DNA from: an uncultured Bacilli bacterium
GTDB lineage: Bacteria > Bacillota_I > Bacilli_A > RF39 > UBA660
Assembly: GCA_944355355.1 (NCBI GenBank)
Contig: CALVQE010000001.1
Span: forward strand, 3,175-67,174
Reading direction: 5' to 3'
DNA: 64,000 nucleotides
Shown here piece after piece: positions 1 through 64,000 of this stretch. A program made the translations under genes and the position numbers. How positions within the stretch are numbered: position 1 is the stretch's first letter; each line of letters opens with the position of its first letter. The notes beneath the pieces were generated by a model, which did no database searches, had not been told where the DNA came from, and saw nothing but the letters and a program-made list of their open reading frames with translations.

Positions 1-186
1 TCCTTCTTTTCTTAATAAAAGAAATAATATATCTAACACAATTATTTTTATGTTGCCAACTCATATTTGAAGACAATTTGGGATATATTAATTTATTTAT
101 ATCTTCTCTTGAGGCAGCACCAAATTTATAGTCTTATTCACTAGACTGTATATTAATCTGAGAAAGTTAGACTCCGTCAATATCTA

Positions 187-948
187 TCATTCATCAATTT
201 CTATAAAATTATCTTTTAATTTTATTTTTAAAATTTCCATAGCCTTATCAAAATTATAATCAACAACCAAAAGCGGAAAAGTACTTAACACATAAATTTC
301 ATTTTTTTCTTTCTTTAAACTAAGCTGAGAATCTAAAATAGCTCCATGATCAATATATGTATTTTTTAATCCTGTGATATATTGCGCTTTATTATAATTA
401 TGCATTATGATGTAACATAAATCTTTTTTCGTAATTCTATTCTTTTTTAAACATGTTGAAGTATTCACTTGTCTTTTATATTTTCTGCCATTAAATCCAT
501 CTAATTTTACAGTCTTACTATTATAACCCAAATCAGGCAAAGAAGTTAAATCATAATAAGCCTCAACCATAGGATAATTAATATATAATTTACCCAATTC
601 GGTCTCATTATTAAACAAAGTTAACAAATCCTTTATCTTTTCATCAGAATACTTGTGATCCTGAGGCTCAAAATCAAAAATTAAATATATTGCACTAAAT
701 GCATTTTTAGACAAAACATCATCATCAATTTTTAATCCTTTCTCTAATCTCAAATAAGAAACTAAATCATCATATTCGCCATTTTTATAGGCTTCATATA
801 ATTCATATATAGGATTTGCAAACGGTACTATTTCATAATCTCCACCCATCAACGATAATAAACCATGACTGGCACTTCCCAGAATTCTTGGTTCTTCTAA
901 TTCACCCTCTACAATCAAAAGAATTTTAGACTTCAAATTCCCCTCCAA
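187..948 (-). CDS. Toprim-like (RloB/DUF4276-type) partner of the adjacent ATPase; AbiL-like two-gene module
   Basis: 253-aa ORF overlapping the ATPase gene by 23 nt. N-terminal KILLIVEGELEEP resembles the acidic EGxxE opening of RloB/OLD-type Toprim proteins. Family call from motif recall only. Confidence 0.45.
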   Translation of the reverse strand: MEGNLKSKILLIVEGELEEPRILGSASHGLLSLMGGDYEIVPFANPIYELYEAYKNGEYDDLVSYLRLEKGLKIDDDVLSKNAFSAIYLIFDFEPQDHKYSDEKIKDLLTLFNNETELGKLYINYPMVEAYYDLTSLPDLGYNSKTVKLDGFNGRKYKRQVNTSTCLKKNRITKKDLCYIIMHNYNKAQYITGLKNTYIDHGAILDSQLSLKKEKNEIYVLSTFPLLVVDYNFDKAMEILKIKLKDNFIEIDE

Positions 949-2077
949 GCATCATTTTCTCAAGATTATGAGCTTGCCTAATAGTTTTGTTAGTACTATC
1001 AGCAAAACTCAAAATTTTTCCATTTTTTAAAATTGCATAACAATCAGGACGCATTAATTCGTTATTAATTAAATACGTATTATGGGAAGTTAATATAGAT
1101 TGAAATTCTGTTTTATTATTTATATACTTTAAAATATAAGTAGATAATTCATAATGATAAAAAGCATCAAATTCGTCTAAAAAAACAAAAGAAATGTTAT
1201 CAGTTCTATTCATCCAATAAAAGAATAACCATAAAGAAAGTGTACCTGTTGATGCAACCACATCAAACCTCGCAGTATAATTTTTATATTTTACGCCAAT
1301 AATCTTACGACCGCCTTCACTAATTTCACACAATTTATAATTCTGTCCACAATCCTTTAAAAATTGTTCAAATTTAGATAATAATCGATTATTAATAACA
1401 AAATCATTCATGTCTTCCCTATTAGCCATTACACCCATAAATTCATTAGATCTAAGACTTCTAAACCATAGCATATTATTAACAAACTCCATCAGTAATT
1501 TAACAGCACTATTCTCATTCCAAAATAATGTATTATTATAAATATACTTTAAAACTGACATATCTTTATTACTTCTTTTAGAAATGTCTATTGTTTGAGC
1601 TTCTCCAATATTATTATCAAATTTATTCGTTTCATAATTATATTTAAACAAAATGTTATTATTCTCAATTAACTCTTCAGACAATAATTTTTCCCGAGGA
1701 TCTTTTTTATATGAATAAATTATTTTTTTATCATTTAATAAAAATTCATATTCAAATTCTACAATATTATCAACAAAATTACCATTTACATAATATGCAT
1801 AAATAATATTATCCACACCATAATTATCTGTTAAATGTGTAGTTATATCCATAATTGCAGCGCCTAAATTACTCTTACCAGAATTATTTGGACCATAAAT
1901 CAGCATTTTGTTAATCAATCCATTCTTAATTAATTCTTGATTAAACGCATAGTCTCTTTTTTTTGAAAAATCTAAAGTCAACTTTTCTCTAAAATTTTTA
2001 AAATTTTTAACACTAAATTTCTTCAACATAAGATTCACTCCCAAACTAATTATACCTCCTTTGTATCTTTTTTTCAA
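926..2077 (-). CDS. AAA_15/AAA_21-type (ABC/SMC-like) ATPase, defence-associated
   Basis: Walker A GPNNSGKSNLG and Walker B-like FVFLDEFDAFYH. The SVKNFKNF opening is typical of this family. The likely true start is MLKKFSVKNF at 2029. Confidence 0.75.
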   Translation of the reverse strand: MKKRYKGGIISLGVNLMLKKFSVKNFKNFREKLTLDFSKKRDYAFNQELIKNGLINKMLIYGPNNSGKSNLGAAIMDITTHLTDNYGVDNIIYAYYVNGNFVDNIVEFEYEFLLNDKKIIYSYKKDPREKLLSEELIENNNILFKYNYETNKFDNNIGEAQTIDISKRSNKDMSVLKYIYNNTLFWNENSAVKLLMEFVNNMLWFRSLRSNEFMGVMANREDMNDFVINNRLLSKFEQFLKDCGQNYKLCEISEGGRKIIGVKYKNYTARFDVVASTGTLSLWLFFYWMNRTDNISFVFLDEFDAFYHYELSTYILKYINNKTEFQSILTSHNTYLINNELMRPDCYAILKNGKILSFADSTNKTIRQAHNLEKMMLGGEFEV

Positions 2078-2314
2078 TGAGTGGTGTATTTTTTTTACAC
2101 CTAGTTTATATTATGCAATTATCTAAAAAAAAAATACTATCAAAAGTATTTATAATCAACTTTACCAAAATTTCAAATTAAAACTATTTTTTTATCTTTC
2201 CTGTGAACATCATAATCCACAGATATCTTTCTTCTTAAATTTATTAACTAAAATCTTTTAAACTACACATCTATAACAATTATCTTACTTACGTTATTTT
2301 AAGGGTCTAAAATC

Positions 2315-3385
2315 CTAATTCATTCCCGTAATAAGCATTCGCAGCACAGCCACTAAATTACGCTTAGTCGAACTAGGAACATTTTTAAACTCCTTCATAA
2401 TATTTAATAAAGTAGAAATTTTTAATTCCTTTAACTGCATAATATTTTGAATACTAGTTTTTTCAAAAACAGCAAAAAAAGTTTCCACAAAATTTTTGCG
2501 TTCCTCTTTTGACATTCCTTGTAAATACTCTTCTAAATTCATTTCTAATTTCTTACTTTTCTTTGATAAAATAGACGGAACAAAAAAACCACCGAAACAC
2601 TCCCAAGTAAAAGCATCGTGTTGCAAAACACCCTTTGCACTACTATTGACAACCATATAATCTCTATGCCCCAAAAGCATACCCACAACACTTTCCTTTG
2701 GAACAACCATCTTAAGTTTAGACTCCATCTCTTCATACAAAGAAGACGAAAGAACATCTTTTAAAAACCCAGGGCCATCAAAATTATAAACCTGAACAAC
2801 ACGTTTTTTAAAACTTTCTTTTCCATACATATAAGCATACATAGCCAAATTTCCACCTTTACTATGTCCACCCAAATAAACCTTACGATCAAACAAAGTC
2901 AAAGTAGTATTAAAATAATCAGCAGCATGTATTTGAGACTGAATTGGAAACTTATACATCAATTCAAAATCTTCTTTCCATCCAATCACTTCACTATCAG
3001 TACCTTCAAAAGAAAGATAAGTTATATCCCCAGCGCGAATTGTCAAAGCTCCAAACTGTCCATTTTTATCCGTCTTTATCACAAAATGACCTAATTTACA
3101 ACTAGTATATCTCTTAGAATTAGCAAGTATAACCATAAGCTTATAAGATGATGGAAAAAGCCAATCTTCTTTTTTAAAGTCTTTTTCACTATATTTACTC
3201 AAAAAAAGAACACAAGCCTGTTTTAAAGAAATTGTTTTAAAACGATCACTAGGAACAATATCCTTCAACTTAACATAACTTAAAAGAGCAAAAATAAGTC
3301 CATCAATATCATTAAAATGAACCTCATCAAAAGTTAAATTTCCATAATAATCTAAATAATAAAATACATTCTTCATGACTATCAC
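2315..3385 (-). CDS. DUF2974 (Mbeg1-like) alpha/beta hydrolase
   Basis: 356 aa with nucleophile elbow GHSKGGNLAMYA. Overall length and layout resemble DUF2974 lipase-like proteins. Confidence 0.6.
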   Translation of the reverse strand: MIVMKNVFYYLDYYGNLTFDEVHFNDIDGLIFALLSYVKLKDIVPSDRFKTISLKQACVLFLSKYSEKDFKKEDWLFPSSYKLMVILANSKRYTSCKLGHFVIKTDKNGQFGALTIRAGDITYLSFEGTDSEVIGWKEDFELMYKFPIQSQIHAADYFNTTLTLFDRKVYLGGHSKGGNLAMYAYMYGKESFKKRVVQVYNFDGPGFLKDVLSSSLYEEMESKLKMVVPKESVVGMLLGHRDYMVVNSSAKGVLQHDAFTWECFGGFFVPSILSKKSKKLEMNLEEYLQGMSKEERKNFVETFFAVFEKTSIQNIMQLKELKISTLLNIMKEFKNVPSSTKRNLVAVLRMLITGMN

Positions 3386-3457
3386 CTTTTTATCGACAAA
3401 TATTGAGTTCCAAGTAAAACTCTGATATAATTATTCTATCATAGAAAGTAGGATTAT

Positions 3458-4825
3458 ATGAAAAAAAGACGTAAAATGAAAAAGAAAGTGTTAAAGACCA
3501 TTATCCCTTTACTCATCGTCCTAGTTCTAGTCTTTGCAGCCTTCTTTACTTACAAATTTATTTTTAAAGAAAAAGAAAAACAATTTTTAGAAACAATAGA
3601 AACAGGTGTTTATGCTGACATCACCAAATATGCTATCTATGGCATACACATGAATCTAGAAGGTTCTATCACTTTACCAACAACCCCAAAAGATATTAAA
3701 CTAGTCCTATCTAATGGTCAAACTGAAATTGAAATACCTTGGATAGTAGAAGAACAAGAAACAACATACACATTTAAAACAAGTGAATATATTAATGAGG
3801 GTATCGTTCTAGAAGATCTTCCAAATGAAACTTTATACTTACTAATTAAAACAACTGAGACAAATGAAGAAAATGAAGACATAACTAAATATTATTCCGT
3901 TGAAAATGAAACAGAATATGAAAATCTAGAATATTATACACTAACCAAAAATGATAAAAATAATAAAATTGATATTGAATGGAACACTTACGAAGAATGT
4001 CCAACCCTAAGATTTAAAATCGAAGAAACAACTTTACCTGAAGATGTATACGATATCACTTTAGATCCTGGCCATGATGCATCTGATCCAGGAAAATCAA
4101 TATGTTTAAATGGCAATACAATATATGATCCATCTTCAAGTGGCTATTGTTACAACGGCGGAACACTTTATACTGAAGCCGATTTCAACTTATATGTATC
4201 CCTTGCCTTAAAAGAACAACTAGAACAACGAGGATTCAAAGTTATCATGACTAGAGACAGCGAAGATGACTATGTCAATATATATGAACCTATGGGCAGT
4301 GCCACAATGGCAAACGACACCAAATCAAAACTAAACCTTGCCATTCATCATAACTCATCTGGATATGATGGTGGTATAAGTTATTTAAAAGGCCTAGAAG
4401 TTTATATAGCAAATGATACAAATACCGATCTTGCTGAAATATTAGTAAAAAACATTACAAATACAGCAAACACAACAGCATCCCATAAAGAACTTTACAA
4501 AATTGGAAATGGAATCTACCAAAGATTCTTTACCGAAGAAGAAATAACCAGCAGTGATGTCCAGCCAAGTCGTTACACAACAAATACAAGTTGGTACTAC
4601 AACATGCGAGAAATTGGTGGAATATCAACAAACGCCTCAAATGATGGTCGTTTTGAAGACTACCCAATGAATGAACATTATAATTCAAACAATACAGCCG
4701 AAGCATATCTTCTTGAATTAGGTTACATGGACAACCTAACAGATATAACAAATATGATTAATAACCAAGATAAATATGCCGAGGCAATCGCTGATGCAAT
4801 TCAAGAATATTTAAATCAAGAATGA
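3458..4825 (+). CDS. membrane-anchored N-acetylmuramoyl-L-alanine amidase (Amidase_3)
   Basis: N-terminal basic stretch plus TM helix. LDPGHDASDPG and LAIHHNSS motifs of zinc amidases lie in the C-terminal half. Confidence 0.7.
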   Translation: MKKRRKMKKKVLKTIIPLLIVLVLVFAAFFTYKFIFKEKEKQFLETIETGVYADITKYAIYGIHMNLEGSITLPTTPKDIKLVLSNGQTEIEIPWIVEEQETTYTFKTSEYINEGIVLEDLPNETLYLLIKTTETNEENEDITKYYSVENETEYENLEYYTLTKNDKNNKIDIEWNTYEECPTLRFKIEETTLPEDVYDITLDPGHDASDPGKSICLNGNTIYDPSSSGYCYNGGTLYTEADFNLYVSLALKEQLEQRGFKVIMTRDSEDDYVNIYEPMGSATMANDTKSKLNLAIHHNSSGYDGGISYLKGLEVYIANDTNTDLAEILVKNITNTANTTASHKELYKIGNGIYQRFFTEEEITSSDVQPSRYTTNTSWYYNMREIGGISTNASNDGRFEDYPMNEHYNSNNTAEAYLLELGYMDNLTDITNMINNQDKYAEAIADAIQEYLNQE

Positions 4826-4838
4826 ATTATGTCATAAT

Positions 4839-4862
4839 AAACTCCTAAGAAAGGAGTTTTTT
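4839..4862 (+). terminator. intrinsic terminator after the amidase gene
   Basis: Hairpin AAACTCCT-aagaa-AGGAGTT followed by a T run. Confidence 0.6.
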
Positions 4863-5246
4863 ATGAATAGAAAATACGTACTATATGAAGACTTAAGAAA
4901 AGTAACCAAATCCAAGACCGAAACCCAAATAAAAAATAATAATCAAAATAGCCATTTCACACCTGAAAAAGAAACAGAGTCCTATAAATCTCAAGTTGTC
5001 CTAATAAAAACTCATGACAACCGTTATATAATTTAGAAGAAAGTAATCTCTTAACCTTATTAATAAAACTAAGAACATACATAAACCTACCATTTTTTCC
5101 TGAAGAACAACTTCTCTAACCTATGCCCCTCCAAGAAGGACAAATTTATGTAGACGAGAACACTTTAAATCCATATATATAAATCAATGGCCAACCAGCT
5201 AAAACAAAACTAAATTTAAAACGAGTTCGAAAGCTAAACAACAAAA

Positions 5247-5274
5247 AAAGAAATGACTTCAAAATCATTTCTTT
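5247..5274 (-). terminator. intrinsic terminator after htrA
   Basis: Minus strand AAAGAAATGA-ttttgaag-TCATTTCTTT followed by TTTTTG, directly after the htrA stop. Confidence 0.6.
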
Positions 5275-6438
5275 TTATTCAGCTTCTTGATCTAGAGTAA
5301 TCGTTAAATCCTTATAATCACTATCACGATATACTCGAACATTCATAGTATCACCAACGCTATGATTATAAAGTAAATAACGTAAATAAGCTAAATCACT
5401 AACGTCCTTACCATCAACCGCAACAATAACATCACCAGTTTTAATACCACCTTTATCAGCAGGTGATGAAGAAGTAACACTCTCAACATAAACACCATAG
5501 TCAATACCTATATTATTTAATGTTGGATAATGATAATACTGAGCTTCTGCCAAATTACGCATACTAATACCTAACTGAGGTCTTTTAATAGTTTCACCCT
5601 TTTCAAGCTTTTCAGCATAATTTAATGCTGTTTCGATTGGAATAGCAAAACCCATCCCTTCAATACTTGCTCCAGAAGAAAGACCACTAGAAGATAACTT
5701 TAAAGATGTAATACCAATTACTTCACCATTAGCATTAGCTAAAGGTCCACCTGAATTACCAGAATTTATCGCGGCATCTGTTTGTAAAACACTCATCATC
5801 ATATCTGCAGTAGAAGAATTACTTGTTGAAACACTAACTAACCGATTCTTACCAGAAACAATTCCTCTTGTTACAGAACCAGAATACGTATCAGAGTTTA
5901 TTGGAGCGCCAACTGTAAACACAGTATCTCCAACTCGAGCTTCTTCACTGCTACCCATCTCAGCAACAGCAAGTACTTCATCAGCACTTAAAGATAACAC
6001 AGCAATATCAGAATATGAATCTTTACCCTCAACCTTTGTCTCTACAATAGAACCATCAGTAAATTCAACATAAATCGCATCACCACTCTCAATAACATGA
6101 TTATTGGTTAAAATATACGCTTTATCTCCATCTTTCTTATAAACAAAACCTGTACCAGTTGCATACAACTGTTGATTAGAATATGTCCGTACAACAACAA
6201 CGGCATCATAAATCTTTTCAACCGCATCAGCAATACCTGTGTCAGTCACTGTTACATTCTTATTAATAACTTCTTCAGTAATTGTTTTTATAAAAGGATC
6301 TGGATAAAAATATATCAATAAATATAATCCACAAGCTCCTAGAAAAAACATTGCTATCGCAAGCACAATATAACGAACACAAAAATTTTTAGGCTTTACA
6401 TTTGTCTCATTATTTTCCATTTTATTTTTTCCTTTCAT
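5275..6438 (-). CDS. htrA: HtrA/DegP-family serine protease with PDZ domain
   Basis: N-terminal TM anchor, trypsin-fold motifs including GNSGGPL, and a C-terminal PDZ-like segment (GDVIVAVDG). Confidence 0.85.
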   Translation of the reverse strand: MKGKNKMENNETNVKPKNFCVRYIVLAIAMFFLGACGLYLLIYFYPDPFIKTITEEVINKNVTVTDTGIADAVEKIYDAVVVVRTYSNQQLYATGTGFVYKKDGDKAYILTNNHVIESGDAIYVEFTDGSIVETKVEGKDSYSDIAVLSLSADEVLAVAEMGSSEEARVGDTVFTVGAPINSDTYSGSVTRGIVSGKNRLVSVSTSNSSTADMMMSVLQTDAAINSGNSGGPLANANGEVIGITSLKLSSSGLSSGASIEGMGFAIPIETALNYAEKLEKGETIKRPQLGISMRNLAEAQYYHYPTLNNIGIDYGVYVESVTSSSPADKGGIKTGDVIVAVDGKDVSDLAYLRYLLYNHSVGDTMNVRVYRDSDYKDLTITLDQEAE

Positions 6439-7364
6439 AACTTCACCATCTCTTCATAATTAATCGGAAATCCCATTCTGTCTAAAACTTTTTCAACAGA
6501 AATCGTCTTTAAATGACCTGACAATACTTGAATCTCATATTCTACTTCACTCATTAACAAGAAAAAATCATCTTTTCGTAACAATTGCTTCAAAATAATA
6601 ATAATCGCGAACAAATCATTTTTTCCATAAATGTATTCATCATTCATTTTAGGAATGTTTAATAATTGATGATATTTAGTATCCTCAATATCCCGTTGAG
6701 CACGATGATCATACAAAACATCTTCATGAGCACACAAATTACGAAAATTAGCTAAAATCGGCAAATAAACAATCAATTGATCCACTGAAACGCCAAAATC
6801 TTGAGCAATTTCAGCTTGATTTTCTGGTTTTAATATTTGATACATCTCACTAACAATACCAAAAGATAATATTTTCACAACTATCCATAAAGGAATATAC
6901 CCATATTTATCAATATAATGCATCGTAGCTTGATGTTGTCCACCATTAATCCGTATTTGACGTTTCATTTTTCGTAACAAATCATCAACTTGTTTCTTTC
7001 GCTTACGATCACTAGTAAAGTTCTTAGGATTCAAATACTCCTCTTCTCGAATACCATAATGTTTCGATAAATTATATGCCGTTATACTCTTAATATTATT
7101 TTCAATAATAAGTAAATTTTTAAAAATAATATTTCGTAAATGACGATCAAATTGAAACATCGAATAAACTTCTTCAAAAGTAGTTCCCGAAAGAAACTTT
7201 TTATTACTTGAGCTTTCCATAAAAAGAAGACGATAACCATTAATAAAGAAATAATTTTCTCTCAATAGAATATCTTTCGTTTCTTCAATGTCAGATATCA
7301 CAAGCCCTTTACTTTGCATAATGTGAACTTGTTCATCGAGCGTTTTAAATACCTTCTGCATCAC
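6435..7364 (-). CDS. Abi_2 family (AbiD/AbiF-like) abortive-infection-type protein
   Basis: N-terminus KTLDEQVHIMQSKGLVI...NYFFINGYRL and the FRNLCAHEDVLYD motif are typical of Abi_2. The stop overlaps the htrA start (ATGA). Confidence 0.7.
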   Translation of the reverse strand: MMQKVFKTLDEQVHIMQSKGLVISDIEETKDILLRENYFFINGYRLLFMESSSNKKFLSGTTFEEVYSMFQFDRHLRNIIFKNLLIIENNIKSITAYNLSKHYGIREEEYLNPKNFTSDRKRKKQVDDLLRKMKRQIRINGGQHQATMHYIDKYGYIPLWIVVKILSFGIVSEMYQILKPENQAEIAQDFGVSVDQLIVYLPILANFRNLCAHEDVLYDHRAQRDIEDTKYHQLLNIPKMNDEYIYGKNDLFAIIIILKQLLRKDDFFLLMSEVEYEIQVLSGHLKTISVEKVLDRMGFPINYEEMVKL

Positions 7365-7493
7365 GCCACCCCATACTCTTTCAACATTATATCACAAAGT
7401 ACAAACATATTGTAAAAAGATTTCATGTCAAGTTTGTTAGAATTATGTGAAAAATTAGTGAAACACGCGTTATAATAAAAAAAGGAGGATAAT

Positions 7494-8459
7494 ATGCCAT
7501 CAATCGTAACTCATCATTTATTTGCTGAAGAAGTATATAACCACTTATCAACAAAAACGCAAAACAAACTAAAAAATGCATATCCCATATATCAAATTTT
7601 TGCCCAAAGCTTTGATAATCTTTTTTATTACAAATTCTTCACCCCATGGCAAGGCAAACAAATTAGAGCATTAGGAAATATTGCTCAAAAAAACAAAACA
7701 GATACATATTTTAAAAACCTTATTAACTTCATAAAACAAAATAATCTTATAGATAACCCCGACTTATTAGCCTACTTATATGGAAGCATCAACCATTATG
7801 TCTTAGACTACAACTGCCATCCCTTTGTATTCTACTACACTGGAGATCCCAAACTAAACAAAAAATATCGAGGTCTTCACGAAAAATTAGAAGTAAATAT
7901 GGATGCTTATATGTTAAAAAAACTACGAGGGAAAGAATTAAAAAAAGAAAAACTCGCTGATACTTTATTACCTATCATACATTTTAATTCTTACTTAAAA
8001 CAGGGAATTGATTATACATTTGAAAGTACTTTTAATATCCAAAATATGGGAAAAATTTATGAAAAAAGCTATCATACTGGTCACACAATTATAAAATACT
8101 TTGTTACAGATCATTTAGGAATTAAAAAACAAATTTATGGTATAGTAGATTTTTTTACTCCCCTATCCCATCGTCGTTATAAAAACTTAAGCTTTCATGT
8201 TACCAAAATCATTCCTGAATATACTAATGAACAACATGAAACATGGTTTAATCCTTGGAGTCTAGAACCATCAAACTTATCATTTTATGAACTATTTGAA
8301 AAATCTCAAACAATAGCAGTCAATTTAATTGAATCAATTGAAGCCTATTTCCAAAACCAAATTAATGAACAAGAACTAACCAATATTTTAAAAGATTATT
8401 CCTATACAACCGGCCTATCTTGGCGCATAGACACCCCTATTAAAAAACTAAAAAGATAA
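7494..8459 (+). CDS. zinc-dependent phospholipase C-like family protein
   Basis: MPSIVTHHLFAEEV opening and scattered His/Asp residues resemble cytoplasmic PLC-like zinc proteins of Firmicutes. Weak call. Confidence 0.4.
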   Translation: MPSIVTHHLFAEEVYNHLSTKTQNKLKNAYPIYQIFAQSFDNLFYYKFFTPWQGKQIRALGNIAQKNKTDTYFKNLINFIKQNNLIDNPDLLAYLYGSINHYVLDYNCHPFVFYYTGDPKLNKKYRGLHEKLEVNMDAYMLKKLRGKELKKEKLADTLLPIIHFNSYLKQGIDYTFESTFNIQNMGKIYEKSYHTGHTIIKYFVTDHLGIKKQIYGIVDFFTPLSHRRYKNLSFHVTKIIPEYTNEQHETWFNPWSLEPSNLSFYELFEKSQTIAVNLIESIEAYFQNQINEQELTNILKDYSYTTGLSWRIDTPIKKLKR

Positions 8460-9104
8460 CTACAAAAAACTTTCAACTAAATAAGTAGAAAACAAATCAA
8501 TATAATTATCGTCTAATAACCTTTTTCGTTCAGTCGAATTAGATAAAAAACCACATTCTACAAGAACACCAGGTATTTTCAATTTCGAATACATATAAAT
8601 AGTATTGGAAATTTTTTTTATTTCCCTATCCTTCTCTAATTTACTATTTAAATAATTTTGAATTTTTAAAGCAAGAGGTTGATTATCTTCTAACACATTA
8701 GAATAAAAAACCTGTGGTCCATCATAACTACTATCATCAAGATAATTAAGATGTATAGAAATATAATAATCTGCTTGACTATTATTAATCAACATAATAC
8801 GATGATCAAAATCACTTTTCTTACGATACACAGCTTTAGGTGTTCCCAAATCATAATCGCCTTCTCGGGTTAAGATCACCTTAGCTCCCTTTTCCATTAA
8901 CTTTTCCTTGACCTTTAGCACAATGGCTAAATTAATATCTTTTTCATAAACATCACCAACTACACTACCCGGATCAACTCCACCATGACCAGCATCCAAA
9001 ACAAAAACTTTTCCATCTAAAGGACCACTAGCCCGAACAAGATTAAATTGAAACACAAGAAAAAACAGAACAAACAAGAAAAAGCAAAAATAGTTTTTTT
9101 TCAT
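8460..9104 (-). CDS. cwlD: germination-specific N-acetylmuramoyl-L-alanine amidase
   Basis: Signal/TM segment, LDAGHGGVDPG and SIHLN motifs, about 210 aa. In Bacillus-type gene order cwlD lies near rpsI. Confidence 0.75.
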   Translation of the reverse strand: MKKNYFCFFLFVLFFLVFQFNLVRASGPLDGKVFVLDAGHGGVDPGSVVGDVYEKDINLAIVLKVKEKLMEKGAKVILTREGDYDLGTPKAVYRKKSDFDHRIMLINNSQADYYISIHLNYLDDSSYDGPQVFYSNVLEDNQPLALKIQNYLNSKLEKDREIKKISNTIYMYSKLKIPGVLVECGFLSNSTERKRLLDDNYIDLFSTYLVESFL

Positions 9105-9132
9105 ACCAAATTATATTCATAAAATATTATAA

Positions 9133-10242
9133 TCATTCTTTGATTTCTAATTTTTCTAAAAAACGCTCATAGTAATGTAGATTACTAATCATAAAATAGC
9201 CCTTATAACTTACTTTAGTAGCCTCATATTTATCTGAAGATTGTTTTTGTAATTTTCTTAATTTTCTTAAAATTTTACTCCGATTTCTACTAGTCGGAAA
9301 AATAAACAACCTTCTATTCTTAAGCACATAACGATAGCCCAAAAAATTAATCCCATCTTTTAAATTACGTATTTGTGTTTTTCGATTCAATTGCAACTTT
9401 AATTCTTTCTGCAAATAATTCTCAATCTTTTGCCAACAAACTTTTAAATATTCCTTATCGTTAGAAAAAAGTAAAAAATCATCCATATAACGAATATATT
9501 GTTTGATTCCTAAATCTTCCTTAATAAAATGGTCTAAGCCATTTAAATACAACAAAGCAAAAATTTGACTCGACATATTCCCAATTGGTAACCCCTTTCC
9601 CTTATGATACATTGGAATTCTTTCTAACTCTTCTTTCAAAGAATTATCCAAAACATTTAACTTTTCCTGGTCAACTAACTTAGAAATAATTGAATTAATG
9701 TGTATATCATCTGTACTAGAAACAATGTTACAAAGCAAACTATACAAATCATTATCAATAGGAAATTTTCTAACCATACTTAATAAAATATCATGATCAA
9801 TATTATAAAAATATTTAGAAATATCACACTTCAAAACGTACACGTAATCACCTTTCTTTTTTAAAAAATTAACATAATATTTAAAATAATCAATTGCAGA
9901 ACGTGATCCTTTTTCTTTTCTCGTTGCCACATTAGAAGAAATAAGCATCGGAAAAATAATAGGCTGTAAAACATATTTACTAACTAAATGATTAACAATT
10001 TTATCGGATAAACCCTCACTCATAATAAGACGATACTTTGGCTCATGAATTAAAAACAAATTATACTTACCATGGTTATATGTTCTCATTCTAAGTACCA
10101 TTTCAATGCTAAACAAATTACTAAAGTAAAACATCTCAAAGCGAAATAATTTTTTACGATGTTTAGTATTTTTCTTTATAATTCGATAAGCATCTTGAAG
10201 ATGATCAAAAGTAACAACATCATCATACTTTAGCATTTTCAT
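9133..10242 (-). CDS. DGR reverse transcriptase
   Basis: YMDD box (IRYMDDFLLF) and the DGR-typical LPIGNMSSQ motif. It is 369 aa and overlaps avd by 20 nt. Confidence 0.9.
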   Translation of the reverse strand: MKMLKYDDVVTFDHLQDAYRIIKKNTKHRKKLFRFEMFYFSNLFSIEMVLRMRTYNHGKYNLFLIHEPKYRLIMSEGLSDKIVNHLVSKYVLQPIIFPMLISSNVATRKEKGSRSAIDYFKYYVNFLKKKGDYVYVLKCDISKYFYNIDHDILLSMVRKFPIDNDLYSLLCNIVSSTDDIHINSIISKLVDQEKLNVLDNSLKEELERIPMYHKGKGLPIGNMSSQIFALLYLNGLDHFIKEDLGIKQYIRYMDDFLLFSNDKEYLKVCWQKIENYLQKELKLQLNRKTQIRNLKDGINFLGYRYVLKNRRLFIFPTSRNRSKILRKLRKLQKQSSDKYEATKVSYKGYFMISNLHYYERFLEKLEIKE

Positions 10243-10582
10243 TACGAATCACCCCATAAATCATCTTGCGAATTTCTACCAAAAATCGCCCAACAACATC
10301 TGACTGTCGTTTACTAATATACTTTCTTTCATAACACAAGATAACATAATAATTAACCATAGATAAATGAATTAAAATTTCTTTCAAATACTTTTCCTTA
10401 ATACGATACACATCTTGTATCTCATAAGAAAAAAGAAGCTCAATAAGTAAAAACATAGAATTTTCTAAACGATTTCTCAAAACCGTTTCTTTCTTTGGAA
10501 AATTAACAATCAATCGATCCAAATAACTATTTAACCGTTTCACCTTATTTAAAATATTAAAATTAGTATTCACTTTAAACAT
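10223..10582 (-). CDS. avd: Avd-like four-helix-bundle accessory variability determinant
   Basis: 119-aa basic helical protein immediately upstream of and overlapping the RT, downstream of TR. Confidence 0.7.
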   Translation of the reverse strand: MFKVNTNFNILNKVKRLNSYLDRLIVNFPKKETVLRNRLENSMFLLIELLFSYEIQDVYRIKEKYLKEILIHLSMVNYYVILCYERKYISKRQSDVVGRFLVEIRKMIYGVIRNENAKV

Positions 10583-10862
10583 CCTTTCTTTCCTCTAAAA
10601 GTAAACAAAATAAAAAAGAATTATATTATCTCAAAAACACGTGACTGCATTGAAATAATATAATTCGTGTTACAAAATATGGTAAACTAGTCAATACGTA
10701 TTTCTACCATGACATCCATACGAATATTTTAGGTATCATACCAGGGAATAATCCTGTCTCCAATCTAATCGATTATAAGTACAACTTATTACTTCCTCAC
10801 ATAAATAGCCTTAACCATTTATACCCAGTGCATTAGAACAATTTCTAATCGTAGTAGGAGTC

Positions 10863-10970
10863 TGGGCCGCACACCGTTCAAGTTATTCACATTGTCATTG
10901 TTGTTGCCATTACCATCAGAATTGACGTTACGCACGTTTGCATTGCCATTATTGAAGTTACCAGGCGACA
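10863..10970 (-). repeat. DGR template repeat (TR)
   Basis: 108 nt aligning without gaps to 11150-11257. The coding-strand sequence is rich in AAC/AAT codons (SPGNFNNGNANVRNVNSDGNGNNNDNVNNLNGVRP). Confidence 0.9.
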
Positions 10971-11014
10971 CAAAACACAGCACCACTTAATTCGGATTAC
11001 ACCCAAAAAATCGG

Positions 11015-11042
11015 CTTGCAAAATGATGAGTCATTTTGCAAG
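11015..11042 (-). terminator. perfect 12-bp stem, 4-nt loop hairpin after the DGR target gene
   Basis: CTTGCAAAATGA-tgag-TCATTTTGCAAG. On the minus strand it is followed by CCGATTTTTT. Confidence 0.6.
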
Positions 11043-11078
11043 GAAATCTCTCGTAGCAGCTCACAAGGTTGGCTTTAA

Positions 11079-12731
11079 TCAGCCAACCATATATGGATCT
11101 GCAGCCGTCCCTGAACCTACTTTCAGGCTATCAGGTATCAGATTGAGAGTGGGCCGCACACCGAGCAAGCTACTCACACCGCCATAGACGTTGCCACTAC
11201 CACCAGAATAGACGTAACGCACGCCGGCACCGCCATCATTGAAGCCACCAGGCGACATGGTCCAATAAGAATCTCCTGTATATAAATAGTAATCATAATT
11301 TTCTGCACCGAATCCGCCAGCTAAATAGACTTCATCCGTTGTAATAAGACCAATTGGATACGTTAAAACTCCATTACCTATCACTTCATCACTTACTGTA
11401 AACCGATCATTTTGCTCTGCACATTGCAAATTTGGATAAGTAAGTAAATTAGCATAATCTTCTCCCATACTAGCTGCCAGTGGATCACCATACCAGCGAT
11501 ATGCCGTCCGTTCTTTTCCATAGCCTAAATTACTATATTGTTCTCCTGCATAATCCTGAGCCGTATCATGTAGTAAACTACGATCATTACAAAATAAGTT
11601 GTCTACAATATAACTTTCATAGGGCGTCCCTGAAAACACATTCTCATACCAATCATCTAAATACGCTTTAATTGTACTATCATTGGTGTTTGCATGTGTC
11701 TCGGCATAACTACTCGATCCTGGTGTTCCGTACATATATCCGACGTAAGCATTGTCATTGTAGGTTGAATTATATCGACTATCTCCAATACTTCTATAAT
11801 TATCATCTCTGGCCACTTCGCCATTAGCATGAGCACTGGTGCCATCATAGATGAGTCTTATCGAGCCATCTCCATTGATTCTTATAATTCTCCAATACAT
11901 GTCTTGGCCTTGTTCGTTTTTACCAAATTTTACATAGTTATTCGTAACATTTCCTCTAAAATAATAGGAATTCCCATAATTGTCTGGCGCACTACAAACA
12001 TAACTGTTTGTTCCTTCTATGTTACTTACAACAACACTGCCATCTTCTTGAACTGTTGGACATGCTCCTTCATCGCTCATTGCTTCAGCAATAATTTGAC
12101 AATTGGTACTATCTTCTCCATATCTTCCGACACAAATTTCGTAATCACTTGCTGTCTCGGTGATATAACTTGCCACAACAGTGATTTTACTTTGGAAAGT
12201 TTTGTTCATAGAATCAGTATTATCAGCAGTAACATCTTCATCTATCCATAGTCTTAAATCATAGGTTACACTTCCATTTGGATCTAAATAACCTGTCATA
12301 AGACGATAGGATGTTTGGGCCTCGGATAAAGTTGGAGTAACTGTACTATAAGAACTTAATAAATCAGGGGCCGCATTACCAAACATGACACTGATGTAAT
12401 TTGCATTGGTTAAAGTTGAGGTATTTAATACTTCTAAATTCACTTGATAAGAAGCAGAAGAACTACACTGATTGGTTATAGTAAACGTATAAGGCGAGCT
12501 TTTCATACCTTCCTCATCCATAATAGGATACGCTCTATTTAAAGTGATCGCATCACTATTTTCTTGGAAAGTAATATCAAAGCAATCGGTATTTACAATA
12601 TTTGTATTTGACTGTTGAAAATTCAAAAGCCAAGCAGCAAAAGTAACTCCCACTATAAGGCAAACAATCAACAGGATACCACCAATAAGATAAACCATCT
12701 TAATATTATTTTTTCTTGTTAATGCATTCAT
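11079..12731 (-). CDS. DGR target protein, membrane-anchored, C-terminal variable (C-type-lectin-fold-like) region
   Basis: N-terminal TM helix. The VR encodes SPGGFNDGGAGVRYVYSGGSGNVYGGVSSLLGVRPT about 23 aa from the C-terminus. The YWTMSP...GVRP frame is typical of DGR variable domains. Confidence 0.85.
   Translation of the reverse strand: MNALTRKNNIKMVYLIGGILLIVCLIVGVTFAAWLLNFQQSNTNIVNTDCFDITFQENSDAITLNRAYPIMDEEGMKSSPYTFTITNQCSSSASYQVNLEVLNTSTLTNANYISVMFGNAAPDLLSSYSTVTPTLSEAQTSYRLMTGYLDPNGSVTYDLRLWIDEDVTADNTDSMNKTFQSKITVVASYITETASDYEICVGRYGEDSTNCQIIAEAMSDEGACPTVQEDGSVVVSNIEGTNSYVCSAPDNYGNSYYFRGNVTNNYVKFGKNEQGQDMYWRIIRINGDGSIRLIYDGTSAHANGEVARDDNYRSIGDSRYNSTYNDNAYVGYMYGTPGSSSYAETHANTNDSTIKAYLDDWYENVFSGTPYESYIVDNLFCNDRSLLHDTAQDYAGEQYSNLGYGKERTAYRWYGDPLAASMGEDYANLLTYPNLQCAEQNDRFTVSDEVIGNGVLTYPIGLITTDEVYLAGGFGAENYDYYLYTGDSYWTMSPGGFNDGGAGVRYVYSGGSGNVYGGVSSLLGVRPTLNLIPDSLKVGSGTAADPYMVG
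11150..11257 (-). repeat. DGR variable repeat (VR)
   Basis: By hand alignment, 22 of 108 positions differ from TR. Every difference falls at a TR T on the + strand, which is A on the coding strand. The invariant GC-rich end GTGTGCGGCCCA is IMH-like. Confidence 0.9.
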
Positions 12732-12853
12732 TTTTTACACCATCCTACACTTCTATTCTTCTTACGATAATACAAGTATAGCACAGAAAGTGTTTGTTTA
12801 TCAAGAATTAAAAAATAGTTTTATATACTTAAAGTTTAAAAAACAATCAAACA

Positions 12854-12917
12854 AAAACCCCATAAACACAAAGCTTATGAGGGTAAAAGAAATATTTGTA
12901 TTAACGTTTACTAAATT
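12854..12917. repeat. prophage attL (imperfect direct repeat of 44185-44249)
   Basis: Shares perfect blocks AAAACCCCATAAACAC (16 nt) and TTAACGTTTACTAAATT (17 nt, the last codons and stop of rpsI) with the right end. Confidence 0.75.
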
Positions 12918-12953
12918 AGCGTTCCTGATTTTATCGGGAAAAAACAGGTGTAT

Positions 12954-12974
12954 GTGGGTTACTTGTGGGTTACA
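12954..12974 (+). promoter_or_regulatory. putative integrase arm-type sites (left arm)
   Basis: GTGGGTTACTT GTGGGTTAC direct repeats. The same motif is repeated three times at 44112-44142. Confidence 0.5.
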
Positions 12975-13033
12975 CATCAAGTTTTAAGGATAATCTCAAT
13001 AATAAATGAGATCATCCTTTTTTATAATATAAA

Positions 13034-13894
13034 TCATCGTTTTTGCAATGAACTAGCTTTGTAGAAACCGGTTGTACCAGAACTATTTCCAACTTGGTAA
13101 GGATATTCTCTATCCCCGTAAATCTTCAAGATTTCTCTTTCCCAACCGATACCATATGCTGTAACTCCTTTTCCAGAGGCTTGCGAATTACCAGTTCCAG
13201 TAATTTTAACTTTATCGCCAACTTTTAACTCAGTTGAGTTATTATTTGAACTACTAGATGTCGCGTTTGGGATTGTTAATGTTTGACTAGGATAGATTGT
13301 ATAATTACTATCTAATCCGTTTGCATTTTTAATTAAATCCCATTCTGTTTTCGTTGATTGACTATAATATTTTCTACAAATCGCTGCAACAGTATCCCCT
13401 GATTGAACTGTATAAGTAGTTTTTTCGGATGTTGATGGTGTTGACGGTTCACTATTTGTACTTGGTAAATTTGCATCAATATAACTTGTCGGGTCAATTC
13501 TTGTATCATTTTGATTACGAACCTCAAAATGCAAATGAGCACCTGTGGAATGCCCTGTGGCTCCCATATAGCCAATTACTTGACCTTGCGAAACTCTATC
13601 TCCAACATTTACTGTAACACTACCATATTTCATGTGAGCATATAATGTGTAATAACCATTATCATGTTTAATTTTTACATAGTTTCCGTAACTGTTTCCA
13701 GTTTTATCTTGCGTCGCATAGTCTTTTCTTACTCCAACTACGGTGCCATCGCTATGTGCTACGATATAATCTAATGAATATCCTGTTCCAACCAAGTCTA
13801 TACCATTATGATAACCAGCACGATATTTTTGCGTTACAACATTACCTTTACTTTTAAATACTCTACTCATCTTATACCTCCTCATATTCTTCAA
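13034..13894 (-). CDS. endolysin: M23 peptidase plus LysM plus SH3-like C-terminus
   Basis: HxxxD/HLHFEV M23 motifs (GYHNGIDL, GAHLHFEV) and LysM (YTVQSGDTVAAICRKYY). It is the last gene of the prophage next to the holin. Confidence 0.8.
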   Translation of the reverse strand: MKNMRRYKMSRVFKSKGNVVTQKYRAGYHNGIDLVGTGYSLDYIVAHSDGTVVGVRKDYATQDKTGNSYGNYVKIKHDNGYYTLYAHMKYGSVTVNVGDRVSQGQVIGYMGATGHSTGAHLHFEVRNQNDTRIDPTSYIDANLPSTNSEPSTPSTSEKTTYTVQSGDTVAAICRKYYSQSTKTEWDLIKNANGLDSNYTIYPSQTLTIPNATSSSSNNNSTELKVGDKVKITGTGNSQASGKGVTAYGIGWEREILKIYGDREYPYQVGNSSGTTGFYKASSLQKR

Positions 13895-13990
13895 TTTCTT
13901 CTGGCTCTATTTCTTTCATAACCGCAACTGTCTCTTCTTCTGTAGTTTCTACTTCTTCAACTAATGTTTCATTTTTTGCTTCTTCCATTT

Positions 13991-14278
13991 CTATTCCTCC
14001 TCTACTTTGATGCATCTGTTCTCAAACTTCTTATAAGCATCTAAATAAATCTCTTTCTTGTCTCCATTATAAGTTAATTCATAATACATTCCATCTAGCA
14101 ACGTTGTACTCAATAAAGCTTTGTTGTTTTGTAATGTCTTACAACTCCAAACAACAAAAACTTCAAAATCTTGAACTTCATCAGTTTTATCTAAATGTTC
14201 AATTGCGTAATCTTTCACAATATTTTTACATAAATCTATAAATTTACTATCAGACATCTTTATTTTCCTCCTTTTCAC
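13991..14278 (-). CDS. hypothetical phage protein
   Basis: 95-aa ORF in the lysis-proximal operon, overlapping its neighbour. Confidence 0.45.
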   Translation of the reverse strand: MKRRKIKMSDSKFIDLCKNIVKDYAIEHLDKTDEVQDFEVFVVWSCKTLQNNKALLSTTLLDGMYYELTYNGDKKEIYLDAYKKFENRCIKVEEE

Positions 14279-14522
14279 GACTTATTGATTTTATTGCCCA
14301 GAACTGAGCTTCTTCTAATTTGGTAATTGCAAGTGAAGTTTCTCTACTATTTTTACATACCTGTTCAACGAAATCGTATACTCCCGAGAACAACTCGCGA
14401 ATTTCGTCTATTCTATGTTGTTGTTCTACTGAAACTTCGTTCATTTTTGCTTTCTCATTCATTTCTACATATGCCTTTCTACTTATTTTTAGCTTGAATA
14501 GCATCGTATCCGCCACCAACAC
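14250..14522 (-). CDS. hypothetical phage protein
   Basis: 90-aa helical ORF between the holin and the endolysin. Confidence 0.45.
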   Translation of the reverse strand: MLVADTMLFKLKISRKAYVEMNEKAKMNEVSVEQQHRIDEIRELFSGVYDFVEQVCKNSRETSLAITKLEEAQFWAIKSISREKEENKDV

Positions 14523-14733
14523 CTAGGCTAATAGCTAGACACGTTACAATTGCTACTGGAATACTAGCAAATAAATCAAAATATATAGCAACACAAGCCG
14601 ATATCAAACCAATCACTATATTTTGAATAGGTATCCACTTAGAGGGAACTACACTATCTTTTAAAACTGTTCCAAGTATTGCTGTAACAATTGCTTGTAC
14701 TAATGCGAAGATTAGTTCAATTGTAATATCCAT
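14479..14733 (-). CDS. phage holin
   Basis: 84 aa with 2-3 TM helices and a charged C-terminus, upstream of the endolysin. Confidence 0.7.
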   Translation of the reverse strand: MDITIELIFALVQAIVTAILGTVLKDSVVPSKWIPIQNIVIGLISACVAIYFDLFASIPVAIVTCLAISLGVGGGYDAIQAKNK

Positions 14734-14751
14734 AATCTCACCACCTTTCCC

Positions 14752-15399
14752 TTATTTTTTATCAATTAAAAACTCAAACTTCTCTTCAATAAGAAACTTG
14801 AGCTTTAAAATTGCCATTACATCATCTTGAGTCTTTACGTTATATGAATTTTTCACAAATTGCACTGCCAAAAATCCAATCACTTCACCTTGTTTATTTT
14901 TAATTGCAATATCATAAAACGAGTTTAATTGCATGTCTTTTTTTAATTGATATGTTGCCGGCATTTCTTCTTTTATATCTTCCAATTTTTTTACTTCAAA
15001 TTTTTCGTCATTTAAAATTTTGTTTACGAACTTTGAAATACAAGAAATCGGTATAGATTGAAGCATGGATTGTTTTGGTGCTATTCCAGAACGACAAACC
15101 TCATAAGAACAAGATACTTTTAAAGCACTTCTTCCATTACTGTAATGTCCACCATTGTGGAAGTCATAAATTTGGACTCTGTCAGCATTTAATCGTTCTT
15201 TTAATGACTCCATAGCATCCGTGATTTCTGCATCAACAGATACTTGTTTTTTCAGCTTTTTTGGTATGCTTTCGACTTCTTTTTTTGTGTTTTTATATAC
15301 TTTTATTATCGCTAATAAAATAGCTCCTATGCCTAAAATAATTAGCGAAAAATCGTTTAACCAATTTATTAATGTTTCCGTGATATTCACTCCTTTCAT
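14752..15399 (-). CDS. membrane-anchored phage protein with cytoplasmic sensor-like domain
   Basis: One N-terminal TM helix plus an alpha/beta domain of about 150 aa. The start abuts the stop of the upstream paralog (TAAATG). Confidence 0.5.
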   Translation of the reverse strand: MKGVNITETLINWLNDFSLIILGIGAILLAIIKVYKNTKKEVESIPKKLKKQVSVDAEITDAMESLKERLNADRVQIYDFHNGGHYSNGRSALKVSCSYEVCRSGIAPKQSMLQSIPISCISKFVNKILNDEKFEVKKLEDIKEEMPATYQLKKDMQLNSFYDIAIKNKQGEVIGFLAVQFVKNSYNVKTQDDVMAILKLKFLIEEKFEFLIDKK

Positions 15400-15867
15400 T
15401 TATATTATTTTTCTAAATTTAATAGTAAATGTTCCTGATCCTGACCATGCAATCGTATCACTCACTTGAAGTCGTATGGAATTTGGAGACTCCGTAGAAC
15501 GAGAACGTGCAATCCTAAACCGAATATCGTGAGAATTTCTTGCATGACCTGCCTTAGATAGCGGTATTTCATTCGTGCCTGAGTCATTAGTACCACTATG
15601 ATACCATGCAACAATTCCGCTTAGTCTTTCTTGATATTGATTATTCACACCGGAGCTGTTTGTATAAGCCTCCATAATATAAGTTCCAGTTTCTAAATCA
15701 TCTCCGCTTATCCCTACGTCATACCATGTATTGATTGTAGATACATTTACTTGTTTAACAAATTCTTTTATTTCACCCACTAAAAAATTTTCTAACATTT
15801 TTCTATTATGTACTATTCCAGCACTATCCAAATAGTTATTATCGTTAAATTTTATACTTTTTGACAT
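15400..15867 (-). CDS. tail-tip / putative receptor-binding paralog P5
   Basis: Shares the N-terminal MSKSIKFNDNNYLDSAGIVH module with four upstream ORFs but has a unique C-terminal domain. It starts 13 nt after the P4 stop without an SD. Confidence 0.6.
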   Translation of the reverse strand: MSKSIKFNDNNYLDSAGIVHNRKMLENFLVGEIKEFVKQVNVSTINTWYDVGISGDDLETGTYIMEAYTNSSGVNNQYQERLSGIVAWYHSGTNDSGTNEIPLSKAGHARNSHDIRFRIARSRSTESPNSIRLQVSDTIAWSGSGTFTIKFRKII

Positions 15868-15880
15868 TTTGTGTTCTGCT

Positions 15881-16246
15881 TTATGATGGTGTTAAAGATG
15901 TCCATGAACTCCATGTTCCTGAGATTTTTCTACGAACATATATTCTGAGTGGTGTCCTCCAAACATGAATTGCTATTTGAACAACATAATCAGAGTTATA
16001 AAACAATTGAATAATATGATAGTGATGGCTATCGCCAACCTCTGGAAAATTAAGTTTAACTTTTTCTGCTTCAATTAAGGCATTTCCATATTGTATTAAC
16101 TCATTCGCATCAATCTCGCTAATTCTTAATTTTCTGCATATTCCATTATTATGACTAATAATCATTTCATATAAGGTACTATGTTCATAAACTACTCCAG
16201 ATGAGTCAATATAATTACCATCTTTAAACTTTATACTCTTTGTCAT
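15881..16246 (-). CDS. tail-tip / putative receptor-binding paralog P4
   Basis: MTKSIKFKDGNYIDSSGVVY start chosen by paralog alignment; the ORF track start is 16276. It starts 10 nt after the P3 stop with no SD. C-terminal RRKISGTWSSW resembles fibre-knob ends. Confidence 0.6.
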   Translation of the reverse strand: MTKSIKFKDGNYIDSSGVVYEHSTLYEMIISHNNGICRKLRISEIDANELIQYGNALIEAEKVKLNFPEVGDSHHYHIIQLFYNSDYVVQIAIHVWRTPLRIYVRRKISGTWSSWTSLTPS

Positions 16247-16256
16247 TTCAATTTTG

Positions 16257-16691
16257 CTAGATTTCACATACATCAAGTTGTGGCGGTGGATAATCGTTGT
16301 AATACATGGTATTATTGTTATTTTTTGTCAGTCTTAAAATAACATCATGACTGCCAACTGACACTTCAAACATTCTCGTTAGCGAAACAAAAACATTTCT
16401 GTTTACTCCGACTCTTGAAACCAAATTGTTATCAATAAGAACATCTAGCCAAGCATTGTTAGCATCAACTCCACAATTTATATAATAACTAACTAATATT
16501 CTTCCGGTTCTACTATTTATTGTAGAACTAAGCACATTTGTCGTAGCTGTTAAATCTTTTCCACTTTGTCCATTTTGTTTGCCCTCATGTGATGAATTTT
16601 TACCTATAATACTTTTCAAGGTGTTTTGACCATGGACTATACTTGATGTATCTAAAAATATGTTATCCTGAAATTTAATTGACTTAGCCAA
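16257..16691 (-). CDS. tail-tip / putative receptor-binding paralog P3 (TTG start)
   Basis: MAKSIKFQDNIFLDTSSIVH module. TTG start preceded by AGGGGTGATTTAA. Confidence 0.6.
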   Translation of the reverse strand: MAKSIKFQDNIFLDTSSIVHGQNTLKSIIGKNSSHEGKQNGQSGKDLTATTNVLSSTINSRTGRILVSYYINCGVDANNAWLDVLIDNNLVSRVGVNRNVFVSLTRMFEVSVGSHDVILRLTKNNNNTMYYNDYPPPQLDVCEI

Positions 16692-16702
16692 TTAAATCAC
16701 CC

Positions 16703-16915
<213 letters not shown>

Positions 16916-16940
16916 AAATTTTGCTTTTTGTATTTAGCTT

Positions 16941-17324
16941 TTATGATAAATTTACATGAACCCAATTAAGCCATTTTTTATTGCTTTGTCTTCTCATGCT
17001 TAACCAATTGTCAGTATTATTCAACGCAAACGCAACTTGAATACAATAGCTTGATCCAAGTGAAATTTGAATAACTCCCCAGTGAACCGTATTTAATGTC
17101 GTTCCGTTGGGATTATTAGGACAATTGCCAAACATCAAAAACAAACCAGATCCATATGACGCAATATCATTAAAATTCGTATTATTTAGTTGATATTTAA
17201 CAGACAAACCACCATTTGATCCACCATCTCGCGACTCTATCATATCACTTAACAATTGTTTTTGATGAACAATTCCTTGAGTATCCATGTAATTACCATT
17301 TTTAAATTTTATACTTTTACTCAT
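16941..17324 (-). CDS. tail-tip / putative receptor-binding paralog P2
   Basis: MSKSIKFKNGNYMDTQGIVH module. It starts 8 nt after the P1 stop without an SD. C-terminal RRQSNKKWLNW motif. Confidence 0.6.
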   Translation of the reverse strand: MSKSIKFKNGNYMDTQGIVHQKQLLSDMIESRDGGSNGGLSVKYQLNNTNFNDIASYGSGLFLMFGNCPNNPNGTTLNTVHWGVIQISLGSSYCIQVAFALNNTDNWLSMRRQSNKKWLNWVHVNLS

Positions 17325-17332
17325 ATTTTTTA

Positions 17333-17635
17333 CTAGGTTTTAGATATGACATTCCAATCTCTTTCGTTAAATCTGTACAATAATGTATTATTTGATCCTA
17401 CAAACAAAATTTGTAATCTATACGTTTCTGTTTTAAAAACAATTAAAATTCCAAAATCGTAATATGCAATTGTATCTGGTTGATATTTTCCAGTATATCC
17501 ATGATACTCATATATTCCTGTTTTGTTGCAGTCATCAAAATCCATATTTTCACCATTTATCCACGTTCGATAAAGAAAATTTGTAGAACTCATATCCCAA
17601 ACATAACCGTTTGATAATTTAATTGATTTACTCAA
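17333..17635 (-). CDS. tail-tip paralog P1 (TTG start)
   Basis: MSKSIKLSNGYVWD module. TTG start preceded by AGAGGTGATTTAA. Confidence 0.55.
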   Translation of the reverse strand: MSKSIKLSNGYVWDMSSTNFLYRTWINGENMDFDDCNKTGIYEYHGYTGKYQPDTIAYYDFGILIVFKTETYRLQILFVGSNNTLLYRFNERDWNVISKT

Positions 17636-17738
17636 TTAAATCACCTCTAGTAATTAGCCTCCTCTCTAATGAGATTTGGCTTATGAGAGTTGCTAAATAA
17701 TCGAAGCAACCCCCCCCAAGATTGAATTTTGTTTTCAT
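17628..17738 (-). CDS. leader ORF 1 containing a G8 tract
   Basis: Hand-translated 36 codons, MKTKFNLGGGCFDYLATLISQISLERRLITRGDLIE. The SD AAAGGA lies 7 nt upstream of the ATG. The TAA stop overlaps the P1 TTG (ATTGAGTAA). It is below the ORF-track size cut-off. Confidence 0.4.
   Translation of the reverse strand: MKTKFNLGGGCFDYLATLISQISLERRLITRGDLIE
17710..17717. repeat. homopolymer C8 (+) / G8 (-)
   Basis: Read directly; it lies in codons 8-10 of leader ORF 1. Confidence 0.95.
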
Positions 17739-17755
17739 ATTTTTTCCTTTCTTTT

Positions 17756-19177
17756 TTACCATTCATCAACTATTTCGTATTCCAAAAATTCACTGCCATT
17801 AACAGCAAAACTGCTTTCCGATGTTGGGAAACAGTTTACTCCGACAGATTTTAAATTTATATCTATAAACATAATAGGAATACCTTTAGCTAATACAAAG
17901 TTATATGTTTTTGTACCAAATTTATCCTTGATTACAACTTGAAAGTCCCAAGCATACAATTTATCTAATAATAACGTAGTTTCAGTATTATTAGATAAAT
18001 TAGCATAACTGCTATAAGATGTATCAGTAGTCTTTTTATATCTGTATTGAATTGATTGAATACTATTTTTTCCATTCACACTAGATATTGATACTTGTAC
18101 TTTCAACTTTGTTTCGTCTTCATAATTGTTAACTCGACCGTATGTAAGCACAGCACTAGGCAATACCCAATCTAGGATTGTAATCGTTTTAGAAACTGTA
18201 GTTGTATTACCACGACTATCTGTCACTTTTATGCTAATTGAAGTGTTTTGACTTAAATTTACTGTTCCATAATCAATTGTTCCAGCACTTGTTAGAGTTT
18301 TTGTTGAACCATTAAAAGTAACTTCATATTTTGAAATTGTTGCTGAATTTTTACCTGTCGCACTAGTAAATGTCACCCTTAAATTAGATAGATTGCGAAC
18401 AATATGTTGATTATTTCCTGTGATGTTTGTAATAGTCGTATTACTGTCTAAATATGTTATTTGAGAACTACTAAAAGTAGGGTTAGAATTAACGACACTA
18501 ACTGTAAAAGTACATGTTGAACTTCCTATTAGAGTATTGCCTGAATAAGTTTCACATGTGATTGTGCAAGTACCGCTTTTAGCATTTGGGATTTTTGCAT
18601 AAAAAGAAGTTGGAACAGTCCAACTCACTGAAGTACTGCTTGTCTTAGACACGATTGTTCCACTTAGACCAGAAAAAGAATATTTTAAAGTGTGTGTAAA
18701 TGATGAGCTGGCTCTGCTAATAGAAATTGTTGTTTTACTTCCAATGTTTGCATTTGTTGCAGATACACTTGACTTTCTAGGAATGAAAGTCAATATCATA
18801 TTCGTGCTAGAACTTGCATTACCACAAGTATAATTAGCACCACTCGAGTCACTAACATTAAAACTAATATTAATAGTTTTATTTCCATCGTCATTATGCG
18901 TAACATTCAGCGATGAACTAGCTAATGTAACTGTACTTGACCCATCATACTGAGATATATATCCAGAAAACACTTGACCATTAATATTAATACTATATGA
19001 TATTCTCGTTCCATAAGAATACCAATCCCACCCATTTTGAAGTGGCGATAATTTAAAACTAAAAGATAATGACGAAGTATTTCCTGATGTAGATGTGGAA
19101 TTTTCATCTACTGTTAAAGTAAATTTATGATGTCCCTTTGAACCATTTGCCGTAAGTGTTTTTGTTTGTAAAGCCAT
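17756..19177 (-). CDS. Ser/Thr-rich siphovirus tail/baseplate protein (DUF859-like)
   Basis: 473 aa, beta-rich and S/T/N-rich. The N-terminus LTANGSKGHHKFTLTVDENSTS resembles DUF859. It follows the Tal gene. Confidence 0.55.
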   Translation of the reverse strand: MALQTKTLTANGSKGHHKFTLTVDENSTSTSGNTSSLSFSFKLSPLQNGWDWYSYGTRISYSININGQVFSGYISQYDGSSTVTLASSSLNVTHNDDGNKTINISFNVSDSSGANYTCGNASSSTNMILTFIPRKSSVSATNANIGSKTTISISRASSSFTHTLKYSFSGLSGTIVSKTSSTSVSWTVPTSFYAKIPNAKSGTCTITCETYSGNTLIGSSTCTFTVSVVNSNPTFSSSQITYLDSNTTITNITGNNQHIVRNLSNLRVTFTSATGKNSATISKYEVTFNGSTKTLTSAGTIDYGTVNLSQNTSISIKVTDSRGNTTTVSKTITILDWVLPSAVLTYGRVNNYEDETKLKVQVSISSVNGKNSIQSIQYRYKKTTDTSYSSYANLSNNTETTLLLDKLYAWDFQVVIKDKFGTKTYNFVLAKGIPIMFIDINLKSVGVNCFPTSESSFAVNGSEFLEYEIVDEW

Positions 19178-19186
19178 AACACCCTC

Positions 19187-20842
19187 CTATGCTACCGAAA
19201 CAAAACCAATACCATTATTAGTATCAGTTTGTATTGGAATAATTCGTAATTTTGAAGCGATTGTTATCTCTTCTTCAACAACAGATTTTTTTTGATGAAA
19301 TTCGTCGCCATCAGCCCAATAAATCTTAGTGTCATTTGCATCATATCCTGCAAAACCATCTTCTGGATTTAGTTTTACATAAGTTCCGTCTTCACAATAA
19401 ATTGTTATTCCAGATTTATCTAGCAAGCAACACAATTTATTTGCTTCGTTATATAGTTCTAAAACACCAGCTTCATTTAAAGTTGATCCTAGCTTTAGTG
19501 TACCACCTTTAATCATGTCTGCAACTAAATTAATTACATTTATCTGTTGCATATCTAAAGTACCATCAATTGTCCACGCCGATTTAAATGTTCCATTGAT
19601 ACCGTTTTGACTAAATCCTATACCACCATTATTGATGCAAATAACATTTACTGCATCTTCTTTTGGTAATCTGTCTAACACTAAAATTTTACTGCCATCG
19701 TAAACAACGTATGAGTCATTCATAGCTGTATTAATCTTGTTTGTTGCATCTTCTAGTTCTGCTTGAAGTTTTGTATAATTCGTTGTATTTTCTTTATTAA
19801 CCTCTTGCGTTACCGAAGATGAAATCGATGAAACTAAGTCTTGTAATTTGTTTTTAAAGTTGCCAAACTCAATTTTCGTGTATTTTTCAGCAATACAGTC
19901 ATATTCAATCGAGATCACGTTTGTAGAGATATCGATTTTACATTTAGGATGCTTTATGTGAATAATATCGCCGACGTCAGACACATTTTGAATTGTTGAA
20001 CTTACAGAATAATTTACTTGAGGCAATTTATAGGTATTTAAGTAGTTTTCTGCTTTAGACCTCAAGTCGTTTATCAAAGCATTATTATAAGACGTCTCAT
20101 CTAATACTCCATCGGTAGTATAATCTTCTGGAACAATTTCACTTTGATCAAAAGTCACAACTTTAGTGTAAGGAATGTCATAAATATCATCTTCTAGCCA
20201 AGTTTCAGGAAGTACAAGTCCATCTTTTCCGACTGGGAGCAATTTAGTTACTACGTTATCCCAGTTTTCAGAAGATTTTATACTTTGAATATTCTTAGCG
20301 TATGCAAGGACAACCCCTCTGTCTTCCCCTATTTCATCACGAATAGCTATATTAAAATTATCTCGGACTAAATGTCCTCCCCACCGTTCAATTACTACAG
20401 AGATAGCTTCTTCCAATGAAGTTCTCACACAGCGATATGAATTGATAGCTGTAATATCAGAAATTGTTGTAAATGGAGTTGTTTTATCACAATGAGTATT
20501 CAAGTGATCAAGTGTGTCATTGCAATTTTTTTCGACAACATAACTATCCACAATAACATAACGTGCTGTATCAAAATATAAATGATATGCTTTACATGTG
20601 ACAGTATTATTATTGATTTCTGGATTAGTCATTCGAAATCCTTGCTTTCCCCACGGAGTATCAGTTCTAACGATTAATCCCTCTTGATAATAATCTAGGT
20701 TAGCTATAGTATCTTTTAATTCTAAATAATAGTCGCCATTATCTTCTTTAAATATTTTTGCATTCAAAGGATGTAATATTTTATCACCGTTTGTGGCAAA
20801 ACTAGTTTCAGTTGACGGATATACGCTTAACATTATAACCAC
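19187..20842 (-). CDS. tail-associated lysin / minor structural protein (Tal, anti-receptor N-terminal region)
   Basis: 551 aa. The MLSVYPSTETSFATNGDKILHPL opening is typical of the phage minor structural protein N-terminal domain. It follows Dit. Confidence 0.7.
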   Translation of the reverse strand: MVIMLSVYPSTETSFATNGDKILHPLNAKIFKEDNGDYYLELKDTIANLDYYQEGLIVRTDTPWGKQGFRMTNPEINNNTVTCKAYHLYFDTARYVIVDSYVVEKNCNDTLDHLNTHCDKTTPFTTISDITAINSYRCVRTSLEEAISVVIERWGGHLVRDNFNIAIRDEIGEDRGVVLAYAKNIQSIKSSENWDNVVTKLLPVGKDGLVLPETWLEDDIYDIPYTKVVTFDQSEIVPEDYTTDGVLDETSYNNALINDLRSKAENYLNTYKLPQVNYSVSSTIQNVSDVGDIIHIKHPKCKIDISTNVISIEYDCIAEKYTKIEFGNFKNKLQDLVSSISSSVTQEVNKENTTNYTKLQAELEDATNKINTAMNDSYVVYDGSKILVLDRLPKEDAVNVICINNGGIGFSQNGINGTFKSAWTIDGTLDMQQINVINLVADMIKGGTLKLGSTLNEAGVLELYNEANKLCCLLDKSGITIYCEDGTYVKLNPEDGFAGYDANDTKIYWADGDEFHQKKSVVEEEITIASKLRIIPIQTDTNNGIGFVSVA

Positions 20843-21531
20843 CTACTTTTTGGTTCCACTTCAATTTTAGTAACCGTACCAGTCCATGAAATTACACTTT
20901 CACCAGAGTCTAAAAGTGGAAAATCACCATTCATATTTCGATTTTTCAAAGTTGCTCCACAATATGCTTCTTCTTGCATAGAGTCAACTGTGATATACTC
21001 ATCATCTTCATCAATAGTTACAGAAAAAACATTGATATTATTAATAGAAATTTGAATAGTACCACTACCATAAATAGTGATTATTGGTTTTGATTTTTCA
21101 TACCCTTGATTTTCAACAGTTAACGACGTTTCGGTAGTAACTGTAAGAATTTGTTTAGTTTCATTTAAAAGATATTTGTAAGGTTGAACATGGAAACTAA
21201 CATCTGCTGTTTTAAATCGCAATAATTTTTCGAAGTCAATATTATCAATAATTTGAGCATTATAATATTTATCTGGCTCGTTTGACAATACCAGCTTTCC
21301 TTGACCATTGAAATAATTAATCACTTCATCGATATCATAGTCATAGCTAAGTCCAATAGAAATTGTTTTTGTATAACTTTTATAACCTAGATTTTCAACA
21401 ATATCACCGTCTAATCCATCTATTTCTGTCGTAGATGTTCTCATCTTTGGCTTAGAAATCGGTGGTAATGAAGTTATAATCAATCCAGCAATTGTAGAGC
21501 TATCTATATTTTTCCATTTTATTGAACTCAT
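20833..21531 (-). CDS. distal tail protein (Dit)
   Basis: 232 aa immediately after the tape measure, with a Sipho_tail-like sequence (TTEIDGLDGDI). Confidence 0.7.
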   Translation of the reverse strand: MSSIKWKNIDSSTIAGLIITSLPPISKPKMRTSTTEIDGLDGDIVENLGYKSYTKTISIGLSYDYDIDEVINYFNGQGKLVLSNEPDKYYNAQIIDNIDFEKLLRFKTADVSFHVQPYKYLLNETKQILTVTTETSLTVENQGYEKSKPIITIYGSGTIQISINNINVFSVTIDEDDEYITVDSMQEEAYCGATLKNRNMNGDFPLLDSGESVISWTGTVTKIEVEPKSRWL

Positions 21532-24038
21532 GAGTAAATCACCCTTTCAATATCATCAACAACTAATTCACCGAACTTATCGCCATCAATTTTAAAAGCC
21601 ATGCCCTCTAAAGCTTCTTGAAGTGCATTAATTAAATAAGCTGTATTAGAAGAAAAAGCATTAGAATTGCTATTGTCTAAATTTTTTGAAACATTGATAT
21701 TTGAAGCAATATCAAAATCAGTCGGTAAAGCCTTTTGAATGTCTTTGGTAACAGAAGTCATTTCATTTTCAAATCCTACTCCAACACCTTTTGCTAAATT
21801 AGATCCGATCTCATCTCGAAATAAGGTGGATGGGCTATGAATACCAAAGAAGCCTTTAATTCCGTCTAAAATAGCACTACCAAAGCCTTTAATTTTATCA
21901 AGAACCCAGTCTTTAGCATTGTTAATTCCGTTCCACAATCCCTGAACCACATTTTTTCCTACTTCTGTTATTTTTGATAGTCCTCCAAGAATACCGTCTT
22001 TAATTTTATTTAACAAGTCACCTCCTAAACTGATTAATTTCGGAAATAAACTTGTTACTCCAGAAATAAATGAAGAAATAATCTGTGGAACTTTTGCAAC
22101 TAGTTGTGGAATTGCTTGCACAATACCAACAGCTAATTTTAATGTGATTTCAACACCTGCTTCTATAATTTTAGGAAGATTATTCGTTAAAGCTTCAATT
22201 ACTTTATCAATAATTTCTGGTATTTTATCAATTAAATCAGGAAGAGCTTCAATTAGTCCCTCAGCTAAACCAAGTAATAATTGAATACCAGCATCTACCA
22301 ATAGATCAATATTATCAAGTAGCGTTGTAACCATAGTTGTTACAGCATTTACCATTTCTGGAATAAGAGTCGGCAACGACTGTGCAATACCTTGAACCAG
22401 AGAAACAATTAATTGAATACCCATCTGAAGTATTTGAGGTAAATTCTGAGTTAACGTAGAAATCAGCATATTAACGATCTGCATTACTGCTGTCATAATT
22501 GCTGGCATATTCGCTTGTAAGCCACTTATTAATGAAGTTAAGATATTACTTCCAGTTGTAAGAAACTGTGGTAAATAATTCATGATATTTTCTAACAAAG
22601 TCGGAAAAACTTCCATGATACTATTCACTACTTGTTCTACAACGGGCATAACATTTTCTACGACCGTCGTGGCACTATCGACAACATTGCTCACTAAATC
22701 ACTCATATTTGCATTTCCATCAGCTAAACCGGTCATGAAATTTGTCCATGCTGACTTCATGGAACTTATAGAACCACTAATAGTAGAACTTGCTTCTTTA
22801 GCTGTTGTACCAGTAATTCCCATTTCAGTTTGAATAACATGAATTGCTTGATATACGTCATTTAAATTTGATATGTCATAATCTATACCACTTATTGCAC
22901 TTGCATCGGCTAATAGTCGTTCCATTTCAGTTTTGGTTCCACCATATCCAAGTTTTAAGTTGTCTAGCATTGTATAATTTTGCTTAGCAAATCCTTGATA
23001 AGCATTTTGGATCATTTCCATTGAGGTACCCATCTTATTTGCGTTGTCCGACATATCTGTAATTGCCATATCAGCAACCTCTGCCGACTTAGCTGTATCA
23101 CCATTTAAACTCTGTAGTAAACTTGCTGAAAAAGAAGTTACAGTTGTCATATATTCATTTGCCGACATTCCTGCTGTTTTATAAGCATTATTAGCATAAT
23201 TTTCTACAACTCCAGCACTTTCTTCGAATAAGGTTTCAACACCGCCAATTAATTGTTCATATTCAGCATAACTAGATACTGCTGTCTTACCAACATCGAG
23301 TAAAGCTGTTCCAACAGTCTTCATTGCTGAAGCTAAACCTTTAATTCCTGCAATAATTCCCTCGCTAATCAAATTACCTTTAATTAAATCGCCTAGAGAT
23401 AACGTACTTTTGCCAGCATTATCAGCTTCTGTTGCAAATTCTTTAATTGATTTTGAATTGTCCTCGAAAGTATTCTTTGTCTTTGATAAAATAGCATTGT
23501 TAGAATTAATCTGCGTAGATAAGTTACTACATTCTGTTTTAGCATTGTTCATTTTAGTTGTATAATCATTTATTTTTCGACTATTTGCGTCATAAGCTGA
23601 CTCTGCTTTAGAAAGTTCTTTTTCTAAGTTTGCTACTACCTGTTGTTGTTTAGAAATTTCAGTACTCGATGAAGTAGTACTACTCTTCATTTTATCTAAT
23701 GTGCTTTTTTCACTTTCTAAAGAACTTTTTAATTTATCAATTTCTGTTTTATTTTTAGTTTGTTGATCCGTAAAGTCTTTGATTGCATCAGTACATAAAC
23801 TCACAATTTTTTGTTCTTCTTGTAGCTTTTTATTTAAAGCGTCGTTTTGAGTTCTTAAATCGCCAATTTTTGTGCCATTGTTTGTAAACTCTGCTGACGC
23901 AAGTTTTAATTCACTTGATACCGACTTTAAATTACTAGTAATATTTTTTAAAGCACTAGTATATGCACTTTCACCAGTTAATTTTACACTACCTCCAAAA
24001 GAACCTGCCATAAGTCTCCCTCCTTTCCTTACAACCAT
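21528..24038 (-). CDS. tape measure protein
   Basis: 836 aa with a coiled-coil N-terminus and hydrophobic Gly/Ala/Ile-rich repeats, located downstream of the tail chaperone genes. Confidence 0.85.
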   Translation of the reverse strand: MVVRKGGRLMAGSFGGSVKLTGESAYTSALKNITSNLKSVSSELKLASAEFTNNGTKIGDLRTQNDALNKKLQEEQKIVSLCTDAIKDFTDQQTKNKTEIDKLKSSLESEKSTLDKMKSSTTSSSTEISKQQQVVANLEKELSKAESAYDANSRKINDYTTKMNNAKTECSNLSTQINSNNAILSKTKNTFEDNSKSIKEFATEADNAGKSTLSLGDLIKGNLISEGIIAGIKGLASAMKTVGTALLDVGKTAVSSYAEYEQLIGGVETLFEESAGVVENYANNAYKTAGMSANEYMTTVTSFSASLLQSLNGDTAKSAEVADMAITDMSDNANKMGTSMEMIQNAYQGFAKQNYTMLDNLKLGYGGTKTEMERLLADASAISGIDYDISNLNDVYQAIHVIQTEMGITGTTAKEASSTISGSISSMKSAWTNFMTGLADGNANMSDLVSNVVDSATTVVENVMPVVEQVVNSIMEVFPTLLENIMNYLPQFLTTGSNILTSLISGLQANMPAIMTAVMQIVNMLISTLTQNLPQILQMGIQLIVSLVQGIAQSLPTLIPEMVNAVTTMVTTLLDNIDLLVDAGIQLLLGLAEGLIEALPDLIDKIPEIIDKVIEALTNNLPKIIEAGVEITLKLAVGIVQAIPQLVAKVPQIISSFISGVTSLFPKLISLGGDLLNKIKDGILGGLSKITEVGKNVVQGLWNGINNAKDWVLDKIKGFGSAILDGIKGFFGIHSPSTLFRDEIGSNLAKGVGVGFENEMTSVTKDIQKALPTDFDIASNINVSKNLDNSNSNAFSSNTAYLINALQEALEGMAFKIDGDKFGELVVDDIERVIYS

Positions 24039-24247
24039 TCATCATCTTTTGCTTGAGCTTCTTCTAATTGTTCGAATGTAATTTGTTTCATATCTAAATC
24101 GTGATAAATTTTGTAATGGTTATATAATTGATTGAATTTTTTTAAAGTCATTCGGAATACTTCCTTTTCTGTAAATCCTAATTTGCAATGACCAATAAAC
24201 AAAAACCACGAGAAATCAATTTTTACATTTTCTTCCTCGTGGATCAC
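24029..24247 (-). CDS. tail assembly chaperone, second ORF (GpT-like position)
   Basis: 72 aa, overlapping the preceding ORF by 4 nt and the tape measure by 10 nt. Confidence 0.5.
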   Translation of the reverse strand: MIHEEENVKIDFSWFLFIGHCKLGFTEKEVFRMTLKKFNQLYNHYKIYHDLDMKQITFEQLEEAQAKDDEWL

Positions 24248-24609
24248 TCGTTTTTTAACGTTTCAACTTCCGTAGAGTTGACAACAGTTTGATGTAACTT
24301 AGCTGTTGCTTCTTCTAATCCAAGTTGAGTTATTATTCTTCCAACCTGCTTATCCGTTAAAAAAGATTTCTTTTCTTCCAACTTTTCATTTTCAATATCA
24401 ATTGCTTCATTCATCATAGATTTAATACCAAAAATCAATGCTTTTACGTCTGGCTCAGATGCTTCACTAGTCAACTTTCCCCATTCATCGATACTTCCGT
24501 ACTTTTCTTGAATTTCTTGCATGACATTTAGATTAAATATGGCTTTATAATCTTTTCCGTCATAATGAAAAACTGTTTCTTTCTCTTTCATTTTTTCACC
24601 TCTTTTCAC
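24244..24609 (-). CDS. tail assembly chaperone (GpG-like position)
   Basis: 121-aa acidic protein between the major tail gene and the tape measure. Confidence 0.55.
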   Translation of the reverse strand: MKRGEKMKEKETVFHYDGKDYKAIFNLNVMQEIQEKYGSIDEWGKLTSEASEPDVKALIFGIKSMMNEAIDIENEKLEEKKSFLTDKQVGRIITQLGLEEATAKLHQTVVNSTEVETLKNE

Positions 24610-24612
24610 AAT

Positions 24613-24657
24613 AAAAAAAAGGACAAGAAACTAGTTATTTTCTAGCTCTTTGTCCTT
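24613..24657 (-). terminator. intrinsic terminator after the major-tail gene block
   Basis: Minus strand AAGGACAA...TTGTCCTT stem followed by T8. Confidence 0.55.
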
Positions 24658-24825
24658 TCTTCTCTCAGATTTTTTCACTGTTTCTTCGTAAGGATCTACA
24701 TAATCTTTAATTTCTTGATATCGTTGTTCGCTAACTTCAATAACTTCGCCAAGCTTATGAAAAACTTTAGTTATTTTATCGTTAAAACGTTTTACAACTA
24801 TATATTTTTTAGTCTGTTCGTCCAT
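24631..24825 (-). CDS. hypothetical small phage protein
   Basis: 64-aa charged ORF after the major tail gene. Confidence 0.45.
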   Translation of the reverse strand: MDEQTKKYIVVKRFNDKITKVFHKLGEVIEVSEQRYQEIKDYVDPYEETVKKSERRKDKELENN

Positions 24826-24837
24826 AATTTCCTCCTA

Positions 24838-25386
24838 TTATACGGTTTTAGTCAGTAAACTATCTAAGTATTCACTCGCATCATCATAAGAAGTGAATGT
24901 TTTCGTTTTAGACCATTCACCATTTTTCTTTTTCATAACACTTCCTTCAATAGAAACTGTTGAAAATTCAATTGACTCACCTTTTGTCGTTTCGTCTGGC
25001 ATTGTATCTTTGAATTTTACTTTAGACAAAAATTCAACTTTGTATTTATAAACTCCTCCGACTATTTTTGTTAAAATTCTTCCAAATGCCACATAAGGTG
25101 CGATGTCTGTATCTTTTCTAATGATTTCTTGAGTTTCTTCATCTACTTCATGACCAAGTAAAGGTGCCAAAACAGTATCGTCATCATCATCTACCGTGAT
25201 AGTTACTGTACCTTTATTGAATGTATAGTCGCTTTCAGCGAGTGCATCGTCTGCGTATAGTTCGGCACTATTAAGCTCTAGCGAAACTTTGCAATCAATT
25301 GCTTTGCCCAAAGTTTTTGGGGTAGACACTTCTTCATTTTCATCTAATTCAGAATACCTGAAATTTTTTAAACCAATTCTAGCCAT
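24838..25386 (-). CDS. major tail protein
   Basis: 182 aa. The MARIGLKNFRYSEL opening is typical of phi13-type major tail proteins, and the position fits. Confidence 0.7.
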   Translation of the reverse strand: MARIGLKNFRYSELDENEEVSTPKTLGKAIDCKVSLELNSAELYADDALAESDYTFNKGTVTITVDDDDDTVLAPLLGHEVDEETQEIIRKDTDIAPYVAFGRILTKIVGGVYKYKVEFLSKVKFKDTMPDETTKGESIEFSTVSIEGSVMKKKNGEWSKTKTFTSYDDASEYLDSLLTKTV

Positions 25387-25732
25387 GGATAACCTCCTCT
25401 ATTTTTTCAAAATTCATGACATAATGATGATATTTTGTATCCGTTTCGTACATATCACCATCATCACCGATCCAGTTATAATCATAACTTGTTAACATTT
25501 TTTTTAATTCTTGAACTATTTTTAAATAATTGCTTTTTGTATAAACATGAAATTCTAAAGAAATTTTTACACTTTCAAGCACATCATCACTTATAAAAAA
25601 TGGCGTTGTACCATTATCATAAAAGACAATATATTCTTCACTTGGTCCTGAATAGTTCATAAAAGCAATTGGTATCTCTTTTTGATCAACAATCAATTTT
25701 CCATGAAAAATATTTTCGATTTCTTCATTCAT
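25379..25732 (-). CDS. tail completion / tail terminator-position protein
   Basis: ORF track start is 25792. I prefer the MNEEIENIF start at 25732, directly after the upstream stop. Confidence 0.5.
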   Translation of the reverse strand: MNEEIENIFHGKLIVDQKEIPIAFMNYSGPSEEYIVFYDNGTTPFFISDDVLESVKISLEFHVYTKSNYLKIVQELKKMLTSYDYNWIGDDGDMYETDTKYHHYVMNFEKIEEVIHG

Positions 25733-25736
25733 GCAA

Positions 25737-26150
25737 TCACCCCTTAGGTAAATATTTGTTTTGCTCTTCAAGCATTGCTTTTTCAATGTCACTTTTTACA
25801 AAAGATTTTTTAAAAAACGGCACCTTTGCTTCCCCTCGACTTGTTCCATACTCTCTTGCAAGTGCAATGAGTGGAGCAGGTCTTTTTTTGTCTCCATCGA
25901 TATACCCATAAATAGCTACTTTGGTATTTGTCCCATCATCGGATGGAGTTTTATAAGGATTTGTGATCTTTAAATGTTCTTCCAAACTTTTAGTGGTTTT
26001 AAAAGATTTTCTCATGTTTTTAATTACATGATCATACACAACTCTAGCTCCTGCTTGAGTCATATTTTCTATCATCTTTTCACTATTTGAACTTAAAGTC
26101 TCAAATTCTTTTATTAATTCGTTTGGAAGCTCTATAACAAAATCAGCCAT
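25737..26150 (-). CDS. HK97 gp10-like head-tail joining protein
   Basis: 137 aa; position and sequence style fit the HK97 gp10 family. Confidence 0.55.
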   Translation of the reverse strand: MADFVIELPNELIKEFETLSSNSEKMIENMTQAGARVVYDHVIKNMRKSFKTTKSLEEHLKITNPYKTPSDDGTNTKVAIYGYIDGDKKRPAPLIALAREYGTSRGEAKVPFFKKSFVKSDIEKAMLEEQNKYLPKG

Positions 26151-26476
26151 TATTTTGTAATCTCTTTCGCTTGAATTTCTAATTCAATGTTACTATTGTC
26201 GACATTGTTAAGATATTCAATTGTATATCGTTTTGAATTAAACAAGATAATCATATCCCTTGTAATAGCAATATTTGGATATCGAATTGTAAAATTCGTA
26301 TATGCTTTTTCAAAATCACTATCATTTTGGATTAATGTATAACCTTTTGTAGTTTTTACGTTTGCATAAGCACTTAAAATAGTTGTTTCTTTTTCACTAA
26401 TTTTAAAACCAGCACTATCAAGTACTGGTGTAATTTTTAAAATATCAATTTTTTTATTATATTTTCCTGCATTCAT
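26150..26476 (-). CDS. head closure / head-tail adaptor protein
   Basis: 108 aa in the SPP1 gp16-like position. Confidence 0.55.
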   Translation of the reverse strand: MNAGKYNKKIDILKITPVLDSAGFKISEKETTILSAYANVKTTKGYTLIQNDSDFEKAYTNFTIRYPNIAITRDMIILFNSKRYTIEYLNNVDNSNIELEIQAKEITK

Positions 26477-26772
26477 AATAAATTTCTGGAATACCGTTCT
26501 AAAATAGTTGAAACAACGAAATTTATGTTAGTTTTATCAACGTACAAACATCTATTGTCATACATATCCTGACATAATATGAAAACCACGATCACAAAGT
26601 CGCTATGCTTATCGAGCTCTTCATCATCAACCCCAGTATAATTTTTTATATACTCAATCGCAACTTTTAAAATAGTTTCAAGAAATGCTTGTTCTTCTTT
26701 TGATAATTCTCCTGCTAATCTAAGATAACTGGAAATATCATTAACCTTAATTTCACTTACTTTTGTAATCAT
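26473..26772 (-). CDS. gp6-like head-tail connector protein
   Basis: Start moved to MITKVSEIK, preceded by the SD AAAGGGGGA. The ORF-track N-terminal extension overlaps the upstream gene. Confidence 0.55.
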   Translation of the reverse strand: MITKVSEIKVNDISSYLRLAGELSKEEQAFLETILKVAIEYIKNYTGVDDEELDKHSDFVIVVFILCQDMYDNRCLYVDKTNINFVVSTILERYSRNLL

Positions 26773-26821
26773 TTTGTTTCCCCCTTTCAAAGGATTGTTG
26801 CCCGAACAATAACAGAATGAA

Positions 26822-27190
26822 TTACTTTTCTGTATCAGGATTATCAGTAGTTTTATCGTCAGAAGAATTATCAATTTCTTGAGGATTTTTTCCCTCAGGA
26901 TCAATTTGATCTTCATTTTCTTCTGATAAATTAATCTGTTCTACAACAGCTTTTAATTCTTCATTTTCTTTTTGCAACTCTTCATTTTGTTTTTGAAGTT
27001 CAGAAATCGTTGTTTTTAAAGCAACGATTTCTTCTTCTTGCTTAGCTGATATTTTATCATCCTTAGAAATTTCATCGATATATCCAGCATTTTTTAATGA
27101 TTTAGCCAATTTCTTGTCTTGCACATCAATGAATTTTCCTTTTGTACCTACAACTTTACTTGTAGCAAAGCTTTTTAAAACCTTATACAT
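26822..27190 (-). CDS. coiled-coil acidic head-module protein
   Basis: 122 aa after the capsid gene. A fragment of it recurs in the ORF at 36914-37135. Confidence 0.5.
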   Translation of the reverse strand: MYKVLKSFATSKVVGTKGKFIDVQDKKLAKSLKNAGYIDEISKDDKISAKQEEEIVALKTTISELQKQNEELQKENEELKAVVEQINLSEENEDQIDPEGKNPQEIDNSSDDKTTDNPDTEK

Positions 27191-27192
27191 AA

Positions 27193-28371
27193 TTACTCAC
27201 CCGCATTAACATCGAGTGCAGCCAATTTTTGAAGATGTTCAATTTTAGCATCACATTCTAGCCAAGCGACAATGCCTGTAGCGTGTTGAGTTGCATATAA
27301 CTCTCTTAAAACCTGAATTTCTAAATCTTTAGATTTTTTCAAAGCAACTCCTGAGAAATTACCAAAAATGATAGGACGTTTGCCAGCTTCAATACCATCC
27401 ATATTATCAGATACATATACTGGATAACCTAAGATTTTACCATTAAATTCTCCCGTTGGATCAGGTGTAAAAATAGGATTATCATTACCATCTTTAATTA
27501 ATTCAATAGCAGTTTCAGTATCTTGGTTCATTACGAAGATAGAGCCTTTTCTATAAGCTTGAATAACGCTATTTTTTAATTTAACTAAATCGTCATATGT
27601 AATTGCTGGGGTAGCAACTTCGACTTTTTTAGTAATACCCTTACATCCTTGAATTTTACTATCAGATCCCTTTAAGATTTGACCCTCTAAGAAAATTCTT
27701 ACATATTCGGCAATAATGTTAATAACAATATTAGCTAAATCAATATCGGTATTATTAACTAAAGAATTACCAATTTTAGCTAATGCACCAATTAGATAAC
27801 TCTCTAAATCTACTGATGTAAATTTTCCTGCTTTTTCAGTTAATGCCGTAAAATCTTCTGCATAATCAACTGTAATATCATTGCCTGAACTATCTGCACC
27901 ATATACAGGAATACTTAGTTTTCCTTTTGTGTTGTAGGTAGTACATTTTTCCAAAATTGGAGATACATTTACAGCAGTCATAATGATTTTATTAGCGATA
28001 GTTGTTGGAATAATTACACCATTAGCTCCCTTAGTAAATTGAGTTTCACCTGCACGTTCTTCTAAGACTTCGTTACGAATATAACGACCAAAAGCTTCTA
28101 AATCTCTTTCTTCTAAAGCTCTTTGATTTTCAGGATCTTCTTCCTTACTTGCTGGAGCATTTTCAGGTTCTTTATCTTCAACTAAATTACGACTTTTATT
28201 GATTTTTTCCATTGTATCATTAATTGCAGTAATTTCCTTTTCCAATTCATCGAACAATTTGTTTTCTTCTTCCGTCATTGCTCTTTCTTCTTTTTTGACT
28301 GTTTCAACTAAATCAGCCATTTCTTTTTGTTTGTCAGCTTTTTGTTCAGCTAATTTTTTTAGATCATTCAT
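27193..28371 (-). CDS. major capsid protein, HK97 family
   Basis: 392 aa with a coiled-coil delta-domain N-terminus followed by an HK97-fold-like body. It follows the prohead protease. Confidence 0.85.
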   Translation of the reverse strand: MNDLKKLAEQKADKQKEMADLVETVKKEERAMTEEENKLFDELEKEITAINDTMEKINKSRNLVEDKEPENAPASKEEDPENQRALEERDLEAFGRYIRNEVLEERAGETQFTKGANGVIIPTTIANKIIMTAVNVSPILEKCTTYNTKGKLSIPVYGADSSGNDITVDYAEDFTALTEKAGKFTSVDLESYLIGALAKIGNSLVNNTDIDLANIVINIIAEYVRIFLEGQILKGSDSKIQGCKGITKKVEVATPAITYDDLVKLKNSVIQAYRKGSIFVMNQDTETAIELIKDGNDNPIFTPDPTGEFNGKILGYPVYVSDNMDGIEAGKRPIIFGNFSGVALKKSKDLEIQVLRELYATQHATGIVAWLECDAKIEHLQKLAALDVNAGE

Positions 28372-29249
28372 TTTGTTTCCTCCTTTAATTTTTCCAATCT
28401 TTCCTCGTATTCCGAGTAATCTATTTTATCAACTTCCTTTTTAGGTTGTTGTTCGGGCTCTTCTCGTGCCTCAATATAACTTCCCCTAATCACTTTTTTT
28501 TGTTGTGATGTATCAAAAGTCACATTGCCATTATCGACTTTATATGGAGTTTTATATAAACCCCCACTATCATCGATCATACCGTAGACAAAAGAATTAT
28601 CAAAATCCTCAATATAACCATTTTCAAAATTTTTACGATAAGCAACATTCAATAATTCTTTTAGTTGCATCATCGTTAAATTCTGACTTGTTTCTTGATT
28701 ATCTTGTGGTTCTTCCTCTTGTTCTACTTCTTCATCTCTAAACTCGACTACCCTAGCCATTCCATCTCGCATTTCAATAGATGTGCCAATATATGCTGGA
28801 ATTTTTCGATCATCAAGAATAGAAACTTCTATCAAATCAATGTCACGAACTGTTCTCTCATGCAAACCATTTTCATTTACTTCATCATCGGCTTTATTGC
28901 AAATAAAACCAAACGACCAGCCACGCAACTTATTTTGTTTTGCCTTTTCAATAACAGTTGAATCCGATACTTCCACAATTGCACGAAGTCCGATATTATC
29001 TTCATAAAGCTTTGCTGTCCCGTCTTTGGTATTTGCCAGTTCTTGATCATAATCATGATTTAATAGAACTTTGATACTATCATTCTTCTCGATGGCTCTT
29101 TGAAAAACCTTAGGCATGATACGTTCAATAAAACTATAAGATTTATTTTTTAGAACTTTCGAAAATCTTTCTACAGCATTCACATAACCATCAAGAATGA
29201 CTTTATCTTCCCTTATTTCTATTTTCATTGGCATTTTGTTCACCTCCAT
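28368..29249 (-). CDS. HK97-family prohead protease with acidic C-terminal extension
   Basis: 293 aa between portal and capsid. The N-terminal half has protease-like sequence and the tail is acidic. Confidence 0.75.
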   Translation of the reverse strand: MEVNKMPMKIEIREDKVILDGYVNAVERFSKVLKNKSYSFIERIMPKVFQRAIEKNDSIKVLLNHDYDQELANTKDGTAKLYEDNIGLRAIVEVSDSTVIEKAKQNKLRGWSFGFICNKADDEVNENGLHERTVRDIDLIEVSILDDRKIPAYIGTSIEMRDGMARVVEFRDEEVEQEEEPQDNQETSQNLTMMQLKELLNVAYRKNFENGYIEDFDNSFVYGMIDDSGGLYKTPYKVDNGNVTFDTSQQKKVIRGSYIEAREEPEQQPKKEVDKIDYSEYEERLEKLKEETK

Positions 29250-30459
29250 CCTTTAAATCAGTAAGAGAACCTGTATTTGGTGTGTAATATTTTTTAGTTT
29301 TCGTGTCATAGAGCACGTTTGCTAAATTCATACTAATAACATCAAGACCCTCGATTGAGTCTCTATCTTCTTCACTACGAATTTCATTTTTCGTAAGCCA
29401 CCCTGTCTCATCTGCTATTTTATAAGCTTCATATCGTTCTCTTAAAGATCCACGCGTAATCTTTTTTGTATCAAAAGAAAAATAATATGTATCCTTTTCA
29501 GACTCTAACAAAAAGTTTCTATTTAATGCACTTTCAATCGCACTAATGATTGGCATTACAGCATCTTTCACGGTTTCGTCGTAATTTGTAGATATATGAA
29601 AAACATCTTGAATATCTTCTTTCAAAGTTTTCTTTCTTTCATTTATCTGTAACTCAACCGATGAGTCTGCTCCCTCTTTAAATTCCAATCCTTTGTTTAG
29701 AATAATAATATTTTCTTCGTTGCTTCCATAATAGTTGTTCCACGCCTCTTTCAATGCTTTCAACTCGTCTTTTGACAATTTGTTTGTTGCCTGTAAAAAA
29801 CCTTTTTTTCCTCCACCCTTTTTCACAATTCCTAACTCATACATAATTGTTTCGAAAGAGGTTTCTAAACATCTAGATATTTCAGTTACAATACTTTTTC
29901 CAGTCGCTCCGTCGGTAGTATTTCTTAATATAGTCAAGAAATTATATGTTTCGTAAGACTTCCCATTTATTTCGTATTGAATATCTCTAAAAATTGGATC
30001 GGTGTTTTTAAAAATTCCGACGTTCTCAGGTTCAACATATCGAAGAGATACAAATTCATTTTTAAACTTTTCAATATAAAGATAAGCTCCTTTACTAATC
30101 AAGTAATCTCTAGCAATAGCTTTCTTAAGTTGAAAAGCATCTAAAGTATCACCAGTATCTTGATTTAAAATTTTAACACGTTTATCGTTAAGTACTTCGG
30201 TTATTTCTGTTTTATTCTCTTTCATTTCTTTTTTATATAAGCGAATTGGAAGCATGGCAACCATATTAGAAATCCGATCGACAGAACCAGAAACAGCTGG
30301 TATTGACATAGCTTTGTTTTTATCAATCACTTCTTTTTTTAATAGTGCTTGTAAAAGTAAATCTCCAGAGGTTTGGGCTTCTACTGTTTCATCCGTAGCA
30401 GTTTCTACTTCATTCTCGTTATCTCGTTTAAAGAAATTAAAAAGCTTCATCATTACCAC
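29203..30459 (-). CDS. portal protein, HK97 family
   Basis: 418 aa directly after the large terminase. Confidence 0.8.
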   Translation of the reverse strand: MVMMKLFNFFKRDNENEVETATDETVEAQTSGDLLLQALLKKEVIDKNKAMSIPAVSGSVDRISNMVAMLPIRLYKKEMKENKTEITEVLNDKRVKILNQDTGDTLDAFQLKKAIARDYLISKGAYLYIEKFKNEFVSLRYVEPENVGIFKNTDPIFRDIQYEINGKSYETYNFLTILRNTTDGATGKSIVTEISRCLETSFETIMYELGIVKKGGGKKGFLQATNKLSKDELKALKEAWNNYYGSNEENIIILNKGLEFKEGADSSVELQINERKKTLKEDIQDVFHISTNYDETVKDAVMPIISAIESALNRNFLLESEKDTYYFSFDTKKITRGSLRERYEAYKIADETGWLTKNEIRSEEDRDSIEGLDVISMNLANVLYDTKTKKYYTPNTGSLTDLKDGGEQNANENRNKGR

Positions 30460-30530
30460 CTCCTAAACATGAAAAAAGCAAACATTTCTGCTTGCCTAGT
30501 TTCTATATGTTACACTATATCACAGAACGA

Positions 30531-30548
30531 GTGTGAAAAGTGTGAAAG
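30531..30548 (-). promoter_or_regulatory. tandem TTTCACA boxes upstream of the portal gene
   Basis: Minus strand CTTTCACACTTTTCACAC, then TATAGT about 14 nt downstream, then a hairpin with T run, then the RBS. The same layout occurs at 33375-33391. Confidence 0.45.
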
Positions 30549-30552
30549 TTTT

Positions 30553-32295
30553 CTATCCCACTTGTACAAAGAAATTTCCATTTTCTAAATATATCTCTTG
30601 TTGCAATAGATAGATTGCATTTAATAAAGCAAATAACAAGTCCACCTTTCCATTCGATTTTTTCTTATGAATATATCTGTTCATATTTGTATCATATACG
30701 CATTTTGCATTTTGAAAATTAATCTCAAGCAATTTATTTTCTTCGTATTTTACTTCTTTATTCATAATCTTTTCATATAAGAGTTTGACAACAGGATGCA
30801 ATGTATCTGAGTGTTGCCTTATCTGAACTGTAGGATATTTCGTATCCCATTTTTGTGCTGACGATAAAGCATTGTATCGATCATAGCCAATTCCCATAAC
30901 AATAACATCGTATTTTTCTTCAATGTTAAAAACAAAATCTTCAATAACTTTATAATCGACAGTTTTATCACCACACGCAATACACTTCATTGCTCGAATA
31001 AATTCATAGTAATTAATTTTTTCTAATTGATTTTTCTCTTCTATTCTCCCCTCAGGGATAAAGCCTATCGCTTCCATAAGGATTGTTCCGTTGTCATCTG
31101 CAACCATGCCAACTCCACAATTGTCGTTTGTCATAGCTAGGTCGACTCCAATAAATACTTCTCGTCCAGACCAGTCAATTTTATCAACTTTACATTTTTG
31201 TAATTCGGATACATCTATAAAGCTTTCGGTACCTGCACCTTGATAAATAATATTACAATGTTTCGTAAGAAAGTTCTCACGTTTGTTTTCGATTTCAATC
31301 GCTTTTTTTCTTTTATCGATTAAATCTTCGTATACTTTTGAAATCTCACAAGCAAGAGGGTTAGCCTGCAAAAGAATATCATCATCGCTTGTCCAATTCT
31401 TGGTATCATTAGGCTCAAAGATTAAAGCAAAGACGTGCTTATCTTCGATAACATTATCCAAAACTTTCTTTGCATAATTAACTTCATCTTCCATAGGATT
31501 ATCAAAACTAGGATATTTCGTGGAAATTAAAAAACCAAGTTTATTAATAACCAGCAACTGTCCTGACCTCATAGCCTCTATTGGATAGGAATTAACTAAT
31601 GCTCCAACTTCATCTGCAACAAAAATATTTGGTTCACGTCCATCCATACGGTTACTGGATGTATTAAGTGGTGTATACACGGTTTCTGTTGGACGATGAG
31701 TAATGCTGTCTCTTAAAATTTTAAATTCATTTTCTTCAAACACATCTATGTTTGCTTTAATCAAAGGCTCCAAAGCTTGTTTTATTTCTTTCGCTAAAGT
31801 TCCGTCAGGTGCTACCGAAAAGAACCTCGAGAATTTAGGCTCCAAATAAAACAATAGTAAAATTAAAAAAGCTACAATAAACGTTTTACCATTTTTCCGT
31901 GGTATTTCCAAAATAACAGTTTCGTAACGTCTTAGATTTTTATCTTCTCTATGAACTACGCAAAGGCTTGCTATAATTAACAGCCATTGATAGCCAGATA
32001 AGGAATTATAAATTTTTTGACCTGCTCTAATTCCTTTTGCCATTACAAAAATTTTACATATCTTATCAATTTTAGAAACACGGCTTTCGTTGATCATGTA
32101 TTTTGGATCTTTATTATCAGCTATATCAATGAAAATCTTACATTGCTTTTTAACATACCGAGGCGATATTAGTTTCTTTTCTCCATTTCGCTCATAATAC
32201 AACTTTGGCGGTTTAATAGCGTCATTAATGATTTTCTCAGCGTAGATATAACTGGGATGTAACTGAATACTATTCATTAGGATCATCTTCTGCAA
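30553..32295 (-). CDS. terminase large subunit
   Basis: 580 aa with an ATPase N-terminal half and a nuclease C-terminal half, after the P27-type small subunit. Confidence 0.85.
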   Translation of the reverse strand: MQKMILMNSIQLHPSYIYAEKIINDAIKPPKLYYERNGEKKLISPRYVKKQCKIFIDIADNKDPKYMINESRVSKIDKICKIFVMAKGIRAGQKIYNSLSGYQWLLIIASLCVVHREDKNLRRYETVILEIPRKNGKTFIVAFLILLLFYLEPKFSRFFSVAPDGTLAKEIKQALEPLIKANIDVFEENEFKILRDSITHRPTETVYTPLNTSSNRMDGREPNIFVADEVGALVNSYPIEAMRSGQLLVINKLGFLISTKYPSFDNPMEDEVNYAKKVLDNVIEDKHVFALIFEPNDTKNWTSDDDILLQANPLACEISKVYEDLIDKRKKAIEIENKRENFLTKHCNIIYQGAGTESFIDVSELQKCKVDKIDWSGREVFIGVDLAMTNDNCGVGMVADDNGTILMEAIGFIPEGRIEEKNQLEKINYYEFIRAMKCIACGDKTVDYKVIEDFVFNIEEKYDVIVMGIGYDRYNALSSAQKWDTKYPTVQIRQHSDTLHPVVKLLYEKIMNKEVKYEENKLLEINFQNAKCVYDTNMNRYIHKKKSNGKVDLLFALLNAIYLLQQEIYLENGNFFVQVG

Positions 32296-32764
32296 GTATT
32301 TCCATCAAACTTTTCTTTTCTGGTTTAGAAACATTAAGTGATAATTTAGCACGTGCTTGCGGTGATAAAGACAATTCGTTACAACAGCGAAAAAAGTCCT
32401 TAGAATACATATCTCTTACAGACTTCAAAGCGATAATCGTACTTAGATCCAATTTATCAACTGGTTTGCCACTTTCATCTTCTACATGACTTGCTAGATT
32501 GATTTCTTTTTCTAGGCTTTCTAACCTCTCAATTGTAATAGCTGTTTGATTTAACAAGTAAACGTCTAAGTTGCTCAGCATATCGAAATTAAGATTAGAA
32601 AGTATATCTTTGAAGATTGCCTTTTGCCTCTTGTTTAAATATTTAAAAGGTTTTATCTTGTCATTTTTTCCACGCAAAGTTTTTTCTGTTTCTTTTCTTG
32701 CATTTCTTTCTTCTTTACTCATTTTTTGTGAATTTGTTTCAATTGATTTTGCTGGTCTTGCCAT
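32270..32764 (-). CDS. terminase small subunit, P27 family
   Basis: 164 aa with a MARPAKSIE... opening, following the HNH gene. Confidence 0.7.
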   Translation of the reverse strand: MARPAKSIETNSQKMSKEERNARKETEKTLRGKNDKIKPFKYLNKRQKAIFKDILSNLNFDMLSNLDVYLLNQTAITIERLESLEKEINLASHVEDESGKPVDKLDLSTIIALKSVRDMYSKDFFRCCNELSLSPQARAKLSLNVSKPEKKSLMEILAEDDPNE

Positions 32765-32888
32765 AATTTTAGCTCCTTTCCTTAGTTATCCACATTGGAA
32801 TTTTTCATTTTGGGCATTTTTTATTTTCAAAAGAGGGCGGTAGGTTTTGAAATTAATAAGAAAAATCATAATAAAAGGTAGGGGGGTA

Positions 32889-33299
32889 TTATCTTCCACC
32901 TACCAATGAGTCAACTTTATAGTAATCACAGTCTTTTTCAAGTAATTTATATAAAATCGTTCTTGGTATAACACCTTTATCAGCAAGCTTATGATGGTAA
33001 CAGCAAAGAGAAATAAGGTTGTCATCGTCAAAAGCAAGCTCTAAATTTTCCTCAAGAGAAACAATATGATGCACTTCAATATTATCTGCGTTAATTCTTT
33101 TTGATGTATTATAAAGATTAGCTAAACAAACTTTGCAAAGACCATTGTCTCTTTCCCTAATTTCTTTGCTTTTTTGATGCCATCTATTGGTCTTACGCAA
33201 CTTATCAGCGTTAGTTTTGCCTCTATTTTGTTGACGATTAATATAACATCTATGATTAAAGTCATGTATTCTACCACATTTACTACAAGTCTTATACAT
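32889..33299 (-). CDS. HNH endonuclease (packaging-associated)
   Basis: Cys-rich with the EVHHIVSL...NLISLCCYHH HNH motif, immediately upstream of the terminase genes. Confidence 0.8.
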   Translation of the reverse strand: MYKTCSKCGRIHDFNHRCYINRQQNRGKTNADKLRKTNRWHQKSKEIRERDNGLCKVCLANLYNTSKRINADNIEVHHIVSLEENLELAFDDDNLISLCCYHHKLADKGVIPRTILYKLLEKDCDYYKVDSLVGGR

Positions 33300-33320
33300 G
33301 AATATCTACCTCCCAAAAAA

Positions 33321-33343
33321 AACGACTTCATAATTAAGTCGTT
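33321..33343 (-). terminator. intrinsic terminator-like hairpin between the putative late promoter and the HNH gene
   Basis: AACGACTT-7 nt-AAGTCGTT followed on the minus strand by T8, then GGGAGG and the ATG. Confidence 0.5.
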
Positions 33344-33374
33344 CTTTCTTGTATACAGTATAAATCAAAACAAA

Positions 33375-33391
33375 TGTGAAAAATGTGAAAA
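33375..33391 (-). promoter_or_regulatory. tandem TTTCACA boxes upstream of the late operon
   Basis: Minus strand TTTTCACATTTTTCACA, then TATACT about 14 nt downstream. Confidence 0.45.
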
Positions 33392-33432
33392 ATAATCAAA
33401 AAACGGTTATTTTTTAACATTTTTTCTGTTTT

Positions 33433-33663
33433 TTAATCATTTTTATTACTTTTTTTAAAATTTTCTACTTCTTTTAATCTTTTCCATAATATATTTTGGC
33501 ATCCACAGTAAGTACAGTCTATTGCATCGTAGTAGCACGATGGTTGTTGAAGTAATGAACCATCATTTTGTTTAACTGTATAACATTCATCTTTGTTTAT
33601 TTGAAATTTTAGACCACACACCACGCATTTTATTAAAGGTTTCTTAATTTCTTTTAATAACAT
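33433..33663 (-). CDS. small zinc-ribbon protein
   Basis: 76 aa with CVVCG...CTYCGC cysteine pairs. Confidence 0.5.
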   Translation of the reverse strand: MLLKEIKKPLIKCVVCGLKFQINKDECYTVKQNDGSLLQQPSCYYDAIDCTYCGCQNILWKRLKEVENFKKSNKND

Positions 33664-33795
33664 TTTTAATCATCCCCACTTCAACAACTTCTTCTGTAAC
33701 TTTATTTTCGCAAAAGATATATCCGTCAACTATATAAAACTCTATAATCTCGTCTTTTACTGCTTGCTTTATTTTTACTATATCAATCACTCTAA

Positions 33796-34077
33796 TCACT
33801 CCTTTGGCATTTCATAAACAAATAAAGGGTTTGGTATAAAATCTTTTACTTCTCCTAATATGTTTGTTCTCTTTGCAAAAGAACTATTTATTAAATAATT
33901 TTCTATTTCATCTAATACTTCTAATGCTCTTTCTTTACTTTTGTATTCCCCTAAAATAAATGCATTCTCAAAATTATATCTATCAACAATATAATATCGA
34001 TTTTCACATTGATCTATCCCCAATTTTGGATTGGGTATCAATTCTTTTTTGTTTTGACTTCTTATCCATAAATTCAT
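33796..34077 (-). CDS. hypothetical phage early protein
   Basis: 93-aa ORF in the co-directional early operon. Confidence 0.45.
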   Translation of the reverse strand: MNLWIRSQNKKELIPNPKLGIDQCENRYYIVDRYNFENAFILGEYKSKERALEVLDEIENYLINSSFAKRTNILGEVKDFIPNPLFVYEMPKE

Positions 34078-34092
34078 TTTTACACTCTCTTT

Positions 34093-34440
34093 CTATTCAT
34101 AATCATATATTGACATTTGTCCTGGCAAGATATCTTCATTATTTAATTGTCTATAATCAAACAACATTTTGGCATATTCTTTGGTTTTAATAAAATCTTC
34201 GTATTTTTCTATGTAAGCTTTCATTTTTCTTTTTGCATCTGTTAAGGTTATTGCATTTGCAAAAGAAATTCCTATTTCTGGATCTACTACATACCATTTC
34301 TTGTTATTATTTTGATAAGAGAAAAAACGATGATCATTTATAAATATAAAATATCCATCAACTTCTTCCAACTTTTTTCCAGTCACAAACCCATGATAAT
34401 CTCTAATAGCTATTAAAGTTTTACACTTTACTTTAATCAT
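34093..34440 (-). CDS. hypothetical phage early protein
   Basis: 115-aa ORF abutting the upstream gene. Confidence 0.45.
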   Translation of the reverse strand: MIKVKCKTLIAIRDYHGFVTGKKLEEVDGYFIFINDHRFFSYQNNNKKWYVVDPEIGISFANAITLTDAKRKMKAYIEKYEDFIKTKEYAKMLFDYRQLNNEDILPGQMSIYDYE

Positions 34441-34731
34441 TTATCTTTTTCCTTTCAATATTTTCAATAAAAATTCAAAATCTTCATCACCGTCAAATTG
34501 AAATATATGGTCTTCTACAAAGTATATTGCTTTATCTATTATTTTTTTGTATTTGTTATATTCATCTTCGTATTCAGCTACATTGTTTATTAGTATATCT
34601 ATTTTTTTGTTTAATTCTTGATTTTCTTGCTGTAGTTTGAGTATAGATAGTTCGTAATTAGCATATCTATTTTTATAATAATTGAAAATGTCTAACTGTT
34701 CGTTTATTGTCTTAGAATAATCAAATTTCAT
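34441..34731 (-). CDS. hypothetical coiled-coil phage protein
   Basis: 96-aa ORF. Confidence 0.45.
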   Translation of the reverse strand: MKFDYSKTINEQLDIFNYYKNRYANYELSILKLQQENQELNKKIDILINNVAEYEDEYNKYKKIIDKAIYFVEDHIFQFDGDEDFEFLLKILKGKR

Positions 34732-34748
34732 TTATTCCACCTCATTTA

Positions 34749-35069
34749 TTACCACATCATTAAATCAAGCATAGTATATCTACCATTTTTCTTTAATAAA
34801 TACTTAGTTAATTCGACCGCACCGTTTCTTTGAATGCCTTTGGCCATTAGTAATTTAATAAATTTCTTTCTTTTAAGCATTATTGCGTTATTAATTTTTA
34901 CGTTCATTGAAAGTTGTGTCATTGGCGTATATTTACAAGGATCATCCTCAACTGACCACATATCTAATTCCTCAAATTCTATAGTTCCATTTAATTCGGT
35001 TTGCATTCCATTTTCATCTACCATTAGTAACTTAGCAGGTTTTAACATATTTGTATTCATTACCATCAC
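34749..35069 (-). CDS. hypothetical phage early protein
   Basis: 106-aa ORF. Confidence 0.45.
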   Translation of the reverse strand: MMVMNTNMLKPAKLLMVDENGMQTELNGTIEFEELDMWSVEDDPCKYTPMTQLSMNVKINNAIMLKRKKFIKLLMAKGIQRNGAVELTKYLLKKNGRYTMLDLMMW

Positions 35070-35073
35070 TCTC

Positions 35074-35643
35074 CTAAATCCAATACAATCTTTTGCTCAA
35101 AGTTTTTATGTTGTAACAAATCCAACAACAAGCCTTATTAAAAACTTGTTTTTGACCAAGGAATTTTATTCTTTTTTTAAAAATCAAAATAGATATTTTA
35201 TCAACGTATTTTTCCCACATTTCAGCTCTTGCCGGTGTTTCTAATGTCGATAACGGAAGCAGTAAGCAAAATGATTTAATCTTGTTTTGTTCTATCAATT
35301 CAAAAGTGTGCTTTATTATCTCATTCTGCTGAGAAAACGGTGGATTACTTATTAACAAATCACAATCAACAGGTGGTTCAGTAGAAAAAAAGTCATTGCC
35401 ACAATCATCAAAAATGTGCGTGGCTTTATATTTTAAATTCAATTCATCAGCTTTAAGCTTAAACTCAGAGTCATAGTTGTTAAATGGAAACCAAATACTT
35501 TTAAAGCTCTTAATATCTATGAGACTATATATATCCTCAACAACATAACGAGGTGTAGCAACATGATCTTTATTTATTTTCTTATCTTCCTCATAAATTT
35601 CTTTTGTATCTACTGAATTGTTAAATATATCAAGTTGTTCCAT
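35074..35643 (-). CDS. small phage N6-adenine DNA methyltransferase-like protein
   Basis: LLISNPPFSQ (motif IV NPPF) and an upstream ATPRYVVEDI segment. At 189 aa it matches phage Dam-like orphan methyltransferases. Confidence 0.5.
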   Translation of the reverse strand: MEQLDIFNNSVDTKEIYEEDKKINKDHVATPRYVVEDIYSLIDIKSFKSIWFPFNNYDSEFKLKADELNLKYKATHIFDDCGNDFFSTEPPVDCDLLISNPPFSQQNEIIKHTFELIEQNKIKSFCLLLPLSTLETPARAEMWEKYVDKISILIFKKRIKFLGQKQVFNKACCWICYNIKTLSKRLYWI

Positions 35644-35654
35644 ATAACTACAGC

Positions 35655-36029
35655 CTATTTTTCTCTATTAGATAAATAATCGCACCATTTTTTAAAACCA
35701 TTTACAAAAGGTATTAGATTATGATTATCAGCCCATCCTGCAATTCCTATAAAACCATCTTTATTAAAAGTAATAGCTTCTCGATCGTCAAAATAAAGAC
35801 CTTTTACTCTTATTTCTGCAAAAACTAATTTATTGTTTTTAAAAAATATATTTTTATTTTTTTTAATTCTAGGTTCTTTAATCATAATTGAAATATTCTC
35901 AACACTTACAATTTCAAAATTTAGAATTTGAATTAATTTATAAATATCATTGATCGTAATATCCTCATAACTAAGATTTAAATTTTTAAAATATTCCCTT
36001 GCTTCTTCCCTATTATTCATTTTTTCCAT
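35655..36029 (-). CDS. hypothetical protein
   Basis: 124 aa, overlapping the recombinase gene by 13 nt. Confidence 0.45.
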   Translation of the reverse strand: MEKMNNREEAREYFKNLNLSYEDITINDIYKLIQILNFEIVSVENISIMIKEPRIKKNKNIFFKNNKLVFAEIRVKGLYFDDREAITFNKDGFIGIAGWADNHNLIPFVNGFKKWCDYLSNREK

Positions 36030-36880
36030 AACCTTTCTAATTTTTCTTTTTTCTCTTTTAAAGATGTTTTAGTGTACAAAGCAGTAGTATTTAAATCATT
36101 GTGTCCAAAAATATCTGCTAATTCATCCAAATCAATTCCTTTTGCCTTACATTGCTTGGCAAATAAATGCCTCCAAGCGTGAGCATGAATTTTATTAGGA
36201 TTGATTTTAGCACTTTTTGCTATTTTTTTTAGCCATCTCCAAATTGTGGATAGATTCACCATCCTATTTGGATCGTTTTTATATCTGCTATCTGGACTTC
36301 TAAAAATATACCCACAAGTGATTTTATTTTCTTTACAATAATGCTTTAAATCTCGTCGTAACTCATTTGTCATAATTAGAACTCTTTCTTTTCCTTTGTT
36401 ATATGCACCTTTGATGTAGTTGCTACTTAGATTTTCTACAGTAAAATACTGCAATTCACTAATTCTAATCCCTGAATTAGCAAAAACCTCCATAATATAA
36501 TAAGCTTCTAGCATATTGAGATTTTTTGCCCATCTAAGCATCCTTTTATGTTCTTGCTGTGAAATATAATCTTCAAGACTAGCTCTTTCCTGTTCTTTGA
36601 ATTGTTTTACAGTGCAATCTTCATGACCCATATAAGCTAAAAATTTATTAACAACTACAATGAACTGATTTCTTGATTTTAATGCGTATTCTCCTTTTTC
36701 AAGTTCACTTTTCCAACTAATCACTATTTTTTTATCAAGTTCAAATTGCTCCGGAACAAAATCTATAAATTTTTTTATTGCGTTCTTATAACTCTTTAAA
36801 GTTCTTTCAGCTAGTTCATCTAATTCTTGCATTTCGATAAATGAATTTAGTTTTAATTCTAAATCTTTCTTTGTAATCAT
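36017..36880 (-). CDS. second tyrosine recombinase (XerC/D-like)
   Basis: IRISEL (catalytic Arg region), HAHAWRHLFA and GHNDLNTTALYT (H-x-x-R ... Y). It lacks an arm-binding N-terminal domain. Confidence 0.85.
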   Translation of the reverse strand: MITKKDLELKLNSFIEMQELDELAERTLKSYKNAIKKFIDFVPEQFELDKKIVISWKSELEKGEYALKSRNQFIVVVNKFLAYMGHEDCTVKQFKEQERASLEDYISQQEHKRMLRWAKNLNMLEAYYIMEVFANSGIRISELQYFTVENLSSNYIKGAYNKGKERVLIMTNELRRDLKHYCKENKITCGYIFRSPDSRYKNDPNRMVNLSTIWRWLKKIAKSAKINPNKIHAHAWRHLFAKQCKAKGIDLDELADIFGHNDLNTTALYTKTSLKEKKEKLERLWKK

Positions 36881-36913
36881 TTTGTTACCTTCCTTTCAAA
36901 AGAATTATGCTTA

Positions 36914-37135
36914 TCAAGAATTTTGTTCCTTTGAATTATTTTGATCTTCTTTTTCTTCTGATAAATTAATCTGCTTCACAACATCTTTTAATTCTTTAAT
37001 TTCTTTTTGCAACTCTTTGTTAAATAAAGTAGAGGGACTGTGAATACCAAAGAAACCTTGAATTTTATCAAGAACCCAGTCTTTAGCATTGTTAATTCTG
37101 TTCCACAATTCCTGAACCACAATTTTACCTTTCAT
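36914..37135 (-). CDS. chimeric 73-aa ORF built from tape-measure and head-module gene fragments
   Basis: Residues 5-40 match tape-measure residues around VVQGLWNGINNAKDWVLDKIKGF...GFFGIHSPSTLF. The C-terminus matches LQKENEELKAVVEQINLSEENED of ORF 26822-27190. At nucleotide level, 37065-37121 matches 21895-21951 at 55 of 57 positions. Confidence 0.5.
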   Translation of the reverse strand: MKGKIVVQELWNRINNAKDWVLDKIQGFFGIHSPSTLFNKELQKEIKELKDVVKQINLSEEKEDQNNSKEQNS

Positions 37136-37279
37136 CGAACCCTATTACTCCCCCTATAATCTGTGCAAGATATGTATAATATTATATTGCACCTATATTT
37201 TTTTATTTAAGCCTTTATTTAAAAGGCTTTATCATCGATTTTTTAATCACTATACTTTTTATGATTTTTGGCACCTTTT

Positions 37280-37516
37280 TTACAAGCCATGTATAGCATT
37301 AAATTGGTATATCCTTTCCTCTTCTGATAAATATTTATGACGAACCATATAACGCTCTATTTCTTCTTCTTTGTAATTTTTAATGCCGTTATAATCTCTT
37401 ACATAAACATCATAATTAAATTCTTTAGAGTCCTTTTTATAATGCTCCCAGCATTTGACTACAACACCAATTTCTATTTTATCGACTACTACTATATCAC
37501 CAAAAGTAAATTTCAT
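37280..37516 (-). CDS. hypothetical phage early protein
   Basis: 78-aa ORF. Confidence 0.45.
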   Translation of the reverse strand: MKFTFGDIVVVDKIEIGVVVKCWEHYKKDSKEFNYDVYVRDYNGIKNYKEEEIERYMVRHKYLSEEERIYQFNAIHGL

Positions 37517-37809
37517 TTTTCATCACCTAGCATTTCTATTTTTTTTCGCATATTCAAGTATTCTTTGCCCGCTGGTGTTTCAAAAAAATTATTACAAATA
37601 TCTATTGCAAAATTTATTGTAGAATTAAATATATTTTTTATTGGTTCAATGAAATCTTCTGGCTCCACATTATTTAAAAGACATTGAGTAGCCAAATTAT
37701 GTTTTACTTCATCGCTCATACTTCTTACAATATCAGCATTAGTTATGTTAATGTGTTTCATGATTTCCCCCATTAATATCTTCTGCAACACATTCCTTTG
37801 CCATTTCAA
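37513..37809 (-). CDS. hypothetical phage early protein
   Basis: 98-aa ORF. The true start may be MKHINITN at 37761. Confidence 0.4.
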   Translation of the reverse strand: MKWQRNVLQKILMGEIMKHINITNADIVRSMSDEVKHNLATQCLLNNVEPEDFIEPIKNIFNSTINFAIDICNNFFETPAGKEYLNMRKKIEMLGDEK

Positions 37810-37996
37810 TTGACTGATTTAAATAAGAATAATCTATGCCTATCAATAATATTACGGCACTTAACGATGTATGATAAGCCAATATTTGTTGATAAGATAA
37901 ATCATCACTCATTAATACTTCTTCATCGTTTAGCAAAATATAACTCTTATATTCTTCATCTAATATTTTTTTAACATTATTCATAGGTCTTATCAT
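37748..37996 (-). CDS. hypothetical phage early protein
   Basis: 82-aa ORF. Confidence 0.4.
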   Translation of the reverse strand: MIRPMNNVKKILDEEYKSYILLNDEEVLMSDDLSYQQILAYHTSLSAVILLIGIDYSYLNQSIEMAKECVAEDINGGNHETH

Positions 37997-38196
37997 TTCC
38001 TCCTATAACATTCTTCATCTTGATAATATTCATTGATTGTTAACTGTGAACATCTATAATCATTTAGCATTTTTGACAATGATACTAGAAACAGCACAAG
38101 CATAAACAAACAAGCTATACCAACTACTATCAAGATAAAGTTTAAGATTTTTTCTTTCATAACCCCTCCCATTTCAATATTGTTGGGTGCCGCCAC
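37993..38196 (-). CDS. small membrane protein
   Basis: 67 aa with one TM helix. Confidence 0.45.
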   Translation of the reverse strand: MAAPNNIEMGGVMKEKILNFILIVVGIACLFMLVLFLVSLSKMLNDYRCSQLTINEYYQDEECYRRK

Positions 38197-38270
38197 CTCC
38201 CATAAAGTTTTCCGAGGATAAAATATATAGAAATAAACATATAGTACAGCATTAAGTTTGGCGGCATTTT

Positions 38271-38600
38271 TTATTCTTTTAAAAGATCACGATACAATCC
38301 ACAGAGCAAATTATATTCTTGCGTTTGAATTGCTTCATAATATCTATCAAAAATAGTTCTTAGCTCCCTAATCACATCTTCTAAAGATGATTTTCGAGTA
38401 CATAACACCTTAGTTCCACTTTTTTTATCATAAATGTGCCAAGTATCCACGTCCTTATGAGCAAGAAAGTCATAACTGTAACAGACGAGCGGTATACAGT
38501 CTTTTTCTATAAGTTTATAGACACGATGTCCATCAACATGATCTAAAATCATAACTTTAAACTTTTTCTTTCTCATGCTATCCTCCATTTTTATGATCAT
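38271..38600 (-). CDS. hypothetical phage early protein
   Basis: 109-aa ORF. Confidence 0.45.
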   Translation of the reverse strand: MIIKMEDSMRKKKFKVMILDHVDGHRVYKLIEKDCIPLVCYSYDFLAHKDVDTWHIYDKKSGTKVLCTRKSSLEDVIRELRTIFDRYYEAIQTQEYNLLCGLYRDLLKE

Positions 38601-38832
38601 CTTTCAACAGTTGCCTCAAAACCTTATTTTTTCTTCTTAGGTTTGTATTTTCTCTTTTTAATCTTTGAAGTTCTTGAGGTTCTTCAAGTTTATCCATGAA
38701 AGTTTTGTATAAATCATCTTTGATAATGTTTTGCAATCGTTGCACTTCTAGTTCTAACGTATTATTTCGCTTTAATAACTCTTGCTTTGACCATTTAAAA
38801 CATTCTTTCCATTCAAGAATTTTTAGTTTCAT
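38578..38832 (-). CDS. hypothetical coiled-coil protein
   Basis: 84-aa ORF. Confidence 0.45.
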   Translation of the reverse strand: MKLKILEWKECFKWSKQELLKRNNTLELEVQRLQNIIKDDLYKTFMDKLEEPQELQRLKRENTNLRRKNKVLRQLLKDDHKNGG

Positions 38833-39229
38833 TTTTTCTGTTCCTTTTCAAATAATTTTTTAATTTGTAATATGGAGTTGTCCTATCCATGATAAGCTCT
38901 TCACTTATTTTGCTCCATGTCTTGCCCTCCATAAATCTTTTACGAATAATCAAACGAATTTCACTATCATCAATAGTATTTAAAAACTCTTCTGCCTTTT
39001 CAGCCTCAATAAGCAAACTTTCTTTTTTTTCGTTTAATTTTTCTTTTAACTTTACAAGTCTTAATGCAACATTTTCAGTAGGACTGGAGTTAGAATGCGA
39101 CTTAGAAACAGAAATATTAGAGTATGACAGTGAACCTATGGTAGTTATTTCTAAGTCAGAAATCATTTCTTCTAGTTGTATAATTTCTTTTTTCAAAGCA
39201 TAGTAATCAGCAAGTTCTGGAATAGTCAT
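38813..39229 (-). CDS. sigma-70 region-4-like HTH protein (DUF1492/ArpU-style late regulator candidate)
   Basis: 138 aa. The C-terminal RKRFMEGKTWSKISEELIMDRTTPYYKLKNYL looks like a sigma region 4 HTH. Confidence 0.45.
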   Translation of the reverse strand: MTIPELADYYALKKEIIQLEEMISDLEITTIGSLSYSNISVSKSHSNSSPTENVALRLVKLKEKLNEKKESLLIEAEKAEEFLNTIDDSEIRLIIRKRFMEGKTWSKISEELIMDRTTPYYKLKNYLKRNRKNETKNS

Positions 39230-39454
39230 CTAGTCCCCCTTTACTTTATTATAAGCATTTTTGAGATAGCTTATTGACTTGTCTTTTTCGCGAATAAGCT
39301 TATCTTTTTCGTTCAAGAGCGATTGATAATGTTCCACTTCTTTTCGATGAGAAAATCGCTCTTTTTTGATTGTATATCGTAAGTTTTCACAGTTACTTTT
39401 AGCTTCTGTATAAGCACTCTTAAGTTTTTCATATTGTTCTTCCAATTCCGTCAC
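39230..39454 (-). CDS. hypothetical coiled-coil protein
   Basis: 74-aa ORF. Confidence 0.45.
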   Translation of the reverse strand: MTELEEQYEKLKSAYTEAKSNCENLRYTIKKERFSHRKEVEHYQSLLNEKDKLIREKDKSISYLKNAYNKVKGD

Positions 39455-39473
39455 TTTATCGACCCCTTTCTAA

Positions 39474-40025
39474 CTAAATTTTTTTATTTAAAAATTGCAT
39501 TGCTTCTTCTTTACTAGGTGGATTTAAAATATGCTCAATACACTGTTTTTCGTACTCATTTGAAGTATGATCATGAACAATTAAAATCATTTTTTGATAA
39601 TAATTGTTAAATTCTTCATCACTCATCCAGTAGAATTTATTTTTATCGTTTTCTAAATCTCTGTTAAGGTATTTTTTTGCTTGCTTTAAGAGATAACGAA
39701 TGCTTGAACATCTCGAAAAATGTTGCTCGTATTCTTTTACGTCCTGAAATCTTCTTTTGCAAATATTACATGAAATCGGATAGCTTTTACGTTGTTCTTT
39801 TTCTTCGATAGTTGGAATATCTTTCACCAAATACGGCAAAGTTGGTGGTTGATATTGAAACTGTTCTAAAGCCATTAAAGACGTTAAACGATACTCAATT
39901 TCTTCGAAAGTATAGTGCTGTAATGTCTTATACCACGAGTTTGTTAGTACCTCATCATCTCTCACAAAACCTTTGTAGTTTTCATCAACTAAGTGCACTA
40001 AATCGTATACCTCAGTTTTTTTCAT
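39474..40025 (-). CDS. hypothetical replication-module protein with C2HC-type zinc-finger-like motif
   Basis: 183 aa with CNICKRRFQDVKEYEQHFSRC, following the replisome organiser. Confidence 0.45.
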   Translation of the reverse strand: MKKTEVYDLVHLVDENYKGFVRDDEVLTNSWYKTLQHYTFEEIEYRLTSLMALEQFQYQPPTLPYLVKDIPTIEEKEQRKSYPISCNICKRRFQDVKEYEQHFSRCSSIRYLLKQAKKYLNRDLENDKNKFYWMSDEEFNNYYQKMILIVHDHTSNEYEKQCIEHILNPPSKEEAMQFLNKKI

Positions 40026-40926
40026 TTGCTTCGTCCTCTCTCATAAATTTCTCACGAAGTCTATCTTGTTTTGACTGATAACTACTTTTCCCCGAGGACG
40101 CATTTTCTTTTTTCAACTGATATCTTCGGTCTCTTTCTTCTGCTTCGATAACAGTTGTAATCCCGTCTTTTTGGTAGCTCGATAAAATTCTCTGAATGTA
40201 TTTCACATTAAAAGCTCTAGCCAGCTCTGCTTGTTTAACTGCATACCTTGTCAGTTCATTATCTTCCCATAGTGAAATGATCTCATATTCACTTCCTGAC
40301 AAAGTTCTTCCAAAAACTTGCTCTATAAAACTAAATAAATCTAAATTACTTAATTCGCGTGCGTTAGTAGGAGTAGTAGATATTTCTTCTTGTTTATTTT
40401 CTTTGTTCTCTGTTCTTTGTTCTTTGTTCTCTGTTCTCTGTTTATCTTTCTCTTTCTTTTTCTCTTTATTGTCGTTACATTTTGTTACATCGCCGTTACA
40501 GTCTGTTACTTCAACGTTACACTCTGTTACATTTCCGTTACAATGTAACGCAATGCGTTGTTTTTCACGTAAACGATATTGTCGAACTCTTTCAGCTGAC
40601 TCACTTTCTTTACCAGTCATTTCAGCAACTTGAGTCATATAAATTGTTCCGTCATCGAGTATTTCAAGAAGCCCTAAGCTCTCAAACAAATTAGTAGCAT
40701 TTCTTACGATATCTACGTTTGTATCTGTAATAGAAGCTAGCATTTCTGCATTGTAAGGAACCAGATCACTAAATCTTAAATGACCTACTGTTTCTACACT
40801 TTCCAAAAGTAATGATAAATAAAATATAATGTAATCTTTACCGTTTGGCATATTTTTAATAACTTTTATTTGCGAACTTTTCAAAAAATCTTTATCTAGT
40901 TTTAGCCAGTATCTCTTTTTTTCCAT
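40012..40926 (-). CDS. phage replisome organiser / DnaD-domain protein
   Basis: The N-terminus MEKKRYWLKLDKDFLKSSQIKVI...GKDYIIFYL is typical of Phage_rep_org_N. The C-terminal segment is DnaD-like, and the middle is encoded by repeats. Confidence 0.7.
   Translation of the reverse strand: MEKKRYWLKLDKDFLKSSQIKVIKNMPNGKDYIIFYLSLLLESVETVGHLRFSDLVPYNAEMLASITDTNVDIVRNATNLFESLGLLEILDDGTIYMTQVAEMTGKESESAERVRQYRLREKQRIALHCNGNVTECNVEVTDCNGDVTKCNDNKEKKKEKDKQRTENKEQRTENKENKQEEISTTPTNARELSNLDLFSFIEQVFGRTLSGSEYEIISLWEDNELTRYAVKQAELARAFNVKYIQRILSSYQKDGITTVIEAEERDRRYQLKKENASSGKSSYQSKQDRLREKFMREDEANEKN
40474..40549. repeat. iteron-like array, putative phage replication origin
   Basis: GTTAC(A) repeated 7 times at alternating 10 and 11 nt spacing, ending in the palindrome GTTACAATGTAAC. 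It is preceded by GTTCT(C/T)T repeats at 40398-40440. Confidence 0.5.
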
Positions 40927-41077
40927 AGTTTTACTTCTTTCTAAGTTCTTCTAACATGAATTTAATCATTAAGGCAATAATGTAAATTCCAAGTAATCCT
41001 AGAACTATAGAAATAAAAATTGATAAAACTGTTAAAATCATAAAACTCTTCCTTTCTTTCTAACCCCCTAACCATTT

Positions 41078-41353
41078 TTATTTTTTTTGAAAGTTTATAA
41101 TTTTTTTGCTTTCTTGATCATATCTAAAATAACTTTCAACATTAAATCTATCTCTAACCATAATCGTAGTTGCGTCAATCAAATAAACGTCAAATACGTC
41201 TAAATTTAGCTCTTTCTTTAGATATTGTAAGACATAAAATTGTGCTATTGTATCAACACCATTACGTCTTTTATCTTCTACTGTCATTGCTTCGATTGGT
41301 TTATTAATATTTTTTTCTTCTATGACATACATTTCAATTTGCATTCTTTTCAC
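41078..41353 (-). CDS. hypothetical phage early protein
   Basis: 91-aa ORF. Confidence 0.45.
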   Translation of the reverse strand: MKRMQIEMYVIEEKNINKPIEAMTVEDKRRNGVDTIAQFYVLQYLKKELNLDVFDVYLIDATTIMVRDRFNVESYFRYDQESKKIINFQKK

Positions 41354-41356
41354 CTC

Positions 41357-41548
41357 CTAATCTGCATTTATATCACCACTGCATACCTGCAATCCATATG
41401 GGAAGCCTTTACAGGTATTTCCGTTTGATTTTGTATACTCAGTGCCGAACATAACTCCGATAAAGCTGTAAGCAAAATATATAATTAAAAATACTATAAC
41501 TAAAATTTCCCATTTAAATCTTTTTCTTTTAATTATTCGTGTTTTCAT
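41357..41548 (-). CDS. small membrane protein
   Basis: 63 aa with one TM helix. Confidence 0.45.
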   Translation of the reverse strand: MKTRIIKRKRFKWEILVIVFLIIYFAYSFIGVMFGTEYTKSNGNTCKGFPYGLQVCSGDINAD

Positions 41549-41741
41549 TACTGCTCACCTCTTGAACATCCTTAATACCTAAATATTGATAAAACAAGTC
41601 AGGATAAATAAGGTAATTCCATCTTTCTTTAACCTTAACAGCAGTACCGAATGGCAATCTGCCGGTTTGCAATCCGACTCTTATAAATTGTGGTGATTTA
41701 TGTATCAATTTTGATGCTTCTTTAATTGTTATTTTTTTCAT
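41529..41741 (-). CDS. small HTH DNA-binding protein (excisionase/regulator-like)
   Basis: 70 aa with MKKITIKEASKLIHKSPQFIRVGLQTGRLPFG. Confidence 0.5.
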   Translation of the reverse strand: MKKITIKEASKLIHKSPQFIRVGLQTGRLPFGTAVKVKERWNYLIYPDLFYQYLGIKDVQEVSSNENTNN

Positions 41742-41794
41742 AAAAAATCCTTTCTTATATTTGTTTTTGTTTTTTTAGTTTTGCGGACTAAAAT

Positions 41795-42049
41795 TCATTT
41801 AACTACTTTATTAGGTTCTGAAATATGAGTATTCTCATATATTGCCTTAAAAAAATAAAACAAGTCAATTCCATAGCCGAAAGTTAATATTTTTTCTAAA
41901 ATACAAACTTTAATTTTAACTTTGTTATTTTCATATTCAGACAAAGTTTGAGCATATATACCAGTTTTATCTTGCAATTCTTTTAAACTCATATTATGTC
42001 TATTTCTGATAGCTCGTAATTCATTACCAATTAAGGCTGAATAATTCAA
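41795..42049 (-). CDS. Cro-like XRE-family HTH repressor
   Basis: HTH segment IGNELRAIRNRHNMSLKELQDKTGIYAQTLSEYE. I prefer the TTG start at 42049, behind the SD GAGGAGGTGA. The ORF-track start is 42127. Confidence 0.65.
   Translation of the reverse strand: MNYSALIGNELRAIRNRHNMSLKELQDKTGIYAQTLSEYENNKVKIKVCILEKILTFGYGIDLFYFFKAIYENTHISEPNKVVK
41823..41840. promoter_or_regulatory. operator copy O3
   Basis: ATATGAGTATTCTCATAT (inverted ATATGAG half-sites), identical to 42082-42099. Confidence 0.5.
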
Positions 42050-42081
42050 TATCTTCACCTCCTCTATTACAGCCTCATTAT

Positions 42082-42127
42082 ATATGAGTATTCTCATATT
42101 GTCAATACAAAATATGAGTATTTTCAT
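42082..42127. promoter_or_regulatory. operators O1 and O2 in the cI/cro intergenic region
   Basis: ATATGAGTATTCTCATAT at 42082-42099 and the imperfect ATATGAGTATTTTCAT at 42112-42127. Confidence 0.55.
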
Positions 42128-42134
42128 TTTTTTG

Positions 42135-42163
42135 TTGTAAAATTTCGTTAAAAACGTTATAAT
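42135..42163 (+). promoter_or_regulatory. putative cI promoter
   Basis: TTGTAA, a 17-nt spacer, then TATAAT, followed by the RBS AGAGGGG and the ATG at 42186. Confidence 0.5.
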
Positions 42164-42185
42164 ATATCATGAAAGAGGGGATTGA

Positions 42186-42851
42186 ATGAGTTACTTCAAT
42201 AATAATCTTCCATATATCAGAAAACAAAAAGGGATCTCTCAAAAAGAATTAGCTAAAAAAATTGGCGTTGATCAATCTACAATCTCACTATGGGAAAAAG
42301 GAATGGATACGACAGTTGAAAATGTAATAAAAGTAGCGGAAGCACTCGATGTTCCCGTTCCCGACTTCATAGGCTCAGATTTAAGATTTGATAATGCCGA
42401 ATTAATCGACTTAAATGTAGAGAGAGTGAAAGTGCCAGTTTTAGGAGTGATAAAAGCAGGTACACCAATTGAAGCACAAGAAGATATTTTAGATTATGTA
42501 GAAATACCAAAAGAATGGATAAGGCAAAGTAAAAAATATTATGGTTTAAAAATTAGTGGTAATAGCATGAGCCCGAAGTATATGCCAAATGATACCGTTA
42601 TTTTTGAAGAAACAAATGATTTTCAATATGCCAATAATAAAGATTGCTGCGTGATGGTAAATGGTGACGATGCAACTTTCAAGGTTCTTAAATTAAAAGA
42701 AGACGGTATTAGATTAATACCACTAAATATTGAAAATGATGATGGATATCTTCCTACGTCATATACTAAAGAAGAAATAATAAACTTGCCAGTCAAAGTA
42801 ATTGGTATCGCTAGAGTAAAAATTTCCAGCATAAGTTATATGGAAGAATAA
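42186..42851 (+). CDS. CI/LexA-like repressor (XRE HTH plus S24 peptidase)
   Basis: N-terminal HTH (KGISQKELAKKIGVDQSTISLWE) and a C-terminal S24 domain with the GNSMSP serine motif and a downstream Lys. Confidence 0.85.
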   Translation: MSYFNNNLPYIRKQKGISQKELAKKIGVDQSTISLWEKGMDTTVENVIKVAEALDVPVPDFIGSDLRFDNAELIDLNVERVKVPVLGVIKAGTPIEAQEDILDYVEIPKEWIRQSKKYYGLKISGNSMSPKYMPNDTVIFEETNDFQYANNKDCCVMVNGDDATFKVLKLKEDGIRLIPLNIENDDGYLPTSYTKEEIINLPVKVIGIARVKISSISYMEE

Positions 42852-43008
42852 AAAAAGACCTACTGCTCGAACAGTAAGTCGTGAATGAAAAATCACTTTT
42901 AGTCCGCAAAACTAAAAAACAAAATATAAGATATAATGTTATGGATTTTTCTATTTCATTATATCAAAAGCAAAAGAAAAACACAAGAAAATAGGAGGAT
43001 TTTGATAT

Positions 43009-44087
43009 ATGAAATACAATCTACATTTAGGTGGTGATGTCCTATAAAACTACCTAATAAATATGGAATAATCGAAAAATTATCAGGAAATAGAAGAAAC
43101 CCTTATAGAGTCAGAAAAACTATCGGATGGGATGAAAACGGAGTACAAAAGAGGCAAACTATTGGATATTTTGAAACAAGACAGCAAGCCTTACAAGCAT
43201 TAGCATTATTTAATGAAAATCCTTATAACATTGATGCTAAAAAAATAACCGTCAAGGAACTTCATCAAAAATGGCAAGATGAAAAATATCCTAAAATTTC
43301 TAAAAAAACACATCAAGTATACAATATGTGTTGGAATTATTGTCAAGATATAAAAGATATACCGTTTGTCGATGTTAGACTAACTCATTTGCAAGCAATA
43401 GTTGATAGCATGGGTGATAAATGGAGTGCAAAAAAAGCATTTAAAATTATGTGGCATCAAATGTACGATTATGCAATTAAACATGATATAGATGTTAAAA
43501 AATATTCAGAATACATCGACATAGGCAAAAAAACGACCAAATTAGTACGAATACCATTTGAGGAAGAAGAAATAGACAAGTTATGGGAAAATATCGACAG
43601 AATGGATTTTATTGATACTATATTGATACTTATTTACACAGGCTTAAGAATAAGCGAATTATTAGACATTAAAATTGAAAATGTTCATATTGATAAAGAA
43701 TATATGATCGGTGGATTAAAAACAGAAGCAGGAATAGATAGAGTAATACCACTTCATAAAAGAATAATACCACTTATACAAAGATACTATGATAAAGCTG
43801 TTAAAAACGGATGCGAATACTTAATAGTCAATTCTTTAGGAAAACAAATGAAATACTCTAATTATAGAAGAGAAAAATGGGATATTATGATGGAACAATT
43901 AGAATTTTCAAAAGACCACAAGCCCCATGATACAAGACATACTTTTGCAACTCGTATGGATAGAACACCTGCAAATAAATTATGTATAAAAAGAATAATG
44001 GGACACGCTAGTACAGACATTACTGATAAGGTTTATACCCATAAAGATATAAAAGAACTTATAGAAGCTGTAAATTATCTGAAATAA
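43009..44087 (+). CDS. int: phage tyrosine integrase with apparent 5' frameshift or unconventional start
   Basis: Catalytic domain with GLRISELL, HDTRHTFAT and GHASTDITDKVYTH. The arm-binding-type N-terminus KLPNKYGIIEKLSGNRRNPYRVRKTIGWDENG is open from 43038 but has no ATG/GTG/TTG. The well-placed ATG at 43009 is in another frame and stops at 43045-43047. Confidence 0.8.
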
Positions 44088-44111
44088 GTTCTTTTTTATT
44101 GTTCTAATTTT

Positions 44112-44142
44112 GTGGGTTACTTGTGGGTTACTTGTAGGTTAC
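44112..44142 (+). promoter_or_regulatory. putative integrase arm-type sites (right arm)
   Basis: GTGGGTTACTT GTGGGTTACTT GTAGGTTAC, three direct copies between int and attR. Confidence 0.5.
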
Positions 44143-44184
44143 GAACCAATTTTAATGGAGTTTAGACATATTCTTAAGCAAAAG

Positions 44185-44249
44185 AAAACCCCATAAACAC
44201 TGAGTTTATGGGGTATAAAAGAAAACACTAGGTTAACGTTTACTAAATT
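44185..44249. repeat. prophage attR overlapping the rpsI 3' end
   Basis: Imperfect direct repeat of 12854-12917. The 17-nt block covers the rpsI codons QFSKR and the stop. Confidence 0.75.
44189..44213 (-). terminator. rpsI terminator
   Basis: CCCCATAAAC-5 nt-GTTTATGGGG perfect 10-bp stem, followed on the minus strand by TTTTC. Confidence 0.7.
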
Positions 44250-44649
44250 GAGGAGCACGACGAGCCTTTTTAAGACCATATTTCTTACGTTCTTTAACTC
44301 GAGGATCTCTTGTAATCATTCCAGCAGGTTTTAAAATTTTACGATAAGCTGTATCAGCAGTTTGATCAGTATTAGCATCAAACTTTAATAAAGCTCTAGT
44401 AATACCTAAACGAATTGCACCGGCTTGACCAGCATATCCACCACCTTTAACTGTAACTTGAATATCAAAACGATTTTCATTATTTGTTAAAGTTAAAGGT
44501 TGCTTTAAGTCTAATACTAAGATCTTATCTGGCATATATTCATTAACATCTACACCATTAATAATAATACTACCTGTTCCACTTGTAAGAGTAACTTGAG
44601 CAACAGCTCTTTTTCTTCTACCAGTAGCACTCCAACTTTGTTTTGCCAT
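44233..44649 (-). CDS. rpsI: 30S ribosomal protein S9
   Basis: 138 aa ending in the universal RRAPQFSKR. Confidence 0.97.
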
Positions 44650-44660
44650 AAATTATCCTC

Positions 44661-45092
44661 CTAATCTACTTTCATTTCTACAGGTTTTTGAGCCATATGT
44701 TTGTGATTTTCATCACGATAAACAAATAACTTCTTACCCATTTGTCTGCCTAATGGACCATGAGGAAGCATACCTTTAACAGCTCTTTCCATCATTTCCT
44801 CAGGATAATTTTGAATCATTTCCTTAGCATTACGTTCTCTAAGTCCTCCTGGATAACCAGAATGGTTATAATACATCTTATCTTCTAACTTATTACCAGT
44901 TAATTTAACTTTAGATGCATTAACAATGATAACATAATCTCCACAATCAACACTTGGTGTATAAGTAGGTTTATGTTTACCTCTCAAAATAGTAGCAGCT
45001 TTTGTTGCAACACGACCTAAGCTTTTTCCAGTTGCATCAATAACATACCATTTACGTTCTACATTTTCTTTCTTTTGTAAAAATGTACTCAT
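44661..45092 (-). CDS. rplM: 50S ribosomal protein L13
   Basis: [27 protein letters not shown]... matches the L13 N-terminus. The ORF-track extension to 45209 is rejected. Confidence 0.95.
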
Positions 45093-45223
45093 ATTATCTA
45101 TCCTTTCATCTAATCTTTCCTGAATCTGCTTTCCCAAGGCAAACTCCACCCAGATAAACAAAATGTACCGATTAAAATTATATGCGATAAAACCATTAAT
45201 GTCAAACAAAATCGCGAAAAAAC

Positions 45224-45952
45224 TTATACTTTGTCGTAGGATACAGAAGTAAGATATAAACCATTAGCCGGAACAGTGGAAAAACCTCTAGCACTTAAGC
45301 AATTTAAAGCGTCTCTAACATCATCTAAATTAGCTTTATGAGAAGCCACATCTAAAACAGCACCTACCAACTTCCGAACCATATATCGATAAAAACTTTT
45401 GCCAACTATCTCAAAATAATAAAAGTCATCTTTTTTTAAAATTTGAAAGGAAAAAATTTCTGAATGATAATCATCCCTCTCTCCGGCTACAAAATTACGA
45501 AAATCATGAACTCCTACAAACAACTTGCAACACGCATTTGCAAGATCCAAATCAAAATCTTGATAATATGCAAAACTATATAAAGAGTAAAAAGGATTTT
45601 TTTCTCCCAAATAAATCTTATAAACATACTTTTTACACACAACATCATGACGTGCATGAAATTCACTTGACACAGAAACAATATTTTTCACTGCAATAAA
45701 AGGATTAAGCAAACGATTCATTGCATACTTTAATTTTTTCATATCAATATCAACAGAAAGAGAAAAGTGAATACATTGATCAAGCGCATGTACCCCAGCA
45801 TCAGTTCGACCAGCACCTTTAACCACAACTTCTTTTCCTTCAATAAGACTTAAAACTCGTTCCAACTCATTTTGGACCCCTAACCCATTATTAAGCCTTT
45901 GAAAGCCTTGAAACTTACTCCCATCATAACAAATTCTTGCTAAATATTTCAT
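45224..45952 (-). CDS. truA: tRNA pseudouridine(38-40) synthase
   Basis: [10 protein letters not shown] and [11 protein letters not shown] motifs, in the conserved position upstream of rplM. Confidence 0.9.
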
Positions 45953-46593
45953 GATACACTCCTATAAATAGCCTTTAAAGTTTCCGCAAAAGTAATTTCA
46001 TGATCAACCTGATGACCACACTTTTCAAAATACTTTATCACTTCAACCGTATGAGGCATCTTAACATATTTATAAATTTCATCATCATAAAAATCGGTTA
46101 TTAACTTATACTTTCCCTTAGTTGTAAACAAATAAAAACGTTGTACTGTTTCACAAACAAAATTCATATCATTTTCAATTAAAATAATAGATATATGTTG
46201 TTTATACATCAAATTACGAAAAAACCGCTTAAAATATTCTCGTTCAACATAAATTAAATCTTCAAAAAAATACTCTAGCACAATAACCCGTGATTGAACA
46301 AGAAGTGCATGAGCAAGCTGGACCTTTTTAATCTCACTACTCGTTAAATACTCTAAAGATACTGTAAGTAAACTTGTCTTTAATTTAACCAATTGCAAAC
46401 ACTTACTAATTCGTTCTTCACTACATAAAGTCATTCTTTTTAAATACTCTAAAACAGTAGTCCTTTCTTTCATTTTCTTTTCTAAAACATATCCGGAATG
46501 ACTATTTGTTCCAACCCCACGAATTTTAGAAGGAAAATTAACCAAAACAGAAAAACCATTATCACTTACAAACTGACTCATTTTGATTGCCAT
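45949..46593 (-). CDS. degenerate EcfA-like ABC ATPase homologue (no intact Walker A)
   Basis: Signature-like LTSSEIKKVQLAHALL and a Walker B position reading VLEYFFEDL. The C-terminus is EcfA-like. It sits where the ecfA genes normally lie. Confidence 0.5.
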   Translation of the reverse strand: MAIKMSQFVSDNGFSVLVNFPSKIRGVGTNSHSGYVLEKKMKERTTVLEYLKRMTLCSEERISKCLQLVKLKTSLLTVSLEYLTSSEIKKVQLAHALLVQSRVIVLEYFFEDLIYVEREYFKRFFRNLMYKQHISIILIENDMNFVCETVQRFYLFTTKGKYKLITDFYDDEIYKYVKMPHTVEVIKYFEKCGHQVDHEITFAETLKAIYRSVS

Positions 46594-47255
46594 AAAGCCA
46601 CCTCTAAATCTTCTTTATTTAAATAAATCTTCGAAACCAAACCATAATAACCTAACTGCTTGGATAAATTTACATAAAAAGGCAAAGAAAAACCTAACAA
46701 CTTCATTAACTTTTCCTCTTTCAAAACTAAATCCATTCTCCCCTCAATGGCAACTTGATTATTCTTAAGTACAATTAAATAAGAAAAGAAAACACTTTCC
46801 TCAATTTGATTTGTAACATAAAAAAGACAAATATTTTGCTCTTTCAAAAATTGAAGAAAAAGCCAAAAATCGCTTTCATTCAAATGCAGTTGTTCACAAA
46901 AAAAATAATCAGGATGATCAAGTAATTTACGCACAATTGCCAATTTATTACCTATAGCAAAAGGATTTGCTAAAAATGAATCTAAAAATCTTTGATATTC
47001 TAAAGACAACTGAGAATAACCAAAAGCATCCCTCCAGTTATCCACTTTCTTACTTTCTCCGAAATAAAAACGAACTACACTATTTGTATCATAAACTGAA
47101 GAGTCAGAAACCAACTTTTTTAATAATAATGATTTACCTGAACCACTTTCTCCTAGTAAACAAGTACTTTGCTGTAAATCTAGATCAAAAGAAGAAATCA
47201 TCACTTTATCATCAAGTTTTAAATTAAATTGTCTAATCTTAAAATACTTATCCAT
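46578..47255 (-). CDS. degenerate EcfA-like ABC ATPase homologue
   Basis: Walker A GESGSGKS is present, but the signature and Walker B are degenerate (DYFFCEQ). Confidence 0.5.
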   Translation of the reverse strand: MDKYFKIRQFNLKLDDKVMISSFDLDLQQSTCLLGESGSGKSLLLKKLVSDSSVYDTNSVVRFYFGESKKVDNWRDAFGYSQLSLEYQRFLDSFLANPFAIGNKLAIVRKLLDHPDYFFCEQLHLNESDFWLFLQFLKEQNICLFYVTNQIEESVFFSYLIVLKNNQVAIEGRMDLVLKEEKLMKLLGFSLPFYVNLSKQLGYYGLVSKIYLNKEDLEVALWQSK

Positions 47256-47345
47256 AACTATCCCTACTTAATAGTTTAAAAGAAAAGACGAAAAAAGAAA
47301 AGAAAAAAATGAAAAAAGAACAATGAAAACCATTATTCTTAAATC

Positions 47346-47645
47346 CTAATCATCCGTTGGAATCTTAATAATAAATTCCCCTGGTAAAGAATACATATAC
47401 TTTTCTCTTGCATAACGCGCAATATAATCTTCATCATGAAGTTTAGTTACTTCACTAGTCAAACTAGCCTCTTCCTCAAGTAACTCATCATAGTAACTAG
47501 TCAAACTAGCAATCTGCTGCTTATTACTCATAATTTCAAGCCAATCCTTAAAAATCGAAGCAACAGATAAGGAAACTACACCCACAAAAAAGACAGACAA
47601 AACTAAAAATCTTTTTTTGGCTTTAGATGATTTTTTCTTATTCAC
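47346..47645 (-). CDS. divIC: septum formation initiator (DivIC/FtsB family)
   Basis: 99 aa with an N-terminal TM helix plus coiled coil, downstream of yabP-yabQ as in Bacillus. Confidence 0.65.
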   Translation of the reverse strand: MNKKKSSKAKKRFLVLSVFFVGVVSLSVASIFKDWLEIMSNKQQIASLTSYYDELLEEEASLTSEVTKLHDEDYIARYAREKYMYSLPGEFIIKIPTDD

Positions 47646-47675
47646 TAGTCACCCCATCCTTCACAGAAAATTATA

Positions 47676-47990
47676 TCACTTGTAAATATACTTTGCAATT
47701 TTCCTAGGTAAAATATCCTTAAAGTTGACATATTTCTGTAAAAAACCATAAAAAAGAAATCCTAAAAAAACAAAGAAAACAAAATAAATATGAATAACCC
47801 CACTATTTAAATAATACATACCCAAAAGATACATTAAAACAATATTTAAAACAAATAACAAAGTCGTAAAATATTTTAAAAACATAGGATAAGTCTCTGT
47901 CACTTTAAAGTGAAACCGAGTCAGAAAATGAAAACAAAAACCAAAAAGAAAAGAAATAAAAAAAGATAACAACTGCGTAACTTCATCCAT
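47676..47990 (-). CDS. yabQ: spore cortex biosynthesis protein YabQ
   Basis: 104-aa polytopic membrane protein directly after yabP. Confidence 0.6.
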   Translation of the reverse strand: MDEVTQLLSFFISFLFGFCFHFLTRFHFKVTETYPMFLKYFTTLLFVLNIVLMYLLGMYYLNSGVIHIYFVFFVFLGFLFYGFLQKYVNFKDILPRKIAKYIYK

Positions 47991-48292
47991 TATTTAAACA
48001 ATTTGGCCATAAAGCTTTCCTCTTTAGCTTTCGTGCCGCCCTTTTCTAAATATTGATAACTATTAATTTTCCCTTTGATTCGTACGTTTCCATCATGAGT
48101 ATCCAATCTTAAAATCTCAAGCCCACTTCCCTTTAAAAGTAAAATACCCATAGTTGTTTCAAGTAAAAATTCCTCATGATCAAAACTTGTAATCTTCTTT
48201 ACTCCACTAATATAAATTTCTCTGCGATCAACAATCTTAACTTCATGATTACTTTGAACTAATTCAATATTTGCTTGTTCCATGTCTTTCAC
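47990..48292 (-). CDS. yabP: sporulation protein YabP
   Basis: 100 aa with the YabP-like sequence HEVKIVDRREIYISGVKKITSFDHEEFLLET. Confidence 0.75.
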   Translation of the reverse strand: MKDMEQANIELVQSNHEVKIVDRREIYISGVKKITSFDHEEFLLETTMGILLLKGSGLEILRLDTHDGNVRIKGKINSYQYLEKGGTKAKEESFMAKLFK

Positions 48293-48340
48293 CCATTAAA
48301 GTATATGAAAAAAGCAAAAAAAAAGAACAAAACTACTGTC

Positions 48341-48601
48341 CTATTCTTCTTCTTTATTATATTCATCTAAAATAGCATTAGTGAATTCGCTACGAACATC
48401 TGGATTAATTGGATGACAAACATCTTTATATTCTCCAGTAGCTGTTTTTCTACTTGGCATAGCAATAAATAAACCATTATCACCTTCAATAATGCGAATG
48501 TCATGAATAGCAAATGAATCGTCTAACAAAACAGATGCAATTCCTCTCAATCTTGAATTTTCTTTCGTAATTTTACGAACACTTACTGATGTAATCTTCA
48601 T
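48341..48601 (-). CDS. spoVG: septation protein SpoVG
   Basis: MKITSVSVRKI...ASVLLDDSFAIHDIRIIEGDNGLFIAMPSRK is canonical SpoVG. Confidence 0.92.
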   Translation of the reverse strand: MKITSVSVRKITKENSRLRGIASVLLDDSFAIHDIRIIEGDNGLFIAMPSRKTATGEYKDVCHPINPDVRSEFTNAILDEYNKEEE

Positions 48602-48676
48602 ACTATTCTCTCCTTCTAAAGTTATATCTAACTTATATCTCTATTGTAATGCATGAAAACCCGAAATTCAAGCATT

Positions 48677-48889
48677 TTACGACAATTTGACAACAACATC
48701 TCCAATGATCACGTCAGCATAATTAAAACTTTTTTCAACACCATCGACTAAAACCGTAAAAACATATGGATAAACCCCAGAAACACGCCCATAATATTGA
48801 AAATTTTTATTGCGCATTCCATAAACTTCTACTACCACATCTTTATTTAAAAACTTTCCTATTCGTTCCCTTACTATATCTAAATTCAC
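48677..48889 (-). CDS. veg: Veg protein
   Basis: 70 aa with Veg-like sequence (YPYVFTVLVDG...FNYADVIIGDV) and the conserved position next to yabG. Confidence 0.8.
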   Translation of the reverse strand: MNLDIVRERIGKFLNKDVVVEVYGMRNKNFQYYGRVSGVYPYVFTVLVDGVEKSFNYADVIIGDVVVKLS

Positions 48890-48907
48890 AATGTCACACC
48901 CTTTCTT

Positions 48908-49687
48908 TTATCTTGGAAATCCAACATACATCATCCCATTACTAATAATACCTCCCATTCCATCCGCACCATATTTTGTTTTAGCCAAAAGCCCTACCAA
49001 ATCAATTTCCTTATTTCGTTCACTCATAGCCAAAACAGTTGCAATAATCGCTGGATCAAGCGCGTGAATATTAACCCGCTTAGGTGAACTAGCAAAATTA
49101 GCCCCCGCTCGAATAAGCTCTTCATAATCGCTTTGACAAGCCCCGGCAATAATAACTAACTTCTCATGACTCTTCTCATATTTTCGTGCTTCTCTAACTG
49201 CTTTCACAAAATTTTCTGTATTTTTATAATTCTTAATATCGTTTTTACTTCCCTTTTTTTGATAATATGCATCATGCCCAGTAATAATCACAATATCAGG
49301 CTGATACTCCATAAGTAATGAGCGAATTTCCTTATAAATATCTTTTTCATTAATTTGTTTGCCCACAGCCATAACTTTATTTCGTTTATAAAACTTTAAA
49401 CATCTATCCAAATACTCTTTATCCGCATCAATATGCAAAACCTTACCAGGCAAATAAAAATAATCGCCACGATTCCCTAAAAAGAGTTCAATATCATCAT
49501 CTTCTAAATTTCTCTCATCATTTTTATATAACTGCAAATCTTCCAAAGGAGCGTCCGCATAAAGCCTTACATGTACCCCTTTTAAATAAGCAGTCTCATT
49601 TTTAATAGATAAAATTTTAAACACCACATCATGATTATATTTAATTCGCGTTACAAGATCTCCTACCTGAAAAATCATTGCCGTCAC
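48908..49687 (-). CDS. yabG: sporulation-specific peptidase YabG
   Basis: 259 aa with a YabG-like N-terminus (GDLVTRIKYNHDVVFKI) and synteny with ksgA and veg. Confidence 0.75.
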   Translation of the reverse strand: MTAMIFQVGDLVTRIKYNHDVVFKILSIKNETAYLKGVHVRLYADAPLEDLQLYKNDERNLEDDDIELFLGNRGDYFYLPGKVLHIDADKEYLDRCLKFYKRNKVMAVGKQINEKDIYKEIRSLLMEYQPDIVIITGHDAYYQKKGSKNDIKNYKNTENFVKAVREARKYEKSHEKLVIIAGACQSDYEELIRAGANFASSPKRVNIHALDPAIIATVLAMSERNKEIDLVGLLAKTKYGADGMGGIISNGMMYVGFPR

Positions 49688-49716
49688 CTAGTAAATCCTA
49701 TGAAAAAAAGCTAGTC

Positions 49717-50499
49717 CTAAGAACTAACTTTTTTAAAAATCTCCCAAAAAACCTCATAAGACAACTCTTCAGCTCGAACATTCTCATCAAATCCATTTTT
49801 TTCTAAAATAGATAACACACTATTCCAAGAATATCCTTTCAAATTATTCTTTAACTTCTTTCTCTTCTGAGCAAAAGCTTGCTTCAAAAACTTCTGAAAC
49901 AAAACTACATTTTCCTCGTTAATAGATTCCTTACGAACAAAACGTACCACAGAACTCCACACCTTAGGCTCAGGTGTAAACGCCTTAGGAGAAACATCAA
50001 ACAAAATTTGAATATCAAAAAAATGCTGCAAATAAACAGTGAAATAACCATAATCACGTCCACCAGGTAAAGCCGCAAACCTCTGAGCCACTTCTTTCTG
50101 AACCAACAAAGTCATTCCATCAATTAAAATAGAACTGTTCAAAAAATGCTCAATAATAGGTGTGGTTATATAATAAGGAATATTTGCAATTACATAAATA
50201 TGTTCATAATTCCCATTTATATCCTGTTCTATATCTCTCTTTAAAAAATCATCAAAAATAATATGACACTTCTCACTCTCAAAATAAAGTAAAAAACTTT
50301 TCATTCGCTCATCAAGTTCATAACATAAAAACGAACAATTTTTACGAATCAAATATTTTGTTAAAGCTCCTTTTCCTGGACCAACCTCAATAATCAAATC
50401 ACGTTCGCTAACCTCAAAACTATTTGCAATCCTCTCCAAAATATGTTCATCTTTCAAAAAATTTTGCCCTAAACTTTTTTTTGCTCTAATTTCACTCAT
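49717..50499 (-). CDS. rsmA: 16S rRNA (adenine1518/1519-N6)-dimethyltransferase
   Basis: KKSLGQNFL opening, the SAM motif EVGPGKGALT and NIPYYITTPI. Confidence 0.92.
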   Translation of the reverse strand: MSEIRAKKSLGQNFLKDEHILERIANSFEVSERDLIIEVGPGKGALTKYLIRKNCSFLCYELDERMKSFLLYFESEKCHIIFDDFLKRDIEQDINGNYEHIYVIANIPYYITTPIIEHFLNSSILIDGMTLLVQKEVAQRFAALPGGRDYGYFTVYLQHFFDIQILFDVSPKAFTPEPKVWSSVVRFVRKESINEENVVLFQKFLKQAFAQKRKKLKNNLKGYSWNSVLSILEKNGFDENVRAEELSYEVFWEIFKKVSS

Positions 50500-50552
50500 A
50501 AATAACCGTCCTTAAAAGTACTATAACACAGACAAAGAAAGAAAAAAAGACT

Positions 50553-51104
50553 CTAACGAGTCCATCCCTCTCTTAAAACATCATAACTGATCGTGTTGCG
50601 ACCAACATAGGTCAAAGCATCTTGCTCACTAGGCATTAATAAATCCAAATCATTTCCTAAAACACCACGATCTAACACAATCGCAATAATAGGTTCATTA
50701 GACAATTTAGACAATTTAAAGCGCACAATTGAACCACAAGGCAAATTAGAACCAGAAGCAACTATTCGTACATTACCATAAATATCATCCGTATAAGTAG
50801 AAGTTCCATCTAAAACATTATAATTTGGCATACAAGATAACTTTCCAGTACATGCCTCACAATCTGCTCCATAGCCAGTTAAATCACCCGTATAAGAATC
50901 TTTAGCACTATACAAATCATTTCTAATATCTTCCTCTAACTTCATAGCCATCGTCGTTAAATTAATAACACGATTGCTTGCATCACTAGAAACAGTAGCC
51001 ATTTCTTTATTTGTACTAAGATTAGCTAAAAAAACTACAAAAACTAAAATTCCTAACTGTAAAACCACTTTTATTCTTCTTGTGATTTTATTCATACATA
51101 TCAC
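50553..51104 (-). CDS. secreted 3D-domain (RlpA/MltA-like) protein, YabE-position
   Basis: Signal/TM segment. The C-terminal AIVLDRGVLGNDLDLLM is typical of the 3D domain. Confidence 0.55.
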   Translation of the reverse strand: MICMNKITRRIKVVLQLGILVFVVFLANLSTNKEMATVSSDASNRVINLTTMAMKLEEDIRNDLYSAKDSYTGDLTGYGADCEACTGKLSCMPNYNVLDGTSTYTDDIYGNVRIVASGSNLPCGSIVRFKLSKLSNEPIIAIVLDRGVLGNDLDLLMPSEQDALTYVGRNTISYDVLREGWTR

Positions 51105-51153
51105 CTATCAACTAACCACATCATATCATAAAATACCCGCTTTGTAAACTTTC

Positions 51154-51468
51154 CTAATCTTCTTTTAAATCCTCGATTTTTTTATCAGAAGCATTATCCA
51201 AGCTACGAACGAGCTCATTTAATTTGGCTTTAAATTCCTTTTCTTCATCATCAACAAACCCCATATAATAAATTTTATCAATTTGATCATGATTAAACAA
51301 ACACGTTTGATCACTACTTAAATATCCTTCTGGATAAACACAACCATTATAATCATAAATAACATCATTCTTATTGCTATCCACTGAACAAAATCCCGTA
51401 ATCATCACTCTTTTACTTCCCCCTTTTAATAAAACAACCGTCCCAATTGGCAAATACTTTTCTTGCAT
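51154..51468 (-). CDS. DUF4176 family protein (T7SSb-associated)
   Basis: MQEKYLPIGTVVLLKGGSKRVMITGF...YDYNGCVYPEG matches my recall of the DUF4176 consensus. Confidence 0.7.
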   Translation of the reverse strand: MQEKYLPIGTVVLLKGGSKRVMITGFCSVDSNKNDVIYDYNGCVYPEGYLSSDQTCLFNHDQIDKIYYMGFVDDEEKEFKAKLNELVRSLDNASDKKIEDLKED

Positions 51469-51472
51469 TCTT

Positions 51473-52099
51473 TCACCCTCTATTCCTCTCTTTTTCTTCC
51501 CCTTTGAATATATTTGGAATCATATTATAAGTAAGATACGAAGTAGCTATCTTCAACTCCTTTTGATTAGCATCTTCTAACACCTGAAAAACTTGATCAC
51601 GAATTTTTCGAATAGAATTTAATTGTTCCAACGTTTGACACTCCGTTTGCTTAAATGCAAACTCAAACACCAAACTTTGTGACAAAGCCTTTGTTTCATC
51701 ACAAGGAATTCCAAAAAAACTAACATCCCCTTTTTCAAAAACAACCTTTTTAAAAGTTCTCTCATAAAAAGATACGGGTATACTCTCGCGAGTAAACAAA
51801 TCCATAATGTCGTCAATATCCAAATTTTCAACATGAAAATTATTTCTTAAATAAATATAATCACTTCCTAAAGCAGAAAACTTATGATAAAAATTACTCC
51901 CTAAATCATCCACTTTAGGGATAAAAACCCCCTGCTTTTCAATAAAAGAATCAATCTGTCCAAAAGGAATAAAGCGACTCAAAAAACGTTCAAAACCCTG
52001 TTTATACAAAGCCATACACTTTAAAAAGTCAGACTCATTAGCAAATTTCTCTTGAACTAACTGCATATCAAAACTTAACGGATAAAAACGATACCCCAT
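51473..52099 (-). CDS. hypothetical protein, candidate immunity protein for the upstream toxin
   Basis: 208-aa cytoplasmic ORF directly downstream of the giant toxin-like gene. The call is positional only. Confidence 0.35.
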   Translation of the reverse strand: MGYRFYPLSFDMQLVQEKFANESDFLKCMALYKQGFERFLSRFIPFGQIDSFIEKQGVFIPKVDDLGSNFYHKFSALGSDYIYLRNNFHVENLDIDDIMDLFTRESIPVSFYERTFKKVVFEKGDVSFFGIPCDETKALSQSLVFEFAFKQTECQTLEQLNSIRKIRDQVFQVLEDANQKELKIATSYLTYNMIPNIFKGEEKERNRG

Positions 52100-52150
52100 A
52101 AAAACCTCACCTTCATATAACCTAAGAATATCATAAATTTACAAAAACAT

Positions 52151-55100
52151 CTAGTCCGTCTCATAAAACATCAGCGAAAGAATCCTAGCATAAGAATACT
52201 TATCTTTATATTCTTGAAGACTATCGAAAAGAAATTCATATTTTTCACTCCAAGAAGAAACAATAAGTTCCAAATTTTCACTAATATCTGTAATTAACAT
52301 AGCATGTCCACCAACATCTTTAGAGATTTGGCCATCAACAGTCGAACCACTTAAAGCCTTATCTTTATTATGAGTCACATTAGAATCAATCAAGATCTGT
52401 TTCAAATCAAAATGACTACTCCATAAAATCGAAAAATAATTAGAAAAATCTAAAATTGTACTCAAAGTTTCCATTTTACTATTAACAGAATTGTTAAGAT
52501 ACTGAGCAATTATATTTCTTTCTTCAAAATAATCAATTATTTTGGCTTGAAAATCAACAATAGCAATTCCAGAAGAAGTCTCATTGTCTAAAATATCATT
52601 TATATGATCATACTCCTTAGAGTAATAATTCAAAAACATATCAAAGGCAATAGCTTCTAAATTATAAACTTTTTGTTCACCGTCCATATAAAACAAATCA
52701 AAACCTATTTTCTTTTTAAAAGAAATGCCTCCATCATTTTTATTTTCCATATAAACTGCAAAGGCATTTGCCACAGCCATCCAACAACAACCACCAGATG
52801 CATAAAAATCAGCTAAATTAACCTTTTGTAAATCCGTTGCCTCAGGAAAATACTTTTCGATCAAGGAATTAAGTAACTGAGCCTTTTGCTGTTCAATCAT
52901 AGGCAAAGCCCTTTGACCAACATAATCCTCAACCAACTGAGCCACATCACTTTGATTTCCACCATATTTTGATCCAAAAACATTTGTAATATGATCAATA
53001 CTCGGAAAAATATCTTTAATCATATCTAAAGAGACTTCTTCAACTCGAACATTAGAAATTCCAACAAGCTGATTTTTTTCAATATATTGATCAACATTCA
53101 AAATATTTCTTCCTTTTTTATTGATAGTTGCTAAATAACGAGCATAAGTTTTTCCATCAATATCATATTTTAAAAGATATACACCAGGATGATCAACTTC
53201 TTGACTATAAGAAGGTAAAGGTATAACTTGTTTAATTTGAATGTTTGAAACATCTTTAAATTTATAATCAGCCATAGAACTTAAATCTAAATCTCTAGCT
53301 AAATTATAATAAATCATACGATATTCTTGACCATCTAGCAAAAGAACGATTTCATTTAATCCTTTGTTCACTGTTCCATCAAACACAGTTAAATTTGTTT
53401 TTCGTTCATTCAAAGTAACAGAAAGAATTTTTAAGTTATCTTTTAAAAGAGCTGTAGAGTATTGAGGAAAACGCAATATAATATAATACAAATCGATTTT
53501 GTCATTCATTACTAAAGTTGTAACAGTTTCTATCTTGCCATCTATTTCCAATGTAATATTATAGTAACCACTTGGAACAGAAACAACTCTATTAAGATTC
53601 GGAGCAAGACAATTTGAAAATTTTTCAGACAGGACAATCTCAGTCTGTTTGGTAACCTGATTAATTTGCTGCCAATATTGTTTAATTTTAGAATCCATGC
53701 CTAAATTAAGAGGAATGATATTATTTATCAACCCTTTATACTGCATATTTTGTAACAAAACATCCTCAGTATAAAACTTTTCTAAAACACTTTTTAACAA
53801 TCTCTCATACTGTGTAAAATCTAAATTGCTTTCTAAAAAGTTATCAACAGAACTATAACTAACTGAATTCATTAAATCGTAAAAATCATCTACACTCAAA
53901 CGAATTATTTTGTCAACCATAGTTTCATTAACAAGCCAAGTAGAAACAGTTCTAAAATCAAAAGAGCTTATAATCTGTTTAAATTCTTCTAAATTCATAT
54001 TTAAAACCACATCGCGCACATTCTCATTATTAAATATACAATTAAAATCTTCACCAGACAATTGACTATAAAACTCAGAGGACGTAAGCAACACATCTTT
54101 AATAGCAGTATCATCCAAACTAAACAATTTTTGAAGAAAAGTATCTTGAGTTAACCACGAAGATAACCCCTTTTCTGAAAACGCTTTAATAATTTTCTGA
54201 AAATCTTGTACATCTAAATCCATAATAGATTGTTTTACGATTTCATCACTAAATAAGCGATCAAAGTCTTCAAAAGACAATTTTGATAAAGGATCCGCAA
54301 AAATTTGAGGAGCTTGTTTTAATTTACAATAAAGTTCACTTACTTTTTTAGTACCAATAAGCTCACTCAAGATAATTGGATCGTATGTTAAATGTAAAAT
54401 ATAGTTGATATCTGTAAATTGATCAAGTTTTCCACTATCACGTACTGCTCGCGCAAAAGCCCTTTTGTATTCCTCAATAGTAGAAAATCCATCTGGAACA
54501 TTTTTATCAGTCAAACTACGAATATAATACATATATTCATTAAAATCACCCAAGTTATCAGGCACATCATTCAAATCAATATTTGGCAATGTTGTTTTTG
54601 CCTCAAAAGAAGCCACACTACTTTCAATTAGATTTTTTAGTTGTATCAATCGTTGATAAGCCTCGCTTAACTCAGACGGAACTTGAACTGTTTTTCCAGC
54701 ATCATGCTGTTCTAACAACCGCGGTAATCGACTATCTGAATCAATTAGTTGATTAAACTCTTCTATTAGTGCACTATGAGACTTATCTGTTACTAAATCT
54801 TCAACATCTGTCAATTTTTGTTGAATTTTGCTTAATAAATTTTCAAAAGGTAAATGATCAGCTGTAAACAATTCAGATAAATTGCCCTGTGAAGAATTAA
54901 CATAACCTCTAACATATTCAGGTTTCAAATAAAGTTGACCGTCCACCTCATGAACAAGTGCATCTAGATTATTCAAAAGCTTTTTAGGAATCTGAACAAT
55001 CACGGCTCCTCCTTCTCCATGAGCTTTATAAGTTGAAGTCGCACACAAATTTCGCAAAAAGAACAAAAAATTAAACTTTGAAGGATCAGTTTCCAAAACA

Positions 55101-58100
55101 ATATTATCCGTCAAATTTCCCGTAACACCAGTTTCAGTATTACCAGACAAAATAACGCCATTTCTTAAAGCTGCATCCCCCATTATATTACGACCATTAC
55201 TATCAAATAAAGTCTCACCTAAAGCATGGAAACCTATAACCGTATCCTCATCAAAATACCACTGTTCTAGTTGAGTTCCCAATTTTTCAGAAACAAACCC
55301 CGTTTCCAAATACTCTTCAGCAAAAGGCCGAATTGCCTCATCAATATCCGATATATCCATAGTATACCTTTTTGTAGTCGAAAGATTAAGAGAATCTATA
55401 GATGGTAAATAAAGCTTTTGTAAAAAATTTAATTTAGAAAACACTTCTTCAGAAACATTTATACCTTTAGAAACCAACTCATCGACCAATCTTTGAGCCG
55501 CCTTAACATATTCTTGAGGCGAAAATCCTTTTCCAAAAAGATCAACATTTTGATCAATATTTCCTAATTTATTAAATGCTTGATCAACATTATTAATAAG
55601 CTTTTCCAAAACATCAACAGAATATGCCTTGCCATCAACCATAATTGTATCAATTCCAAGCAATTCTTGATAAGAAGGAGAAAGAGAATCCAACGTATTC
55701 AAGTCAGATAAATTTCCTTCATTCGAATTAACATACCCCATAACATATTCTGGCTTTAAAATAGCTTGACCATCCTTATAATAAACAAGCGCATCCATAT
55801 TTCCTTCAAGTTCTTTTGGAATACATATAATAGCCGCAGAACCTTCACCATCCGCCTTATAATAAGACGAAGTAAACAAATCATTTAAAAATAAGGCAAA
55901 CGAATATTTCTTATTTTTATTTGTATAAAAGCGAATATTATCACTAAGATCACCTGTAAATCTTGTCTCGCTATTTCCCGTCAAAATAAGACCATTTTGC
56001 AAAATCTTATCTCCTCTAATATTTCTTCCATTACTATCCACTACTAAACTTCCCAAATTATGTACGCCAACAATATAATTATCATCGAAAAAAACTTTTT
56101 CTAACTGCTTACCTAAAGTAGATGATAAACTTCCTCTTGTCATAACCTCTTGAGCAAAATCCTTCAAATTTCCCTTCAACCCAAAAGTATTAAAATGATA
56201 TAAATCATTATCACGATGAAACGCCTTAGTTTTCAATTGTCCAAAGAAATTTACAACATCATCACGCATGCTCACCAAAGATTCAAAAATAGATATTACA
56301 TTGGATTTAAGAGTCTCTCCAACTTGAACACTATGCATCTTATCAACAAGACCTGACACATAACTAGAAACACCATCGAACGAATTTTTAATTTGCTCCA
56401 TAAACACATTTTGCACTTCTCCTGTAGTAGCCATCGTTCCTGGATGTAGTATACTAAACTCAAGTTTTCGTAATCGTAAATAACTATCCATCGATTCCTG
56501 CGGTATATTAACTGTTTCTCCATTATTAGCTTTCCTGATAAGTTCAGCTAAACGACCATCGGAATCTAAAAGATTATTATACTCGTCCACCAAAGCTTTA
56601 ATCGGTTCATTTATTTTTCCTTCAATAGCTTTATTCAGTAAATCAAAAATACGTTTTCCCTCTAATTGTTCATAAGTTGGACCAAGTTGATCAATAGATG
56701 AAACTTTTTCTTGATAATCGTGAATAACTGATGTAATACGCCCTCCTAAATCATTAAGATTTGATGAAATAACATTTTTAGCTCCAACAGCAACTTTAGC
56801 AGCTGTCATTATTACATCACCATTATGAATAATGTCCAATAAATTTTCAACATTACGAATAATATTGCCCCCTTCACGAGCCATGGCAACTAAATTCTTT
56901 TCTAAAGTAACAATTCGCCTTCCTAAAAAATCCGTAGAAATATCAGTATGATAGCTATTATAAGTTTCTTCTGGAATTTCTTTATAAACTAATTTACCAT
57001 TGTCGTTCATCAATCCCAAATAAACAAGACTTGCTTTGGCAGAATCAAAAACATAATCTCCCATTGCCGCTACAGCATGATCAGCCAAAGACCGATAACG
57101 AAAATGATCCAAATCAGCTTCATCAATATCAAACTTAACTGCTACAGTCTTTTCTAAAAAAGAAGGAATATTCACAGCAACATTTTCAAAATTAGGAAAT
57201 CCAGCAAAAAAGAATGACTTTTTACTTCCATAACTACTAAGAACATTAGAAGCTTTAACATAACCAGACTCTAAAATTTTCTGAGCATTTTCTAAACTTG
57301 TAATATGATAAATACCATCTTCTAATATAGTTTTACTCACTTCTACATTATTTTTAACAGGAGTATAAACTAACTTAGATAACACTCCAAAAGGACTATA
57401 AAACATGCCAATAAACGTCTTAGGAAGACTAATTCTCGAATGCAATATTTCCTTAACATTTGTATTTACATCCTCAAAAAAAGCATCAAAAGTACTACCA
57501 ATACTATCCTCTGGCACAACATCTACTTGCAACAAATTAGCCACAGTTTCTTTTGTAGTATCAAGCAAAGTCGTTACTTGCTCAAACTCATTAACTTTAG
57601 AATCAATTACAGAATCTACTGTATCTAAAACTACATCTTTCACAGAATTTTGAACATCAGATCTAAAATTCATATAATTATCAAAACCAGAGCCAGTTAT
57701 ATCAGCAACATTAATAAATACATTTTGAATACCATTTACTACTTTTCCTCCAGTACTAAGCGTACTATTCCATATCCTCGTTCGAAAATCACTTATTTGA
57801 TTATTTACAGAAGATATAGTATCAAGAGCTTTAACTGCATTTGTCTTAGTATTTTGCCACATCTTCCCCTTAAACTCACTCAATCCTTCATTTAAAGAAA
57901 CAACGCCAGAAGCTATCTTGGCTCCAGTTTCACCTAAAGAATTCAATACATCTGTACCAAAGTTTTTTAATTTATCTTTAAAAGATATCTCCTCTACAAC
58001 CTCAATAGGTGTATAAATATTCTCTGCATGACCGTTATTTTCGACATTCGTAAGATAATCCAAAACAACTTGCTCTTGACTAGCTTCATCACAATTATTT

Positions 58101-64000: not shown

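Follow-up and report, generated by a model that had tools for sequence, protein, structure and literature searches.

A complete chromosomal diversity-generating retroelement in an uncultured gut Bacilli bacterium, predicted to diversify a secreted or cell-surface protein

A low-GC, uncultured Bacilli bacterium of the gut carries a complete diversity-generating retroelement (DGR) on its chromosome. From a stretch of 64,000 nucleotides (the window) we conclude with high confidence that this is a chromosomal DGR, located between rpsI and a cwlD-like amidase gene and diversifying a secreted or cell-surface target. The evidence comes from its anatomy, adenine specificity and chromosomal site, from the turnover of its variable region (VR) since a strain split, from a conserved RNA structure and from remote VRs in a conspecific genome. 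DGRs that reside on chromosomes and act upon surface proteins are already well known, and the present one is a well-documented further example of a known system type, not a novel type. It does provide a clean, dissected cellular DGR from a poorly known uncultured gut Bacilli lineage, with exact coordinates for RT, Avd, TR, RNA scaffold, IMH-like element and VR that are directly usable in reconstitution. On the minus strand the order is target/VR, terminator, TR, covarying structured RNA, avd and RT, which agrees with the order (target/VR, TR, avd, RT) and the gene coordinates of a preliminary description of this DNA. That description called the element complete, and rightly so: RT, Avd, TR and VR are present, together with a conserved DGR RNA scaffold, and all are intact and in frame. 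The parts are as follows.

9133-10242, minus strand: DGR reverse transcriptase (RT), 369 aa, with IGNMSSQ (= IGxxxSQ) and the YMDD catalytic motif (RVT_1; BLASTP to Brt)
10223-10582, minus strand: avd accessory gene, 119 aa, with a 20-nt overlap with the RT start (NF033474, PF22296)
10700-10882, minus strand: structured RNA scaffold 3' of the TR, including the last 20 nt of the TR (covariance model R1)
10863-10970, minus strand: template repeat (TR), 108 nt, 34 adenines, 15 AAY codons (ungapped TR/VR comparison)
11015-11042, minus strand: putative intrinsic terminator, a hairpin with a 12-bp stem and T-run, after the target stop codon and before the TR
11079-12731, minus strand: target gene, 550 aa (AlphaFold2, homology)
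11129-11163, minus strand: IMH-like VR 3' boundary, a GC-rich 14-mer plus a 21-nt flank (distribution of the 14-mer and flank)
11150-11257, minus strand: VR, target residues 492-528 (ungapped TR/VR comparison)
12775-12804, minus strand: promoter-like site upstream of the target, TTGATA, 18-nt spacer, TG-TATACT (called on consensus match alone)

The TR and VR align over 108 nt at an offset of 287 without gaps and with 22 mismatches. All 22 affect a plus-strand T, hence a coding-strand A (15 T>C, 5 T>A and 2 T>G), exactly as the preliminary description had it, so that 22 of the 34 TR adenines are substituted in the VR. The chance of every mismatch falling on an adenine is 1.1e-14 (hypergeometric). 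Mismatches at non-adenine positions, which had been named in advance as evidence against the assignment, do not occur in the 108-nt alignment. All but one of the adenines (33/34) occupy codon positions 1 or 2, and the AAY-rich translation reported earlier is reproduced, the TR reading ...SPGNFNNGNANVRNVNSDGNGNNNDNVNNLNGVRP.

A GC-rich 14-mer, CGGTGTGCGGCCCA (11150-11163 in the VR), is common to the ends of the TR and VR, which are its sole sites in the window. Directly after the window VR comes a 21-nt flank, CTCTCAATCTGATACCTGATA (11129-11149), which is absent behind the TR, where GACTCCTACTACG... follows instead. The identical flank stands behind three remote VRs of a conspecific MAG. Likened to the Bordetella IMH/IMH*, the 14-mer and flank are candidates for a role in directionality. 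No further copy of the TR/VR or of the GC-rich end was found elsewhere in the window. A hairpin downstream of the VR is a feature known from Bordetella; such a post-VR hairpin is present here, with z = -3.1 on a 106-nt stretch and -0.1 on the 75 nt that follow the VR, and was not conserved across relatives (mean z = -0.4).

The RNA 3' of the TR is conserved in structure. Covariance model R1 scores 148 bits (E = 3e-30) at the window scaffold and has 82 copies in related loci, every one on the RT strand. Paired cells make up 92.7% in the scaffold versus 35-48% in slid controls, double-sided changes are seen in 20 of its 21 pairs, and the covariation score is 0.445 versus 0.05-0.09 in controls. 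No Rfam family matched the scaffold. By analogy with the Bordetella Sp region, its presumed role in the DGR RNA is to bind Avd/RT and to prime; a covarying scaffold in this position fits published work in which 207 of 278 Avd-type DGRs had Avd-binding stem-loops on the downstream side of the TR (bioRxiv 10.1101/2023.10.23.563531). The promoter-like site of the target matches 10 of 12 consensus positions and has an extended -10. Our scan predicted no σ70-like promoter for the TR-avd-RT unit in the stretch from the terminator-like hairpin to the TR; read-through, or a promoter missed by the scan, may thus supply the TR RNA.

The YMDD and DGR-type IGxxxSQ motifs noticed earlier in the RT are both present. 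RVT_1 matches the protein at E = 6e-18, and BLASTP aligns it over its full length with Brt of Bordetella phage BPP-1 (E = 3e-40, 358 columns), placing IGNMSSQ and YMDD in register with the IGSLTSQ and YMDD of Brt. Its best sequence match among solved structures is 8ub7, a 328-aa RT (E = 8e-34), and weaker matches in the same PDB search are group II intron RTs at about 1e-10 (2e-10) and retron-type entries at 4e-06 or weaker. An affinity with either of these groups had been raised as a possible objection; judged by search E-values, the enzyme appears to group with Brt. The best phage matches are the RTs of BalMu-1, which we take to be a DGR-carrying phage, nd12 (37% identical to the window RT) and FP_Lagaffe. 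Both nd12 and FP_Lagaffe carry DGRs (PMC10743442).

The short overlapping gene had been described as Avd-like, and near full-length coverage of an Avd model bears this out. NCBIfam NF033474 (DivGenRetAVD) matches over model positions 2-101 of 104 at E = 6e-11 and Pfam bAvd (PF22296) at E = 8.5e-9; both are significant by E-value, with bit scores (42.5 and 36.3) under the curated cut-offs (80 and 40). An identical protein in the conspecific strain L081 is pre-annotated as PF22296, and the Avd of a further conspecific, L100, is also 100% identical. Compared pairwise, Bordetella Bbp7/Avd is a weak match (E = 0.004).

The AlphaFold2 model of the target (mean pLDDT 84) consists of an N-terminal hydrophobic helix (residues ~10-36), a beta-sandwich (~50-190), helices (196-217), a small beta domain (243-295) and a VR-bearing alpha/beta C-terminal domain (317-550). 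A C-type lectin (CLec) fold had been expected for the C-terminal part, and the direct check did not bring one out: the full-length model had no CLec match in the PDB, a Foldseek search from the C-terminal part modelled on its own (pLDDT 67) gave nothing significant, and the target family profile matched neither PDB sequences nor Mtd. Support for the fold is indirect and comes from a VR scaffold homologous to that of DUF6273 targets. In hhalign the scaffold matches the DUF6273 domain of the phage nd12 tentaclin (probability 89%, E = 2e-6), the structural matches of the target in a viral library are DUF6273 proteins (probability 0.99), and DUF6273 is also the borderline Pfam match in target homologues. 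The VR scaffold thus matches the DUF6273 class of DGR targets; DUF6273 is reported to be CLec-like and to serve as a target domain of DGRs (PMC10743442, PMC11792537).

The target had earlier been labelled a membrane-anchored surface protein; with an N-terminal hydrophobic helix similar to TasA/camelysin-type leaders, its anchoring is unproven. The N-terminal domain matches the Peptidase_M73-type N-termini of the sibling proteins P0088 and P0105 (hhalign probability 91%, E = 1e-6), which exceed the Pfam cut-off for Peptidase_M73; the window target had no direct match to Pfam/NCBIfam Peptidase_M73/SipW-type models. Its top PDB fold match, with a low TM-score of 0.32, is the archaeal bundling pilin 7ueg, presumably TasA-like. 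The helix may thus be a cleaved TasA/camelysin (SipW-type) leader, and we infer that the target is a secreted or cell-surface protein. With an N-terminal module like those of TasA/camelysin-type fibre proteins, the target most likely has in its diversified domain a ligand-binding 'head'. Its homologues number more than 7,900, nearly all of them from gut Bacilli MAGs. Homologues have housekeeping genes around them and no phage genes close by. The family is modular and only some members are DGR-coupled; its size, modularity and partial coupling suggest an important, rapidly adapting surface-recognition system in gut Bacilli.

The cassette had been placed just outside a prophage att site, with its target read as a bacterial surface protein rather than a phage tail component. 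The placement is correct, and the landmarks are as follows.

12858-12882: original rpsI terminator, at attL
12901-12917, plus strand: attL core, a duplicate of the rpsI 3' end; prophage border ~170 nt from the target start
43326-44087: integrase, just inside attR
44110-44142: arm-type repeats, just inside attR
44233-44249, plus strand: attR core, the rpsI 3' end
44233-44649, minus strand: rpsI

The 17-bp core, TTAACGTTTACTAAATT, occurs at these two positions and nowhere else, arm-type 11-mers lie inside both prophage ends, and the cassette is outside the core. In L081, which is without the prophage, the order is rplM-rpsI-target-avd-RT-cwlD-PLC-Abi_2-HtrA, and this pair of strains with and without the prophage indicates that the DGR belongs to the host. 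We therefore regard as very improbable a phage origin of the DGR, whether as part of the adjacent prophage or of an older prophage remnant at the rpsI att, with a phage receptor-binding protein as target. Although the cassette starts only ~300 nt from the prophage endolysin/holin module and has an Abi_2 gene nearby, it lies beyond both the att core and the arm-type repeats, no second att remnant was found to its left, and the same rpsI-cwlD locus holds it in the prophage-free strain. Gut Firmicutes phages do commonly hold related RTs and DUF6273-type VR domains; however, the prophage contains no VR-like sequence, and the target bears a secretion/anchor helix with a TasA/camelysin-like module and belongs to a cellular paralogue family amid housekeeping genes, supporting the bacterial surface protein.

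Comparison of the window with L081 also bears on whether the chromosomal DGR has been at work recently. The two TRs differ at four positions (10, 87, 88 and 93). At position 10, a non-adenine in both TRs, each strain's VR has its own TR base; at 87, 88 and 93, non-adenine in the L081 TR only, the L081 VR copies the L081 TR, and mismatches between the TR and VR of L081 are at adenines in 20 of 20 cases. The orthologous VRs differ at 23 of 108 positions (21%), against 37 differences in about 3.4 kb (about 1%) over the rest of the 9133-12699 cassette. The strain pair thus documents TR-to-VR information flow after divergence. Near-identical target homologues have invariant flanks around at least five different VR peptides, some of which, in protein clusters, may be from paralogues rather than strains. 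These comparisons lend indirect support to the earlier impression of an active element, and the DGR appears to have been recently active. An alternative is that the cassette is a fossil of past diversification and no longer works in this strain, perhaps because the terminator keeps it from being transcribed. The terminator upstream of the TR with no predicted promoter would suit a fossil, as would the identical VRs of L001 and L081, which come from independent samples and imply that turnover is not necessarily fast. We nevertheless consider it unlikely, given the intact, in-frame components, the 99-100% conservation of RT and avd between strains, the transfer of non-adenine TR changes to the cognate VR since the strain split and the multiple VR variants amid invariant flanks.

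A search for further VRs gave none within the window and three in paralogous genes of the conspecific MAG, a genome other than the window's own. Their mismatches are at adenines in 15/15, 20/23 and 19/21 cases, and all three end in the same 14-mer before the shared flank. One TR therefore probably serves several paralogous targets in the species. The same architecture, with adenine-biased TR/VR pairs, is seen in at least 38 of 81 related loci. Relatives, though not the window, have arrays of up to 8 alternative TR cassettes, each with its own RNA scaffold and all appearing to feed a single VR. We found no description in the literature of a DGR variant with multi-TR template switching, and these arrays could reveal a new layer of DGR diversification. 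A tentative and rather doubtful joint reading is of a lineage-wide system of small-genome gut Bacilli, in which a single TR rewrites the ligand-binding heads of scattered paralogous fibre- or pilus-associated adhesins (with TasA/camelysin-like or prepilin-like N-terminal modules) and, in relatives, up to eight TR cassettes add template switching to adenine mutagenesis.

Homology with the Bordetella system suggests the following biochemical steps. The TR would be co-transcribed with the structured RNA directly 3' of it, and an RT-Avd complex would bind this TR-scaffold RNA, self-prime and copy the TR into cDNA with misincorporation opposite the 34 template adenines. The cDNA would then take the place of the VR in the 3'-terminal part of the target gene, with direction set through the GC-rich 14-mer and the VR-specific flank. 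In this way ~17 mostly AAY-templated codons would be randomised in the C-terminal DUF6273-like (CLec-type) binding domain of a protein presumably displayed at the surface.

The prototype, the DGR of Bordetella phage BPP-1 (mtd-avd-TR-brt), shares with the window DGR the adenine-specific TR-to-VR mismatches, an RT homologous over its full length with aligned IGxxxSQ and YMDD, an Avd-type accessory gene, a 3'-terminal VR in the target with a GC-rich element after it, and structured RNA 3' of the TR. However, BPP-1 is phage-borne and ordered target-avd-TR-RT, whereas the window DGR is chromosomal and ordered target-TR-avd-RT, has a ~37-aa insertion in the RT (residues ~169-205) relative to Brt, acts on a target that is unrelated to Mtd and has a secretion/anchor leader, and probably has several remote targets.

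The LdtA lipoproteins of Legionella pneumophila are targets of a chromosomal DGR acting on bacterial surface proteins. TvpA of Treponema denticola is another such target (PMC4891356). As in the window, the DGR is cellular and acts on the C-terminal domain of a protein that is secreted or exposed at the surface, possibly with multiple targets per TR. The window differs in its host, a small-genome, spore-forming gut Bacilli, in its target, which has a TasA/camelysin-like leader in place of a lipobox or TAT signal, and in its VR scaffold, which is DUF6273-like rather than an FGE-sulfatase-type CLec. With the chromosomal DGR of another gut commensal it shares a target that could plausibly form the adhesive portion of a fibre on the cell surface; the fibre systems are unrelated, the N-terminal modules here being TasA/camelysin-like or type IV pilin-like, from which we infer a fibre association.

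The DGRs of gut Firmicutes phages with DUF6273 targets, namely the nd4/nd12 tentaclins (PMC10743442) and those of Faecalibacterium prophages (PMC11792537), have a homologous VR scaffold (...YW...VRYVYSGG...GVRPxxNLK), and among phage RTs that of nd12 is one of the closest. Their targets are phage tail or decoration proteins, whereas that of the window is chromosomal, carries an N-terminal export helix and belongs to a large cellular paralogue family.

An ungapped comparison at an offset of 287 identifies positions 10863-10970 (the TR) and 11150-11257 (the VR) as 108-nt near-repeats with 22 mismatches, all of them at positions with T on the + strand, hence A on the coding strand. Mismatches at non-adenine positions were looked for specifically and none of the 22 is of this kind; 22 of the 34 TR adenines are substituted, and the probability that 22 random mismatches would all hit adenines is 1.1e-14. 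All but one of the TR adenines (33/34) lie at codon positions 1 or 2, with 15 AAY codons, and the VR encodes residues 492-528 of the 550-aa target. The preliminary description of the repeat, its adenine-only mismatches and the gene layout was right in every detail. From the sequence 8800-13200 and its ORFs, the features are as follows.

11079-12731, - strand: target ORF, 550 aa
11042-11015, - strand: intrinsic terminator between the target gene and the TR
about 500 nt, - strand: non-coding stretch between target and avd
10700-10882, - strand: structured RNA, the sole copy in the window (148 bits, covariance model)
10223-10582, - strand: 119-aa ORF (Avd), overlapping the 369-aa ORF by 20 nt
9133-10242, - strand: 369-aa ORF (RT)

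The 369-aa protein matches RVT_1 and aligns over its whole length with Brt of Bordetella phage BPP-1 (E 3e-40), with motifs GLPIGNMSSQIFA vs GIPIGSLTSQLFA and YMDD vs YMDD, and with an insertion of ~37 residues (about 169-205) relative to Brt. A placement with group II intron or retron enzymes was weighed against this relationship. The solved structure closest in sequence is that of the 328-aa RT 8ub7 (E 8e-34), by its equal length probably the Bordetella bRT; group II intron RTs follow at ~1e-10 and retron-type entries at 4e-06 or weaker, and the enzyme is Brt-like. The closest phage RTs are those of BalMu-1, which carries a DGR, and of nd12 and FP_Lagaffe. The latter two have been shown to carry DGRs (PMC10743442). 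Both Avd models match the 119-aa protein (NF033474, E 6e-11; PF22296, E 8.5e-9), each with a score below its curated bit cut-off, and it resembles Bordetella Avd (Bbp7) only weakly in pairwise alignment.

The spacer of ~280 nt between TR and avd contains blocks conserved in relatives and an RNAalifold hairpin, 6 of whose 10 pairs are maintained by double-sided changes. A covariance model built from 14 loci found 82 copies in related loci, all on the RT strand and each starting at the 3' end of a TR. On the model-fitted alignment 92.7% of cells are paired, against 35-48% in slid controls; compensatory changes occur in 20 of 21 pairs, and covariation scores 0.445, where the controls reach 0.05-0.09. 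The structure is seen only by comparative analysis, the single-sequence fold of the TR-plus-spacer RNA being not above shuffles (z -0.9), and it is absent from Rfam (no family in a scan of 8400-13100 at E<=1). Of 278 Avd-type DGRs surveyed in a study of the Bordetella DGR RNA, 207 have putative Avd-binding stem-loops just 3' of the TR (bioRxiv 10.1101/2023.10.23.563531). The structured RNA fits these stem-loops and is therefore a functional part that one expects in a DGR.

At the 3' end of the VR lies a GC-rich 14-mer, CGGTGTGCGGCCCA, that is common to the TR, and the 21 nt after it, CTCTCAATCTGATACCTGATA (11129-11149), are VR-specific and identical behind three further VRs of the species. Judged by sequence, the 14-mer and its VR-specific flank are an IMH-like arrangement. 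A hairpin is present downstream of the VR in the window; a conserved hairpin or cruciform 3' of the VR was considered and dropped, since it is not kept in 28 relatives (mean z -0.4). An extended -10 promoter-like site lies upstream of the target gene, and no sigma-70-like promoter is predicted between the terminator and the TR.

Since a complete siphovirus-type prophage of ~31 kb (12901-44249) lies to the right of the cassette on the same strand, at the 3' end of rpsI, the cassette might be read as a prophage DGR. The prophage has tail genes and the following features.

13034-13894: M23/LysM endolysin
14479-14733: holin
42186-42851: CI-like repressor
43326-44087: integrase, an ORF of only 253 aa

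Its 17-bp att core, TTAACGTTTACTAAATT, occurs at 12901-12917 and at 44233-44249, the second copy being the rpsI 3' end, and 11-bp arm-type repeats (TTGTGGGTTAC) lie just inside both prophage ends. The target gene starts at 12731, outside attL, and the window holds neither a third att core left of the DGR nor further arm repeats; a window search found no VR-like sequence within the prophage. The evidence that is decisive on location comes from L081, a contig of a conspecific strain (target 96% identical) with the gene order rplM-rpsI-target-avd-RT-cwlD-PLC-Abi_2-HtrA and no prophage. We therefore reject a prophage DGR, and the placement outside the att site claimed in the preliminary description holds: the DGR is a resident of the chromosome, and in the window's strain the phage inserted between rpsI and the DGR.

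Several observations on the flanking sequence can be added. The terminators beside both att cores are alike, the phage supplying a replacement terminator for rpsI. Within the prophage an exact 38-bp direct repeat (21891-21928 and 37061-37098) and nearby direct repeats of 23, 18 and 17 bp, including 26916/36951 and 26965/37000, connect the tape-measure/head region to the replication region and may be duplicated gene fragments. To the left of the DGR are defence-type genes (926-7364), including Abi_2 (6435-7364) and an AAA_21/AbiEii-like ATPase (926-2077), and an Mbeg1-like protein (2315-3385); all three are also found in the prophage-free strain. A type VII secretion-like locus occupies 50553-63948 on the - strand, with two WXG100 proteins (61128-61722), an FtsK/SpoIIIE (EssC-like) ATPase (62041-63948), a DUF4176 protein (51154-51468) and a 2,852-aa ORF (52151-60709) without any Pfam domain, which may be a giant T7SS substrate or toxin.

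Comparison of the two strains also bears on activity. Four differences (10 G>T, 87 A>C, 88 A>T, 93 A>T) separate the window TR from the TR of L081, to which that of the related locus L001 is identical. Neither strain's TR has an adenine at position 10, and there each VR has the base of its own TR; positions 87, 88 and 93 are mutable adenines in the window TR and non-adenine only in the L081 TR, and the L081 VR copies them. The 20 mismatches between the TR and VR of L081 are all at adenines. Since the VRs track their own TR at non-adenine positions, TR information has been copied into the VR since the strains diverged. The VRs of the window and L081 differ at 23 of 108 positions (21%), against 37 differences in ~3.4 kb (~1%) across the cassette outside TR and VR, including 7 in the 1,110 nt of the RT gene. 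Turnover of the VR is not necessarily rapid, since L001 and L081 come from different samples and have identical VRs. Among near-identical homologues of other samples the 25 residues preceding the VR and the 23 following it do not vary, and at least five different VR peptides occur, some of which may belong to paralogues. The view that all VR variants within 90% protein clusters are strain variants was dropped, because paralogous remote VRs were found in one genome. In one metagenomic protein, P0124 (a member of the 90% cluster of P0004), a VR runs straight into the downstream frame of the TR, ...GNGNNNDNVNNLNGVRPRLLLRLEIVLMHW..., which reflects either a VR/TR chimera made in assembly or a genuine recombination or deletion between the two; such collapses may also explain the frequent contig breaks inside target genes, as in L001.

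Within the window, a search for further IMH 14-mers or VR-like sequences found none. Species-representative genomes were then searched with the invariant repeat ends, and the conspecific MAG CALVUT01 (RT 99% identical) was found to contain, besides the known VR and the single TR of this species, three VRs on other contigs.

L097 5258-5365: remote VR, 21 mismatches to the window TR, 19 of 21 at adenines
L098 883-990: remote VR, 15 mismatches to its own genome's TR, 15 of 15 at adenines
L099 7835-7942: remote VR, 23 mismatches to its own genome's TR, 20 of 23 at adenines

The three non-adenine mismatches of L099 are exactly the positions that differ between the two strains' TRs, which suggests that the TR itself changed after this VR was last rewritten. 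All three remote VRs carry the 14-mer with its 21-nt flank and lie at the 3' ends of target paralogues, so that one TR probably serves several targets, at least four in this species as seen in CALVUT01.

Homologues in the target family number more than 7,900 and come almost exclusively from MAGs of uncultured gut 'Bacilli/Tenericutes/Firmicutes' (one complete relative, L038, has a 1.52-Mb chromosome); many of them occur singly amid housekeeping genes, away from any RT. An AlphaFold2 prediction of the target (mean pLDDT 84) has the following parts.

residues 10-36: N-terminal helix
residues about 50-190: beta-sandwich
residues 196-217: two helices
residues 243-295: small beta domain
residues 317-550: alpha/beta domain with the VR

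The C-terminal domain of the window target has no Pfam match; homologues have borderline DUF6273 matches at the VR, the viral structural matches of the target are DUF6273 proteins (probability 0.99), and profile alignment matches the family to the VR scaffold of the DUF6273 tentaclin of phage nd12 (probability 89%, E 2e-6). Published work calls DUF6273 CLec-like and counts it among the recurrent target domains of DGRs (PMC10743442, PMC11792537). Direct comparisons gave no CLec match for the full-length model against the PDB, nothing significant for the isolated C-terminal domain in Foldseek against the PDB (a CD23 lectin at E 6 is noise), no match of the family profile to PDB sequences, and no similarity by hhalign to Bordetella Mtd or to the nd12 'structural protein' (4184-5074). 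The C-type lectin fold expected in the preliminary description is a candidate fold for this domain.

At the other end of the protein, the N-terminal module aligns with the N-termini of the siblings P0088 and P0105 over 169 columns (probability 91%, E 1e-6), covering the hydrophobic leader and an A-x-A-x-[FW] motif, and both siblings exceed the Pfam cut-off for Peptidase_M73, the camelysin/TasA family. NCBIfam, its SipW-signal model included, matches neither the target nor the siblings. Against the PDB the full model comes closest in fold, with a low TM-score, to 7ueg, the TasA-like archaeal bundling pilin. Beside the remote target in L097 (1950-5173) are a camelysin/BsaA-like 174-aa ORF with weak matches only; a protein of 203 aa that matches the prepilin N-methylation motif PF07963 above the cut-off and ComGE weakly; and a paralogue of 529 aa that joins a GFxxxE-like leader to the same C-terminal module. 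These neighbours are a hint that pilus- or fibre-type structures display the diversified module. We read the C-terminal module of ~330 residues as a binding 'head' carried on varied fibre-forming or export modules; if so, the target would be secreted or surface-exposed, and perhaps still membrane-anchored.

In relatives only, and not in the window, tandem TR cassettes lie upstream of avd/RT at a spacing of ~334 nt, with up to 8 per locus by the RNA-scaffold model.

L008 7008-9614: multi-TR array
L009 8009-9615: multi-TR array
L011 8330-9614: multi-TR array

Arrays also occur in L004, L005, L017, L035 and L068. The cassettes hold distinct AAY-rich TRs, each with its own structured RNA scaffold, between common ends (5' TTGTCTCCGAG, 3' AATGGTGTTCGCGCG) that have no further occurrence elsewhere in those MAGs. 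In each locus the neighbouring VR matches a single cassette with every mismatch at an adenine. The VRs of the syntenic L008 and L009 come from different cassettes, that of L008 from its cassette 3 and that of L009 from a cassette identical to L008 cassette 5. The pattern resembles a set of alternative templates that serve one VR, and the array loci are possibly multi-template DGRs with template switching; the literature searched held no description of multiple TRs feeding one VR.

The window element has defining features of a DGR: adenine-specific TR/VR differences, an RT like Brt, Avd, a structured RNA beside the TR and an IMH-like boundary. Literature searches linking DGRs with TasA, or with RF39/Tenericutes, returned nothing relevant. 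Chromosomal DGRs diversifying surface proteins are known from Legionella. They are also known from Treponema (PMC4891356) and, on surface proteins, from the type V pili of Bacteroides (bioRxiv 10.1101/2024.11.15.621889). The window DGR is likewise chromosomal, with a predicted surface protein as its target, and differs from these in lineage. Since chromosomal surface-protein DGRs are already established, it belongs to a known kind, here in a lineage that has been little studied and with a target of an architecture not described before.

Follow-up and report, generated by a model that had tools for sequence, protein, structure and literature searches.

[quoted passage not shown] The protein, hereafter the giant, appears to combine a conserved delivery trunk with exchangeable enzyme cassettes. 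It is a previously undescribed toxin-like protein, and its N-terminal domain is new. Export by the T7SS, which we infer together with the enzyme activities and the target, is the best reading of the locus, since the genes for EssC, a YukD-like protein, two WXG100-like proteins, a 133-residue protein and a DUF4176 protein are conserved neighbours. The positions of all features are collected in Table 1.

Table 1. Organization of the giant gene and its locus; positions are those of the window, and genes are listed in the direction of transcription.
Feature	Position	Strand	Basis or remark
essC, FtsK/SpoIIIE-type T7SS ATPase, C-terminal ~650 codons	62041..64000	minus	NCBIfam TIGR03928 T7_EssCb_Firm E 5.9e-100; Pfam FtsK_SpoIIIE
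YukD/EsaB-like small ubiquitin-like protein, 83 aa	61797..62048	minus	Pfam YukD E 0.0017, under gathering cut-off
WXG100-like partner A, 100 aa	61420..61722	minus	Pfam WXG100 E 7e-8, 33 bits, over cut-off
WXG100-like partner B, 96 aa from ATG	61128..61418	minus	Pfam WXG100 E 6.6e-6, just under cut-off
Helical partner candidate, 133 aa	60725..61126	minus	always directly 5' of the giant
Giant ORF, 2852 aa, about 320 kDa	52151..60709	minus	8.56 kb, ATG start, no internal stop
N domain, aa 1-130, candidate T7SS targeting domain	60320..60709	minus	extreme N-terminus of 20/156 family proteins
L, aa 131-320, Ser/Thr/Asn-rich variable linker	59750..60319	minus	composition; poor conservation, many indels
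H, aa 321-620, conserved trunk region	58850..59749	minus	kept in all six close relatives; helical by eye only
G, aa 621-870, Gly/Ala/Ser-rich, moderately hydrophobic	58100..58849	minus	superfamily hallmark
V, aa 871-1104, variable spacer	57398..58099	minus	low conservation among relatives
Y cassette, aa 1105-1310, divergent HYD1-type ADP-ribosyltransferase-like	56780..57397	minus	H1135, K1164, F1167, D1210
X connector, copy 1, aa ~1330-1460, motif EYNxLLDSDxRL	56330..56722	minus	internal duplicate of aa 1980-2069
D1 cassette, aa 1500-1705, alpha/beta domain outside known families	55595..56212	minus	50% identical to D2; pLDDT about 90
D2 cassette, aa 1785-1985, second D copy	54755..55357	minus	duplication match to D1
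X' connector, copy 2, aa 1980-2069	54503..54772	minus	matches X copy 1
R, aa 2075-2350, ~73-aa tandem repeats	53660..54487	minus	helical by eye only
B, aa 2351-2559, beta-rich region	53033..53659	minus	G-x-Y..D-G-K motif thrice, at aa 2381, 2450 and 2509
C cassette, aa 2560-2852, papain-fold cysteine peptidase-like	52151..53032	minus	Q2586, C2641, H2802, S2819-W2820
Candidate immunity/inhibitor protein, 208 aa	51473..52099	minus	covaries with the C cassette
Strain-variable replacement block, giant 3' 2.7 kb + 208-aa gene	51469..54847	minus	blastn vs L003
Small DUF4176 protein, 104 aa, Ltc chaperone family	51154..51468	minus	Pfam DUF4176 E 1.5e-27, 95.9 bits vs cut-off 25

The giant ORF is a real gene that recurs in several samples. 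As an earlier note on this DNA had described, a single frame is intact from start to stop, and a strong ribosome-binding site (AAGGAGGTG) lies 6 nt before the ATG. The exact 2852-residue protein is recorded on three independent contigs, the longest of 156 kb, and two other 2852-residue variants are found on three additional contigs. The earlier note had also raised the possibility of an assembly collapse. We found no direct DNA repeats of 30 nt or more within the ORF, which, with the identical protein on three contigs, answers this concern. The window giant resembles one relative (P0001) at its front and another (P0002) at its back, a pattern that a mis-join between strains could yield. Nevertheless, an assembly chimera or collapse is extremely improbable because the contigs carrying the exact sequence come from different sources, and the C-terminal part is merely 79-91% identical to that of P0002, pointing to a separate allele rather than a copy. 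The intact 8.5-kb frame and the ribosome-binding site make a decaying pseudogene extremely improbable, too. The protein had been described as several-fold larger than LXG toxins. This holds: those toxins are about 400-700 residues long and the giant is thus 4-6 times longer. It has ~1.7 times the length of the largest T7SSb substrate candidate that we found in the literature. Neither a signal peptide nor a classical transmembrane helix is seen in its hydropathy profile.

Upstream of the giant, essC is cut by the end of the window and not interrupted, since its frame runs on without a stop; the encoded part is 99.8% identical to the 1515-residue EssC of a strain of the same species (L003). The YukD-like gene adjoins essC in all related loci. 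Partner A has the motif W-Q-G and, at the C-terminus, YQKLE (YxxxE); WxG is present in four of five loci and YxxxE in all five. Partner B, which also matches NCBIfam WXG100_ESAT6 (E 4e-8), contains W-S-G and a C-terminal YKKLE (YxxxE), both kept in all five loci. WxG and YxxxD/E-type motifs of small partners play a role in export (PMC10801868). The 133-residue protein gave no family match, merely coiled-coil noise. It is 63-84% conserved across all loci, and it remains with the giant at another chromosomal location, apart from essC (L002, L017). The earlier note was therefore right about essC and the YukD-like gene, but the small genes that follow are two of WXG100 type and one helical, not one and two. 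Downstream, it correctly placed a small gene, here the 208-residue one of unrecognised family, before the DUF4176 gene. The latter follows the giant in all close loci, and its product falls in the 'small' class of DUF4176 proteins (PMC12478183). Such proteins act as toxin-specific chaperones in the T7SSb. They bind amphipathic helices located in disordered regions of the toxins, and these regions have been proposed to be membrane-translocation domains (PMC12478183).

The gene order essC, yukD, WXG, WXG, 133 aa, giant, (immunity), DUF4176 was observed in L001-L007 and L011. The essC, YukD-like and WXG100-like genes lie directly 5' of the giant in the window and in L001, L003-L007 and L011. Thus, the T7SS effector context that had been claimed is conserved in every relative with enough flanking DNA. 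Distant genes with a G domain are also located downstream of essC and yukD (L014, L016, L018 and L022). DUF4176 was not detected beside these distant genes, so that G is not always linked with DUF4176. In L002 and L017, the block of partner, giant, immunity and DUF4176 genes is found away from essC, adjoining a VCA0040-like (PF04018) gene, and one MAG carries the block twice. This location is more easily understood for a portable effector module than for a part of the machine. The gene preceding the VCA0040-like gene in L017 was judged by eye to encode PNPase.

The machinery itself may be unusual. In L003, the products encoded in the 4 kb located 5' of essC are a 216-residue tandem WXG protein, TatD and MetRS; genes for large membrane proteins are lacking there. 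We saw no EssA, EssB or EsaA gene adjoining essC in the related loci; these genes could sit elsewhere in the genome. The canonical T7SSb nature of the machinery is therefore uncertain. Full-length EssC has no Pfam FHA domain. Non-canonical T7SS variants are known (PMC11217815).

The earlier note had seen in this locus the standard context of an LXG toxin. This does not hold: the partners are WXG100-like and not Lap proteins, and the DUF4176 gene is small and downstream. No LXG match was found in Pfam with the whole giant at E≤0.1 or with residues 1-135 at E≤10, nor with any of 18 N domains and 35 full-length superfamily members. Likewise, a search of the N-terminus for an LXG or WXG100 domain (Pfam, PDB profile, hhalign) gave no match. 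The Leu-x-Gly motif is absent from the N domain, the nearest sequence being V78-Q-G80-L-E. Twelve of the 18 family sequences have Gly80, and the position two residues ahead of it is occupied by V, I, C, S, T or A and in no case by Leu. None of the three small upstream genes matches the Lap families DUF3130, DUF3958, DUF5344 or DUF5082. An assignment of the giant as an LXG protein is ruled out by the lack of the LXG domain, of the Leu-x-Gly motif and of Lap genes. There are nonetheless resemblances with LXG toxins such as TelA, TelB, TelC and TelD: small helical partner genes directly precede the giant in a T7SS locus, it lacks a signal peptide, it is followed by a cognate gene, and DUF4176 belongs to the locus (PMC10801868, PMC12478183). 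In contrast to LXG toxins, it has three partners, WXG100-like and other, instead of two partners of the Lap1-4 families, and several cassettes where they have a single toxin domain. In characterised LXG loci the toxin gene is separated from the lap genes by a large DUF4176 gene (PMC12478183), whereas that of the giant is of the small class and located downstream.

The first ~870 residues of the giant, conserved among relatives, form a trunk composed of the N domain, the linker, H and G. Pfam, NCBIfam, PHROGs and PDB sequences contain nothing that matches this trunk. The ~200 N-terminal residues had been described as helical; a conserved domain is indeed present, but it extends over about 130 residues. 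It contains one proline, six glycines and no signal-peptide-like hydrophobic stretch. The domain matches nothing in Pfam (residues 1-135, E≤10) or by profile search of PDB sequences, and hhalign showed no similarity with its own WXG partners. The S/T/N-rich linker proposed previously is clearly visible (S+T+N 31-38% over residues 101-300). It bears two small hydrophobic patches, at about residues 140-168 and 245-272 (Kyte-Doolittle 1.39 at residue 147). The H region has no Pfam match, and its profile matches 105 of 156 family proteins. The G domain, with motifs GNMxP, GNAKNQALV and EGxEExxQEYVDAGL, is found in at least 775 cluster representatives at E≤1e-3 and in 462 at E≤1e-10, among 1.84 billion. 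No match to G was found in Pfam, PDB sequences, PHROGs, plasmids or phages. The Gly/Ala hydrophobic patch reported earlier lies in this domain, with the most hydrophobic 19-residue window at ~692-717 (Kyte-Doolittle 1.54). The maximum Kyte-Doolittle value for the G domain is 1.2-1.7, under that of typical transmembrane helices. Short relatives of ~645 residues (L016) contain H and G and no recognisable toxin cassette, suggesting that the trunk may have a function of its own.

Such short proteins are compatible with the giant being an envelope component of an atypical T7SS. G would then anchor in the membrane or wall of the producer and the variable part would form a stalk or adhesin, in an EsaA- or TsdI-like role. 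In each of the related lineages examined, a gene for a protein with H and G follows essC and yukD, EssA, EssB and EsaA genes are lacking near essC, and large envelope-spanning parts exist in other T7SS variants (PMC11217815). We consider an envelope role very unlikely, however, in view of the low hydrophobicity of G, the lack of a signal peptide and the occurrence of the block away from essC, twice in one MAG. Moreover, enzyme-like domains (ART-, papain- and transglutaminase-like, ADPrib_exo_Tox) and a covarying downstream gene would be unexpected in a structural part.

Beyond the trunk and a variable spacer, the first cassette, Y, resembles an ADP-ribosyltransferase. Seven of ten family Y domains match Pfam Tox-ART-HYD1, none of them above threshold (best E 0.0024). 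With 14.2 bits, the copy in the window falls short of the gathering cut-off of 25, and the first third of the model alone aligns. Across the ten sequences, H1135 is found in at least 90% and K1164, F1167 and D1210 are invariant; these residues fit the published signature H,[RK],[FY],[DE] of the family (PMC3482391). The core of the AlphaFold2 (AF2) model of Y has pLDDT values above 90. Search for structural similarities with a Y-X-D1 model using Foldseek gave as top matches the ART-fold proteins pertussis toxin S1, cholera toxin A and KptA/Tpt1, with E≥0.08 and no assignment to Y or to D. Tox-ART-HYD1 (PF15633), a predicted ADP-ribosyltransferase toxin domain of the H-Y-[DE] clade, has been reported in T7SS-linked toxins of Firmicutes (PMC3482391), but the Imm-My6CBD immunity partner described there is not in the giant locus.

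The rest of the middle part is built from repeated elements. D1 has no Pfam or PDB sequence match, and at least 12 more proteins of the family contain a D domain. The connector X is present twice in the window giant and from once to at least six times in relatives (at least six in P0009). The duplicated modules announced in the earlier note are thus confirmed, residues 1515-1702 matching 1793-1984 at 50% identity (E 2e-40) and residues 1372-1457 matching 1980-2069. A further pair, 2142-2249 and 2215-2307 (E 2e-11), lies within R, a region common to P0002, P0028, P0029 and P0034. B is conserved jointly with C in P0002, P0007 and P0028. Three beta-rich repeats had been proposed here. They do share a short G-x-Y-x-[IL]..D-G-[KQ] motif, but their pairwise similarity (z 0.8-2.1) does not go beyond that of shuffled sequences. 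Y and D have no neighbouring immunity gene, even where they are terminal (P0003, P0004), which is atypical for antibacterial polymorphic toxins.

The C-terminal cassette, C, probably adopts a papain-like fold, as the earlier note had suggested. Q2586, C2641, H2802 and S2819-W2820 are invariant in 12 sequences of two subtypes, in the canonical Cys-His order. The S-S-W motif resembles the N-S-W motif that papain carries. At the level of sequence, C matches no peptidase family. The AF2 model (pLDDT 83.6, pTM 0.87) was closest in Foldseek to staphopain (probability 0.97), IdeS, phytochelatin synthase and a papain-like toxin/immunity pair (9l5u); these matches are weak (E 7e-3 or worse, TM-scores 0.28-0.43). 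As in staphopain/staphostatin and 9l5u, invariant Cys and His residues go along with a cytoplasmic partner protein encoded directly downstream. Unlike clan CA peptidases, C has a large helical N-terminal extension, and its 208-residue partner lies outside known families.

This partner has no hydrophobic segment and is cytoplasmic by hydropathy. A 95% identical counterpart is found at the P0002 locus. Type-1 C cassettes are followed by the 208-residue gene and type-2 cassettes by a gene of 223 or 225 codons, the 223-residue product being 25% identical to the 208-residue protein. Where the giant has no C cassette, a gene of the 208-residue type is absent. In L008, a 523-residue protein composed of B and C only (P0007) is followed by a 203-residue homologue (37% identity, E 2e-36); the two genes form an orphan toxin/immunity cassette, with a putative immunity function. 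The covariation of C with its neighbour fits a toxin/immunity pair and a protease/inhibitor pair equally well.

Comparison with other strains and species reveals exchange of cassettes. The giant of L003 is 99.5% identical up to codon ~1954 and then continues with an unrelated 3' end. Identity ends at position 54848, just upstream of X', and returns exactly at the start codon of DUF4176, after a different downstream gene. The flanks of this block are 99.5% and 99.3% identical, with no similarity between them in blastn. The difference is a swap of a putative toxin/immunity cassette. In another species (L001), D1-D2 is exchanged for a transglutaminase-like cassette, with breakpoints inside X and at X', identity picking up again at position 54793, at X'. 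Among six close relatives, the part beyond the trunk is a mosaic of Y, X, D, transglutaminase-like, R, B and C regions that vary in presence and order. In the superfamily, ADPrib_exo_Tox occurs in 4 of 35 members, and metallophosphatase, HD and transglutaminase-like domains are also found. The giant resembles in this respect the multi-domain polymorphic toxins of Zhang et al. 2012, in which one polypeptide carries several enzymatic domains in variable combinations (PMC3482391). Of the features used there to define polymorphic toxins, exchanged C-termini, a covarying downstream gene and an orphan cassette are present, with a candidate immunity gene for the C cassette only. Between strains, the C-terminal cassette changes together with the gene that follows it, which bears out the polymorphic-toxin behaviour expected from the earlier reading.

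MARTX multi-effector toxins contain several effector domains and a peptidase domain in one chain, as the giant does. The giant could be a host-directed, self-processing toxin, in which C would cut at or near X inside a eukaryotic cell and free Y and D. The 208-residue protein would then be a cytoplasmic staphostatin-like inhibitor that keeps the giant from cleaving itself too early, rather than an immunity protein protecting against sister cells. In keeping with this, enzymatic cassettes are separated by the repeated, conserved X connector, and the best structural match of C, staphopain, is encoded with a cytoplasmic inhibitor. Multi-domain polymorphic toxins without immunity genes, the situation of Y and D, have been proposed to target eukaryotes (PMC3482391), and MAGs of relatives carry animal-associated sample names, such as 'Lapin'. 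We nevertheless regard a host-directed toxin as unlikely. P0003 and P0004 have X, Y and D without C, so that processing by C is no general requirement. Recombination breakpoints fall at X, so that its conservation is explained with no need for cleavage, and the joint replacement of C and its partner gene between strains is a classic sign of interbacterial antagonism. The giant also differs from MARTX toxins by its T7SS context, as opposed to T1SS or other routes. No RTX repeats, C80 autoprocessing domain or T1SS genes were matched in Pfam or NCBIfam. Finally, the family-specific X connector flanking the cassettes distinguishes the giant from MARTX and other multi-domain toxins.

A precedent among large T7SSb substrate candidates with three small partners is LrhA with LxpABC, a Listeria Rhs candidate linked to an EssC8 T7SSb (PMC10327511). 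Both loci have three small accessory genes, a downstream immunity candidate and an N-terminal targeting region, helical in LrhA and a candidate in the giant. LrhA has been argued to be too large for folded export (PMC10327511). The two proteins differ in architecture: in LrhA (1656 residues), Rhs repeats encase a single toxin (PMC10327511), whereas the giant has several exposed cassettes and no RHS_repeat or DUF6531 match.

For the preferred reading, a modular T7SS effector, a mechanism can be proposed. The ~130-residue N domain would pair with the two WXG100-like proteins and the 133-residue protein, forming a composite helical signal for EssC, as in LXG-Lap and EsaD-EsxBCD complexes. The small DUF4176 protein may act as a cytoplasmic chaperone shielding a hydrophobic or amphipathic segment, either the linker patches or the G domain. 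The giant, with its ~320 kDa, would be exported unfolded or extended. Outside the cell, the G domain may mediate membrane insertion or translocation of the cassettes into the target cell. The cassettes would act as enzymes: Y would be an ADP-ribosyltransferase of HYD1 type and C a papain-fold cysteine peptidase or related hydrolase, and D would have an unassigned activity. The 208-residue cytoplasmic protein would neutralise C in the producer.

A bolder and quite unlikely extension of this model is that the H and G regions form a new, self-sufficient membrane-translocation device for proteins exported by the T7SS, bringing series of ART-like and papain-like warheads into target cells, X serving both as recombination joint and as cleavage or release site. 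If so, a multi-effector logic akin to that of MARTX toxins would be run by a minimal T7SS, without EssA, EssB and EsaA, in uncultured Bacilli.

The giant is encoded by a single ORF, as the earlier note had claimed. It starts with an ATG and has zero internal stops over its 2852 codons; the predicted mass of the protein is ~320 kDa. A ribosome-binding site, AAGGAGGTG, is located 6 nt 5' of the ATG and 15 nt past the stop codon of the preceding gene. The identical protein is recorded on three contigs, the longest of 156 kb, and three other contigs carry two further 2852-aa variants. The ORF holds no direct DNA repeat of >=30 nt and the internal duplications of the protein are only 31-50% identical, so that repeat collapse is not a concern. 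An assembly artefact was rejected because the same protein occurs on three contigs and DNA repeats of at least 30 nt are lacking.

The order on the coding strand is essC, a YukD-like gene, two WXG100-like genes, a 133-aa helical gene, the giant, a 208-aa gene of no known family and a DUF4176 gene (Pfam E 1.5e-27). The housekeeping and sporulation genes ksgA, yabG, veg, spoVG, yabP and divIC, named from the Pfam families on record for the related loci L001 and L003, lie beyond, together with yabQ, recognized by eye. The essC gene is truncated by the window end, where its frame is still open; the ORF list apparently hinted at an interruption inside the window, which was rejected because the frame is open up to that end. 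The earlier note had rightly placed three small genes upstream of the giant but had counted one WXG100 gene and two other helical ones. The N-terminal domain that it described is present, with a conserved part of ~130 aa rather than 200, and its three beta-rich repeats do have a short motif in common, although their pairwise similarity is not significant. Apart from these small points, the remaining features that it listed were right.

Beyond rpsI/rplM, an opposite-strand ORF carries the tyrosine-recombinase-like motifs HDTRHTFAT and GHASTDITDKVYTH, recognized by eye. It sits in the sole 2-kb bin of the window with a positive GC skew. It may mark an island edge or be what is left of an integrase.

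Coordinates of the giant, its modules (in residues of the giant) and further features of the window and of related loci
Feature	Coordinates	Strand	Description
Giant ORF	60709 to 52151	-
N	aa 1-130		conserved N-terminal domain
L	aa 131-320		linker rich in S/T/N and in indels; holds two small hydrophobic patches
H	aa 321-620		conserved; helical by eye only
G	aa 621-870		Gly/Ala/Ser-rich domain
V	aa 871-1104		variable spacer
Y	aa 1105-1310		ART-like cassette
X	aa ~1330-1460		connector, copy 1
D1	aa 1500-1705		alpha/beta domain, no family
D2	aa 1785-1985		second copy of D
X'	aa 1980-2069		connector, copy 2
R	aa 2075-2350		repeats of ~73 aa; judged helical by eye only
B	aa 2351-2559		beta-rich
C	aa 2560-2852		papain-fold domain
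183-aa protein	50553..51104	-	N-terminal hydrophobic segment
253-aa ORF	43326..44087 and 42186..42851	+	recombinase-like
216-aa protein	L003:3382-4032		outside the window
Second-site block	L002:1870-11106
Second-site block	L017:8311-10519
P0028 block	L008:2233-10198
Short H+G protein	L016:9461-11398		also in L014 and L018
P0092 locus	L021:8001-16158

The earlier note had read the gene context of the giant as that of an LXG toxin. By all sequence tests run, the N domain is neither LXG nor WXG100. Its comparison using hhalign with the WXG100 partners of the locus itself and with the 133-aa protein gave probabilities of at most 3%, and a WXG100-like nature was rejected. Searches of Pfam, NCBIfam, PHROGs and PDB sequences with the whole giant and its segments returned nothing usable. 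Profile searches of PDB sequences with alignments of N, C, Y, D and G gave chance matches only, such as bromodomains for N and an FNIP-repeat protein for Y.

Across the family, the most hydrophobic 19-aa windows of the G domain reach Kyte-Doolittle values of only 1.2-1.7, which by the usual rule of thumb is under the level of a constitutive transmembrane helix. Such values are compatible with a segment that would be soluble with help and later insert into a membrane. As a candidate for G, we considered the Pre-toxin TG domain (PF14449); it was rejected because Pfam was silent even at E <= 10.

The core of Y is modeled by AF2 with pLDDT >90. Pfam Tox-ART-HYD1 is matched by seven of the ten family Y copies, always below threshold, and no other family recurs. 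Among the ten sequences, K1164, F1167 and D1210 are invariant and H1135 is found in at least 90%; these residues appear to fit the published ART-type signature H,[RK],[FY],[DE] (PMC3482391). The top PDB matches of the Y-X-D1 model are pertussis toxin S1, cholera toxin A and KptA/Tpt1 (E 0.08 or worse), SPN NADase and mosquitocidal toxin stand lower in the list, and a PARP catalytic domain and a Tpt1 are found among viral models. These structural matches consistently suggest an ART fold, with weak E-values and the matching domain (Y or D) not given. The D domain is modeled confidently (pLDDT ~90) and no family was found for it in Pfam or PDB sequences. Homology of Y and D, which share a 'G-x-H ... 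IL..G' motif, was rejected (hhalign probability 3%). In the C domain, Q2586, C2641, H2802 and S2819-W2820 are invariant in both subtypes. The best fold matches of its model (pLDDT 83.6, pTM 0.87) are all papain-fold: staphopain (probability 0.97), IdeS, phytochelatin synthase and CtaG, with low TM-scores of 0.28-0.43. A 'papain-like cysteine protease toxin/immunity pair' is also among the matches. We therefore assign C to the papain fold with moderate confidence; its enzyme activity is a prediction.

Comparison with related loci reveals an exchange of cassettes. The window is 99.5% identical to L003, from another strain of the same species, from essC to position 54848 (codon ~1954, the end of D2). 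The next 3.4 kb, encoding X', R, B, C and the 208-aa protein, stand opposite 2.2 kb of unrelated sequence. Identity returns, at 99.3%, exactly where DUF4176 begins, with its start codon at position 51468. In L003, the allele P0001 (2449 aa) has the second papain-fold subtype at its end and a 223-aa gene after it. L001, from a related species (84-89% identity), has a transglutaminase-like module in place of the D1-D2 block, with one breakpoint within X (~aa 1422) and the other where X' begins (~aa 1972). Thus, X marks the joints of cassette exchange. Directly after DUF4176, all close loci encode a 183-aa protein with a weak NCBIfam match to the stationary-phase survival protein SpsC (E 0.0012). 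Because the identity with L003 is continuous through its gene, this protein is probably housekeeping and outside the effector block.

The downstream gene tracks the C cassette. The 208-aa gene is 95% identical to its counterpart at the locus of P0002, which has the same C subtype, and 37% identical to the gene beside the orphan B+C cassette P0007. Its identity with the 223-aa gene of the second subtype is 25% (E 2e-5), against 70% between the two 223-aa genes. The 208-aa protein lacks hydrophobic segments; a role in immunity would place the action of the C cassette in the cytoplasm. Alternatively, the giant may be a host-directed, self-processing multi-effector toxin, with C and the 208-aa protein forming a protease/inhibitor pair like staphopain/staphostatin. 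We keep this explanation alive, as an immunity candidate is missing for Y and D even where they are the terminal domains: at the loci of P0003 and P0004, giants ending in D or Y, no gene is found at the 208-aa position. However, the same two proteins carry X, Y and D without C, so that C-mediated processing is not general.

Only five relatives of the whole giant turned up when 5.8 billion proteins were searched by a word index, all on metagenome contigs. Species-representative MAGs carrying the family are labeled 'uncultured Bacilli bacterium'. Close relatives align throughout the first ~870 residues (44-100% identity), the trunk, and differ beyond it in content and length (1612 to 2852 aa). 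A trunk profile, run exhaustively against 1.84 billion cluster representatives, matched 775 proteins at E <= 1e-3, 462 at E <= 1e-10 and 149 at E <= 1e-30; the best-scoring 150 of the 775 are mostly 600-2200 aa long. Among 156 family proteins searched, 152 have the G domain, 105 the H region and 20 the N domain, always at the extreme N-terminus. None of 35 full-length superfamily members has LXG or any other known N-terminal domain, and their C-terminal parts include ADPrib_exo_Tox (n=4), metallophosphatase, HD and transglutaminase-like domains. The superfamily is thus toxin-carrying, with a conserved part that is in no domain library. This part has no match in PDB sequences, PHROGs, or plasmid or phage collections. 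A phage- or plasmid-borne family, for example tape-measure-like, was rejected, since PHROGs gave nothing and neither did tblastn with H+G against 50,697 phage and 72,556 plasmid records.

Several relatives differ in their make-up. P0009 (2849 aa) is nearly as long as the giant and has an N domain ~50% identical, two D and at least six X copies. Its size and different make-up indicate that very large multi-cassette members arose more than once in the family. At L008, the G-domain giant P0028 (1668 aa), which has R, B and C modules in common with the window protein, is followed by a 233-aa gene, the orphan cassette P0007 (523 aa) and a 203-aa homologue of the 208-aa gene; the block lies upstream of a second type of essC (37% identity). 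At L021, the G-domain protein P0092 (2223 aa) does not adjoin essC. A 301-aa gene follows, and after it comes a gene with a weak match to a chagasin-type cysteine-protease inhibitor (Inhibitor_I42), a hint that other family members may have an immunity pair of the protease/inhibitor kind. Finally, Bacilli MAGs from rabbit gut ('Lapin'; L014, L016 and L018) encode ~640-680-aa proteins with little beyond the H+G trunk. Their genes come after essC, yukD and two genes of no assigned family. Housekeeping genes follow, and neither a toxin cassette nor an immunity gene could be recognised at these loci. The H+G trunk may have a function of its own.

The order essC, yukD, WXG, WXG, 133 aa, giant, (immunity), DUF4176 is found in all close loci, and distant G-domain proteins likewise follow essC and yukD (L014, L016, L018 and L022). 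In all or nearly all loci, both WXG100-like proteins retain the WxG and C-terminal YxxxE motifs. The acidic residue of such a small-partner motif is needed for export in characterised systems, where helical bundles of partner and toxin form the targeting signal (PMC10801868). Unlike those of LXG toxins, the partners of the giant do not belong to the Lap families. The block made of partners, giant, immunity gene and DUF4176 also occurs without essC at a second chromosomal site (L002 and L017), where it adjoins a VCA0040-like (PF04018) membrane-protein gene; in L017, the preceding gene is PNPase by eye. Both sites are present in one MAG (E0_RM bin3), so that one genome can hold two giants. This argues for an effector module and against a machine component. 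A role of the giant as a surface or machine component, which the trunk-only relatives such as that of L016 favor, is less likely. Because these cassette-less relatives, and Y and D without an immunity candidate, do not fit a purely antibacterial reading, both this explanation and the host-directed one stay alive.

Upstream of essC, L003 encodes a 216-aa protein with two WXG motifs (W-T-G and W-V-G). It looks like a tandem WXG100 fusion in the usual place of the EsxA gene. Genes for EssA, EssB or EsaA were not found next to essC in L003, nor was any similar gene between the 216-aa gene and TatD/MetRS, and Pfam finds no FHA domain in the full-length EssC (1515 aa). The system may be a minimal or non-canonical T7SS variant; few-component variants are documented (PMC11217815).

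We propose that the giant is a T7SS toxin. EssC would recognise the N domain together with the three small proteins as an export signal. DUF4176 proteins are toxin-specific chaperones that fold an amphipathic helix in the disordered middle region of LXG toxins, a proposed membrane-translocation domain, and small ones were suggested to bind membrane-inserting helices (PMC12478183). Here, DUF4176 would hold a hydrophobic segment soluble in the producer. The giant would be exported unfolded or extended, as argued for LrhA (PMC10327511). G would then insert into the target membrane and help the cassettes across, Y, D and C would act as enzymes, and the 208-aa protein would shield the producer from C. 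The giant would work like LXG or LrhA-type T7SS polymorphic toxins, yet it fails the defining LXG tests.

In the giant, a new N-terminal domain comes together with a trunk that is widespread and unannotated, and with several cassettes linked through a family-specific connector. Giants with multiple toxin domains are known among polymorphic toxins in general (PMC3482391); in the literature searched, we saw no description of one from a type VII system of Bacillota. The family is T7SS-linked and invisible to current LXG-based searches, and its G domain stands at the head of no fewer than 775 protein clusters from public metagenomes, clustered at 50% identity. With clean breakpoints at its X connectors and at the first codon of DUF4176, the giant offers a tractable case of recombination rebuilding multi-cassette toxins. 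The work on DUF4176 chaperones raised the question of how T7SS toxins cross the target membrane (PMC12478183); for this missing step, G is a concrete candidate. If exported, the giant would raise the largest size known for type VII export in Bacillota from the 1656 aa of LrhA, which is no more than a candidate too (PMC10327511), to 2852 aa, and would be a natural test case of whether large T7SS substrates pass in the unfolded state.
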